Part shown: positions 1 through 64,000 of the stretch, piece after piece
How the letters are laid out: every line of letters starts with the position of its first letter
Position numbering within the stretch: the first letter of the stretch is position 1
Origin: Gnetum montanum
Taxonomy: Eukaryota; Plantae; Gnetophyta
DNA: 64,000 bases
NCBI GenBank assembly: GCA_015680685.1
Contig: MNCI01001197.1
Span: forward strand, 356,056-420,055
Reading direction: 5' to 3'
Translations under genes and position numbers: made by a program
Notes under the pieces: model-generated
Told to the model about the DNA's origin: nothing
Databases searched by the model: none
Seen by the model: only the letters and a program-made list of their open reading frames with translations

Positions 1-3000
1 TTGTGAAAATTATTAATGGATAGTCATATCTCATAGACTTTCACGTAATCCATGTTATCAATTGCAAAGGGAACTTCCCAATCACTATGGGAAGGGCTTG
101 ACTAAGTACAATTGATGCCAATTTAGGAATCAAAGACCTTTGCTTGAAAATCTCCAAAGAAAATGAGTTTGACAAGATAGATAAAAAGAGGAGCTCATGC
201 ATCACATATAGTGACACATGGTGCAATTGCATGTAGAAAATATAGGCAATCAAAAGCACATCTATTATAGCATGCAAGATGTGTGTTAAAACCACTAATA
301 TTCAAAGGTGCTTATACTTGATAGCCAAAATAAGAAGGCATCTGGTGGCTAATTACAAAAAATAGCTCTAGTTCCACAATATGCATGGACCCATTATAAG
401 TGCATATATACACAAGATGGATGAGATTGAGTAGATCTAAAGCCAATTCTTTGAAGTAAAACACATAAAAGAATTAGAGATGGATTGGGGACAGAAGTCC
501 TTCGAAGTAAAATTCTTACTAGCCTCCTTAGAATATGCAATCTTAGGCAAAGAGAAGTTGGTAATCATAAATACCCAACTTATCAAGGAATAAAAGGAAA
601 ACTTGCTAAAGTTAGTTAACAAATGACCAATAACCTTTTCTTGGTCATATGATGAGATAATAGAAATCGATCCATGCATATGCTAGCATTAAATTTATAC
701 AAACTCCAATATTAAACCTAAGAAATAGCCATAAAAATGTTGAATCCAAAGCTGAAACTTATTGTTAAGAAGGAAGTTAAGAAACTTCTCAAGGTTGGGT
801 TCATATATCTAGTGGCAGATAGTAAGTGGATAAACCCACTTACTATCATACCAATGAAAGGAGGCTAATGGAGAGTCTGTATAGATTTTAGGTTGTTAGA
901 CATGGCCATGTTTAAGGACCATTTTCACTGCAATTTATGAACTAAGTGTTGAATAGTATTGCAGGACATAGCTACTATAGTTTTCTGGAGGGGTATAGTG
1001 ATTATAATCAAATAAAAATTACACTATAAGACTAGGCCAAAATAACTTTCACAAGTTCTTGAGGAAATTTTTCATATTAAAAGGTGTCCTTTGGCCTATG
1101 CAATGCTCCTACAACCTTCCAATGCCTACTCCTTAGTTTCTTCAAGTAGTAAATTAGTAATGGTATGGGAAGTCTTCATAGATGACTTCTCCACCGATGG
1201 TGTTGATTTCAAATAACCATTAGACCATCTTGAGTAGGTACTAAAATGGTATGTGAAAATGAACCTATGACTCAACTAATAGAAGAGACATTTGATGATT
1301 CAGGAGGGTATTTTCCTATCACACTAAATTTTAAACAAAAGGAATTAAGATAAAACCTGAAAAGATAAGTATCATCTAAGATATTTCTAGTTAGCCTCAA
1401 AAAGTCAAAGATACGAGGTCATTTCTTGGACATACTAATTATTATAGACATTTCATTGAAAACATCTTAAAAAATTTTAAAGTAGTTGTGAAGCTTACTA
1501 AGAAATATGCAACATTTGAATGGAGTAAGGAATGTGGATAAGCATTCTTGTACTTGAAGTAGAAGTTTGTAGAAATACCAATTTTACATGTACTTAATTG
1601 GTGTAAATGTTTTCATGTCATGTTAGATGCATTTAACCATGTATTAGGAGTAGTACTTACATAAATGGATAGTCAAAAATGTTAATAATACATCCATTAT
1701 GTAAGTAGAAGAATTGTGGATGTACAACTTAATTACACCAATGTAGAAAAGGAACTTAAAGAAGTGGATGCTCTTGAGAAATTTAAGCACTATGTGCTTG
1801 GATACCTCATTTTTTTGCAAACTAATCATAGTGCCATCCGTTTTCTAATAAATTAACAAATAGTAAGCCCTCAAGTTATATGGTGGTTGGTCATTTTGTA
1901 GAACTTTTATTTAAAAATGGAAAATAAAAAGGAAACTAAGAATGTAGTTGTTGATCATCTATCTTGGTTAAGATGGGATAATAAGGTTGATGAATAGCCC
2001 TTGTATGCTCAACTCCCAAATGAGCTTCTCTTTGCTAAGGAAATAGTAGTTTAAGAACCAAGGGTTACAAATTGGTATGACGAATTTCTCTTTTATCTCC
2101 TCACACTAAAAACTCCTATAGAATGAGATCATAGGAGGAAGTAGTAGTTCCTCCACTAGGTCAAACAATACCTACTGATATAGATCAAGCTCTACAGAAC
2201 CTATGATAATGGCATGGTATGATGATGCATACCTAAAATAGATTAACTAAGAGTCCTCCAAGATACTCATGGTAGTTCTTGTGGGAGCTACTATACATGA
2301 AGAAAAATAACCATAAAAATATTGATGGTCGGATATTTTTTATGTACGATCTTTAGGGATGCCCACCATTTTATCCATTCATGTGAATGATGTCAATGAG
2401 ATGAAGGGATGATAACTAAGATGGAAAGACCTCAACAATGGATCTAACTACTAAATCCTTTTGACCTTTGGGAAATTGATTTCATAGGAACCATCATTTC
2501 CATGTTTAATAGAAAGTCTTACATTATTGTTGCTATTGACTACTGTACTAAATGAGCTGAATTTGTATCTATTCCCAACTGTACTTCCTCCATTACAGAT
2601 TGATTCTTTTAACAAGAAGTGGTAAATAGGTTTGGTATGCCTAGGACACTAATTTTTTAAAATGAAACCCATTTCATAGGTGCTACCTTTTGTAAGTTAA
2701 CATAATGCTTGGGGATGAAATATTAACTTACAATATCCTACCATCCTCAAGCTAATGATTAAGCTAAGGTAACCAATATGGAGATCATCAAAATCCTGAC
2801 AAGAGCCATTAACAAATATAGGAAAGATCGGAGTACCAAACTCAATGATGTGATATGGGCATATTGCTCAACATGGAAACTTTCTATAGGCTACTCTCCT
2901 AAGAGTTAGTGTACAAAAAGTTACCTAAACTCCCTATTTTAACAAAACTCCTTATACTCACAATTGTGTATGACCTTGATCTAGACATTAATCTAGCCTA

Positions 3001-3350
3001 AAAAGAATGACTAATGACACTTATTTGCTAAATATAAATATAAGGGTAGCACTTATGATGAATGAAGTGCACAAAACATACAAAAAACAATAACGTGATG
3101 CCCAAATATGAAAAGTTGAATTAAAACTAGAAGATAAGGTTCTCTATTAGAATCCCATGTATATGACTCAACAAACTAAGTTTCAGACATTATGGAAAGG
3201 ATCATACATTATGCACTTAGATTTTCCTTTTGGGGCTATGATAATTTACCATTCAATAAGCCCTCAAAAGAACATACTAGTCAAAATCCAATAATTGAAA
3301 TCCTTTATAAACTTTCAAGTAACCAACCATAATCAGAACACCTTGACCTA
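1..3350 (+). pseudogene. pol: Gypsy pol pseudogene (protease tail, RT, RNase H, integrase)
   Basis: Hand translation gives LNPKLKLIVKKEVKKLLKVGFIY..SKWINP..WRVCIDFR (RT, ~740-900), HVMLDAFN..LG (RH, ~1615), PFDLWEIDFIG and TSYHPQAN (INT, ~2455-2760). Many stops and frameshifts. Confidence 0.9.
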
Positions 3351-4274
3351 AGAACAAGCTCACTTTATTTTTTGAATATTCTCCCTACAACTTTGTTATG
3401 GGGAAAAGGTCCATCTACCTTAATCCCTTGAAGAGGATAGTTTTTCTTCTTCCTTTTTTACATTGTTCTTTATATGTGTTTCATTTTTTTTATACTTTGA
3501 TGTTTACTTTATATATTTTACTTTTTACTTTTACTTTGATTTGACTCTATTTACAATAGCTGATTTTATTTTATTGCTATTGTAAACTTTGATGATTGCT
3601 AAATGCAGCTATCAAGATTATAGCTTCTTATAGAGGTCAACTTTATCTTTAGATTATGCTCTCTACTAATGAATTATCACTTTTCCATAGGTATTAGGTA
3701 CGAAGCTCATGATATCCATCATTCCATCTATCTCATAAGGAGATCTATATCATGGTAACATGATAGTTCTTTCACATAAAAACTAAAAAAAATAATATAT
3801 GATCTAAATAACCCAACAAAATGAAAAAGGATTGAGTGAGAATGAACAAGGATGTGACCTCAAGAAGATTTGTTAGGTTTTCTTTTTGAGTTCTTTCTTA
3901 AGTCCTATGACTCCTCATGGAATGTATCTTCACTTCTCTTGTAAATCGTAAAAAAAATTATGTCTTTGTAACGTGTAGTGTCCTTCCAAAAACAAAAAAG
4001 AATAAAAGCACATCTCTCTAAAGATCTCTTGGGATACAAGAACTAGTTATGGGGCTATAAATACATGTTACTAATGCATGAAAGCACCCCTAGTAGAACA
4101 TAAGCCTTCTTTCTTCCTCAATAATCTCTAAATTAATTCCTTCTTCTCTTTCCAAAGTGATGCTTGTTCTCTATGATTTTTATGGATTCATGATGGAAAG
4201 AAAGAAGGAACGCATTAATGCAAGGCCATTACTAATGGTGTTTACTTGTTCTAGACTTAGAACAAACTAGTATC

Positions 4275-5369
4275 TATTAACCTTTTGTTATGTCAAAACC
4301 TTAAGGAAAATGGAGAACATAGATTGTTTGTTGTGGATGATGTGTTTGCAAGACATGAATAAGAACTCAACATGAGAATTTAGGACTTGAGAGAAACAAG
4401 ATCCATAATGAGAAGACAAAGTAAAGACTATGTGGGCAAGATGAGAACATGGATGAGCATGGATGAAAATGAAGGCTAAGAGACAAATGAAGATGTTTTG
4501 AGGATTGGAAAGAAGAAAAATTGATAAGAGAAAGCCTTTAAAGACAAGAAAGTTGAGGAGACATCTACAGTTTTTAGGATACATCTCCATCACAAATTAG
4601 ACATCTTTCTAGAGAAGTCTCATAAGAAACATCCCATTTTTAAAGGAGATGTCTCTCTAGAATTTGGGCCAATCTCATGTAGATGTCTCTACCATGAAGA
4701 AGACGTCTACACTAGCCGTTCAGTAGTTGTTGCATGAATTCCGACAAGTTTTTGAAAACAACAAGGCTATTAGAAGATAACAAATTCTTGGGAATTGTGT
4801 AAGCACTATTTACATCAAATCAATCATTGTCTTATCTATGTTATTGAACTCTTATTCTTCATTGTAATATCATTTTTTTGTTGTATGTTCTATTGAGATT
4901 TAACTATAAGGACTTGTAAATTTAGTTACATTATTTCCTTGTGTCTTTTTCTTTTTCTTGTAGCCCTATGAGATTAATGTGCTTCTTGAAACAAGGCATC
5001 CTCATTAAGCTTGTTAGAATCCTACGGGATTGAGTGGTTTTGAAATGTTAAAATAGTCTAATGTAGAGCTTAATTTTGTAAATGTTTTAGGATCCTTGAA
5101 ATAACATTCTAAGCTTGTTGGGACCTTACAGAGTTGATTAGTTTTGCAACAATGAAATACTTTGATGTAGAGCTCAAAGGTTGTATAGGGTGTGGTATCC
5201 TTCAAATCACATTTTTGAGAAACAAAGTTTGGAGATGTACAAGGGTTCTACCATATAAGTGTGGAGATACCCACGCTAGGAAACCACATAAAAGTTGGTA
5301 TGTTCGTGTGAGTAGTATAATTTTAATTTAGGAACTTATTCAACCCCCTTTCTAAGTTCTTGATCCTCA
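4275..5369 (+). repeat. 5' LTR of the Copia element
   Basis: Aligns end to end with 8662-9755. Starts TATTAACC (decayed TGTTGA) and ends ...gatcctCA directly before the PBS. Confidence 0.9.
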
Positions 5370-5371
5370 AG

Positions 5372-5383
5372 TGGTATCATAGC
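5372..5383 (+). promoter_or_regulatory. PBS for tRNA-iMet (TGGTATCATAGC)
   Basis: One mismatch to the canonical TGGTATCAGAGC, 2 nt after the LTR end. Confidence 0.85.
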
Positions 5384-5425
5384 TCGGTAGTCTTATGTTT
5401 GACATCAACTTTCAAGAGTGAACTA

Positions 5426-7160
5426 TGGAGGGGGCATCCTACACAAAGCCACCAATGTTTGATGGGTTTGATTTTGCTTATTGGAAGGTGAGGATGCAAG
5501 GCTTCTTCGAGTTAATGGAATTTAAGTTATGGGAGTCGATCCTTGAAGGCTACACACCACCTATCGACAACACAACAAAGGCCCTCAAGTTGTGAAGCAA
5601 GTGGAAAAAGGAAGAAAGAGAAAAGTTTATGTATGATTCTAAATTAAAAATCTTTTTATATTATGCATTAGTAGCTAGATGTAAAACTACTAAAGAAATT
5701 TGGAAAACATTAGAAGCTACCTATGAGGACACATTCGTAGTTAAATAATCAAAACTTTTGGTTTTGCAAAGTGAGTATAAAAAACTTAGAATGAAAGAAG
5801 ATGAAAAGATGAAAGATTATTTTTCTAGGGAAAACGATCTAGTTGTAGCAATTAGGGGTACAAGCAAGTACTTACCTAAAAGAAATGTAATCATTAAAAT
5901 GATTAGAACACTACAACTTGAATTTAGACATAAGATTACAGCTAGGGAAGAGATTAGAGATTAGAGATTTTTAAAATTCAAAGAGTTCCAAAGTGATCTT
6001 ATAGCTTATGAAATTAACCTCATAAGAAAAGGAGCAATAAAAGAAAAGCCCATTACCTTGAACTCAACATCCAAAGAAAAGGATCTAGGTAAACAAGAAA
6101 TGAACAATGAAGAACTTGCACTTCTATCAAGAAGGCTTCAAAGGCTCATTATAAAAAAGTGTAAGAGCTCTAATCAACAAGGATCCAATCAATTTAATGC
6201 CAAAGGTAAGGATAGAGATAAGAATTTTTCAAATGCTATTTTTGATTCTTTTTTAATAAAATGTTGGGTATGTAGTGGAAGAGGCCATGTCACCTCCAAA
6301 TTTCCTAGCAATGGCAAGTTTCAACAAAGGGACAGGAATGACGTAGACATGAAAAAGACCTACTTCTACACAAGTTGGGATGATGGAGAGCAAAGTGAAG
6401 AAGAGATTGATGACACCATGAAAGATTCTCAGCTTATATGTATTGCACTTACAAATGAAAATTCATCACAAATTTATGATAAACCAAGAGGTAAGCATGA
6501 TGATGGGTATAGTGAACTATGTGGAGAAATTCTTATCCTACATTATTTACTCAAAAAGGTAAAGAAAATATGAATAGAAAAGTTTCTAAAATTTTCCAAA
6601 TTAAAAAGGAAAATCTTAGACATAAAGGCTGAGATTCAACTACTAACCTTGTTAGATGAAGAGAAATGTAGGGATACTCAAGAAGAAGGGATCAATGAAA
6701 ATAATAAAATTTAGCCTAGAAGTGAAAGCTTGGAAGAAACCCCACAAAAGGATATAGGTACCAGCTCAAGTGCGATCAGGTTTGATAACTCTATTCTTGA
6801 AGAAAACACTTTATTTGTTTGTAAAAAAAATTATGGATTTAAAAAAGATTATGAATATCCTCATATTGGAAAAAAATAACATTGATGTTTGGTCTTTTCA
6901 AAAGGATCCTAGTAAGTATATCTTGCAAGGAAGCAGTAACTTGTAATGAGAATGAGCTAAAAGTTAGAAAAATGGATGATACAATAAATGACAATAGATA
7001 TATCTTGAAGAACATGAACAAGAAGGATCTCCATACTAGAATGAAGACATCGTTAAATGAACTAATGAAAGAAAATCAAAAGGTAAGGAGGTACTCCATG
7101 ATAGAGGACCTCATCTCAAACTTCATTAGTTTTTGTCACTTCAATAAGCAAGTAAGGTAA
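5426..7160 (+). pseudogene. gag: Copia gag pseudogene (UBN2/Retrotran_gag_2 type with a decayed zinc knuckle)
   Basis: MEGASYTKPPMFDGFDFAYWKVRMQGF at 5426; KKLRMKEDEKMKDYF (ORF 5758); ELALLSRR and KCWVCSGRGH (ORF 6058). The 3' end is approximate. Confidence 0.85.
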
Positions 7161-8647
7161 GTCATGGTGAATTTCTATTTCCTTACTTGCTAGTTAAAAT
7201 TTGGGTTAGCTTTTGAATATCTTAGGAATTCTTTTTATCAAAGGAAACATATTTTTTAATTCACCAAAAATGAGATCGAAGTACTATGACTATTTCTCAT
7301 GTTATCTCTTAAACTACTTAGTTGCTTACATTTCCTTCAAAATTTTTTTAATATCTAATTTTGAGAATTAAGAATGGTATTACATCTAAAAATGCTATTA
7401 TCGTAAGAACTTAGATCAAGTTTTGTAGGAAAATTATGAAGAAAAGCATAGTTGGATGATCAAAACAGATAAATTTGTTATGATTTGTTCCTATTAATTT
7501 TTGTCTAATATTTTTGCCTTTCTATAAACCTTGTTGGTTACTCAATATTGTTGAATAAGAAACTTCATGAAAAATTGGCTTTAGATTTTGGAAACGTTAC
7601 AAAAAGTATAAGCACATATGTAGGGGGAGCTTGAACCTCACAAATTATTATGAAGCATCAATACTTAGGGAATCTATGAATATCTTCTCCAAGACATAAT
7701 TCTTAGGAAGGAAACAAAAGGTATATTCATTTGATACAAATTGAAGGTAACAGAGTAAAAGGTTTCTGATTCAATTCTTAAAATTCCTATTACCTAAGAG
7801 TGTTTATCAATTGTGCAAGTATTTGGAATTCATTTGAAAATATCTCTATAATATTACTACATCATTGAAATATTATGAATATATATTTGAGTAATTAAGT
7901 CCCCTGTTATTAAACAATTCTTACTAAAGCAAGATGGAGTACTCACACCTCTATTCTAAAATTATGAAATGGATAATGTACCTCAAGCTTCCTTAGGATA
8001 CATGTGATCGATATGGACATCTGAGAAATTGTTTTATCTCTTGATCTAAAAACTAATATATCTTTTATAAGTTGAGTATGTATGCACTTGTTCATATGAA
8101 AGTTCTATGGTTATGAAAATGTATTGAGAAACTTTTTTTACGTCTTACTTGGATTGTGCATTCTTTTGACTTATCTTATTATTGTAAGGCTCTACTCCTT
8201 TTTGATGATGTCCAAAAAGGGAAAAGAAATTTACAATGAACTTAGATACCAAATAGATATCATATGTGATTTTGATGAATGTGGTGACTTGTAATATGAT
8301 TATCTTCCTATGTAAATAACATTGGTTTGGATTGAGAAACTTTGGAATCTTATGGATATATTTGAACAAGTGTCGTTGCTATTAAGCAATAATAACTTTA
8401 TGGACATAATTTGTGATGGTATTAATGATTATTTTCCTAATTTTACAGTTCTAACATTATGATGGTACTAATGCTTTTGCTTCTAGCTTCTTGATCATAA
8501 ATGTCCTAATTCAAACATTGACAAGTGTTCTAATGGCTAATGAGTTGTGTGTTGTATTAAGAATACACTTTTGTAATCTTTATTCATCTTTAGTTCAAAT
8601 TTATTTTGAGGTCTACTAATCCATTTTCTTAAGTTTTGGAAATCATC

Positions 8648-8660
8648 AAAAAGGGGAAGA
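8648..8660 (+). promoter_or_regulatory. Polypurine tract, Sirevirus-style AAAAAGGGGAAGA; a second PPT-like tract lies at ~8214-8228
   Basis: Lies 1 nt before the TGTTG start of the 3' LTR. Confidence 0.85.
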
Positions 8661-8661
8661 T

Positions 8662-9755
8662 TGTTGATGTTTTGGTATGTCAAAACCTTAAGAAAATGGA
8701 GAACATAGATTGTTTGTTGCAAATGATGTGTTTACAAGACATGAACAAGAACTCCATATGAGAACTGAGGACTTAAGAGAAACAAGATCCATAATGAGAA
8801 GACAAAGTGAAGACTACACGGACAAGATGAGAACATGGACAATCATGGATGAAAATGAAGGCTATGAGACAAATGAAGATGCTTTGAGGATTGGCAAGAA
8901 GGCAAATTGATGGGAGAAAGCCTCTAAATACAAGAAATAAAAGTTGAGTGTGCATATAATATTTTTAGAAGATGAATCCATCACAAAGTAGATGCCTCCC
9001 TAGAGACATCTCACAAGAGGTGTCCCATTTTCACAGGAGACGTCACTCCAGAATTGAGGCTAATCTCTGGTAGATGTCTCTACCACAAACAAGATGTCTA
9101 CACTAGTCATTGGATAGCTGTTACATGAATTACAAGGAGTTTTTGGAAATTCCAAGGCTATAAAAAGATATGAAATTCTTGAAAATTGTGCAAGCACTGT
9201 TCACATCAAATCAATCATTTTCTTATCTATGCTATTGTATTCTTATTTTTCATTATTATTTCATTTGCTTGATTGTATATTGTATTGAGCTTCAACTAAA
9301 AGGACTTGAAAATTTAGTTACATTCTTATATATTTTTATTTTTCTTCTAGCCCTACAGGGTGATGTGCTTCTTGCAAGAAGGCATCCTCGTTGAGCTTGT
9401 TGGGATCATGTGGGATTGAGTGGTTTTAAAAGGTTAAAACACTTTGGCGTGGAGCTCAATTTTGTAAAGGTTGTAGGATCCTTAAAACCACATTCAAAGC
9501 TTGTTGGGGCCTTTTAAGGTTGAGTAGTTTTGTAGTGATGAAATAGTTTGGTGCAAAGCTTAGACCTTGTATAGGGTGTGGTATCCTTCAAACCATATTT
9601 TTAAGAAACAAAGTTTGGAGGTGTGTAAGGATTCTACCCTCTAAGTGTGAACATATCCAAGTTGGGGAACCATGTAAAATTTGGTGTGTTTGTGTGAGTG
9701 GTGGAATTTTAATTTGAGAACTTATTCAACCCCCCTTCTAAGTTCTTGATCCTTA
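8662..9755 (+). repeat. 3' LTR of the Copia element
   Basis: TGTTGATG...gatcctTA followed by the TSD GTATC. Confidence 0.9.
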
Positions 9756-10876
9756 GTATCAAGATCATCCTAATCATGCCTTCCATAAAAAATATCTCTT
9801 GTAGCTATGATCTAGATTCTCCTCTCTTGATCTCTCTCTCAATCATTGTAACACTTCATTTGCTCATCTCACTACCTAGTATCATGTTTATTTGCTCATT
9901 TTATTTTGTAGATTACATGATCCTTTGCCAATCCTTTATAAGAATATGTTTTTTAATCTAAATTATCATTCATCATTCAAGGTTCCTATAAACTCCTTGT
10001 GATGGGGTTATGCAAGGGCATTTTGACCATCAACCTACTTTGGGGAGCATTTACTTACGTAGATCTTAACTTCCCTCAGTTTAAGCCCCATAATCATAGG
10101 TCTTAGTTTGGTTCACATAACCTTGATAGCCTACATCGTTAAGTTTTGTGTTGAATTGTCTTAAAGAACATCTCATTTTTGTTGTGTCATATGCTCCTTT
10201 TGCTCTAATGTATGTACTAGAATCTCATCCAATGTTGTTGCCTTATTTTCCTAGCTTTTTAGATTTCATTTGGCATTCATACCATCCCTAAACACTTCAA
10301 AAATTCATTATAATTTACAATGAAAAACTAGTTACAAATGGTTGAGTTGACACATCCCTGTTGATGCAATCAGATACATTGATGTAGCCGCATTAACATA
10401 ATGCAAAAATTCTATAAATACATTGAAAAATTAGATCATTTTTCACATTTTGCATTCATAGCTAAGGGAGGTTTTGCAATTTTTCAGAGCCCAAAATCTT
10501 TCAAGAGCCATAAATTCCTTATTGCTTACTTGTTTTTACCTATTTTTTGATCCTTGAGCTTCTGGAGGTATACTTTACTTTGTGGGAGCATCAAATGCTA
10601 GGCTTTGACCAAGATTTTTCTAACACCCGACATATTAGGTATTATAATAATAGTAAAATAATGATCACATTAACTAATAGCAATAATCAACCTTCATTGA
10701 AGTAGAAATAAAATACTAATAAAATATTCTCATATTCTTGCCATCACTAAATAAGGGCTTAATGATAAAATTTCAATTTAACTACCAAACTTAATCCAAT
10801 TGAACAATTAAAAGGTATCTAGACTTAGGGGGATTATATCTAATTAGCTAATTCAAGGTTACTTTTATGATTATAG

Positions 10877-13391
10877 ATGACACCAAAACAAGGATCACCG
10901 ACAGGAGGGCCATTGCAACCCTAGGAGAAATGACCTCCTAAATGAAGGAAACAATCAAAACAATAATAGTAACCCCAAGAGTAGGCTACCAAGGTAACTC
11001 ATGCTACCAAGCTCTTGCGTGAGGAGCTTGAGGTGGAAATAGTTCATAATATTCCCACAACTAAAAGGAATAATCTAAGCAAGATGACATTTGAAGACTA
11101 TGACTAAACTTGGAGGTCATACTTACTAAGATCTACCTAGAGAAGGTTCGAAGTAAAAGAGTTCAAAGCTCAATCCATCAAGGGTTAAACTTCAAATCTT
11201 TCCTAGAGTTAGCACTAGAAGAGATTAGGACCTAGCTACAAACATCTCTAGTATGGCTTATTCTGTCCACTAGTGGGAAATGATACATTGGAGAGAATTA
11301 TCTCCAATGGAACAACTATCAAGGAGATTCCATTGTAAAGATCAAAGACATCACCATCTCCTACTTAGTTGAAGTTATCATAGAAGCCCTCAAATTCCCT
11401 AACACTAGGGCAAAGTTGGCAAAAATCTCAACTCATGCAGACCTTGACATAAAGAAGAAATGGTTTTAACAGTGCTATGGAGTGAGTTGCAAAGAGTATA
11501 AGGTGCTTACCAAAGTAGAGAGATTGTATTTCAAAATCAAGGCCTATCACCTTAATCCCACAATAAGGTCCAACAATGTAACTACCTTCTCTACAAGGGT
11601 ATGAACAACTTTAAGCGAGAGGCTCCAAGTCAACCTTCTTGAACTCATCTTCTTAAAGATTAAGAAGTGCTTGAAGGAAAATGAGAAGGATAGGACGATA
11701 GTCTTGTTTCCCTATCTAATTCAAAACTTTGAAAAAAGATAAGGCATATCTTGCTATTTCAATGACATCATTTGTAAGGCTCCTATCAAATTATGGAAAA
11801 AGATGATGAAAGATAAAGCATTTACCAAGCTTCTAAAAGAAGAGTTGGCACCTCCACCTCCACCTAAAGTACTAGAGATAACTCCTGAAATGACCAAAGT
11901 TGCTAAATATCTAAGGAAGCTTAGGAAACTTTACTTGGAATAATAAGACTTTGAAGATGGTGGTGAATCCTCTATCTACCATTTAGCCATAAGCCATCTT
12001 AATAAGATCACTAGGACCATCATTTGACCAATGGACAAACTAATCCTAATCTTCTCCACATGAGGAAACTAGGCACCTATGGGCACCAATCCTAGTATAT
12101 GAGAAGTTATAGTGTCCATTATAGGATAGGAATTCCTTAAAATATATAGAAATGTAGTCACCTTATCTATTATGTTAGAAGAAGGGGAAGGAGCAATAGT
12201 CCTAGTTATGCCACAGAAGGGCCAAGAGACTGTAGCAGAGGTGGTAGAAAATAAGATTAGAGAAGCATTAAGTGCTCCCATGACATCTATCCCTAATATT
12301 TCTATAATCATCGACATCCAAAGTGTCTACAAGTGTAGGGAGTAGGGGAATGAATGTGGCATAGTGTGAAGAAGTGCTAGAGAAAATGGTTGAAATTGGG
12401 CAACTGATTCTAGAGATCTTTGATCTCCTAGAAGATATTTCAGCCACCTAGTTGTAACTACTAGAGAAAAGGGATAAGCTACTTATTATCAATGCACAAC
12501 TTGAGGAAGCCACTGTTAGCAATCGATAGTTCATAGCTAAGATTGTGGAACTTAGAGTCTACTTGTTTGATTCATCCATTTTCAATCCTGAACTTATAAG
12601 GGATGAAATGTTTTAATAGCTTTAACAAAGATTACAAGAGGCTAAGAATGTAAAATAGATGGTGATCTTTGATGCATTACTATCAAAAGAAATGATGAAT
12701 TATTTTAGTCATGAACTTCAACAAATTTACAAAGAAAATCCTATGCTAATCTAGAAAAACCACTAAATGTGCAATGCTAAATAATAAAAGGATCAAATTG
12801 TGAAGTACATTCATTAGTAGTAGAAACAACTTGCCAAGATAAACTAGAATATAAGAAGGTTGGCTATGAAGAACAAGAATTTGTTAATGGAGAAGGTTCA
12901 TACACTTCACCAAAAGACTACCACTAAGATTTCTAGTTGGAAGAACAAGGCTCTAAAATATGAAAAGGTGAAAAATTACTAAAGAAACTAGATTGGGATG
13001 CTCAAGGAGATGAATGGGAAAGAAATTAAACTGGCTAAGGCAAAGGTGAAAAAATCTCTCCAACAACTCCAGTAAAGAGATGTTGTATAACAATCAATCT
13101 TTAATAACCTCAATACTTAGAACCAAGATGAGATCCACCTAAAGAATTCACAATTTGAGGAGATGAAAGGATACATCGAGTTAGCCAACCTTTGATATGG
13201 AATCTTGGTAATGCTAATAGTGAGTAGGCCAAGATTATAATTAAATAAGGAAGTGGCTAGCTCCTACCTCTTTTATAAGATAACATTCAAGCTTCACAAA
13301 GAAACCAAGTAGAAGCTTAAGATGGCTAATGCAGAGCTTGAATTTTTTGAGAGTAGATTTAAAAATCAAACATTAGTTACTAAGAAGCTAG
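10877..13391 (+). pseudogene. Decayed Athila 3' extra ('env-like') ORF with a coiled-coil C-terminal half
   Basis: Starts atgacaccaaaacaagga and is homologous along its length to 54565-57010 (atggcacccaagagagga, MAPKRG). It lies downstream of INT on the sense strand. Many stops. Confidence 0.65.
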
Positions 13392-14168
13392 TGTAGGGAC
13401 ACCTCTTCAAATTTTCTTGTTCATCCCTATGTGTTTTGTAGGTTTCAGGCTCTATGGAGATGTCTTGGAGGCTAAGGAGACATATAGTCTAGGAGTTGGG
13501 ACTATGCAAGAGATGTCTTGGAAGAATTTGAGACTTCTTAAAGGAGACATCTTACTTTGAAAGGAGATGTCTTAGAGGAGATGTCTCTAAAAACAAAGGA
13601 GATATCTCAGGGAAGACATCTTAAACTAGAGGAAATGTCTCAACCATGGAAAGAAAATTCTCCCAATAATAGAAAATGTCTTGTCTAAAATCTAAAATTT
13701 AATAAAATACAATCCAAGGAGACCAAAGACAACTCATACAACTAGAAAACTTCCAAAATTGGCCATTCCAATTTGAAAAATATTGGAAGATAGTAAAAAA
13801 AAAGATGGAAAATAATGGAGAATCTTTAAGTGGATCTTGAGGAAGATTTCCTAGATTTTTATGTTCTTTTTCTTAATAACTATGCTAGTGTTTCATGCTT
13901 GTATATAGAAAGTGAGAAGAAAAATGTTGGTCATAGCTATTGAGTTGAAAAGAGCTTGGTTAGAGTGTGATAGAGCACATTGAGTATGTGTAGGTATGGT
14001 TGCAACTCTAGGGTTAATATGTGTTGATTTACCTATATGTTCTTATCTTTTGTTTACTTCTCTAAATTAAATCTTAGTCTTGAGTTGTGGGAGAGATTTT
14101 TCATTAGTTGTATCTTGCATTAAGAGTAACCATTGTGTGGTTGTAGAGCCTCATGCTCTACTACATCA
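13392..14168 (+). repeat. Probable 5' LTR of the CRM-like element
   Basis: Begins TGTAGGGAC exactly where host homology breaks. Contains a GAGACATCT array and a TATA-like gtatatagaa at ~13901, and ends ctacatCA. No PBS was recognised and there is no partner LTR. Confidence 0.55.
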
Positions 14169-15390
14169 TTTAAGTGTTTTAAAATGTTTTGATGTTTTGT
14201 GGGTTGTGGAGCCCTATTGTAATATTTTAATTAAATAATTTAAGATAGCTATTTTTATTATTTTCTAGAAAATTAACTATCTTTTTATAATACATGGATT
14301 TAGCATTTAAAGATGATTTAATATTGAAGTGAACCTGCTCCAATGTTATTACTATTAGAGCTTTATGTTGATTAAAGCTTTAAAGCTTTAGAGCTTTATG
14401 TTAGCTCTCTATTGATCATTTCTTGGATTTGGTTGAGGATTTTGTCTAGTTCAAATGAAATCTAAGAAGAAATAAGTTCAAGCACTAAATAGAGACATAG
14501 AGAGCATGAAGTCTACCTTCTAGATGATGGTTGTTTGGTTGGATGAAATCAATGCAAAGGTAGATAGAAATATTGGTCCTAGCCATATCCAGACATGCAA
14601 AGGTGATGAGCATGCACATTTATATGAAGAAGCTTCACAACTAGGTAGAGATGAAGTGATTGATGAGAAAGGAAAATCTAGCTATGGAAGTATAAGAAAT
14701 TATTAGCCAAGGATTCCAATTGAAGGAAATACTAATTCTTAGATGAGAATTTTGAGGGCTCCAATAGTGTTAACTTCTTCTCCTCCAAGAAAGCTTAAAG
14801 AGGAAGATGAGGCAAGGCTTGCTAAAGCATTTAGAAATGCTACAAGACTTTTGTACTTGGAGCTAAAGACTTTCAATGGTGTAGATGGCACCAATGCTTT
14901 TTCAATTTGTTTAAAGGTACTTGAAAAGCACTTTTAGTTGGAAGGTGATGAGCAATAGGGTACCCCTATGCCCAACCATATGAATACAAGCGTTCATGCA
15001 CGATCTGGTCGAACTCCAAGGATTAAGTGCTTATGCAGCTACACAAAACAAGGATGAGTTATGTAGTCATTGTCTTCCCAAACTTACTTGTAAGATACAA
15101 TTGTATGGTTAAGTAAACTCGAGGTATATGATTTTTTATGTTTTTTATATTTTCTATCTTGGTCTCCTAAGTGTGTGAAATGAAAAGATTTAGTTAACTA
15201 ATGGATTTTTATAACTCTAATGTAAATCAAATCCTAACACCAACATCTGTTCCCACTCTCTAGACACATCCTGAACCAGTGTAATACTACTAGGATTACC
15301 AAATGCTAGTCGTTACTAGGTTACCAAGTGTTCCACGTATGCTCGAAGTGGTCATGCTGAGTGTGCTAATTTGTTGATAATTAATAATTC

Positions 15391-16433
15391 TGATGAGTGG
15401 CGAGGTACCCCTACACTCAACCATATGAATACGAGCGTGCACGCACGATCCGGTCGAACTCTGCAAACTAAATGCCTTAACACCACAAGAAACACTTGGG
15501 GTTAATCATTCGTTGTCTTCCCAGGCTTGCTTGTAAGTGTCACGGTGTATGGTTAAGCAAGTCTGAGGTATGTGATTTTTTTGGTATTTTTCAGTTTATC
15601 TTCTATGCTATCAGAGGAAAGGGTTGAGAAACTAACTAACTCTAACTAATGTCCTAAGTCTAAATTAACTAGCGTCAGCATCCGTTCCCACTTACCGGAC
15701 ACACCCTGAACTATGCAACTGTGGCTTACCAAATGCTAATCGTTACTGGGATCACCACACGTAACGCAAGTGCTCGAAGTGGTCGTACTGAGGCACCTAT
15801 TTAGCTTAAGTGTGATAAGCAGCCGATTCCTTAGCTAGCCGTACACACCCGTGGGTGCTCGTAACTAAGTCGTACTTATCACACGTTCTAGCCTAGCAAT
15901 GAGTAGCTGATTCCTTGACTAGCCGTACACATTGGACTACCACTAGGATTATCAAGCGCAGAATCCTAGAATACGCTACTGGGTTACCAAGCAGCCAATG
16001 CTCGTAATCAAGTCGTACTCATGCGTTGTGCCAAGCAGCTGATTCCTTGACTAGCCATACACGTTCGTAGACGCTCGTAATCAAGTCGTACTTGTGCGCA
16101 CTAGGAAAATAGTAAATAAACAATAATAAAACCACATGCTGCAAGGTTTATCCAATCAAGTTCGTCTTTATTGCCGTACACAACTTGGGTTCAGGTTACA
16201 AGCTGCTCGAATAAAGAGCCGTTCACTCTAGGTCTCCTACTGTGGGTACATGGGGAAAAATTCTAACTCTAGAGTGATCAATCTGCCAGAGCTTCGCTAC
16301 TTCTAGCCAGGATTGGGAAATAAGGGGAGTGCCGCCTCTTATTTATAGATATGGCGGCAGACCGCGATATCGCGTATGCGATATCGCAGGGAAAGACGCG
16401 ATATCGCGGCACAGTGCATGTCACGTCTCATCA
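15391..16433 (-). repeat. 3' LTR (1043 bp)
   Basis: TGATGAG...ctcatCA, adjacent to the PPT (minus strand AGTCATGGGGGGTA, 16434-16447). Confidence 0.93.
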
Positions 16434-18302
16434 TACCCCCATGACTGAATGAAAACTCGTCCTCGAGTTCCTTACAATGATATCAGGTAGGTATGGGATT
16501 ATTAGGGGAAAAGGAACTAATGGGATGACATGTGAACGGTCTTTATTACAAGACTTGACAAGACTGGTATTCATGACAACAAGGGTGAACACCTTATTAC
16601 AATGACATCAGGCCACAGTTGGCAGCTGAGAGAAAAGAGGAGAGAGAATAGAAGAGAAGAAGAGAGAAGAGCCTTGTTGCTGCCAATGCCTAGATTGCGC
16701 CTTTTGTTGTCCATCCGTAAGTGCATTATCCATTCTACTCCTTGCATAGCGGCTTCACTGCTGCTCCACTCCAAGTGTTTGCTCCAGATCCATTCCGTTG
16801 TTATATGATGGCCATCTACACCCACAACACAATCATATATTAGCGAGGGTAATTGAATCATTAAGTAAATAATACCTTGCTTCAGTGTAAGTTCCTTGGC
16901 TAAGTTGTGGTATGGCTGATATGGATCTCAGAAAATGTATATGATGACTATCGAAGGGGTAGGGGTTAGGAAGAAAAACGAAAAAATTCGGGGCTTAGGA
17001 GAAAAATCGAAAAAGCAGGCCTCGTACCCCCATGACTAATTGCGAACCTCCGGTAGCGTTAGAATGGAGAAAGAAAAGGAGTAAGAAAGATAGGTAAAAA
17101 GGGACAACTATGGCATCGGTGAAGTGATGTCAAGATGGAAATGAACAAAAATATTAATTAATTGCAAAAATGTTAAGGGAAAGAAGTTAACTAATGTTCC
17201 AAATAGGAATGTCAGTGGGTCCTCCCCAAAGCAAGCTCATGCCCTTAATGCCCTGACAGTCCCACATTCAAAGAGTCTGTGGGCTCTGGGAATGTCCTTT
17301 GGAACAAGAGTTAAAGTCTTAACCGTAAGAATTTACCAAAAAGAAAACAAAGCATCAACCAAAATATATGCTAATGATACAACCGGAAGTGAGGTGAACA
17401 ATGGAGAGAAAGATGGAAAGAAGAGAAATGGAATGGAATCCCAAGAACAAGGTGGTGTGTAGCCCCTTGTGTGTTATATGATTAATGTGACTTGGCGAAT
17501 CTCATTCCAACTTAGGCCTCAAACCAACCACTTCCAGTGACTTCGCATCAATTTATTTGGTTAGACCATCCACTTGGAGAACAAGGATGCATCTTCAAAG
17601 AGCCACCACCATTCCGATGAAACAAAGGAAAGAATGGAAAGCGAGAAGGGCCTTAGTTAGAGGGAACACTTTGGTTCCATAACNNNNNNNNNNNNNNNNN
17701 NNNNNNNNNNNNNNNNNNNNNNNNNNNNNNNNNNNNNNNNNNNNNNNNNNNNNNNNNNNNNNNNNNNNNNNNNNNNNNNNNNNNNNNNNNNNNNNNNNNN
17801 NNNNNNNNNNNNNNNNNNNNNNNNNNNNNNNNNNNNNNNNNNNNNNNNNNNNNNNNNNNNNNNNNNNNNNNNNNNNNNNNNNNNNNNNNNNNNNNNNNNN
17901 NNNNNNNNNNNNNNNNNNNNNNNNNNNNNNNNNNNNNNNNNNNNNNNNNNNNNNNNNNNNNNNNNNNNNNNNNNNNNNNNNNNNNNNNNNNNNNNNNNNN
18001 NNNNNNNNNNNNNNNNNNNNNNNNNNNNNNNNNNNNNNNNNNNNNNNNNNNNNNNNNNNNNNNNNNNNNNNNNNNNNNNNNNNNNNNNNNNNAAGGGAAC
18101 TGTACATTTCCAAGCCAAGGGAAACCATAGACTTTGATGGATGGATGGATGAAGTGATCTCATTGTATGCCATATCAGAAGAAACATACCTTAGTATCAA
18201 CAATGTAACTTGAAGGTAAAAACCAAACATTAGCAATTAATGAAAAATAGTTCATCCCATCGGCCTGAACACTTATTGGGTGACGAATTTACATGATGGA
18301 TG

Positions 18303-18476
18303 ACACACACACACACACACACACAAAAACTAGAAAAATATAATGATGGTGTAAAACAAAAAACATCAAAAGTTAAAGAAAGTTGTAAAACAAAAAATTA
18401 GAAAAGTTAAAGAAATTTGTAAAACAAAAACGTGTAAAACAAAAACGTTGTAAAAAAAAATGTGTAAAACAAAAAC
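18303..18476. repeat. (AC)11 microsatellite followed by degenerate TGTAAAACAAAAA tandem repeats
   Basis: Directly visible. Confidence 0.85.
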
Positions 18477-18692
18477 TGAAAAAGAACTTAGGGCCCCATA
18501 TGGTTACCATAGGTGGCCATCTCCCCCATGACTGAGTTGTAAGGGAGAGATCCGAAATAGTGAGCGCCTATTTGAATTTCTAAGAAGTGCCCAACTTCTC
18601 CCAATTGATGATCTTAGATTCAGGGGTGGAAGTTGGCGATGCTCACGTTCCAATGAATTTATGCCACGATTGTTGGCATGAGTTTCCTCAGT

Positions 18693-19079
18693 TCATTCCA
18701 TGCATATTTGTTTGCCCCTACGAGAAGCTGTCAACCACTGGGTGTCTACTACTTCTTGTGTGGTTGCTACATACAGGCATCTTTGTTGCAGAGTTTCTTG
18801 GGCACACCTGTGACATGGAGACATTTCCTCCATGTCATCACCCGATGAATCACTATATGTGATGCATGGAACTATCCTCTTCTCGATTTTTCCACATATG
18901 TTTATCTTGGAGATTTCCAAGGAAAGATCGCGGATCCTAAGGCATGCGTCTACTGTGCTTAGCCATGCCCTTTCCATTATAATTGGGAAGTCCCCTTCAT
19001 TGTTGTTAACATCGATCACTAGAAAATCCATGGGGTAGGACCAACCACACACAGTGGTAATAACATCCTCCACCAATCC
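18693..19079 (-). pseudogene. C-terminal half of the aspartic protease plus linker
   Basis: VEDVITTVCGWSYPMDFLVIDV..FPIIMERAWLSTVDA, typical of the Athila protease. Homologous to 46320-46720 and 1-390. Confidence 0.85.
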
Positions 19080-19750
19080 NNNNNNNNNNNNNNNNNNNNN
19101 NNNNNNNNNNNNNNNNNNNNNNNNNNNNNNNNNNNNNNNNNNNNNNNNNNNNNNNNNNNNNNNNNNNNNNNNNNNNNNNNNNNNNNNNNNNNNNNNNNNN
19201 NNNNNNNNNNNNNNNNNNNNNNNNNNNNNNNNNNNNNNNNNNNNNNNNNNNNNNNNNNNNNNNNNNNNNNNNNNNNNNNNNNNNNNNNNNNNNNNNNNNN
19301 NNNNNNNNNNNNNNNNNNNNNNNNNNNNNNNNNNNNNNNNNNNNNNNNNNNNNNNNNNNNNNNNNNNNNNNNNNNNNNNNNNNNNNNNNNNNNNNNNNNN
19401 NNNNNNNNNNNNNNNNNNNNNNNNNNNNNNNNNNNNNNNNNNNNNNNNNNNNNNNNNNNNNNNNNNNNNNNNNNNNNNNNNNNNNNNNNNNNNNNNNNNN
19501 NNNNNNNNNNNNNNNNNNNNNNNNNNNNNNNNNNNNNNNNNNNNNNNNNNNNNNNNNNNNNNNNNNNNNNNNNNNNNNNNNNNNNNNNNNNNNNNNNNNN
19601 NNNNNNNNNNNNNNNNNNNNNNNNNNNNNNNNNNNNNNNNNNNNNNNNNNNNNNNNNNNNNNNNNNNNNNNNNNNNNNNNNNNNNNNNNNNNNNNNNNNN
19701 NNNNNNNNNNNNNNNNNNNNNNNNNNNNNNNNNNNNNNNNNNNNNNNNNN

Positions 19751-21648
19751 CTTGGATTTAATGCATACACCCCAGACTCCTGCAGATGTGAGATAATTGG
19801 ACAACATCCCTTAGGATGGTCATAGTAGCAGACCTCACATCCACCATCATCATCTGAATCAGAATTTATAGCCTCATCGGAGTTAAAAATATTTCCCTTA
19901 CCCTTGTTATGTGCAGGGTTAAAGTTTCTCCGCTTGAATTTTCCTTTGTCACTACTTTGCTCATCCTTAGACTCTTCTATGATTTTCAAGACTGTTTCTA
20001 TTTGTGAGTCTAAGGAATCCCACATTTGGTCTACCTTAACCGATACCTCCGTTGTTAACTTTTGGATCGGCACGGTTTTCCTGTTCACCAACTCTTCGAG
20101 TGGTGGCTCATCCTCCTCATCACAAAATTTTACTCCCTTCTTGTGAAGGGAGGGATCGCGGTTGTATTCCTCCGCACTTTCTCTCTTCCGTAGCTCACCC
20201 TCTTCTTGCGCTACTTGTTCCAACAAAACTTCAACTTCATGGGCTCTTAGTTGGGAAAGTCTCCCTTGGGCGTAAGTCCCAAGAGTCCTTCTCGTTTCAT
20301 TTCGTAGCCCATCCACGAGGTGGAGAAGTTGATCCCGTTTAGCGTACCCATGGCCCAGGCAATGATGTAGCAGTGCATAGTAACGGGCCATGGCAGCATC
20401 CAAGGATTCATGAGCACCTTGTTTCCAGCCTTGGATCTGCTTACGCAAGTTAGACACTCTGGAGTACGTCTGATATTTGTTGTTGAATAATTCAAGCATC
20501 GTACTCCACCTCCTGATGGTTTCCAGTTCTCAGGACTGGTACCAGCTCTCTGCTTCTTTAGTGAGTGTCCTTGGGAACAACTTGAGTTTCTGCCACTCAT
20601 TATCTATGTTCTGCAAGGCACAGGCATCGTGGAATGCCTGTAAATGATGCTGAGGATCAGCGTTGTATCCCCCTTCAAAACGTGGGATATTATTTATGTC
20701 CACATGCTTGATCCTACTATCCTTTAAATGCCTTGTGGGAATCCTAACTGCCTCTCTAATATCAAGCATACTTTAGGTTACGAATAGGGGTTCGTCATGA
20801 TCATCTCTTTCATGACGTCTGTGATACCTACGTGGTGGTTCCCTATTCTCCCTATGTCCTTGCCCTTGTCCTAACTCCTCTCGACCTTCCTATCGATGCA
20901 TTTCATCTCTTTTACCTTTACTCTCCGCATTATGCTCATGGTGGCTGCGCCCAGATGTGGAAGGAGAGGGTGAATGATGAGATGAAGGAGAAGAAGAAGG
21001 GGATCCATCACCATGGTGATGTTTCGTGCCTTCTCTTCGGCTACTTCGGCCCTGATCGTTGTGACGATCAACGAGTCCTTCATTAGTGTAAGCAATTGTT
21101 CCTACCGTGAACAGCTGGTGCTCACGGGGATCAGAGCCTGGAATATGTATCATTGATCTAAGGCCCTGATGCCTAACCTCTTCACTAGAGTGAGGAGGAG
21201 GAACATCATTTTCTAAAAAACCCATCATGAGGGGTTCCTCTTCTTCTATTTCACTAATGACGTGGGGAACCTTGTCCTTCAACAGTAAATTTTGGCTCTC
21301 CTACCTTGCATCCCGAATACGTTGGACATTTGAGGGCTGATAATCCCTTGTGTCATGGTCATCCAAAACGTATTCTGCGAACAGCTCATGCATGCCAATC
21401 TATGCTAAGGCATGGAAAAGCATGTTACGGGCAGATCTATCTGGGGGTAACACGATGTTACCTTGCATGTCTCTCCACTGCAGTTGCTCATCTTGATGGA
21501 AAACAAAGGTAAAATCCGGCACATACTCATCGGGATGAGTATATGTGACCTTAGATTGTTGAGGACATGGTTGATCTCGGTTATGCGTATGATGCTGACT
21601 TTCTCCTGTATTGTCCTTAGGTGAGTTGATTTCGTGAGAAGAAGCCAT
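19751..21648 (-). pseudogene. gag: Athila gag in a single frame with about 5 in-frame stops
   Basis: ORFs 21400-21648, 20890-21282, 20530-20769 and 19006-20499 share one frame. Motifs IPRFEG..DPQHHLQAF, KLKLFPRTLTKEAESWY, KQGAHESL and CEVCYYDHPKGCCP. Confidence 0.88.
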
Positions 21649-21774
21649 TTCTATTGGTGTGCTAATTTCACCGTTATTTATTGTTCTTGATTAACTGATT
21701 AACCCTAAGGTTCGTTTTAAGCTCACAACGATGTGAGTGATATCCCTTATGTTAAATTGGCGAAAAAACACTTA

Positions 21775-21794
21775 GTCCCCGGCAACGGCGCCAA
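21775..21794 (-). promoter_or_regulatory. PBS TGGCGCCGTTGCCGGGGA (tRNA-Asp type, characteristic of Athila)
   Basis: Reverse complement of tccccggcaacggcgccaa, adjacent to the 5' LTR. Confidence 0.9.
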
Positions 21795-22866
21795 TGATGA
21801 GTGGCGAGGTACCCCTACACTCCACCATACGAATACGAGCGTACACGCGCGATCCGGTCGAACTCCGCAGACTAAATGCCTTAACGCCACAAGAAACACT
21901 TGGGGTTAATCGTTCGTTGTCTTCCCAGGCTTGCTTGTATGTGTCACGGTGTATGGTTAAGCAAGTCTGAGGTATGTGATTTTTTTGGTATTTTCGGCTT
22001 ATCTTCTATGCTACCAGGAGAAAGGGTTGAGAAAACTAAACTAACTCTAACTAAGATCTAAGTCTAAATTAACTAGCGTCAGCATCCGTTCCCACTTGCC
22101 GGACACACCCTGAACTATGCAACTGCAGCTTACCAAACGCTAATCGTTACTGGGATCGCCACACGTAACGCAAGTGCTCGAAGTGGTCGTACTGAGGCAC
22201 CTATTTAGCCTACGTGTGATAAGCAGCCGATTCCTTAGCCAGCCGTACACACCCGTGGGTGCTCGTAACTAAGTCGTACTTATCACACGATCTAGCCTAG
22301 CAATGAGCAGCCGATTCCTCAACTAGCCGTACACATTAGACCCGGGAGTTACCAAGCGCAGAATCCTGGAATACGCTACTGGGTTACCAAGCATCCAATG
22401 CTCGTAATTGAGTCGTACTCATGCATTGCGTCAAGCAGCCGATTCCTTGACTAGCCGTACACGTCCGTAGACGCTCGTAATCAAGTCGTACTTGAACGCA
22501 CTAGAAAAGCAGGAAATAAAGCAATTAATAAAACCACGTGCTGCAAGGTTTATCCAATCAAGTTCGTCTTTATTGCCGTACACAACTTGGGTTCAGGTTA
22601 CAAGCTGCTCGAATAAAGAGCCGTTCACTCTAGGACTCCTACTGCGGGCACATGGGGAAAAATTCTAACTCTGGAGTGATCAATCTGCCAGAGCTTCGCT
22701 ACTTCTAGCCAGGATTGGGAAATAAGGGGAGTGCTGCCTCTTATTTATAGATATGGCAGTGGACCGCGATCTCGCGTACGCGATATCGCAGGGAAAGATG
22801 CGATATCGCGTACGCGATATCGCATGGGATGCGATATCGTGGCACAGTGCATGTCGTGTCTCATCA
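21795..22866 (-). repeat. 5' LTR (1072 bp) with a minus-strand TATA box (CTATAAATAAG, ~22740-22750) and a GCGATATCGC palindrome array in U3
   Basis: Aligns with 15391-16433. Confidence 0.93.
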
Positions 22867-23278
22867 AATTCTATAGAAATAACTTTGATTAACCAATGAG
22901 AGCATCAAATAACAATAAATAACATTAAATTCAATAGTTAAGCTATTCTGAATGTTGCAAGGTTTATCACAAAGTCAATCTTTATTTCTAGACACAAGGT
23001 GTTCTTAAGTACACAATGCTCAAATAAAGAGCCATTCACTCTATGACTCCTACTGTGGGCACTTAGAAATAATTCTAACTCTAGAAGAGAAAAACTGCAA
23101 GAGTTTAGCTACAGTACTAGAAAAATGCTATGCAAAACCAAGCACCCCTGTTTCTTATTTATAAACAATGAGATAGGCTCTGACATCGTGTGTCCAATGT
23201 GAAGGATTCAATGTTGCTTAGTCAATTCGATATCGCATATCTGATATCAGGTCGCTTTTTTGGTGACTCATCAAAAGG

Positions 23279-26126
23279 AAAACTGAATAACTTGAGGGTA
23301 CTTATTTTTTAATCCATATTAGAAGGTATGACTTCTACTTGGTGTAAAGAGTCCTAAGGTTATGAAGGATGAAATGGTCAATCCATCAGATATTGGAATT
23401 TGAAGAATTAGAGGTTGAAAAGAAGATTTGAACAATATCATTAGAGATAAGAGATCATTATGAAGTTAAAATTTCTAAGGTAAGGTAACATAGATGTTAA
23501 ATAATTCTACATTAAATTTTTTTTATCTATTCCATTAAGCTAAAGTAAATTGGAAGGATTATGAATAGGCTTCAATCTTCTTAGAAAGTCTCAAAATGAT
23601 GTATTGATAGGAGTCATCCTTCTATGAGCCACAAACTTTTAATAAGACTTAAGATTTGGTACTCAAGGTTGAAAAGAAATTAAGTGGATTTGGAAATAAG
23701 AGCAAATCATATTTCAAGGGAAAGGAGAAGGGATTCAAATCTGAGAAGGCATCCAAGTATAAATCTAAAGATAAGGATGGTAGCCATGACAAGAAGATTG
23801 AAGGAGATGATGAGAATCATAAAGACAAGAAGGACCAAGGTAAGGGAGACAAGGGTCAAGGTAGTAACTCATCAAAAATCTAGTGCTTCAAGAATGAAGA
23901 ATCGGGACAAGAAATGAGAATGTTTACTTTACAAAGTAGCTAAGATTAAATATTTTTAAACCATGGAGGTAGAGGAGACATCAAGCTGAGGTCTTTAGAG
24001 AGGTATCCTAATGCTATAAAAATTAAGTTTTTAAGTTAAATTCTTGTGCATTCATGGGAAATGTTAATAGATAAGATCATATATATAGAAAACTATTATT
24101 TCAAATTGGGGCTAGATGTTTACTTAGTGGGAAATGGATTCATATTTTGATTGATGAGGAAGCCCAAGAAAACATTATTTCTTCTAGGGCAGTCGCTAGA
24201 TTAGATTTGGTAACTAATATTCATTCTAGATCATATAATGTGCATTGGTTATCTAGAAATGTTTCCCAAGATGTAAGGAAACATTATACTTTGAAATTTA
24301 AAATTGGAGGTTTTCATGATGTTGTAAAGTGTGATGTCCTTCAAATAGATTATGCTAATGTAATTCTTGGTAGACCTTGGAATTTTGATAATGGTGCTTA
24401 GTTTTATGGAGCAAGAAATATGGGGAGTGCAACTAGACCTAATGGAATTCATGAGTTTCTTCCCATGATAGTTGAATAAATGAAGTAGCAAAGCTCACTA
24501 GATTCTTTCTTAATCCTTTTAGAAGAGGGAAAATACATTAAGGAACATGATGAAACAAGTTTTGGTTTTTTTTATAACAATAGTTGCTACTAATCATGAT
24601 GATGTGTAGGTTGAACTTCCTATAGGTGTACTAGGCTTAACAGAGAAAATTCCCAAGATATTTAAGGGAAAATTGGATCAATTATCACCAGTGAGAAATG
24701 TAGAACATCATGTTATTTTCATTCCTAATGCTACCATTCCAAACAAGAGAGCTTACCAAATAGGCCAAATTATCAAGCTAAATTGCAAAGCCAAGTAGAG
24801 GAGTTACTTACAAGTGGCTTCATGAGGAAATCCATTTCACCTTGTGTAGTTCTAGCAGTGCTCATGCCAAAGAAGAATAGTGATGAATGGAGGATGTGTA
24901 TTGATTCCAAGGCAATGAATAGGATAATAGTGAGGTATAGGTTTCTTATTCCAAGGATGAATGATATCCTTGATGTCCTTACCAATGCTAAAATTTTTAG
25001 AAAAATTGACTTGAAGAGTGAATACCATCAAATTAAAATTAGGCCTAGTGATGAATGAAAGAAAACTTTAAAGAAATTGAATGGATTTCTTGAGTGGTTG
25101 TTAAATGTGCCTACAATATTCATGAGGTTGATGCATGATGTATTAAATGATTTGATTGGTAAGTGTTGTATTATCTTTTTTGACAATATTTTGGTATATA
25201 GCTTTAATGAGGAAGAGTACTTGGATCACTTAAGGATGGTGTTTTTTAAGTTGAAGGAAGCACAATTGGTGATCAATGTGAAAAACATCATTTTTTCAAG
25301 AAGGAAATCATATATTTAGGGCATGTAATTTCTAGAAACCAAATTTGGATGGAAGATACTAAGGTAAAGGCTATTAGGGATTGACAAACTCCTAAGAATG
25401 TTGGGGAGGTAAGATCATTCCTTAGTTTAGTAGGTTTTTATAAATAGTTCATAAAAACATTTAGTGGTATTTAATGACCTATGTTTGCTTTTTTGAAGAA
25501 AAATAAAGAATTTAGGTAGGATAATGAATCCAAAGGGAGCTTTGACTTGTTGAAAGAAAATATTACTATTGAATTGCTACTTGCAATTCTAGATTTTTAG
25601 AAGCTTTTTAGGTGGAGGTGGATGTAAGTGGACTTTCCATTGATGGGGTACTTTCACAAGAAGATAGGCCTATTACTTTCTTTTTAAAAAAGTTAAATGC
25701 ATCAAGTAAAAAATATAGCACATATGAAAAGGAACTATATGCTATTCTTCAAGCAATTAAGGATTAGAGGTATTATTTATTGCCGAAGGAACTCACTTTG
25801 ATGATGGACCACAAAGCACTATAGTTTCTAAACTTTCAAAATAAGTTGAGTGCAAAGCATATGAAGTGGGTTGCTATAAGAATTTAATTTTATGTTAAAG
25901 TAAAAAAGTGGAAAGGTCAATGTGATGGTTAATGTGTTATCCAAGGTGCATATGGTTAATTTTAATGTACGTCATGTGAAAGACATGAATGATTTTTCTT
26001 CTTTGAATGAGCATGATATTGATTTTGGGTAGGTTTGGGGGAGCCTCAAAGAGCCATTAATGAGTAGGATAGACCAATGGAGGGACTATCATATTCAAAA
26101 TGAATTGTTATTTAAAAATGAAAAGG
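23279..26126 (+). pseudogene. gag-pol: CRM-like gag C-terminus, protease, RT, RNase H and INT start
   Basis: LIDEEAQENIIS..HSRSYNVHWL..VKCDVLQIDYANVILGRPW (CRM-type protease); SISPCVV..WRMCIDSKAMN..KIDLKSEYHQIKI and IIFFDNILVYS (RT); EVDVSG and YSTYEKELYAI (RH). Confidence 0.88.
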
Positions 26127-26804
26127 TGATGAGCTAGCTAAAATTTGATGCTAGATTACCTTCATTATAGGATTCTCACATTGTCTATGATCAACCCACA
26201 AGTCATATACATGGAGGAATAGTTGAAAGTCAAAGGAACATAAAGATGAACAAATGATTTAATTTCAATTCAATTCCATACTTATGACTATCACTCATAA
26301 GCCAAATCCTAAATTCTCATTGTAGCATATAACATAAGTCCAAGAATGAAAATTTAATGATTATGTCAATTTGAAGCCAAATTATAGTGTACCTCATGTG
26401 AAAGACATGGATAATTTTTCTTCTTTGTATGAGCATGATATTAATTTTGGGTAGGTTTGAAGAGCCTCAAAGAGCCATTGATGAGTAGGATAGACCAATG
26501 GATGAACTATCACATTCAAGATGAACTATTATTTAAAAATTAAAAGGTGATGAGATAGCTAAAATTTGGTGCTAGATTACCTTCATTATAGGAATGTCAC
26601 ATCATCTATGATCAACCCACAAGTCATATACATGGAGGAACAGTTGACAGTCAAAGGAACATCAAGATGAACAAATGATTTAATTCCAATTCAATTCCAT
26701 ACTTATGACTATCACTCATAAGCCAAATCCTAAATTCTCATCTTAGCTCCTAACATAAGTCCAAGAATTAAATTTAATTATTATGTCAATTTGAAGCCAA
26801 ATTA
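25966..26804. repeat. Tandem duplication of a ~420-bp unit (25966-26387 and 26388-26804)
   Basis: Two diverged direct copies, each beginning tgtac(g/c)tcatgtgaaagacatg and ending ttgaagccaaatta. Confidence 0.9.
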
Positions 26805-28049
26805 CATAATGCAAATTATAAAGAGCACAAGGGAAATATCATCCAATCTATGATTCTATCCTACTGTCTTTATAATGTAGCAACCTCAATAGCTTACCAA
26901 TTGACTCTAATTGTTAATGAGTTACCATAGGATTCAACTAGCTCTTTTGATACTTCTTTAGGAAGAGATTACTTCAAAATGACCTAGAATCTTCAAGGGG
27001 TATAAACTTCCTACTTCTCCTATTTTTCCTCCCTTTTATAATAAGGTTTAGGTTCAATTTAAAATTTTTAGTTATTTGGAAGAAGAACTACAAAAATAAA
27101 TAGGCACTATTATCGTAGCTCATCATTGCTGCTAAGAACTATGATAGGATGTGAATCCTTGACTGATATAGTTATCACTGTATTGATGTCCTACGATTAA
27201 TTTTCAGTCTTTATCATAGGGTATCATTAGCACAGTGATAATCGATATGGTCAATGGACCTAAGAGTTGTTGATGATCATTAACAAAGTGATATGGTGCT
27301 ATACATTCTTTTTTGTAGAAGGTTATTACTAGAGTGATATCGATTGATGATGGAAAGTTATTTACTTGATCATGTCCCATCGCTCCAGTCAATATTGTTT
27401 GATAACATTGAATTTCTAATCATAGTTTTTCACCTAAGTCATTACCTATGATAGACATATAATAATAAATATTATCATAGTTTATTGATTCAATTTGAAA
27501 AATAAATTTACTACGTGGTCTCAACATAGCCCCCAACTAGCCTTTAGCCAATGCTTGGCCAAACAAGATGATAGCAATGATAGGAATACATGGCTTTAAA
27601 AAATTATTATCTTTCCAAGATAATATAACAATTCTAAATTCATAAAACCCTACATTTAATTATTATAATGTAACAATGTGGAATCATGCCCTAGATTAAA
27701 TTTATCCAAATAATGACATCAAGAATAGAATAATATATGATTGTCAAATTTCAACTAAACAATTAGATAACCAAGATTATGTCCTCCTATGCAACTTAAA
27801 TTCTTGAAATCATTAGTATTCTCTCCAACCATGACAAGCTTGAAAGTCCATAGAATAACTATTCATGCAAAGAATCTATTCATAATATTCAACATTACTA
27901 TCATAAGATTAGAAATATAATAACATCATAATCATGTCCTACTATGTCAAAATATAAAAATCATAAGGAAATAGTCAATTCCAAACTCATGTAGACATCA
28001 TACAATTAACAAAAAAATTTAAAGTATCATATTTACAAAATAAAAAGTT

Positions 28050-29320
28050 TATGATGCAAAAAAACTACAATAATGTTTATGTCTTACTTCAATTTTTATG
28101 TTATCTTTCACCTCTTTATCAAAATGAGAGGGTCATGGAATTCATCATCATCTTAAATGGGAGGCTACATCTTCTTTTTCAATGCTACTACCCATCCATC
28201 TAGACTTGCCAAAGTACTAGAAACACTTTCCAAGGCATCAAGTATGGCATGTTGATTACTTCTTATCTATCCCATTTGCCTAAAGACCTTGTACATTAAT
28301 CTCTTGATCCATCAACATAGATCCAGGTGAATCTCACTCTAAGATATAGGGTCCCATCTTGTTGTAAATTTTCAAATAGTTTGCTAAGGCTTCTTTCTTT
28401 AACATTGTGTAGGTAACTCTCCTCCCACTTACTAGTTGTGGAATCTTCTTATTTCTACAAATTGTAGAAATCAACAAAGGAAAGCACATACAAAGGATCT
28501 CATCATCATAGTGGTAAACTATATACTTAATAGAAAGGTATGCAAAGTTAGCCTCTTAAGCATGTTTAAGGACTTTTATCACTAGCAGGGCAGGATTGAG
28601 TACATAGGACATGTGCATGGATGGTAAGATATTGGTAACCACCATTCTTACCATTATCTTGTTCTTATATTGTAGATTTGTAACCTTGAGTCCCTGACTC
28701 TGCAGCAAACTACTATTCGATTCATCAATAAACTAGTGAAAAAGGTTGTACTTTTCCTCTATGATTACTCTAGGCTTAAATATTTCTTCTTCCATGTTGG
28801 ATAGCCTAAACCATTTTACTAGCAATGCAACTACTATCTTAACCTTCACCTTCTTCATAAAGGAGATTATGTATCTCTCTTAAGGCTCAAATTTAGTCAA
28901 ATGACACTTAAGATTCTTGTAAAACTCAAACATTTTCTTTGGATAATAATAATCTATTTGTGGTATAACAAATACTCCACACCCTAAGTCCTCAATCTAT
29001 TACTACACTTCATTGTCTATAGTCTTGAACCATTCAGCTAAGTCCTACTCTAGATGATATTGAGTGATTTTCAATAACTCAACCCTAGGTATCTATGATA
29101 AAACAAATAGGGTAAGACAACTAAAATTATTTTCAAATTCTTCTCTAAAGGAATACATTTTACCTTACTCCTATTTTGAGATGCAGACGTAGATGTGGTC
29201 ATTTATACTATCAACCCTACTGTAAGGCTTATGTCAGAAACTACCAAATAAAACAAGATAACTAAAGTACCACAATTTTTCCCCACCTACTTCCATGGAA
29301 TATGCATGATGGCTCATCTT
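28050..29320 (-). pseudogene. Athila env-like / plant transposon protein ORF remnant
   Basis: Hand translation IEDLGCGVFVIPQIDYYPKKMFEFYKNL (~28910-29000) resembles the YPxLVxEFYxNL motif. Boundaries are approximate. Confidence 0.55.
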
Positions 29321-31849
29321 AGGTAATTTCACATAAATCTACCCAAACTTGTAGGGTTTCTATTCTACTTTTCTTCTCCTCTACGATTCTACTACCAATT
29401 CGCTACTACCTTGCCACTAATTGAATGCCCCCAATTCATCCATGTGGTCTTAATTTATGAGAAAACTTTATCTCACTTTTTTATTTAATGTTTAATGCTT
29501 ATTGATTCACATCATGGCATTAATATACTTCAATGCAATTAGGTCAATGTTCATTAATTACACAATAAAATGGTACAATAGGTTTTTATTTTATTGTTAT
29601 TTTCTCACTAAACATCACCTAAGAGATCACAATTGATAATATTTCAAGATTACCACATGATTTTACTATAGTATTAATAATGGCAATAAATCCAAAGTTT
29701 TGCTAAGAGTCAATTGGTGTATTATCATTATAGTGATACCTTAGGCAATAACTTAGTTTAGTATATTACAAGACATCACCATAGTGATGTCTCTAGACAT
29801 CATTAGACTTCTAAATTAGGGCTTATACTATTAACTATTAGGCTTCAATCCATAGTTAGTAATAACGAGTAATGAACTTATTGTAGTACATTACTAGCTA
29901 TGACCATGTTTAATAACTGTGTATTTTGTAGAATGTATTAATTACTAAAATTTCTAATTGTATTTATTTTAAATTATCTATTATATAAAACTATTTATGG
30001 ATTTATAAGAAGAATGAGGATCATATATACTCATCTTGAAGGTCCATTCCTAGGATTTTTTTAGACTTAATCCACCCTCATAAAGTTTGCTTCTTCCTTG
30101 GGATAAATAGTTTAGAACTTTACAATATAGTTCTATCCTTCCCAAGGTTTAAGGATATAGTTATCTACCATGCTTAATTCTCTAACTTGATTTTGGTTAA
30201 GCTTCCTATTTGCTTGTATCCTACTTCTCTACTCTTATACTGTAGTAATGATCTCCCCCTATTTAATCTAGGTTATATTTTAAACCTAGGTTGAGTAGAT
30301 TAATTGATTGTTTGTGTAGACTACAAACTAACTAGAAAAGTAGACCAAGAGCATGTATGTCATGGATTTTATATACTCTCTACTATTAATGACTCACAAG
30401 TAAGCTCTAAACATCCAAAGATTAGTATTTGCGATGCTCTAGCCATAATAGGAATCTTAACTACTACCTCCTATGAGAGGCATGTTGGGAAACCATATGA
30501 AGGTTCAAAGAGCTTCAATTACCTGTGAAAATTATAGTTGGTAGTCCTAGGATTTGATAATAATGATGTAGTGATATATTATAAGGTTTGAAGGTTAATT
30601 ATGAATTCATAGTAAGGTCAAATACTTAATTGTCATATTGACAAAAAGAAAGGGAGAAAAAGGACATTATTCCACTTAGGTATTTTTTAATCTTCACAAG
30701 TTAAGTTATAGAAATAAACTAAGGGGAATATTTATGAATTATAAGGTTTTACATTATGCTACATACTTAGGTTAGTCAATTCCTTTCCTAACAGTGTTAT
30801 ATCCTAGCTATCTAAAGTATTGGCATCCATGTATCCTTTTATGTGTTATTGATAGCAGCTCCACCCAGAATAGCTCCACTTATAGAAGGGGATTCTTGAG
30901 AGATTTTTTAAGAATGTGAGCTTATAGAATTACCCTAACCATAAGGTTTTTGTGGTATTTTGGCTCTTCTTATGATTGAAGGCTCTTGTGGGAAATTTTT
31001 TTTTCTTTTGACTACCTGCTTCAACCATAAGGTTCTTATGGGAGCCTCTTTTGTTCTTTTCTTCTTAATTTTAAAATAAAATTTTAATGGATTTCCCACA
31101 TGGAAATTGGTCTTATTTCATGTGATTGGATGCTTTTACCACCTTAGATGTTAGCCCCAATATAACATACCCTTTTCTCCACATCGACTATCCAAAGTAA
31201 CCAGTATAGACCTCACAATTATGAACATTGGCCTACACTTAGTTATTTTACCTTCTAAACTATAGAAACGTGAAATCTAAGGGACATTGTCTTTAAGGAA
31301 TAATAGAATTTACTATGTCCACTTAGTATTATAGTTTAATTTATTTATTCATTTAATATTTATTTTTATTATGCTAAGGTTCACCCCTAGGTGTATTTTG
31401 GATTTATACCTACCTATCTCAAGACAGGGGGAGTTTTCCTTCTCCCTTGCATTCTAGACATGATGCTATTGAATTCTTTATAGTCCTAACTAATAATAGA
31501 GTTTTTTGTTATTCTTCACATTTTTAAAGATAAAATTTGTAGAATTTTAGGTTGTCTTTTAATTATTTTTACATTATTGAATAAGGTATTTGATTATTTA
31601 AACTAGAACTACTCACTATCATTTTGACTTCTAGTTAACCACCTTCATTATTTGTTTCTTCCACTGGTTAATTAGCATCACTTAATTCTATTAACTCATC
31701 ATCCTCAGGCTCTTCTATCTAATGTTGATGATAATGCTTAAGTCTTTGGCCATTAACTAGGAATGAGTTAAATAGGTCTTCAATGGGTGTAATTAGTATT
31801 CTATACAAGGTCAATTTCCTAGGAAATTTGTGTAGTCTCATATTGTACA

Positions 31850-32432
31850 ACAAGACTTTGTTTCATTCTGAAAATTTCTTCTTTAGTATATTGTTCTCAT
31901 GCATAACTTTCATTTGTTTCTTGATTATCCTTTGTTTATCAAGTGTGTGTATACATAATTCGTCAAGTTCATGAATTTGGGCCATCCTAAGATTGTGATT
32001 AATTTCTTCATTAAAAATTAATTGATTTGATAATCTTAAGGATTGGTATTTTATTTCTATCGATAAAAGATGTTATTTACCATAAACTAAATGATAAGGT
32101 AAATATCCTATGTTTGGTTTATATGTTATCCTATAAGCCCAAAGTGCATCTTATAATTTCTTAGACTAATACTTCTTCCTAGCACAAATGGTTTTAGTTA
32201 AAATATTTATGATGATCCTATTAGCATTTTCAACTTGGCCATTAGTTTAAGGATTATATGTAGTTACTATTTTATGTTGAATTCCATTATTCTTCAAGAA
32301 GTTTTCCATTATTCTATTTAAGAAGTGAGTTCCCTAATTACTAATAAGTGCACATGGAGTCCCAAATCGTGTTAAGATGTGTTTCCTTAGAAAAGCTACC
32401 CCTACCTTAACATCATTTGTTAGAGTAGATTT
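31850..32432 (-). pseudogene. Gypsy integrase core remnant
   Basis: HILTRFGTPCALISN*GTHFLN..TTYNP*TNGQVENANR..L*DALWAYR. Confidence 0.85.
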
Positions 32433-32770
32433 TGTTGACCTTTTAGTATGTTAAAATCTTGGAAAATGGAGAATGTGAAAAATGTGCTTATTGGAATCTT
32501 ATAGGACTTGGAAAGACAAGAATATGATGACAAGAGCATTGTGAGATTGGGAAAAGAGCTTAGATGGTATCAAGATAAAAGTTTGAGACAAGAGCTTAGA
32601 TGGTGTTAAGAAGAGATCAGAACAAAGAGATAGATGAGACCAACATAAAAGCTGAGTTGTCAATCTGAGATGACAAAATTCTCAATTGGAAAATAAATAT
32701 GAAAGGTATTAAGGATGCATGAAGTCAAACGAAGATGTTCCAATATCTATTAAGATGTCCCTACGGAAGG
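32433..32770 (+). repeat. 5' fragment of a Copia LTR related to the 4275/8662/34785 family
   Basis: tgttgaccttttagtatgttaaaatcttggaaaatggagaa matches the family LTR start and begins exactly where the integrase breaks off. The 3' extent is uncertain. Confidence 0.6.
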
Positions 32771-33299
32771 AGTTCTTGTTACCATTGATCTCTTATAGAT
32801 ATTCTCAGGTAGGTAAACATTGTTTTCTTATGCATTTACATTGATTTATATACAATTTAAGTCATTGTACATTTGTTTAGAATCATGATTATCAAAATAT
32901 CTACTAGTATATCGTTATGTTTATTTTTTCTTTTGTTCTATATTTTGTTACATGAAAACATGATTTTTTCATGGGTTTGTCTTTTTTATTACCTAGTCTC
33001 CACATTCAAATATTTGCATAGTTGAGATGATTATCTTTTATGTGATGTGATTTTCAAAAACTTTATAAATATTTAAATTTTGGCTTGATCTCAGAGTAGT
33101 TAGCTATTGCACATCTAGGTGACCAAATTAATCAACTGTTTGATTAAACATAAAGTTTCTAAATTTAACCTAGTCTTAGGTTAGATGATCTATTTAACTC
33201 ATCACATAAACTATGAGTCTTAAAATAATATTTTATTTTAGATAGGTTACCCTAATTAATAGGTTAGTTGAATGACAATTTTAAGAATGTTTAGAGAGA

Positions 33300-36200
33300 T
33301 ATCAAAATTGAACGTAAGAAGTGTAAGAATAGTGTTTAAACAATTGTTACTTACTTTTAGTGAGTACAAAATTGATGCTATGGCATAGCCATAATATGGG
33401 GTGAGAATGTACTATAGTATTAGTTTTGGGAATTCATAATTGAAGTAAACGCAATTGCTATGTAGATGGTAGTATAGAATTTGATTTACATTATAAGAAT
33501 AATTATGAGTTTTATTAAGATGATGGCTTATACTATTAGCATCATCTAAAGTCACATAATATTTAATCTTGACTAATGGTAGATTCAACAATTTCAAAAA
33601 TAACTTATTAGGGAATGAGAAGTTGGTTTAAATTATAATAATCTATAATGAATTTTAAGTTACTGGAAGACTAATTCTCCACATTGACTCTCATGTCATT
33701 AGGGCTTTGTTCATAATGGATTTTAGATTACTAGAAGGATAGTTATATATGTTGACTATCATGTTATTAGGATTGAATCAATGTCCTCTTAACTATATGT
33801 GACTTTAGTGAATAAATTATTGGATGGACAACTTAAGATGTTAAGTGTAAGAACTATTATAAGATTGGTGCTAAGCCATGTTTGTAGTAGTATGGGATAC
33901 CAACAACTAGTACTTGTTCTATTATATAGGTGATATAACATCCTCCCACCAACCCTAGGCTAAGAAAGCATTATGTATGTTGAACTACTACTAGACACAT
34001 GTTCAAGATCATGCAACTATGGTTAATCGAAAAGTATAAAGGACTCGACACTAATCTTTAATGAACAAAAATGTATGATATTAAAAATAAATCCAGTCAT
34101 GGATCAAATGATATATATATTCATCAAAAGCTACCCAATGATAATAATTCAAGCATGATAATAACTTATAAATAGGAACTCGCATCAAGAGCTATTAAGT
34201 TATAAAAATAAAATATCATAATCTATCTCATCACATGTATAATACTATTGGAATGTAGTCTATTCCCTAACAAAACAATGCATGAAAATAAAATAATCAT
34301 CATCTCGAGCCACAATGTTCATTTCACCAAGTAAGGTGTTGGAAGAATTAGTAGATGATAAAAGCCTAATCTCTTCTAGTAGCTACACCCAAGCTTAAAC
34401 CTAGATATTTAACTCCAAAAACACACATCTTACCATCACTCTAAATGATGATCCCTAATAGAATGCATGAAAATAATGTTTAAAATATAAAATCATCTCA
34501 TAATATTATGTATATCATGGCTCATATATCTCTATTATAGTCCTATATGATCATAAGCAAAAAATAAACTAAGAAGAATAATCATCAATTTGGTACCCTA
34601 TTAAAATGTAAGTACTACTTCTAATGATTAACATAGAAAAAAATATTATATTATACTACTAGAGTCCATCATATAGAGTTTGAGTACATATGAGTCCATT
34701 AAATACATACATTCCATATCCAATGTTCATAATATAAATGAAACAACATAACTTCTAGATCCTAGGAAAACATAAAGAATAACATGTTGATCTTTTGGTA
34801 TATCAAAACCTTAAAAAAATGGAGAACAAGAATTCTTGTATGGTTTTTGTATTTTCAAGACAAGAACTTGGAGAGCTCAAAGAACAACATCTACAAGGTC
34901 TCAAGGAAGCATGGATAAGTATGTGGAAGTACAAGAACTCAAAGAAGCATGCACAAGTAACAAAGACTTCAAAGCTCAAAGAAGATGCTCCAGTGATCAA
35001 AGGGAAGCCTTTGAATTGAAAGATTAAATTCAGAGAAGACATCTCCTAGAAACAATATATGTCTACTATCAAGAGAAGATGTTTCCATGATGATGAAGAC
35101 GTCTTGGCTAAGTTGAAGGTTGCTAAGAAGAAAACATCTCTTAGAAATAGTAGATGTCTACTTTGTGAAGAAGACATCTTCATGAAAATGTCTCCTCAAA
35201 GACATCTCCCATGAAGAAGAGACGTCTTTCTTGAATGGAGGTTTAATGCAGAGAGATGTCCTAGTCTTAAAGAAGATGTCTTTAGTGACTGTTAGATAGC
35301 TATTGCATGAATTCCAACGTGATTTTGAAAAAATCAAGACTATAATAAGACTTCATTTTCTTGTGGAATGAATAATTTTTCATATGCAAGTAAGTGTCAA
35401 TAACAGCAATCATTGTGTGCATTATTCTATTTGTATACCTCATTGTACTATTTACTGTACTACGCTTCAAAGTAAAAGGACCAACAAATCAATTGCATCT
35501 TGTCCTTGTAATTTATTTTTTTCTTTCTTGCTACCTTACTAGGCTTGATGCACTTCTTTCGAGAAGGCATTGTCGTTGAGCTTGTTGGGATCCCACTGGG
35601 ATTGAGTGGTTACTGCAGCATCACAACACTCTGTGTAGAGCTCAATTTGTAAAGGTTGTGGGATCCTTGAAACCACATTCTAAGCTTGTTGAAACCTAGC
35701 TGGGTTGAGCTAATTCACAGCGATTAATCACTCAAGAGGGAAGCATAGAGCTTATACAAAGTGTGATACCCTTCAAACCAAATTTTGAGAGAAACAAAGT
35801 CTAAAGGTATGCAAGTGAACTACCCTTCGAGTGTGGAGTACCCAAGTTTGGGAACCACGTAATTTTGGATGTGGTATTTGTGGCCATAAATTTTGATTTG
35901 AAAAACTTATTCATCACCCCCAACTTCTAAGTTCTATGATCCTCATAACATGGTCATAATGATCCTCTAATCGTAGGATCCTCCACCTTTTCCAATAACT
36001 TCATAGTCTAAAATATAAAGCTAGTATAAATTAAGTAAGATTCTTTGGTATATTTCTTAATTAACTAAGGGCAAGGATCCTAGATTGAGACATAAGTAAG
36101 AGGTTCTTCGACTTGAAAAAGAACATGTTAGTATTTAATCCAAGAGCATATCACATCACGTACATCTAATCATTTATCATGAAAGATGAAATTCATGCAT

Positions 36201-38670
36201 ATACCAAATTGACCTTTCTCACCACTACCAACTAATCAAGCACAATCATAGAGACTAGCAGATACTGCACTCAATGTATTATATGATAAAGGTTGTTATT
36301 TGTAATTGTTTTAGAATTCATAACCTAACACAAATCATACAATGCTTGTAGGACTTACATTATTAGTCTTAATTATCCTAGTTGATGTCATACATATCAT
36401 TGCTTGAAATATAACTAGTGATATAGTTGTTAAACAATTCTCTAATGTTTGGAGGAAACATGAAAACTATCAAAGATCATAATACTTACTACCTTTTGCA
36501 AAATGGGATCCATGATAAGAGCCTCATTGATGCATCATATTGGGAAGTAGCCAATGTCACTCTATGATATCTATCATCAACTAGTCACATAAGCTTAATG
36601 CTAATTTCTAAACACACAATACAATGATGAAACTAGATTGTACTAACCAGAAGTCTAGAGATAGTGCATTAACCAAAACTAACAAGATAAGACAACAAAA
36701 ATTTCTAGAAAATATTGTTGTGAAGGGATCAAAAGTAATAAATAAGAGATACAATTAAGCCCATGCAATTGATCATAAACATGATCTTAAGAAGACTTGA
36801 AGTCATCCAAATCTAAACTTGTAACCATCTCAAAATTACCTTTGATCCAAAACTTAGCCTAGTTCAAACCTTACCATAGAAATAAAGGAAAATTGCCAAA
36901 AGGATGGATCATGTCATTGTAATGACTCCACCATAGCTCATGGAAAGGACCATAACTTGGCTAGATTGTGATCTTATAACAACTCATAATTGACTCACAT
37001 CATAACCAAAAATACTATTTTCAAAGATGAAAATGCTTGAATGCTTACAAATTGACTCAATGATTAAGAAAATTGGTCTAACAAAGGCATAATGCACATA
37101 TACACTTTCTCAAATTAATGTAGAGACACTTAAAATTAAGGGAAAATTAAAAAATATGACAACAACTATGAAACTAACAATATTGTAAAAATATGTTACA
37201 TGAAAACTACAATTTAACACTACACAACTAAAACATAATTAAAAGTAAAAAAAACATGAAATATTGCTATCTCAAATTATTAGATCTATATAAAATAGTC
37301 ATAATCATTTAGGTTCATGCAACAATGTGTAGCCATAAAACTGGAAAAAGGTAGAATCTTGAATTTTTTTCATCTCATTTGAATGAAATTATTTCTTTCT
37401 TTCATTCATATGTATATACTTTTTCTTACTTCATTAGTAACATTTGATTATTATATTTTGATTAGAATAATTTATCTACCTTTGGCTTAACCTTGAAAAA
37501 TATTTATTCTAAAAACTTTTTTACTTATTTGAAGTGGATTTGAAACTCAAATTTCCTCCTCATTTATACAAATTTTTTTCTTTTTTCAAGTTAAGTTTCT
37601 TTCTTTTTCATGAACTTATTCTTCTTCATCATCTCTTCTTATCCTATTCATGAAAACACTCTATTGCTTCTTAGTTATTAGCTTTCTTACCTCTTTTCAT
37701 CATATAATCAAAGATCTTATTTCCTCTTTTTTAATATATTTATCTTGATTGAATTGGGAATTTCCTTCCTCATTAATTTTACCATCCACTAACATCACAT
37801 GGTTGATATTTGCCCATGGCTTGATATATTTTCTCTTAATTTTTTCCCTTTTTTAGTTCATACAATTTGATCAATTTCACTAATTATTTTGTACTTCTTA
37901 GATTATGATAACTTATTTACTTTTAAGATTTTTTCTATAGTTAACATCGAGATCTTATTTAGATTAATTCCTACATGTAGAAAACCTAGCTAAAAGGAAC
38001 ATTTCTCTACAACCATGTTCAGTTATTTATGAAATATTAAATATTATGTTTGAAAAGATTAAATTACCATTGAAATATAAATAAATTCATAGATATATTG
38101 TATATCACTTATGTATATATTTGGTTTCACTCATATTATATGCATTAATTAGGTTTGTTCCATTTCATAAGAACATTTCTTTGTCCATTTCTCTAAAATA
38201 TAATTCTTAATTTTTCATAATCTTTGCTACTAATATATCTTTTGTAGAATATTATATGATCTTTTTCATTTACTGTAACTCACATCCTAAGTTCCCATTT
38301 AAGAAATCTTTATCTCAACAAGTTTGTTATTTTCTACATTCCTTCTCCTCTTCAAAAGTGTTCCATGCTTCATCAACTCTCCTAGTGATGATTTGTCATT
38401 TCTCCTAGTGGTCTTGTACACACATAAGTCAACATAGAATTCTTGTTCTAATTTGGTTTTATATCACAACTTCTAATGTCTTAGTCTAATGTTCCTTGCT
38501 TCTTAAATGAACACCCTTTGCTAGATAATTTCTTTCTCTTCCATTTTACTATATGGAAGGGCTTACTTTCATCCATTTTCATAATGGATGAATTTTCTAC
38601 CATCCATTTGACTAATAATTGAATGTTTTCATCCTGTAAAATGTTTGATATGATGGCTGAATAAACTTGG
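33300..38670 (-). pseudogene. Extremely decayed gypsy gag-pol, possibly Tat lineage
   Basis: Ordered faint minus-strand motifs: DGKM.V (~34430), FGL.NA.ATFQ-like (~34250-34275), YIDD-like (~34110) and an RH-like segment (~33670-33760). Confidence 0.4.
34785..35945 (+). mobile_element. Copia (Sirevirus-like) solo LTR, TSD TAACA
   Basis: TGTTGATC...gatcctCA, homologous to 8662-9755. TAACA occurs at 34780-34784 and 35946-35950. Confidence 0.92.
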
Positions 38671-38677
38671 TTCTCAT

Positions 38678-41160
38678 TGAGGATTGTAGAACTTAGAGGG
38701 GATAAATAAGTTCAAATTTAAAGTATTATGAAAATAAAAAAATATGGAACTTAAAAACAAAAACATAATATGAAATGGAATGAAATAACTAGTTTCCATG
38801 GTTTATTAACTTAGATAATCTACACTCAAAAGGTACATTCTACACATCTCCAAAAGTGTTACTTGTAAAATGTGGTTTAAAAAATATCATAACCTTTATA
38901 AGGTTTCAGTACAATATAGGGTTTACCTCAACGATACTACCACTAGTTTGTAGATCAACAAAGCTATGGAATTCTCGTAATAATATATGACATAACATAC
39001 ACTCCTTAGGATAAAAATACTATGGGATTTATTGCAATGTAATCACTATTAACTCGTAGGTTAAAATTGTGGAATTTTCATAGGAACCCACAAACATGTT
39101 GTAAATTTTAGTAAGTCTCAAAATCACAAGGTCTAAAGAGAATAGAAATATCATGTTAAATGAAAATTTAAAAAGCTTGTATTTTGATATTAGCTTCAAA
39201 GAAGCTTTAAATTAATAAAGTTAAATGAAGAATGCCAAGTGATATGCAATTTAGTTAACTATAAAATATTTTTGAAATTTTAAAATAATTTTTAATTTCT
39301 AAGATATGACCCCCGTGGTTTTTTTTTTTTCATTTTATGTGACTTCAATGAATTCCCATTGTATTTATAGGCCTTTGGAAAGCATTTGATCTTTTGGTGA
39401 AATATTGTAATTTGTTAATTAGTCTTAATTAATAAATAAACATCAACATGATGGTGTAACCTTATACATAGTGTTTACAAATTTACCATAATAAACAAGC
39501 TTAACACAAAAAAAATCCCATAAGGCAACCAAATATGGTGCTTGTTAGAACAAGCCAACAACTGATCCTCAAAACATTATAAGTGTGCAATTCCCTCAAG
39601 AACCTATGCAAACAGGATAATAAATGTGAGACTTGTCACAATGATGACATCACTAATCCATATATTATTAGCTATAAAATACAAGAGAGATCGAAACAAA
39701 TATAAATTATTTAGGCTCCTCATGTTAAGTGTAATGAATGGATTCAATATGAATACAACTTTGTAATCCATTCTTAGTATGAGAGAATAAAAGACAAAAG
39801 TTCTAGGCTCTAAAAATACAAATCAAATATACAATAAGGTATACAACATAATAGAACTTGAGAAACTTAAGATGGAAAAAATTGATAAAGTTAAATGTCC
39901 TAATTTGATTAATAAATTTTACTCTAATATTTGATGAAGCTTTTGATAAGTGCAATTAAGTGCTATAATTTTTCATAAAGTATTATTCGAATAGAAATAG
40001 TAGCCTTGGTGAAGTAGAGATCTCTTCAAGCTAAATATGGTTACTGGAAGCATAGGTCTAAGATTCTTAAAAGAAATTTATTACTTATGGTAGTATCAAA
40101 TTATTTTTGACACCTTAAAAATGAATGAGACTAGCTTCTCAAATTTGAATGAAGGATTTTATGCAAAGACTTTACTTCATTAGACTTTCCTCACTAAACT
40201 ATAGCAAATATCTAACTTTCCATTGCTTAGAATAACTATTATAAATGATAATAATTTTTTATGTAATGACTACAATAAATGTCTTTCTTGTCTTAGATGT
40301 ATTTGGCCTAAACAACATCTACTTTACATAAGCTAACTTTTAGCATAGATGTCTTTGATCTCAGAGACATCTTCTATGAATAACTTTAGATTTTGATATC
40401 TTGCCTTGTAATTGATAGATAAATCTTGCTATCAAAAACTTTTTTCAAGATCGAGAGGAATATTTCATGTTAACAATATTTTCTAGAAGAGTTAGATATA
40501 TTGTAGTTGAAATCTAGATGAATTTTTCTCCCATTAGATAGATGTTTGTTGTACCAAAGATGTCTATCTTTATGTCAAAGATGTCTTTTAATATAAAAAT
40601 GTCTATCTTAGGACCTTAAAAATTTCTCAATGAGTTTTCAACTTTTAAACAATTGATAGCTTCTGCTAGGTTCCAAAAACCTCTACTAGGTCCTATTAGC
40701 TTCTTCTAACTCCAAGCATGATAAAAAAGATGCATAAATCCTTTTTTTTTAACTTCACTTATATATGTTTTTCCTAAAAAGTGTAAGATCCATCTTTGGA
40801 TTAAAAGATGTCTTTCATAATTAGTAAAAAATCCTACTTCTTCAGAGACATATTTGGATTAAAAGATGTCTTTTGGTCTTTATCAAAATTTCAATTACTT
40901 TCAAACATGCCTTTGATGCTAAATGCATTTGCTAATTCAATCCTTGCACAAACAATCATAAGAAGGCAAAACATACAAATTATAACTACAAGAGTTCTCA
41001 TATACCATTTTTGAGATAAGAAACAAAATTAGAATTCTTAATTTATGTTTTTCGGTTATGTTCAAAACTTGAAAATGGTAATGTTGCAAAGTAATTAATA
41101 AAATGAAATTTTACAAATAATATAAAAACATTAAGATCATCATCCAAATAATATGCATAT
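38678..41160 (-). repeat. Decayed Copia-family LTR in reverse orientation (right boundary uncertain)
   Basis: tgaggattgtagaacttagaggggataaataagttc matches the reverse complement of the family LTR 3' end. Minus-strand TATA at ~39361, AGATGTCT array at 40290-40870, and a pyrimidine tract (reverse PPT-like) at 41161. Confidence 0.45.
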
Positions 41161-41343
41161 TATCTTCTCCTTCTTTTTAAACATAATTCAAATTGATAGA
41201 CATCATACATATTAATAAATAGAAAAGCATGTTATCTTCTACCTATTATCTTATATAATTTGAAATGATATAAAATCATACATATACTTAGTTGATTGAT
41301 CAGATATTGCGTCTTTTTCCAAATTTATACTAACTATCATGGA

Positions 41344-42113
41344 TGATGAGTGGCGAGGTACCCCTACACTCAACCATACGAATACGAGCGTTTTCACGCA
41401 TGATCCGGTTGAACTCCGCAGACAGACCTGTTGTGGCACCCAGATAATTATCCTTAGGTCGCAGTTCACTATCTTCCCACCTGGACTAGTATTATATTTT
41501 TCACGTATAGTTTATTCCAGAGTGAGGTGTATGATGGGTTTCCTAATCTAATGCTACTCTTGAAGGCAATGGAAAGTAATGCTTACTAAAGTACGAGAGA
41601 CAGGGTGAGAGAGAATCTAAACTAGCCTAAGTGCAATGAGCATCCGTTCCTTGATCATCCATACACATCTTGGACTTCATGCACAACTACCACTGGGATT
41701 ACCAAGTAGTCACACTTAAATGTTCGTAATCAAGTCGTACTCATTCCACATTTTAACATGAGTTTAAGGGTGAGAGAGAGACTAATTAGGAAAGTAGTAA
41801 ATAACAATTAAATAAATAAATAAACAAATTGAATGCTGCAATGATGAAGTAATCTCGATCTTAATTGTCGATCATGTGGGTGTCCAAGTACGTCACACTT
41901 GAATAAAGGATGTCGTACAATTACATTCATCACATTGTGGGCATAAACTAGAAAATAATCTATCTCTAGGGGGATAAAACTGCCAGAGCTTCACTATAAT
42001 CTAACCTATGTTGTTAAACAAGGGAGAGCAGCCTCTTATTTATAGAACTGGTGATGGACTGCGATATCACGGCAGACGCGATATCGCTACCCATGCGATA
42101 TCGTGTTCCATCA
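41344..42113 (-). mobile_element. Athila-family solo LTR (770 bp)
   Basis: The first ~80 bp are nearly identical to those at 15391 and 21795; same TATA box and GCGATATCGC array; ends ttccatCA. No flanking PBS or PPT. The TSD is imperfect (ATGGA/ATAGG). Confidence 0.85.
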
Positions 42114-42585
42114 ATAGGAGAACATTTGGGCTTTACTTACTCAAGAATTTTTTAATTCTCATATCTAATGTGTGAATTTGATGCACATTTACATGTTTTG
42201 GGAATTTTTCATTGAAAATTAAGGATAAAAATGAAATTCTCACATTTTAAAAAATGACTGAATCTATGGTAGCATGTCATCTAAATTAGTTATTACGTAT
42301 TAGTCTATGTAGCATGCTCATAAATTACAACTATGATGAGGATTCAAACTACTTAAACCTAATTAATAAAATCTTGAGTTTCAAGATTAGATCATGTTTA
42401 AAGAATATTTCATAATGTGTTGGGTGAACTATGTGTAGTGAAGACCTTATTTATCTTGAAGTCTTTTTGTCTAGAAAATGTAGATAACTATGGTGCTTGG
42501 GTGATACATAATGATCTACAACATGAAGGATGAATAATCTTTCCTAAAACTTGTTTCTGATCCATAGTGTTCATGGAATCATGGG

Positions 42586-43410
42586 TGATGGAACATCAAT
42601 AAGGACTGCATTGACACATGCCTATTGACACAACCCAATCAATGCATCTCAGGATGCATTGATGCATTTGCGTCGATGATAATACAATCATTACCTATAT
42701 AAATGCACACACCAATCATATTTATGGTACCATTAGGTCATTACCTTAGCTAGACTCTTGCAATTTCTTTTCATAGAAGTTAGTAATGTTTTTCCTCTAA
42801 GTGTATACAACATAGATCAAATTGATTGTACAACATTTTATTCAAGTGTAATATGTACCTAGACACAATTGCATGAATGACAATAAAATTAAGATTTCTT
42901 CTATCCATTGCAACACTTGGATTAGTTTAACTTTACTTTCTAGTAATTTACATTGAATGAAATTTACTTTCTTCTTATTCAACATTTAATATTATAATTC
43001 ATAATTAATGTGAGTACAATCACTTCATGTATAACATATTAACACTTGGTAATTCTAGCAGTGAATACTTGGCATACCTAGTAGTATTAATATACATTTA
43101 TAATGTGTATAAAAAGTGGAAATGAATGTTCCATATTTAGGATAGTTTGGTTAATTAATTAGTTAATTTAAATATTAAATATTCCTATATTTAATCATTT
43201 TTAAAACATAAAAAATAATAAAAATTATAAAAATAAATATCTTACACCTCATTGACACTTAATCATACCAACAGATTAGTGTTGATTGGAAAGACAATGA
43301 TTAGCAAACTACCTTTCACCATCTAAGGATATAGGCCACTTAGGCAAATAGAGTCCATACAATTCAACCAAATCATATGATTGAGTGAAGGAAATACTCA
43401 CTGCTCATCA
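42586..43410 (+). repeat. 5' LTR of copy 2
   Basis: TGATGGAAC...ctcatCA; reverse-complement homology to the 41344 and 21795 LTRs; TATA at ~42697. Confidence 0.8.
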
Positions 43411-46400
43411 TTGGCATTGTTATTGGAGAGTTTATTTTAGCTAATTACGCTAAGTACTATTAAATAGTGAAATCATACAAAGTCATTGTAAAAAGTAAAT
43501 AACACATCATCTTTTAGAAAATAAATAATAGTATTTTATCTATGCATACTATATCAAAACAAACTAAGATGTCTTATTCTCATAGGAATGATTCACCATC
43601 ACTTGTCAATGACTCTAACCAGCAACATGGCAAAACTACAAGAAATGCTAGTGAGATACCTCAACAATTGAAGGCAATCTATGCACATCCGGACCTCTAT
43701 TATCCAAAATTTGGCTTCATCCTCCATCAAGATGAATAGTTATTTTGGAGGGACTTGGAGGCTAAAAATATATTACCTCCTAATCATTCTATACCTTTAA
43801 CGCTCATGGCAACTCTCATGAAATTGGGGCTTAAACTAGTAGGCTTGGATTACCAAGTAATAGAGCACCTTACCAAAGATTATCATCCAACAGAGGCCCA
43901 TCATAGGAAAGATCAATGCATGGAGGCACGCCATGAAGCCTCCAAGGAAATATAGGTCATAATCCCATTATTTTAGCAATCATAGAAAGAGGGCCTAAAA
44001 TTTCTATTAGGGAAATCTTAACAGCAAGGCTCTCCTCCTTTCAACAAGGGAGAAACAACTCACCAATGGTTATAGTAAACCTTGGTGGATAACCAAGATG
44101 AGGGGAGAACTAGTTTTAGAACCAAAAGAACCTCAAGACTAAGGTCTTATAACTATTCATCAAAAGAACAATCAAGGGACCAAAGAAGAAGGATAATTCA
44201 ACATCACTCTCCTAGTCCTTCATCTTCACCATCCTTCTCATAATCAAATTTTGACATGAGGAACTAGGACCAAGACTGAAGGAGGAATGATCGAGACTAA
44301 GATGAAGATGACCAAAGATCCCATCATAGGAATGGAATAAGAAAGCATAGTCAACAACAAGAAGAAGGGAAGCATAATTAGAAAAGAAGGCATAGCAAGT
44401 CACATCATAGAAGACATGACCATGATAGGGACCATTGTGAACATAATGACTATGATGAACTACTTCTTACTAGAAGAAATATGATCAATATTCTATAAGT
44501 ATTTTATATTCCTAGTATTAAATGGATATCTAAATCAAACATCTTGACATGAATAAAATTGCTAAATTTGAAGGTGGATCTAATGATGATCCACAACATC
44601 ATTTGGAAGCCTTCCATGAAGCCTGTGCATTGTAGAATATTCAAAACAAGTATCCAAAACTTAAACTATTTCCTAGGATACTTATTAAAGAAGTTAAAAG
44701 TTGATACAATTCCTATGAGCTAGAATCTATTCATAGATGGAGCATAATGCTAGAGCTATTCAATGATAAGTATCAAACATACTCAAAGGTGTTCAACTTG
44801 AGAAAATACATCCATGGGTGGAAAAAATGTAATCATTGGTCCTTTAATGTAGCCTTGGAAAGATATTACTCTCTTTGCCATCGATGCCCATGCCATGATT
44901 TTTCTCAAAGGGAATAGCTTGGCCAAGTAATAGATGGTTTTAGGAACAAAATCATAAAGACCCTTGGAGTTTATGACCAAGGAAGATTTTCAGAGATGAG
45001 GACCCATCAAATACAAAGGCTTATCAATCAATTGGCTAAGAAATAAGGAGAACTTAAAAAAAGAGAAAGTGTAGAGGAGTATAATAAAGATCCCTCCATT
45101 CACAAAAGGAAGGTATATTTTTGTGGTCCTGAGGAGGAAGCACCACTAGACAAAGTGGTACAAACAAAAATCTTGCCGATCCAAAAATGTATCATAGGGA
45201 TATTAGCTAAGGTGGACAAAATGTGAGACTCTTTGGATGAGAATTTTCATATAGCTCTAAAGATTGTGGAGAAGAAAATGAAGTAGGAGAATTGAGATAA
45301 GAACAGAAAGAGAAGAAGGAATACAAGAAAGAAATTCTATTAGTAGAAAGGTAAGGCTATAATAGTTGATGAGATTGTAGATTCTAAAACATATGAAGAA
45401 GGATGTAACATATGTTAATATGAATATTTTAAGGAATTCTGTCTTATATTATCACACTTACAAAAATATGAGGTATATGCTTTAAATCCAAAGTCTGTAA
45501 AAAGGAAACTACCCAAAATATTACCTTATCCACAAGGTAATTTTCAATAGAAATTCCACCAACCATAGTAATATTTAAGTAGAGTACTACCTCAACCTCA
45601 AGACCATTATCACCAATGAAAAAACTCATACACATGGGGGATGCCACCACCAAAGTAGTAATACATTTATCATTATCTAGATATGTATGGTTATGATGTC
45701 CAATAACCTATATTTTTTCATGGCTCTACGAGCCACACTTCCCTCATCACTATTCTCTCCCCGAATATCATAGAACACCTACTCCATGAGCTAAATCTTC
45801 TTCCACTTATCCTTCTCATTATCTACAATATCATCTTTCATCCTCTAATTTCATTCCTTTGCTATTTTCATCACCTATGGAAGGTAAAATTCCACATCAA
45901 CGTTAACAATGTAATGCAATGAGGGCTGTGAACTTACAATGGGACTACAATTCAAGTGGATCTAAGTGTAAGCTTAAGAAAAGGACTTTCATCAAATTCA
46001 ATAGTCCACCCAAATCATCCCAAAAATCTCTAGATACTCATTCTTCACAAACTACTTTAGAAATTATGAACGAGCCACCTTCAAATCAAAGATTCCAAAA
46101 TGTGCATACTGTCATGTTAACTCATGGAAAAGACCCAATCCTAGAAGTCCTCTAATCTACTCATAAATTGTAGGAAATGATCCATGTAAAGCTCTACTAC
46201 ACTTGGATTTTCAGGTAAACATAATTTCTTAAGAAATATACAAAACTTGGAACCTACATTCACTAAAAAATGTAACATCAACATATAGCTTATTGATCAA
46301 TCCATCATTGTTTCCTTGGGATTTGTGGAGAATATTGTGGCCACCATTTGTAGATGGTCTTATCTAGAGGATTTCTAGTAATCCATGTGGAAAATTGTAA

Positions 46401-48411
46401 GGGAAACTTCCTAATTATTATGAAAAAGGCATGGCTAAGCACAATTGATGCCAAGCTAGGGATCAGAGACCTTTCCTTGGAAATCTTCAAGGAAAATGAT
46501 TTTGGAAAAGTCAAGAAGACAAGGATTCCATGCATCGCATATAATGATATAGGGATTAATTATATGCAAAAAATTTAGGCTATCAGGAGCACATCCATCA
46601 CAACATGTAATAAGTATGCCAAAACATCAAATTTTCAAAGGTGGCTATATGCAACAACCATAAAACAAGTAGATACCTAGTGGCGAACAACAAATGATAG
46701 ATCTAGTTCAACAATATGCATTGAACCAGTTGAGGTCCTCACAAGTGCATAGATTGATAAGATAGATGAAATGGAAAAAAATTTAGAATTAACTCTTCCA
46801 CACATAAGTAGAAATGAATGAGGAAAGGTTGAAATTTTCTAATGATTTCAAACAAGAACTCCTTGACTTCAAAACTTTACAAGAAACTTTGGAGTATGTA
46901 TTTCTTAATAATGATAGGTTGATAATCATCAATGTCAATTATATGATGAACTAACTAAATCTATGTATATGCCAACATCGAATCTATACAGACTCCACCA
47001 TCAAACCTAGAAGGAAATCGAAGAGAAGAATAAATCCCAAGATGAAACAAGTTGTCAAAAATGAATTTGATAAACTTCTTAAGGCATGATTCCTATATCC
47101 TATAGCAGAAAGTGAGTGGGTAAATCCATTGATTATTTTACTAAATAAAGAAGGACAATGGATGATCTATATTGAATTTAGGCTATTGAACATGGCCACA
47201 TTTAAAGATTATTTTCCATTACCATTTGTGAACCAAGAATTGGATATAATTGTAATACACCATGACTATAGTTTTTTGGATGGGTATAATGACTATAACC
47301 AAATCCAAATTATAGCAAATAAACATGCCAAGATAACTTTTACAAGTTTTTGGGGGAATTTTACATCAAAAGATGTCCTTTGGCCTTTGTAATGCTCCTA
47401 CAATATTCTAATGCTTAGTCCTAAGAATCATTTAGCAATATATTGATAGTGGTGTGGAAGTCTTCATGGATGAATTCTCTACTGATTGTACTAACTTTGA
47501 GTAGGCATTGAACCATCTTTAGCAGGTACTCAAATGATGTGTAGAAACAAACCTACAGTTCAATTGGTAGAAGAGCCACTTAATAGTCAGAGATGGCATT
47601 ACCTTAGGCCATAGAGTTTTGAGAAAAGGAATAGAGGTGGAACCTACAAAAAGAAGGGTCATCGGAGGAATAACCAAACAATCTCAAACTATCAAAGATG
47701 TGAGGTCATTCATTGTTCATACTAGTTCCTATAGGCGCTTCATAGAATATTTTTCTAAAATCAACAAACTACTAGTAGAGCTCACCAAAAAAGATGCAAT
47801 CTTCAAATGGACCAAGGAATGTGAACAAGCATTCCAAAACTTGAAGAAGAAGATCAAGCTCCAATTCTACATGCTCCAGATTGGTCCAAACCATTTCATA
47901 TCATGATAAATGCATCTAACTATGTCTTGGAAGTGGTGCTTACACAAATGGATGATCAAAAACATCCATATTATATCCATTATGCAAGAAGGAGAATTAT
48001 GGGTGTGTAACTAAACTACACCACCACTAAAAAAGACCTCATGGTAGTGGTGTATGCCTTAGAAAAATTTAGGCACTATGTGCTTGGATACCCAGTTTTT
48101 GCATAGACGATCCACAGTGTAATCTGATTCCTCATGAACAAACCATCAATAAATCCTTGTGTTACAGGGTGATTTGTGATCTTATAGGAATTTGATCTTA
48201 CCATTATGGATAGAAAAGGGACAAAGAATATAGTTATAGATCATTTGTCTCAGTTAGGATGGAATACCAACAAGGATAAAGAACCTTTATTTGATCAATT
48301 TCTAGATGAACTCCTCTTTGATAAGTCCATCAATGTTAAAACACTAATGATCACAAATTCATATGAGAAGTTCCTCTTATATCTACTCACACAAAAGACT
48401 CCTACTAAATG

Positions 48412-48984
48412 TATGACATCTCATTCTTGGATGTCATGGCAAACATCAAATATACATTATATTAGACATTATGCATAAGAAAATAACATACCAAATGTCA
48501 AATATATGTAACATTTAACATTATGCGTAATGAAAATAATAGGAAAAATGTAGAATAAAAAGAGAAAAATGATTTATTGATGTAGAATAGTGTATCTGGA
48601 TCATGCTTTAAGAGTTTTCCTTGGGGTTTTCTTCCTTCAATATCTATCCCTTAAAGGCAATCCAACACTGCCACCATGGTTAGGCCTATAATCGACCATA
48701 AGGGATTGCCAGTCCTCTTCCTGTGCCACTTCACTTGGCACTCATTACTCACCTTTACCAACTTTGCAACTCCATGCTAATATGACCTCGATGCCTAGGT
48801 ATAAATACCTTAGGTTAAACTCCCAAAGGACACCTCAAAAGACACATCTGTTATTACAACATGTCCTTTCAAGCATTAATTACAACTCCCTTTTTATGTC
48901 TATCTATGATAATGATAACACTTGTTATGAAGAGGTTCCATATTCACTATGCAACAACACCATTTTGAGAATGGAAACATTATA
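48412..48984 (-). repeat. 3' LTR (573 bp)
   Basis: Aligns with 50793-51363. ORFs 48764 and 51170 in the track are duplicated shadows of this repeat. Termini are TG..CA decayed to TA..TA. Confidence 0.9.
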
Positions 48985-49399
48985 ATTTACCCCCCTTGGC
49001 TTATGTTCATCCTCAAATGAATCCATGTTCACTATCTATTTCCAACTCCAATGCTCCTTTTTATGTTCCTATGCTTGAATAATTTGATTTCTTCTTTGAA
49101 CTTGAAGTTGTTTCTTGCTTATTCTATAAACAAGACATATCTAAGAAGAATTTATATAAATATTAAATATTATTTTATCAATACTTACTTCATTTTCTAG
49201 GATAATGACAAGATTTGAATTGAAGATTTACTACCACCAATCACTAGTCCTAACCATTGTCACACAAAGTGCAACTCGTATCTAGTTATCCAAGTGAAAG
49301 GTAGGTAAAATCCTTATTTTCAACTTTCATTACCATTGAAATTTTACTTATAAAATTAAAAAATAAAGAAAATTATGAAAATCATAAATAAAAGTAATG

Positions 49400-50722
49400 T
49401 TAAGATACTTCCTGATCTTGATCAACCTTGGGAATCATTGGAAGTAATTGTAGTTCTACCATGAGTGGTATATGATCATATCATCTTATTCGGGATGGCA
49501 AAGCTTGATCTTAATTCATCTCAATTTCTTCTTTAGAAATTCAATCTAATAACTTGGTAACTTGGAATAATCGAATATTGTACTAAATATAATCTTGGAT
49601 CTTAATGAATAATGTTGTTGATCCATCTTCATTAATCATGAGAAAGTAATTACTGAACTATGGTTCTTGATGAGTACCATCCATTAATATCATCTGTTCC
49701 TAAATTCTCAAATCTGATTTATTTATTGGAGATTCAAAGTAAGTAGAATATACAGTGATTAATGGAATTGCATGTTGAATTGATGGAAACATCTTCTTCA
49801 AATCAAGTTCATCTTCCAAGGATTCCTTTACACATCCATGTTTTAAGAATTGATAAACACTACTTCCAACTTTCACATTGAAGTCTTCACAAAGGACAAT
49901 TGGCACTAGATTGGTATATTTTAAGAATAACTTGGTCTTCAAACTTTCCTCTATTTTCTTAATCAAGTATGTCCCTTGACATAGTCTAACATCTGGACAT
50001 GTTGATTTGGCAATTAAATGTATGTTGATCATGCATAAATATCTTCATAATAACTCAATTTTTACTATCACTACCAAAACAACGTGGTTTTTCTAGAACC
50101 TTGATTGTTCTTTCTTTCCCATGATTTGAAGTTTTAGGATTTCAAAAATCATATCTTTTAAACTTCATTCAAATCTTTATATTAATTCAAACTTGGCTTC
50201 TTCATAAAATATTCCACAACCATCCATGTTGTGATTTCTACAATAGGCTAATTTGCATGGCTCAAAAGAAGGACTTTCAAAAGAATATTTTTGCTTATAA
50301 ATGTCTCTATATCCCATATTTTTCAAGTCTAGTTTGAATTGGTATAGGAATTCCCATGGCAAGACTTCTTCTAGGAATAAGACATCAACATCCAACTCTT
50401 GTAACTCTACTAAGATGTGTGGGTATCAATTCTCATGCCAATCCAAGGCCCATGGTGAACAAAGCAAATGTTGTCTCTCGCTAGCTAGGAAACTTGCAAG
50501 CACATTGTATGTTGCAACTTTCATTCTCATTCTTGAATTTTTTTTTGGACCATTACTCTTTATGGATGTCATACACCTTGTCAAAACGAGATTATCACTC
50601 TCCATGTTATTCTACTGTATGATTTGGTTGCACTTCATGGTTCTTTTATAGATGTATGGATCATCTTGGAGATATGACACATCTGGTCATGGTCCATGGC
50701 TCTCCTTGGATCTTGGCTCCAT
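49400..50722 (-). pseudogene. Intronless CCR4/nocturnin/PDE12-family EEP deadenylase-like ORF (441 codons, ~13 in-frame stops, no frameshift)
   Basis: Single-frame hand translation: MKVATYNVLA..CSPWALDW..ILVELQELDVDVLFLEEV..DGCGIFY..KNHVVL..CMINIHL..DVRLCQ..PIVLCEDFN..GSSVYQFL..EP*FSNY..QDYI*Y..LPS..YDHIPLMVEL. Includes track ORFs 50177-50395 and 49700-50032. Confidence 0.88.
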
Positions 50723-50792
50723 GATTAACCATCAAGTTGTAGTCAACCCATGGTTTTAATTTACCCTTGGGTCATGGTTTTCTTTGATACCA

Positions 50793-51363
50793 AATATCCC
50801 ATTTCCAAATGTCATGCCAAACATCATATATATGTTATACTGGACATTATGCATAAGAAGATAATATACCAAACATCAAATATAAGTAACATTCAACATT
50901 ATGCATAAAGAAAATAATAGCAAAAATGTAGAAGAAAAAAGAGAAGAATGATTTATTGATGTGAAATAGTGTATCTGGATCATGCTCTAAGAGTGTTCCT
51001 TGGGGTTTTCTTCCTTCGACATCTATCCCTTAGAGGCAATCCAGCACTGCCATCATGGTTAGGCCTATAACCTACCAAAAGGAATGGTCAATTCTCTTCC
51101 TGTGTTGCTTCACTTGGCACCCATTACTCACCTTTATCGACTCCACAACTCCATGTTGATAAGACCATTATGCTTGGGTATAAATACCTTAGGTCAAACC
51201 CCAAAAGGTCACCTCAAAAGATATGTCCGTTATTACAACATGCCCTTCTAATTCTTAATTATAGCTTTCCTTTTAGATATATTTATGATAATGATAACAC
51301 TTGTTATGAAGAAGCTCCATATTCACTATGCAACAACACCATTTTTGGAATGAGGACATTATA
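50793..51363 (-). repeat. 5' LTR of the CCR4-carrying element
   Basis: Adjacent to the PBS; aligns with 48412-48984. The last few bases next to the PBS are eroded. Confidence 0.88.
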
Positions 51364-54300
51364 GAATGGGATCATAGGAAGAAACAATATTTTCTTCACC
51401 AAGTCAAACATTACATGGAGATTAGAGGCAACCTCTACAAGGTTTATACTAATGTCCTAGTACGATGGTGTGTATCCAATGCAAATTAGTTGAGAATTCT
51501 CTAGGACACTCATGAAGGTACTTGTGCAGGCCACTATGTAGAAAGGAGAATAAACACTAAGATTCTTATGGCAAGATGCTCACCATTTCTCTTGTTCATG
51601 CAAAATGTGTCAACTATATGGAGGACTGACCATCTAAATGGAAGGATCTCAATAGTGGACTCAACCACTAAAGCCTTTTGACCTTTGGGGTATTTATTTG
51701 ATGAGAATCATTACTCCCATGTCTAATGGAAACGCCTACATTATTGTCAATATTGACTACTATACTAAGTGGGTTAAAGCTAAAGTAGTATTTGATTATA
51801 CATCTATCATAATAGGCCAATTTTTCTAAAAATATGTAGTAAACTGGTTTGGTGTGCCTAGAGCACTGATTTCATATAACAAAACACATTTCATAGGTTC
51901 TACTTTTTGCAAGTTAATGCAATTCTTTGGGGATGAAACATAAATCCATAACACATTATCATCCCCAAGCTAATGGTCAAGCATAGGTCACTAATAGGAA
52001 AATGATAAGAATTCTAATGTGAACCATTAGTAGATATAGGAAAGATTGGAGCACCAAACTCAACAATGCCCTTTAGGCATATCTCTTAATGTGGAAACCT
52101 TTTATAGGTACTCTCAATATGAGTGAGTGTATGGAAAGTTACCAAAACTTATAATTCAAACTAAAATTTGTACAATTACAACTACATGTGAACTTGAGAT
52201 AGATAGTAATTTAGCACAAAAATAATGACGCATGATACTTCATGTGCTAGATGAAAACTGAAAAGTAGAACTAATGATGAATGATGTGCACAAGGCACAT
52301 AATAAACAACATCACAATTCATAGATAATGTAAGTTACATTCAGACTAGGAGATAAGGTTCTCTATTAGAATCCCATTCATGTGCCACAACGAACTAAGC
52401 TCTAGACATTATTCAAAGAATCTTACATTATCCATTCATCTTTTTCATCTATGGCCATGAAAATTTACAATCCAAGAATCTTCTAAAAGCACATGTTAGT
52501 TAACACCTAATCACTTTAATCATTCATGAAATCCCTTTCTTCAACTTAGTCTTGGGGGAGTTATCTAACAACCATAAAATCTTGAAAGGGATAACTAATT
52601 TTTCTTCCTTTTATTTTGTAACATTCATTATATGTTTTCAAATTTTCTTAAAATTTTATTGGTTATTTTATATATTTTCCTTTTTCCTTGTTATTTATTA
52701 TTCTCTTGTCATTTTATTATCATCTTCATCATGTTTTATTTGAAATCTTGGATTTTATTCCACTACTACTATGAATTTTGGAAATTTTTAAATGTAAATA
52801 TTAAAATTATGATTGATTACAAAAAGATAAATTTTTTCCTTGGATTATATCCTCTATTAATAGTCTATTATTTTTTTTATGGTATCAAGTAATGAGTTCA
52901 TAACATCCTTCCATTTCATCTATTCCATGTAGATTTTACATCATAAGATCATGAAGGTTCTTTCACATTGAAACTAAAAAGTAACATGTAATCTTGTTAT
53001 TCAACAAAATAGAAAAGAATAAAGTGGGAATGGAAAAGGATGTGACCTTAAGGACATCTATTATGCTCTTTTCTCAACTTCTTCTTAAGTTCTATGATTC
53101 TTCATTATTATACCATCACTTCTACTATCGACCATAAAAGAAAACATGTCTTTGCATGGTGTGGTTCTTGTACTAATAATAATAATAATAGAACAACAAA
53201 AATAAGAATAAAAATTCAAAGCACATCCCTTAGATAATTTCATGAGCTACAAGCACTAGTTATGGGGCTAGAAAGACATGTTACCCATGCTTGAAGGCAT
53301 CCCTCTAACTAAGGTTCTACCTACTTCCTTCTTTTCTTTTCTTATTCTCTTGGAGTAATGGTTATCCTTGTGGTTCTCATGGACTCTTAATGATAGACAG
53401 TATGGACTATGTCAATGCAAGGTCACTATAATAAAAATGGACTTGGTCTGAGCTTAGAATGAAGAAGTATCAAATCATCTTAATCACATAATTCACCAAG
53501 GATCTTTCATGATCAAAAAGAAAATAACCTATCCATTATTCTCTATCTACCATTTACTTACTCTGCCATCTATCATATCACTACCTCTTACCATGGTAAA
53601 TTGATAAATTTACTTCTAGTCCACATAATCCTAAGATAATACCTTATATGAGTATAAAATTTAGCTTAACTTTAAATAAACATACATCATCCTAGGTGCC
53701 TATGGACTCCTTGTGGTGAGGTTATGCAAGGATATATTAGGCATACATCTACTTTGGGGAGGACCCACTTACATCACTTTTTGTTTACCTTATGTTAAAT
53801 TCCCCAACCATAGGTCAATTTCACACTCAATCATCTCAATAACCTTAAAACATCTATTTTTTGTTCTATCTTCTTATCAAAATATCCTTTAATAACTCAT
53901 CCTATGTCCTCTAATTGCTTCTATTTGATGAACCATAATCTCTTTTATGTTGTTTCTATAATTATCCAACTTTTTGACTTTCATTTGGCACTTATTTCAA
54001 CCTAAAACTCATCCAAAATTCCTTAATTTTCAAGTGAAAAATCTAGCTATGAATAGCCACATCAATGCATCCTTGTTGACATAGTGGAATGAGTTGACAC
54101 AACCCTATTAATACATAGCATATTGGAATGAGCAACATTTCTTCCAAATACCAAAGGAGTTTTTACCTTTTTTAAAGCTAAAGAACCTTCCAAGAGCTCT
54201 AACTTCCAAATCCCTTACCTATATTTGAACATTCTTCTATCCTCAAGCTACTGAAGGTATGCTTTACGTTGTGGAAGCATTAAACATTAGGGTTTCATAG

Positions 54301-54564
54301 AAAAAGTTTTGAAAATTCTTAACTCATCATGAATAAGATATTAAAATAATATTAATTAATGATCATAAAAGTAATATCAATGATCAAGCTCTATTAGAAC
54401 ATTAATAAAATAATATCATAATTTTGTGATCAATCAATAAGGACTTAATGATGAGATTCCAACATCTAACTAATAAACACAACTCGATCTAACAAGGAAG
54501 AGGATCTAAAGGAACCAAAAGATTATTCCTAAGAACTAATCTTGGGTTATGTTTGTGACCGTAG

Positions 54565-57010
54565 ATGGCACCCAAGAGAGGACCGCAAGAAGGAGGGCCA
54601 TTATAGCCTAGAAAAAATTGACCATAAGGAATAAGGGATCAATAATAATAACAATCCCAAGAGTAAGGAGTCGAAGCTACTCATGCTAGGAAGCTACTCA
54701 TGCCTGATAGATTCCTATAGTGAAACTAGGCCAATCCAAGTAGTATGAAGTTCCAAGGCCAAGATTTAATCTATATATAATACTTACATAAGCTTGTCTA
54801 GAGAAGGTTAGAACCAAAAAAAATTCAAAGCTCCATCCTATAGGAGTTGAACTTCATACCATTCATGAAGCTTGCATCAGAAGAGGTTCGAACACAACTA
54901 CAAGCATCTTCTCTATGGTCCATCCTTTTCATCAATGGGGAATAGTACATGGAAGAGATGTACCTCTTCTAGAATAACCAACAAGAAGATGTACCTATAA
55001 AGATCAAACACATTAGCATCTCCTACTTGGTTGAGGTAATAATATAGATCCTCAAAATTCCAAACACTAGGATAAAGCTGGTAGAAATATCAATGTAGAT
55101 GGACCTTGAGGCAAAGAAAGAATGGGTTTAGTGGTGATATGGAGTGGGCCATAATAATTACAATTTCTTAATCAACTTGTAGAAAGCCTACTTCAAGATT
55201 ACAGCCTATCATCTTAATCCAATGGTGAGGCCAAGCAAGATAAGTGTCTTCTCCACTAGGGCATATGCAACTATAAGTGGAAAATTCCTAATCAACCTAT
55301 CACAACTCATCTTTCTTAAAATAAAGAAGCATTTCAAGGAAAAAAAAAGGGTAAAATGACACTCCCCTTTCCATACTTAATCAAAAAACTCTACAAAAGC
55401 ACAGGAACAGCCCTATACTTCAATGACGTGATCCCCTAAGCCCCTATCACATCATGGTAAACAATGATGAAAGATAAGGCTACTGCCAAGCTTCAGGAAG
55501 AGTAGTAACCCCCATCACCATCTCTTGTAGCATTGGAGATAATACCTAAAATGTTGGTAGCTACTAAGCACTTAAAGAAACTTAGAAAGAAGCTACTGCA
55601 AGAACAATAAGCCTTTGGAGGTGTGGAGACTCTTTCATGTACCATCTAGCCATGAGCCATCGAAATAAGATCATAAGGATCATCAACTAACTAGATAGCG
55701 AGACTACACCACTATTCTCATTGTAGAGGAACCAAACACTTGTTCACTCTAATCATGGTGCCAAATAGGTCACTATATTCATACCAAGATAAGAATTTCT
55801 AGAAATATCTAGAAATGTAGTAGCCTTTTCTATAATGCTAGAGGAGGGTGAGGAAGCAACAATCCTAGTTATGCCATTAGAGGGCCAAGAGATAGTAGCA
55901 GAGGAGAAGCTCTAGATGCTTCTAATGCATCTATACCTAATATTGTTGTCATGGAAGATGTGCAAGAATCAGCAAGAGTAGGAAATATAAGGATAAGAAC
56001 TATCTAGCACAAGGAAGTACTACAATGATTGGTGAGAGTTAGGTGACTAATTCTAGAGATCTTTGATCTCCAAAAATACATATTAGCCACCTAGTCCTAG
56101 TTGTTGAAAACAAAGAGTAAGCTACTAATTGTAAATATGCAAATTGAGAAGGCCACTACTAACAATCAATGGTTGGCTGTTGAGGTTGTAGAACTTAGAG
56201 TCCATTTGTCTAATCTTGTCATTCTTAGGCTAGAACTCACTAGGCATGAATATTTTTAATAGCTTTAACAAAAAGAGGTTGAGAATGACAAAGAAATGAC
56301 AATTTTTAAGACATTAATATCAGAAGCAATGATAAATAACATTGAATATGCTAACTCACACTAACTATAATCTAAAAAATATTGAGTAATAGAAGGACCA
56401 ATTGATCGAATATATTCACTAGCTGCAAGAGCATCTTGCCAAGGTAAACTTGGACATGAGAAAATTTGATACCAAAAGCATAAATCTCTCAATGGAGAAG
56501 GTTTGTGCGCTTTGCCAGAAGACTGAAATTGAGGTTGCCACCTAGAAGAACAACACCCTAAAGTTTAAATAAGTTAAAAATCATTACAGGGACTAGGTCA
56601 AGATGCTTAAGGAAATCAATGAGAAAGAAATCAAGTTAGTAAAGGCAAAGGTAAAGGAAGTCCTCCAACAAAGAGGTAATGTATGGCAACCCATATTTGA
56701 TGATCTCAATGCCTACAGTCAAGAAAAGATCCATCTAAAGGAGATATAAATTAAGGAGATGATGAAATATATGGAACTAGCCAATCTATAATATGCTAAC
56801 TTGACAATGTTAACAATGGAAAGGCCTAGAACATAGTTAGAAAAATAAGTGTCCAACTCCTACCTTATATATGAGGTGGAGTTCAAGCTTCATAAAGAGA
56901 TAAAAAAAAGTTAAAAGTAGCCAATGTGAAGATTGAAGTTCTCAAAATAAAATTCATGAATCAATGATTTGTTGCTTAGAACCTAGCTAGAAAAATAAAT
57001 AACTACTATG
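54565..57010 (+). pseudogene. Decayed Athila 3' extra ('env-like') ORF of copy 2
   Basis: MAPKRGPQEGG start; homologous to 10877-13391; coiled-coil-like, K/E-rich 3' half. Confidence 0.65.
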
Positions 57011-57229
57011 AGCTATAGAACCTTGTCATAATGTTCAATGTTAAATGTAAATAATTCATCATCTTGTTTATTAAAATGAAGGAAATGTTTTCTTCACTAC
57101 CATGCCCATGGAATATTCCAATGCAAGCTCATCTAGGCAAAGAGTCTTGAACCATCTATGACCCATGAAGAAAGAGGAGAAGATGAAGGCACTCCTAGAT
57201 GCCTTCTAATTTTTGGTAGCAATAGCAAA

Positions 57230-57312
57230 ATAGTCAAGACCTCTAGCAGCACTAGAATAGCCAAAACCTCTAGCAGCACTAGGATAGCCAAGACCTCTAG
57301 CAACACTAGGAT
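57230..57312 (+). repeat. 27-bp tandem repeat, three copies (atagccaagacctctagcagcactag[a/g])
   Basis: Directly visible. Reads roughly (KTSSSTRIA)3 in ORF 57158-57364. Confidence 0.85.
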
Positions 57313-57658
57313 GTGTGAAGGACCCTCAACATCACAACAGGCTCCAACTCTAGGAACTATGTGAATACTTCAACCTACTTCCATCCATTTAATAAGCATA
57401 TAAAAATTTTATTAAAATCTCCAATTTTATTATAATTTGCACCAAATTCTGTAGTCCATATAATATGACACTCAGAGTCAATTAGTTAGTTAGTTCATAA
57501 AGTTCCATACTTTTCCAAATTTTGTAAGAAACTCAATCTCATTTTTGTTTACTTGAGAGTAAGTTTTCAATCAGTTTTGGTGGTATGATGAAACATCAAT
57601 AAAGTGACTATGTCGATGTATGTCCATTGATGAAGTCCTATTGATACATCCTCGTCCA

Positions 57659-59047
57659 TGAAACACCGTGAAAATTACGGGTCGGCCTCAGGCGAAGATT
57701 CGTGGTTTTTGAGCAGGAGCGCGCAAGTCAAAATTGTCTAAGGACAAGTTTACGCTCTATCACGCACGGCAGCGTGATGAGCGTAATAAGCTCCAAGGCC
57801 GTTAAACAAAATCCATAGAAACACGACGGGTTGGCATTTGTTCTTGCAACGCTCAACTGATCTTTACGCACATTACGCAATGGTGCGTGCTTGTGCGTAG
57901 GTCAGAATGCAATAACGCGCGCGTTACGCTTCGTCACGCACAGCTGCGTGATGAGCGTACAATAATCTTAAGCGTGTTGCTGCTACGCCAAAGTTGCGCT
58001 CATACACGCAACACAACGCGAATGAGCGCAAACGCAGCCGAAACATGTCTATCATGAGCCTGCTCTTTACACGCACAGCACGCGAACAAGCATGTTATGC
58101 GTAGTCGCAGTTCGACTTAAAAGAATCACATCAGCGAAACCCGTGGTGTTCGGGCCCACATCATCAGAGTTTCATGTATCGCGGCTTACAAATACCCCGG
58201 TTGACGAATGTATCAAAAGGGGGGAGAGGAGAGCAAAAAGACGGACAGACAGACAAAGAAGGGACGAAAGGACAAAAGCAACAACAGAGCAAACCAGAGC
58301 ACCGGAGGACTTCTGGCATTTGTTGGCAGCGGATCAAGAGGACAAGAGCATTTTCGCTGAGCAAGGATACAGTTATTACCTTGAACAGAGAAACAAGAGC
58401 AACCTCCTGACGACCGCCGCAAGCCCAAGCCCGAACAACAGATCCACTCGAAGCAAAGAAGCAGAACAGGAAACGCGGAGGCGTCTTGCCCAGTTAGCAG
58501 GTCCTGTCGTTCAAAAGATCGATAGACTTCAGAGCTTGACCATTTCCGCGCCTAAGCTTTGGCCTACGAGGTAGATCGGATTTCTGTTCAGACAGTTTTC
58601 TTGTTGTTTTGTGCTCAACTTCTATTCAGTTATTGGGGAGTCATCTCCCATTGTAACGTAATACACACGCAAACATTTACCAGATCCAGCATTGAGACAT
58701 AGATCTTTGATCTTTGCAACCTGCCACTCCGTTTTCTCTCCTGAATCAGCGTCTTCCCGGTCTTCTTTGTTCTTTGCTTTTAACGTTATCTTCGCAGCGA
58801 TCTGTTTACATCGTTATCTCGCTCCGTTTTACGGTCTCTCGCATCAAAATCACGACGCATGCACGAAAGTTCGTAATCGAATCGTCATCGCTTTTACTGA
58901 CCCGTAAGTCCCTGTCTGATCGACAAGACCGTTCAGGGCACCGCGGATTCGTTTTTCCAGCTTAGCCCTCGCGCGGATCCGTGGTTAAGGCTGTGTACAC
59001 GGAACTTCGGTCGGTATTTCCAGCTGCCGACGTTTTCCGTCGTTACA
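57659..59047 (+). repeat. 5' LTR (~1.39 kb)
   Basis: TG start at the compositional break and CA end 6 nt before the PBS. The partner LTR is not in the window. Predicted TSD is GTCCA. Confidence 0.72.
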
Positions 59048-59053
59048 GTTTTC

Positions 59054-59070
59054 TGGCGCTAGAAGGAGGG
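59054..59070 (+). promoter_or_regulatory. PBS TGGCGCTAGAAGGAGGG (complementary to the plant tRNA-Asn 3' end)
   Basis: The reverse complement is CCCTCCTTCTAGCG+CCA, a PBS type known in Tat-lineage elements. Confidence 0.8.
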
Positions 59071-59284
59071 CCTGAAGCTCCGATCCGAATATTTCGGGTA
59101 ACCCTGTTTGAGATCTATACCCTAGGCCATAGACGTAATACCTCCACGGAGGTCTAAGGTCACTAGTGTGGTGTAGATCGGTCGCCAAGACGATTTCTTT
59201 GAAATCCGGCAGGGTAGAAAGCCTTTTGTGTTGTTCGCCAACCCCTCTTTATTCAGATCCGACTTTCAGCCTTATCGTTGATCC

Positions 59285-62200
59285 ATGGATTCCTACCATT
59301 CAAACACAACAGCCACAACCGCCATGGTTACCGTAGACCCGGGCGTTGCACCCGTGAACCCGACGGTGGCCATGGGGGCGGCAACAGGTACTACCGGTCC
59401 TCAGGGACCCCTGCGCCGTTCATTGAGGCGTCAGGGGAAAGATCCCATATTCACGGTCATAACCCCTGAGGACTACAACTTTATCTGCGTCAAGATTCAG
59501 GCGAGCTTGGCTCTCAGCCGAGCCGAGCTTGAGGCAAAGCGCAATTTCGAGTTGCTTCACCGAGGGGGTTATGATTTTAAGCCCACGGTTTACGATATAA
59601 TCCCCTTAACCGAGCACCATAACGAGCTCATCTCTCAATTGATCATGGCCAGAGGCCAGGCTGCCCAACCTGTGGCGGAACCCCAGCGGGAGGAAGACGC
59701 GGAGGATGAATTCGCGGCCATGTCGGAGAATTCATTCCATACTTTGCCCCCCCACACACAAGAAGACCCGTTGTTTCCTTTTGACGGAGAGGCAGCCTCT
59801 CTTAACCCAGCTGCAACCACGCAGGCACAACTTTCTGGCTTCCCGCTAGCCCAGACACAGCTGTCTGAGTGGCAAACACAACCACTGCGCCATGATGCAG
59901 GGGCGGGCCCGTCCCAACACGTACTCGGCATCCCAGCGGGGGTTTCGGTGACCACTGCGCCTCAGTCCATCCCTCAGGTTCAGGCTCACACTGTACCGAT
60001 GACTCGCCCGGCGCAAAGGTTGCTGCCCCCACCAATGCAGCAACATACTTTGACCATGCCACAGCCACCCTTTCACCATTACCCTGCGACAAGTCAATGG
60101 ACTGACCCTGCTGTGCAACAATATCCGTCTGCCCTTTACGATCCCCGACCCCCGCCGACACCAGCGGCGCAATTCTCACAGGTGCTCCCTCGTTATACTT
60201 ATCACTACGGCCCGCAGCAGGCGATCGTTAACCCCGCGACACAAGTCAGTGGGTGGAGGCATTCACAGGTTTCACAGCCTGCAGGGATCCCTGCTCTACC
60301 AGCGGGTAACCAACCACTTCCTGCGCTTCAGTTCCCTAGAGCTGTTCATCCAACCCAACCTCCTCCGCCCATGCCTGCTGCACAGCCGCCTCCTGCAACA
60401 GGTCTGGATCAAGCGTTCCAGCTTATCCAGACGCTTACCGAAGAGGTGCGACGCCTCAAGACTGCTGGATCTGACACTATTCAGATTACGGACTTCTACC
60501 AAGATGATCCAATTAATCCAGCGGTCCCCGCCCTGTCGTTGCCTCCAGGGATGTCTCTCCCACATTTCACGAAATATAATGGGGAAGGGGATCCCAACAC
60601 GCATTTAGCCACCTTTAGATCCGAATCCCTGTTGCTGCAACAGTGGCCACATACTTTGGTCCGGGTCTTCGCGATGTCGTTAACCGGGAAGGCTTTGGAC
60701 TGGTATCGAGCTCTCCCACGCTCCTCCATTTCAACCTTGGAGGAGCTCCTGACCCAATTTGTGACCCGCTTCAGATACAACATGAAGCCGGAAGTCACGT
60801 TGGAGCAGCTTATGGGGGTGAGGCAAGAGCCGCTCGAACCAGTCCAAAAATTCATACAGCGTTGGAATGCCACCTTGAATGAAATTCGTGACCCGATCGC
60901 GAATTCCCACCTGTTGGCTATATTCAAGGGAGCAGTCAATGACTTCATTAAGTCAAAGCTGTATTATCTTTCCCCCGGAGACATACGCCAGGCCTTTGCT
61001 CAGGTCCGGAGCATCCAAGATGCTGCGGAAGCTAGCAAAGATCCGGCGTACATCGCCTATAAGAACACGCATAGCAAGGCTAAGGACAAGGGCAAAGCAG
61101 CGACCACTACTGTAGCGGCATTGGCTGAGAGTGCCAAGAGCAAGAACAAGGCCGCTCCTGCAACACGACCCCCTGAGGCCGCGGCTGGTGCTACCACTAG
61201 TCAAGCCACGGCTGCCCCTGGACAAACGCCCCAGCCAAAGCCGAATTTTGAGCGTAAGGACCGTTCAAAATACGCGGCTCTGCCCATGAAACACTCTGAA
61301 CTGCTGAAACAGCTGTTAGCAGCCGGACACATTCAACCTAAGAAGGTGTCCGAGGAGGCCCTAAAGCGTCACAGACGCAATTGCGAATTGCTGAAGGACC
61401 CCTCTCTTGCTCTGCCTAACGAGCCAGCGGTTCCGAGATCTTTCAAGCTGGACCGTTTCTGTGACTACCACCAGATGTGTGGTCACGACACGGATTACTG
61501 CTGGGCGCTGAAGGATGACATTCAGCGCATGATCGACGAGGGTCATCTGAAACTAGACAGCAGTAACCCAACACGTCCAGAAAACCAAACATTACAGGTG
61601 TACAAGGATCCGCTAAATACAAATTACGATCCTTATACGATCAATGTGGTGAGTACGGACAGTGAGCGTAAAGGGCCGCCAAAGCAGCCTTTTGTTTTGC
61701 GTGTGCCCACTAGCTCACAAAGTGGGGCAGCTCTTTCTTCGGCAGCAGGTGGGGTCTCACGGCCGCCGTTCATAATACGGGCGCCTTCTCAGGCACGGCC
61801 TCCGTCACACGCTACTACCCAAGCCGCAGCTTCGTCTGCGCCCACACCAAGAGCGCCCTTTATCATTAGGGTGCCCCAGCCACAGGTTGCTCCTCTTGCG
61901 CAGGGGCAAACCTCCAAACAGAACCAGCAAGCGTCATCTCCTAAGCGGAAGGAGAAAACAATGCAGCCTAACGCAAACAAAGATAGTTCTACGCTCGGCT
62001 TCCCGAAGCCTAGGCCCCTGGCCTCTGTGCCCATGGTCATGCCCCAGAAGCATGTCACAGGTGCAGGAATGCAGTTACCTTCTTCTGGTAGGGAGACAAA
62101 TAACCCCTCTTCTGACACCGCCCAGCCTCGAGAGATCCGTCTCTTGGGCCGGATGGAGGAAAGTAAGGGGGATAAGCCAGCCTGCCGGGAGAAGGATCTC

Positions 62201-62727
62201 CTCGACGCGTTCACGCAGGTTAAACAAGCTCTCAAGCAGAAAAACACGACGCTGAGCTTGTATGACCTCTTGATGACTTCTCATGAACACCGCGAGGCTA
62301 TGGTACGCATGTTGACGTCCATATCAGTGGATGCCAGCCTGCCAGCGGAAGAGGAAGCGATACACGCTATCATGTTTCCTTCTGCGGCTGAAGAAACCAA
62401 GCCCACCTCATTGACCTTTCTGGACGAGTCTGTTAAAGATGATCCAGAGAAAGGTCAAGTGACAACGGAGCCAATGTTCATCACCATTCGGGTCGGCCAA
62501 TACCGGATCCGGAGGGTGCATGTGGATGATGGCGCGGCTGCTAATGTCGTTCCCTATTCCATCGTGGATAGGTTGGGTTTGGTCGACCAGATCACTCCCA
62601 CGACGACTGCCTGCGTAAAATCCTTTAATGGAGCACGGGTCCAAGTCAAGGGGACGGTGCGTATTGAGTTTGTGGCAGGAAATCAATTCCCCACGGAAGC
62701 CACATTTTTAGTTGTCGAGGAGATGCC
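59285..62727 (+). CDS. gag: Intact Gag-protease polyprotein (more than 1140 aa up to the gap)
   Basis: Pro/Gln-rich N-terminus; Retrotrans_gag motif (FTKYNGEGDPNTHL..FAMSLTGKALDWY); Tat/Ogre-type knuckle CDYHQMCGHDTDYC; SLYDLLMTSHEHREAM; protease RVHVDDGAAANV. Confidence 0.93.
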
Positions 62728-63742
62728 NNNNNNNNNNNNNNNNNNNNNNNNNNNNNNNNNNNNNNNNNNNNNNNNNNNNNNNNNNNNNNNNNNNNNNNNN
62801 NNNNNNNNNNNNNNNNNNNNNNNNNNNNNNNNNNNNNNNNNNNNNNNNNNNNNNNNNNNNNNNNNNNNNNNNNNNNNNNNNNNNNNNNNNNNNNNNNNNN
62901 NNNNNNNNNNNNNNNNNNNNNNNNNNNNNNNNNNNNNNNNNNNNNNNNNNNNNNNNNNNNNNNNNNNNNNNNNNNNNNNNNNNNNNNNNNNNNNNNNNNN
63001 NNNNNNNNNNNNNNNNNNNNNNNNNNNNNNNNNNNNNNNNNNNNNNNNNNNNNNNNNNNNNNNNNNNNNNNNNNNNNNNNNNNNNNNNNNNNNNNNNNNN
63101 NNNNNNNNNNNNNNNNNNNNNNNNNNNNNNNNNNNNNNNNNNNNNNNNNNNNNNNNNNNNNNNNNNNNNNNNNNNNNNNNNNNNNNNNNNNNNNNNNNNN
63201 NNNNNNNNNNNNNNNNNNNNNNNNNNNNNNNNNNNNNNNNNNNNNNNNNNNNNNNNNNNNNNNNNNNNNNNNNNNNNNNNNNNNNNNNNNNNNNNNNNNN
63301 NNNNNNNNNNNNNNNNNNNNNNNNNNNNNNNNNNNNNNNNNNNNNNNNNNNNNNNNNNNNNNNNNNNNNNNNNNNNNNNNNNNNNNNNNNNNNNNNNNNN
63401 NNNNNNNNNNNNNNNNNNNNNNNNNNNNNNNNNNNNNNNNNNNNNNNNNNNNNNNNNNNNNNNNNNNNNNNNNNNNNNNNNNNNNNNNNNNNNNNNNNNN
63501 NNNNNNNNNNNNNNCCTCAAACTAGCTCACTTTACGCTTTACGCATTGGCCCGCAATGGCCTTAAACTAGTAGCTATTTTACGCATTACGCATTGTTTCG
63601 TAATCTATTCACGCTTGTGGCCCGCAACGGCCTTAAACTAAAAACAAGACACCAGATATGACAGATAGCTGATAATCAGTCAATTTATAATCTCTTAAAA
63701 CTTTCAAAAAAATCGTTCTTGACGCAATGATGGAAAACAAAA

Positions 63743-64000
63743 TCACGCGCGACCCATACTGCCACTATCTCCCGTATCTTTCAACTCCAACTCTAAACCC
63801 ATGAGGTCGTCCTCCAAAAGGTCGTCGTCTCTGGGAGGCATCCCTTCTGGGAAAATTGTCTCTTCACGAGACTCTCCTTCTAACGCTGGCCCCTCTGGAG
63901 GACGCTCTCCGTCACGTTCGCGTTCCGCCTCTACTCCCATAGTTTCCTCCTCTAACCCCTCAGTGGGCAGGCATTCTCTCCCTTCTGCCATCTGAAACAG
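63743..64000 (-). CDS. Probable acidic C-terminus of an antisense 3' accessory ORF entering from beyond the window
   Basis: The frame is open to the window edge (LFQMAEG...) and D/E-rich. Antisense ORFs downstream of pol are known in Tat/Retand elements. Confidence 0.5.
   Translation of the reverse strand: MFQMAEGRECLPTEGLEEETMGVEAERERDGERPPEGPALEGESREETIFPEGMPPRDDDLLEDDLMGLELELKDTGDSGSMGRA

Follow-up and report, generated by a model that had tools for sequence, protein, structure and literature searches.

Organization of the locus

On the minus strand of the window, the 64-kb stretch of Gnetum montanum DNA that was analyzed as a whole, positions 48405-51359 form a single inserted unit of 2.95 kb with the order LTR-PBS-ORF-PPT-LTR. 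The unit and its surroundings comprise the following features.

50793..51358, minus strand: 5' LTR, starting with TG at 51358; its 3' end, beside the PBS, is decayed
50781..50792, minus strand: PBS of the tRNA-iMet type, TGGTATCAAAGA, matching at 10 of 12 positions and directly abutting the 5' LTR
49400..50722, minus strand: cargo frame of 441 codons with 13 internal stops and then a terminal TAA, from reading of the frame
49403..50578, minus strand: homology to the CCR4-type EEP nuclease domain in a single frame, from tblastn with the intact ORF at about L003:6973-8586
49003..49399, minus strand: AT-rich internal tail 3' of the ORF, with no Rfam, tRNA or BLAST match
48990..49002, minus strand: polypurine tract (PPT) AAGCCAAGGGGGG, 13 nt, purine-rich, 10 nt upstream of the TG of the 3' LTR
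48414..48979, minus strand: 3' LTR, with TG at 48979 and CA at 48415-48414; its true end may lie as far as 48407
46353..48404, plus strand: left flank, an older unclassified repeat, about 70% identical to window positions 19-2118
51360..53304, plus strand: right flank, where that older repeat goes on, 67-69% identical to window positions 2117-4091
19..4091, plus strand: second, paralogous copy of the host repeat ("empty site"), unbroken at 2117/2118

The LTRs are direct repeats of approximately 566 bp each, and pairwise comparison gives 85% identity over 555 bp. Their K2P distance is 0.18 (68 transitions, 20 transversions and 1 indel column at 563 aligned sites). Two putative signals are kept in both copies, namely a TATTTATA box at LTR position 173 (51186-51179 in the 5' LTR, 48807-48800 in the 3' LTR) and an AATAAA at LTR position 402 (50957-50952 and 48578-48573, respectively). 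The weight of the PBS lies in its position, as matches to tRNA-iMet with two mismatches occur five times across the window, against 4.2 expected by chance.

The original prediction had described a complete mini-element devoid of gag and pol, and this description holds. The LTR pair, the iMet-type PBS and the PPT are in place, and Pfam searches with the six longest stop-free pieces returned Exo_endo_phos alone, with no gag or pol domain. No zinc knuckle was found in any frame of the element, nor any similarity to the gag ORF present elsewhere in the window. The 64-kb window holds no further related LTR and thus a single copy of the element. Rfam gave no match, either for the element at E<=1 or for the whole window at the gathering score, and a tRNA scan found no tRNA. 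A megablast search against a phage collection, an uninformative choice of collection, was also without a match. The near-perfect TSD that had been announced could not be recovered: the best candidates, TATAA and TACAT, agree at 3 of 5 positions, which is compatible with decay at a K2P distance of 0.18, and, judging from the paralogous empty site, the target may have been TATAG-like and have decayed since.

The flanks are informative as to how the unit arrived. The host repeat stops at 48404 and resumes at 51360, while its diverged second copy is unbroken at 2117/2118. Continuity of that second copy exactly at the site of the element indicates that the unit moved as a whole. Pfam searches with ORF pieces of the host-repeat flanks returned nothing, and the repeat is unclassified. 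The data thus support a complete, non-autonomous LTR element that was inserted as one unit.

The cargo reading frame

The only long frame of the element is in sense orientation. Its ATG lies at 50722, 58 nt past the PBS, and the frame occupies 74% of the internal region, in good agreement with the 441 codons from 50722 to 49400, the start about 60 nt after the PBS and the share of some three quarters that had been predicted. It contains neither frameshifts nor introns, and tblastn aligns 50578-49403 as one segment, all of it in frame -1. In-frame stops are found at codons 12, 37, 99, 182, 186, 210, 226, 341, 355, 380, 394, 404 and 414 (six TGA, five TAG and two TAA); the earlier estimate of about 13 stops in a frame free of introns and frameshifts was therefore correct. 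In the searches described below the queries were pieces of the frame, or the frame with an X at each stop, and not a stop-corrected or consensus sequence.

All seven EEP motifs listed in the prediction are present in the frame and in the expected order (YNVLA, LEEV, DGCGIFY, NIHL, CEDFN, DYI and DHIPL). The catalytic and metal-binding residues are likewise all found at their aligned positions, i.e., the N of YNVL, the E of LQEV, the D and N of GDFN, the D of LDYI and the D-H pair of SDH, and the glycine of GDFN is replaced by glutamate in the cargo frame (CEDFN). The nuclease domain is preceded by 67 unrelated codons, and tblastn with a plant CCR4-type query revealed no N-terminal homology in any frame.

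Identity of the nuclease

Similarity to CCR4-type proteins extends across the whole domain. In tblastn searches, the intact L003 ORF of the CCR4 type matched the element with 121 of 403 residues identical (30%) over 1176 nt (E 1e-39), and the cargo frame with X at its stops matched the corresponding protein with an E value of 4e-45. Canonical plant CCR4 homologues 1 and 2 were matched by the same frame with E values of 1e-29 to 1e-33 and 25-27% identity. Among 1.84 billion representative proteins, none is more than 25-30% identical to the frame. An exhaustive phmmer search of this set with a 114-aa piece of the frame gave 15 matches in total, the best of them 35-40% identical; among the ten best matches, whose names were looked up, those that carried a name were Ccr4/CNOT6. 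No relatives of this piece were found in the viral contig and genome contig collections that were scanned.

The predicted hit to Exo_endo_phos (PF03372) was obtained, and it is the sole Pfam match of the element, but with the stop-free 82-aa piece it scores 14.2 bits (E 0.039), below the gathering cut-off of 24.5. Matches of the cargo pieces in the PDB are to ANGEL2, CNOT6/6L and PDE12. ANGEL2 is the best of them for the 114-aa piece (E 3e-6, vs. 0.1 for CNOT6L), whereas the 82-aa piece gives a tie, and no plant CCR4 is among the PDB matches. A LINE apurinic-type endonuclease was considered and rejected, since neither the PDB and Pfam searches nor the all-protein search gave an APE or LINE match. 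The assignment of the original prediction to an EEP nuclease of the CCR4 kind, as opposed to a LINE endonuclease, is upheld, with E values of 1e-39 to 4e-45 to intact CCR4-type proteins. Homology supports an intronless EEP nuclease frame of the CCR4 kind as the sole recognizable coding content of the element.

The cargo shares with plant CCR4a and CCR4b (carbon catabolite repressor protein 4 homologues 1 and 2, poly(A)-specific ribonucleases of CCR4-NOT) the EEP domain and the motif order N, E, D-x-N, D, D-H. It differs from them in being intronless, in lying inside an LTR element, in its 13 stops and in its low identity. It had been predicted to be strongly diverged from ordinary plant CCR4, with an N-terminus of its own, and both the identity values and the short stretch of unrelated codons bear this out. 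Docking to CAF1/CCR4-NOT is mediated by an N-terminal module, which consists of LRR in fungi and animals and of a zinc-finger region in plants. Canonical plant CCR4 proteins have an N-terminal part of about 240 residues with a zf-C6H2/MYND-like finger (PF15801), which the cargo frame lacks, and no docking module was encountered by tblastn in any frame.

The best matches of the cargo, at 28-30% identity, are a group of divergent, intronless CCR4-like plant genes (P0029-P0035, P0038 and P0003, from JGI, ENA and Logan assemblies), which includes the intact 537-aa ORF at L003. Bit scores to the cargo frame range from 124 to 158 for this group and from 112 to 124 for canonical proteins. The group is fast-evolving, is about 40% identical to canonical CCR4, and is present in multiple copies with intact and broken variants. 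It comes from another plant and retains the N-terminal finger region (as a weak zf-C6H2 match), unlike the cargo frame. No LTR pair was found around the L003 gene; decayed RT and RNase H fragments lie nearby on the opposite strand, together with a 308-bp repeat at a spacing of 9.9 kb. In a maximum-likelihood tree the cargo ORF forms an end branch of length 4.1, compared with 0.04-0.3 for canonical streptophyte CCR4, and its position is without support. The AU test does not reject a clade of the cargo ORF with the divergent group (p 0.4), a result that is no positive sign of kinship.

Decay and divergence

The spectrum of stop codons is strongly skewed. Six TGA and five TAG stand against two remaining CGA and three remaining CAG codons, whereas two TAA stand against 17 CAA (Fisher p 0.0005), in keeping with the predicted origin of most stops by C>T or G>A changes. 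The observed/expected ratio of CpG is 0.15 for the element, compared with 0.40 for the window. Both the concentration of stops in TGA and TAG and the depletion of CpG fit methylation-driven decay after insertion. On the other hand, the average LTR divergence predicts about 4 stops under a uniform model and about 6 under a C>T-only model, and the excess of the 13 observed suggests that the copy may have been broken already when it inserted. The earlier proposal of an ORF intact at insertion is plausible in view of the type of the stops and the CpG depletion, but the number of stops speaks against it.

A K2P distance of 0.18 corresponds to about 0.09 per lineage, which cannot explain approximately 70% amino-acid divergence in a frame without a frameshift. 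Such divergence, far beyond what post-insertion decay would produce, indicates that the cargo is not a fresh retrocopy of a conserved host gene. The copy at this locus is dead, and nothing in it is functional now.

Origin of the element and of its cargo

The reading that we favor, with a probability of roughly 0.7, is that of an old, dead, non-autonomous LTR retrotransposon whose CCR4-type cargo was not freshly captured but had been under coding constraint before the insertion. The whole LTR-PBS-ORF-PPT-LTR unit entered the older repeat in one event. Its RNA was probably transcribed from the LTR, as suggested by the TATA-like box and the AATAAA, and an autonomous partner with a tRNA-iMet primer would have supplied reverse transcription and integration in trans. 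The cargo would have evolved fast and for a long time under coding constraint, whether it was then already part of the element lineage or still a fast-evolving paralogue in the host. The ORF may have been open or nearly so at insertion and would later have been inactivated by C>T/G>A decay of the methylation type. Some observations sit less easily with this scheme, namely the excess of stops, the degenerate TSD, the two mismatches in the PBS, the 10-nt offset of the PPT from the start of the LTR, the Pfam score below the gathering cut-off, the unsupported place of the ORF in the tree and the examination of one copy.

The age of the LTRs (85% identical) and the poor TSD could also be accommodated by two independent solo LTRs or repeat fragments that flank a CCR4 pseudogene by chance. 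This is extremely improbable, as the paralogous empty site runs without a break at exactly the point where the other copy holds the whole unit. In addition, the PBS directly adjoins the inner edge of one LTR and the PPT is found 10 nt inward of the other, and both share the orientation of the ORF. Alternatively, a template switch by the enzyme of a partner, from LTR-element RNA to a host CCR4-like mRNA in a single round of reverse transcription, might have yielded a one-off chimeric retrocopy, i.e., a processed pseudogene between LTRs that neither spread nor came under selection. Capture by template switching is well documented for plant LTR elements (review PMC13317346), the ORF is dead and single within the 64-kb window, and possible sources exist in the divergent, intronless, multi-copy CCR4-like genes of other plants. 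However, the ORF is in sense, its start lies 58 nt from the PBS and it fills the interior of the element, and there is no visible trace of an mRNA poly(A) tail, which makes such an origin rather improbable.

It is also conceivable, if on balance doubtful, that the cargo was an element-encoded effector under selection, a free-standing putative deadenylase devoid of the CAF1-docking N-terminus. It might have shifted the RNA of the element or of its partner from translation to packaging, or interfered with restriction of retrotransposon RNA by host CCR4a-type enzymes. The CCR4a of Arabidopsis is a suppressor of transposition that binds LTR-retrotransposon RNA and deadenylates it (PMC12501189), and an earlier case is known in which a plant Gypsy lineage has fixed an active RNA-modifying enzyme (PMC9289625). 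The frame and the catalytic motifs of the cargo, intact despite approximately 70% divergence, argue for coding constraint before insertion. Yet this constraint could equally predate capture, the gene then having been a host paralogue, the copy examined is dead, and the replacement of glycine by glutamate in the GDFN motif may affect the putative activity. The most far-reaching version, in which the locus would be the fossil of a propagating, high-copy LTR family whose sole protein was a catalytically competent CCR4 nuclease without docking region, selected for manipulation of poly(A) tails (on its own or its partner's RNA, or in countering host CCR4a), is unlikely. The significance of the element hinges on whether the rest of the family keeps the nuclease gene open. 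If it does, a sole gene derived from a CCR4a-type enzyme without its docking module would suggest that control of poly(A) tails is contested between plants and retroelements, and the nuclease would be a natural, testable reagent. If the gene is only a passively carried pseudogene, the element is a curiosity of TE annotation.

Comparison with other gene-carrying LTR elements

Gene-capturing or non-autonomous LTR elements include maize Bs1 and TR-GAG. Like these and like LARD and TRIM elements, the 2.95-kb element has LTRs, a PBS and a PPT without pol, would depend on a partner and has a host-derived interior. Captured pieces in known elements are usually gene fragments, whereas here an ORF with the whole nuclease domain occupies the position of gag. 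Capture of genes by plant LTR elements is common (for capture in general, see PMC13317346), but they rarely fix an entire enzyme domain; the m6A demethylase of orchid Gypsy elements is the clearest example (PMC9289625).

A screen of 121 angiosperms that used reverse transcriptase as a marker identified 15 atypical domains, none of them EEP/CCR4 (PMC9289625). Full-text searches of the literature yielded no LTR element with a CCR4 or EEP cargo, in line with the original prediction, in which no described family of this kind was known. The locus represents LTR gene capture in a new form, a real but dead element with a CCR4-like nuclease cargo. The Phalaenopsis Ty3/Gypsy elements with an ORF for an AlkB-type m6A RNA demethylase resemble the Gnetum element in that both have extra coding content for an RNA-metabolism enzyme that derives from the host (PMC9289625). 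They are, in contrast, autonomous and 25 kb long, their ORF lies beside gag-pol, and the activity of their enzyme has been shown in vitro (PMC9289625), whereas the cargo described here is the sole ORF of a 2.95-kb element and is known from sequence. In length, the Gnetum element is intermediate between typical TRIM and typical LARD elements.

Structure and insertion of the CCR4 element

The retroelement at 48405-51359 (minus strand), which lacks gag and pol and carries a CCR4-like EEP nuclease frame, is an LTR gene capture. Both its anatomy and the identity of the nuclease have been confirmed, and the locus is dead. As read from the sequence, the minus strand presents in order a 5' LTR, a primer-binding site (PBS), the frame, an AT-rich tail, a polypurine tract and a 3' LTR. 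The LTRs are direct repeats of ~85% identity, aligned across ~566 bp with 68 transitions, 20 transversions and 1 indel column (K2P 0.18, ts/tv 3.4). A TATTTATA box at LTR position 173 and AATAAA at position 402 are present in both, which fits a U3/R/U5 layout. The LTR pair, tRNA-iMet PBS and polypurine tract proposed earlier are thus all in place, the PBS drawing its weight only from its position at the LTR end, since two-mismatch matches occur in the window at least as often as chance predicts.

Features of the element and its flanks
46353-48404: left flank, matching window 19-2118 (sequence comparison within the window)
48990-49002 (-): purine run (polypurine tract), 10 nt ahead of the TG of the 3' LTR
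50792-50781 (-): PBS TGGTATCAAAGA, agreeing with the tRNA-iMet PBS at 10/12 positions
51360-53304: right flank, matching window 2117-4091 (sequence comparison within the window)

Both flanks belong to one older repeat, a second copy of which, ~70% identical, lies in the window and is unbroken at 2117/2118, the exact site of the element in the first copy. Because of this continuity, 48405-51359 was inserted as one unit, and two unrelated solo LTRs around a pseudogene are ruled out. The target site duplication, described as near-perfect in the original prediction, is not so: of the candidates, TATAA lies upstream and TACAT downstream, identical at 3/5 positions; the empty site has TATAG, and between the CA of the LTR and the resumption of the flank there are a few additional bases. 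Such degeneracy is no surprise at the age of the element. No second copy of the 2.95-kb element was found within the 64-kb window, and an Rfam search at E<=1 gave no 5S match in it. The host repeat (window 19-4091 versus 46353-48404 plus 51360-53304) spans at least 4 kb and is unclassified; its pieces of open frame gave no Pfam match.

Identity of the nuclease

Translation of 50722-49400 (-) yielded the predicted frame of 441 codons, with 13 internal stops (TGA 6, TAG 5, TAA 2) and all the expected EEP motifs in order. Its stop-free pieces were searched separately against Pfam, by PDB sequence search and with phmmer. The Exo_endo_phos match anticipated for a profile search was obtained as the sole Pfam match, below threshold (E 0.039). 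The PDB search returned ANGEL2 (E 3e-6), CNOT6/CNOT6L and PDE12, in alignments where the LQEV glutamate and the D-x-N of GDFN line up. An exhaustive phmmer search with a 114-aa piece, covering 1.84 billion representative proteins, gave only 15 matches below 1e-3, of which the best reach 35-40% identity; where a name is given it is Ccr4 or CNOT6. The assignment to CCR4-type EEP nucleases stands, and no LINE endonuclease, the other identity considered, appeared in any search. No relatives were found in the viral and prokaryotic contig collections scanned.

The top match belongs to an intact, intronless 537-aa ORF (L003:6973-8586) on plant-like contigs from JGI metagenomes, with a full Exo_endo_phos domain (E 3.5e-22) and a weak N-terminal zf-C6H2. 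In tblastn it matched the window in one segment and one frame (50578-49403; 121/403 identical, E 1e-39), so that the window ORF is free of frameshifts and introns throughout the nuclease domain, as had been claimed. The N-terminal 160 residues of the L003 ORF had no tblastn match upstream in the window in any frame; only 67 unrelated codons precede the nuclease domain, in agreement with the proposal of an N-terminus unlike that of plant CCR4. In plant CCR4, CAF1 is bound by the zinc-finger region. Lacking that region, the product would, judging from its sequence, be a free-standing nuclease.

The L003 ORF itself shares only ~40% identity with canonical plant CCR4 and lies in a fast-evolving clade of CCR4-like genes. 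This divergent clade comprises 38-40 distinct variants per 90%-identity cluster, intact and broken, in some cases with several gene fragments on one contig. Four contigs (L001-L004) are circularly permuted versions of one ~9.9-kb unit, with a 308-bp repeat at its bounds. In L003 the search around the gene turned up no LTR pair, just RT and RNase H fragments, decayed and on the opposite strand.

Divergence of the frame and its decay

With X at each stop codon, the window ORF scored best against the divergent clade (28-30% identity, 124-158 bits) and slightly lower against canonical streptophyte CCR4 homologue 1/2 (25-27%, 112-124 bits). In a maximum-likelihood tree, end branches measure 0.04-0.3 for canonical CCR4 proteins, which range from Closterium to angiosperms, and the stem of the divergent clade measures 0.76; for the window ORF the end branch reaches 4.1 and its position is unsupported. 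The strong divergence from ordinary plant CCR4 noted at the outset is thus borne out. An AU test did not reject grouping the window ORF and the divergent clade as one clade (p 0.4), which is not positive evidence for it.

Post-insertion change, estimated from LTR divergence, is about 0.09 substitutions per site. Commonly used plant substitution rates are 1.3e-8 and 7e-9, at which the insertion is roughly 7-13 million years old. This change accounts for perhaps 15-20% amino-acid change, not ~70%; a fresh retrocopy of a conserved host CCR4 is therefore excluded, the divergence being too large for the time since insertion. Since one frame and all catalytic residues have nevertheless been kept, the bulk of the divergence would have arisen before insertion, under coding constraint. 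This constrained phase may have been passed within the element lineage, or the sequence may then have been a fast-evolving host paralogue.

The CpG observed/expected ratio is 0.15 in the element versus 0.40 in the window. In the frame, TGA and TAG make up 11 stops against 2 CGA and 3 CAG remaining, and TAA 2 stops against 17 CAA remaining (Fisher test of TGA/TAG versus TAA against surviving precursors, p 0.0005; p 0.005 with TGG as precursor). This order is that expected for plant CG and CHG versus CHH methylation and agrees with stops having arisen in silenced DNA after insertion. C>T or G>A decay of an intact frame is a plausible explanation of the stops that fits their spectrum and the CpG depletion, but their number is higher than predicted: 13 are observed, against ~4 predicted by a uniform model and ~6 by a C>T-only model, which leaves room for a copy already damaged when inserted. 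The lack of post-insertion frameshifts is unremarkable alone, as 1 LTR indel predicts about 1 in the ORF.

Relation to described elements

No LTR element that carries CCR4 or EEP cargo turned up in full-text literature searches. Of the 15 atypical domains listed by a screen for extra domains in the LTR elements of 121 angiosperm genomes, none is EEP (PMC9289625); with reverse transcriptase as its marker, the screen is blind to elements without pol. In orchids, Gypsy elements have fixed an active AlkB m6A demethylase (PMC9289625). The host enzyme CCR4a of Arabidopsis binds Evade RNA, deadenylates it and suppresses transposition (PMC12501189), which makes a retroelement-borne CCR4 derivative biologically pointed. 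On a more speculative reading, the CCR4 element would represent a family maintaining the nuclease for its own use.

Other features of the window

A 1147-codon open frame at 59285-62725 (+), reaching the N gap at 62728-63514, has Retrotrans_gag (residues 461-545) as its sole Pfam match and streptophyte gag-only or gag/G-patch proteins as Atlas neighbours; this may represent the long ORF from a large element of Gypsy type. Two direct repeats of ~1 kb (15391-16408 and 21795-22810; 90-96% identical, 6.4 kb apart with N gaps between) are probably the LTRs of a younger element. At 26024-26744, a ~421-bp unit occurs as two adjacent copies, 91% identical. Further ~1 kb direct repeats (4296-5276 and 8682-9662; 77-88% identical, 4.39 kb apart), together with the PBS-like site TGGTATCATAGC at 5372-5383, may be another small, old LTR element.
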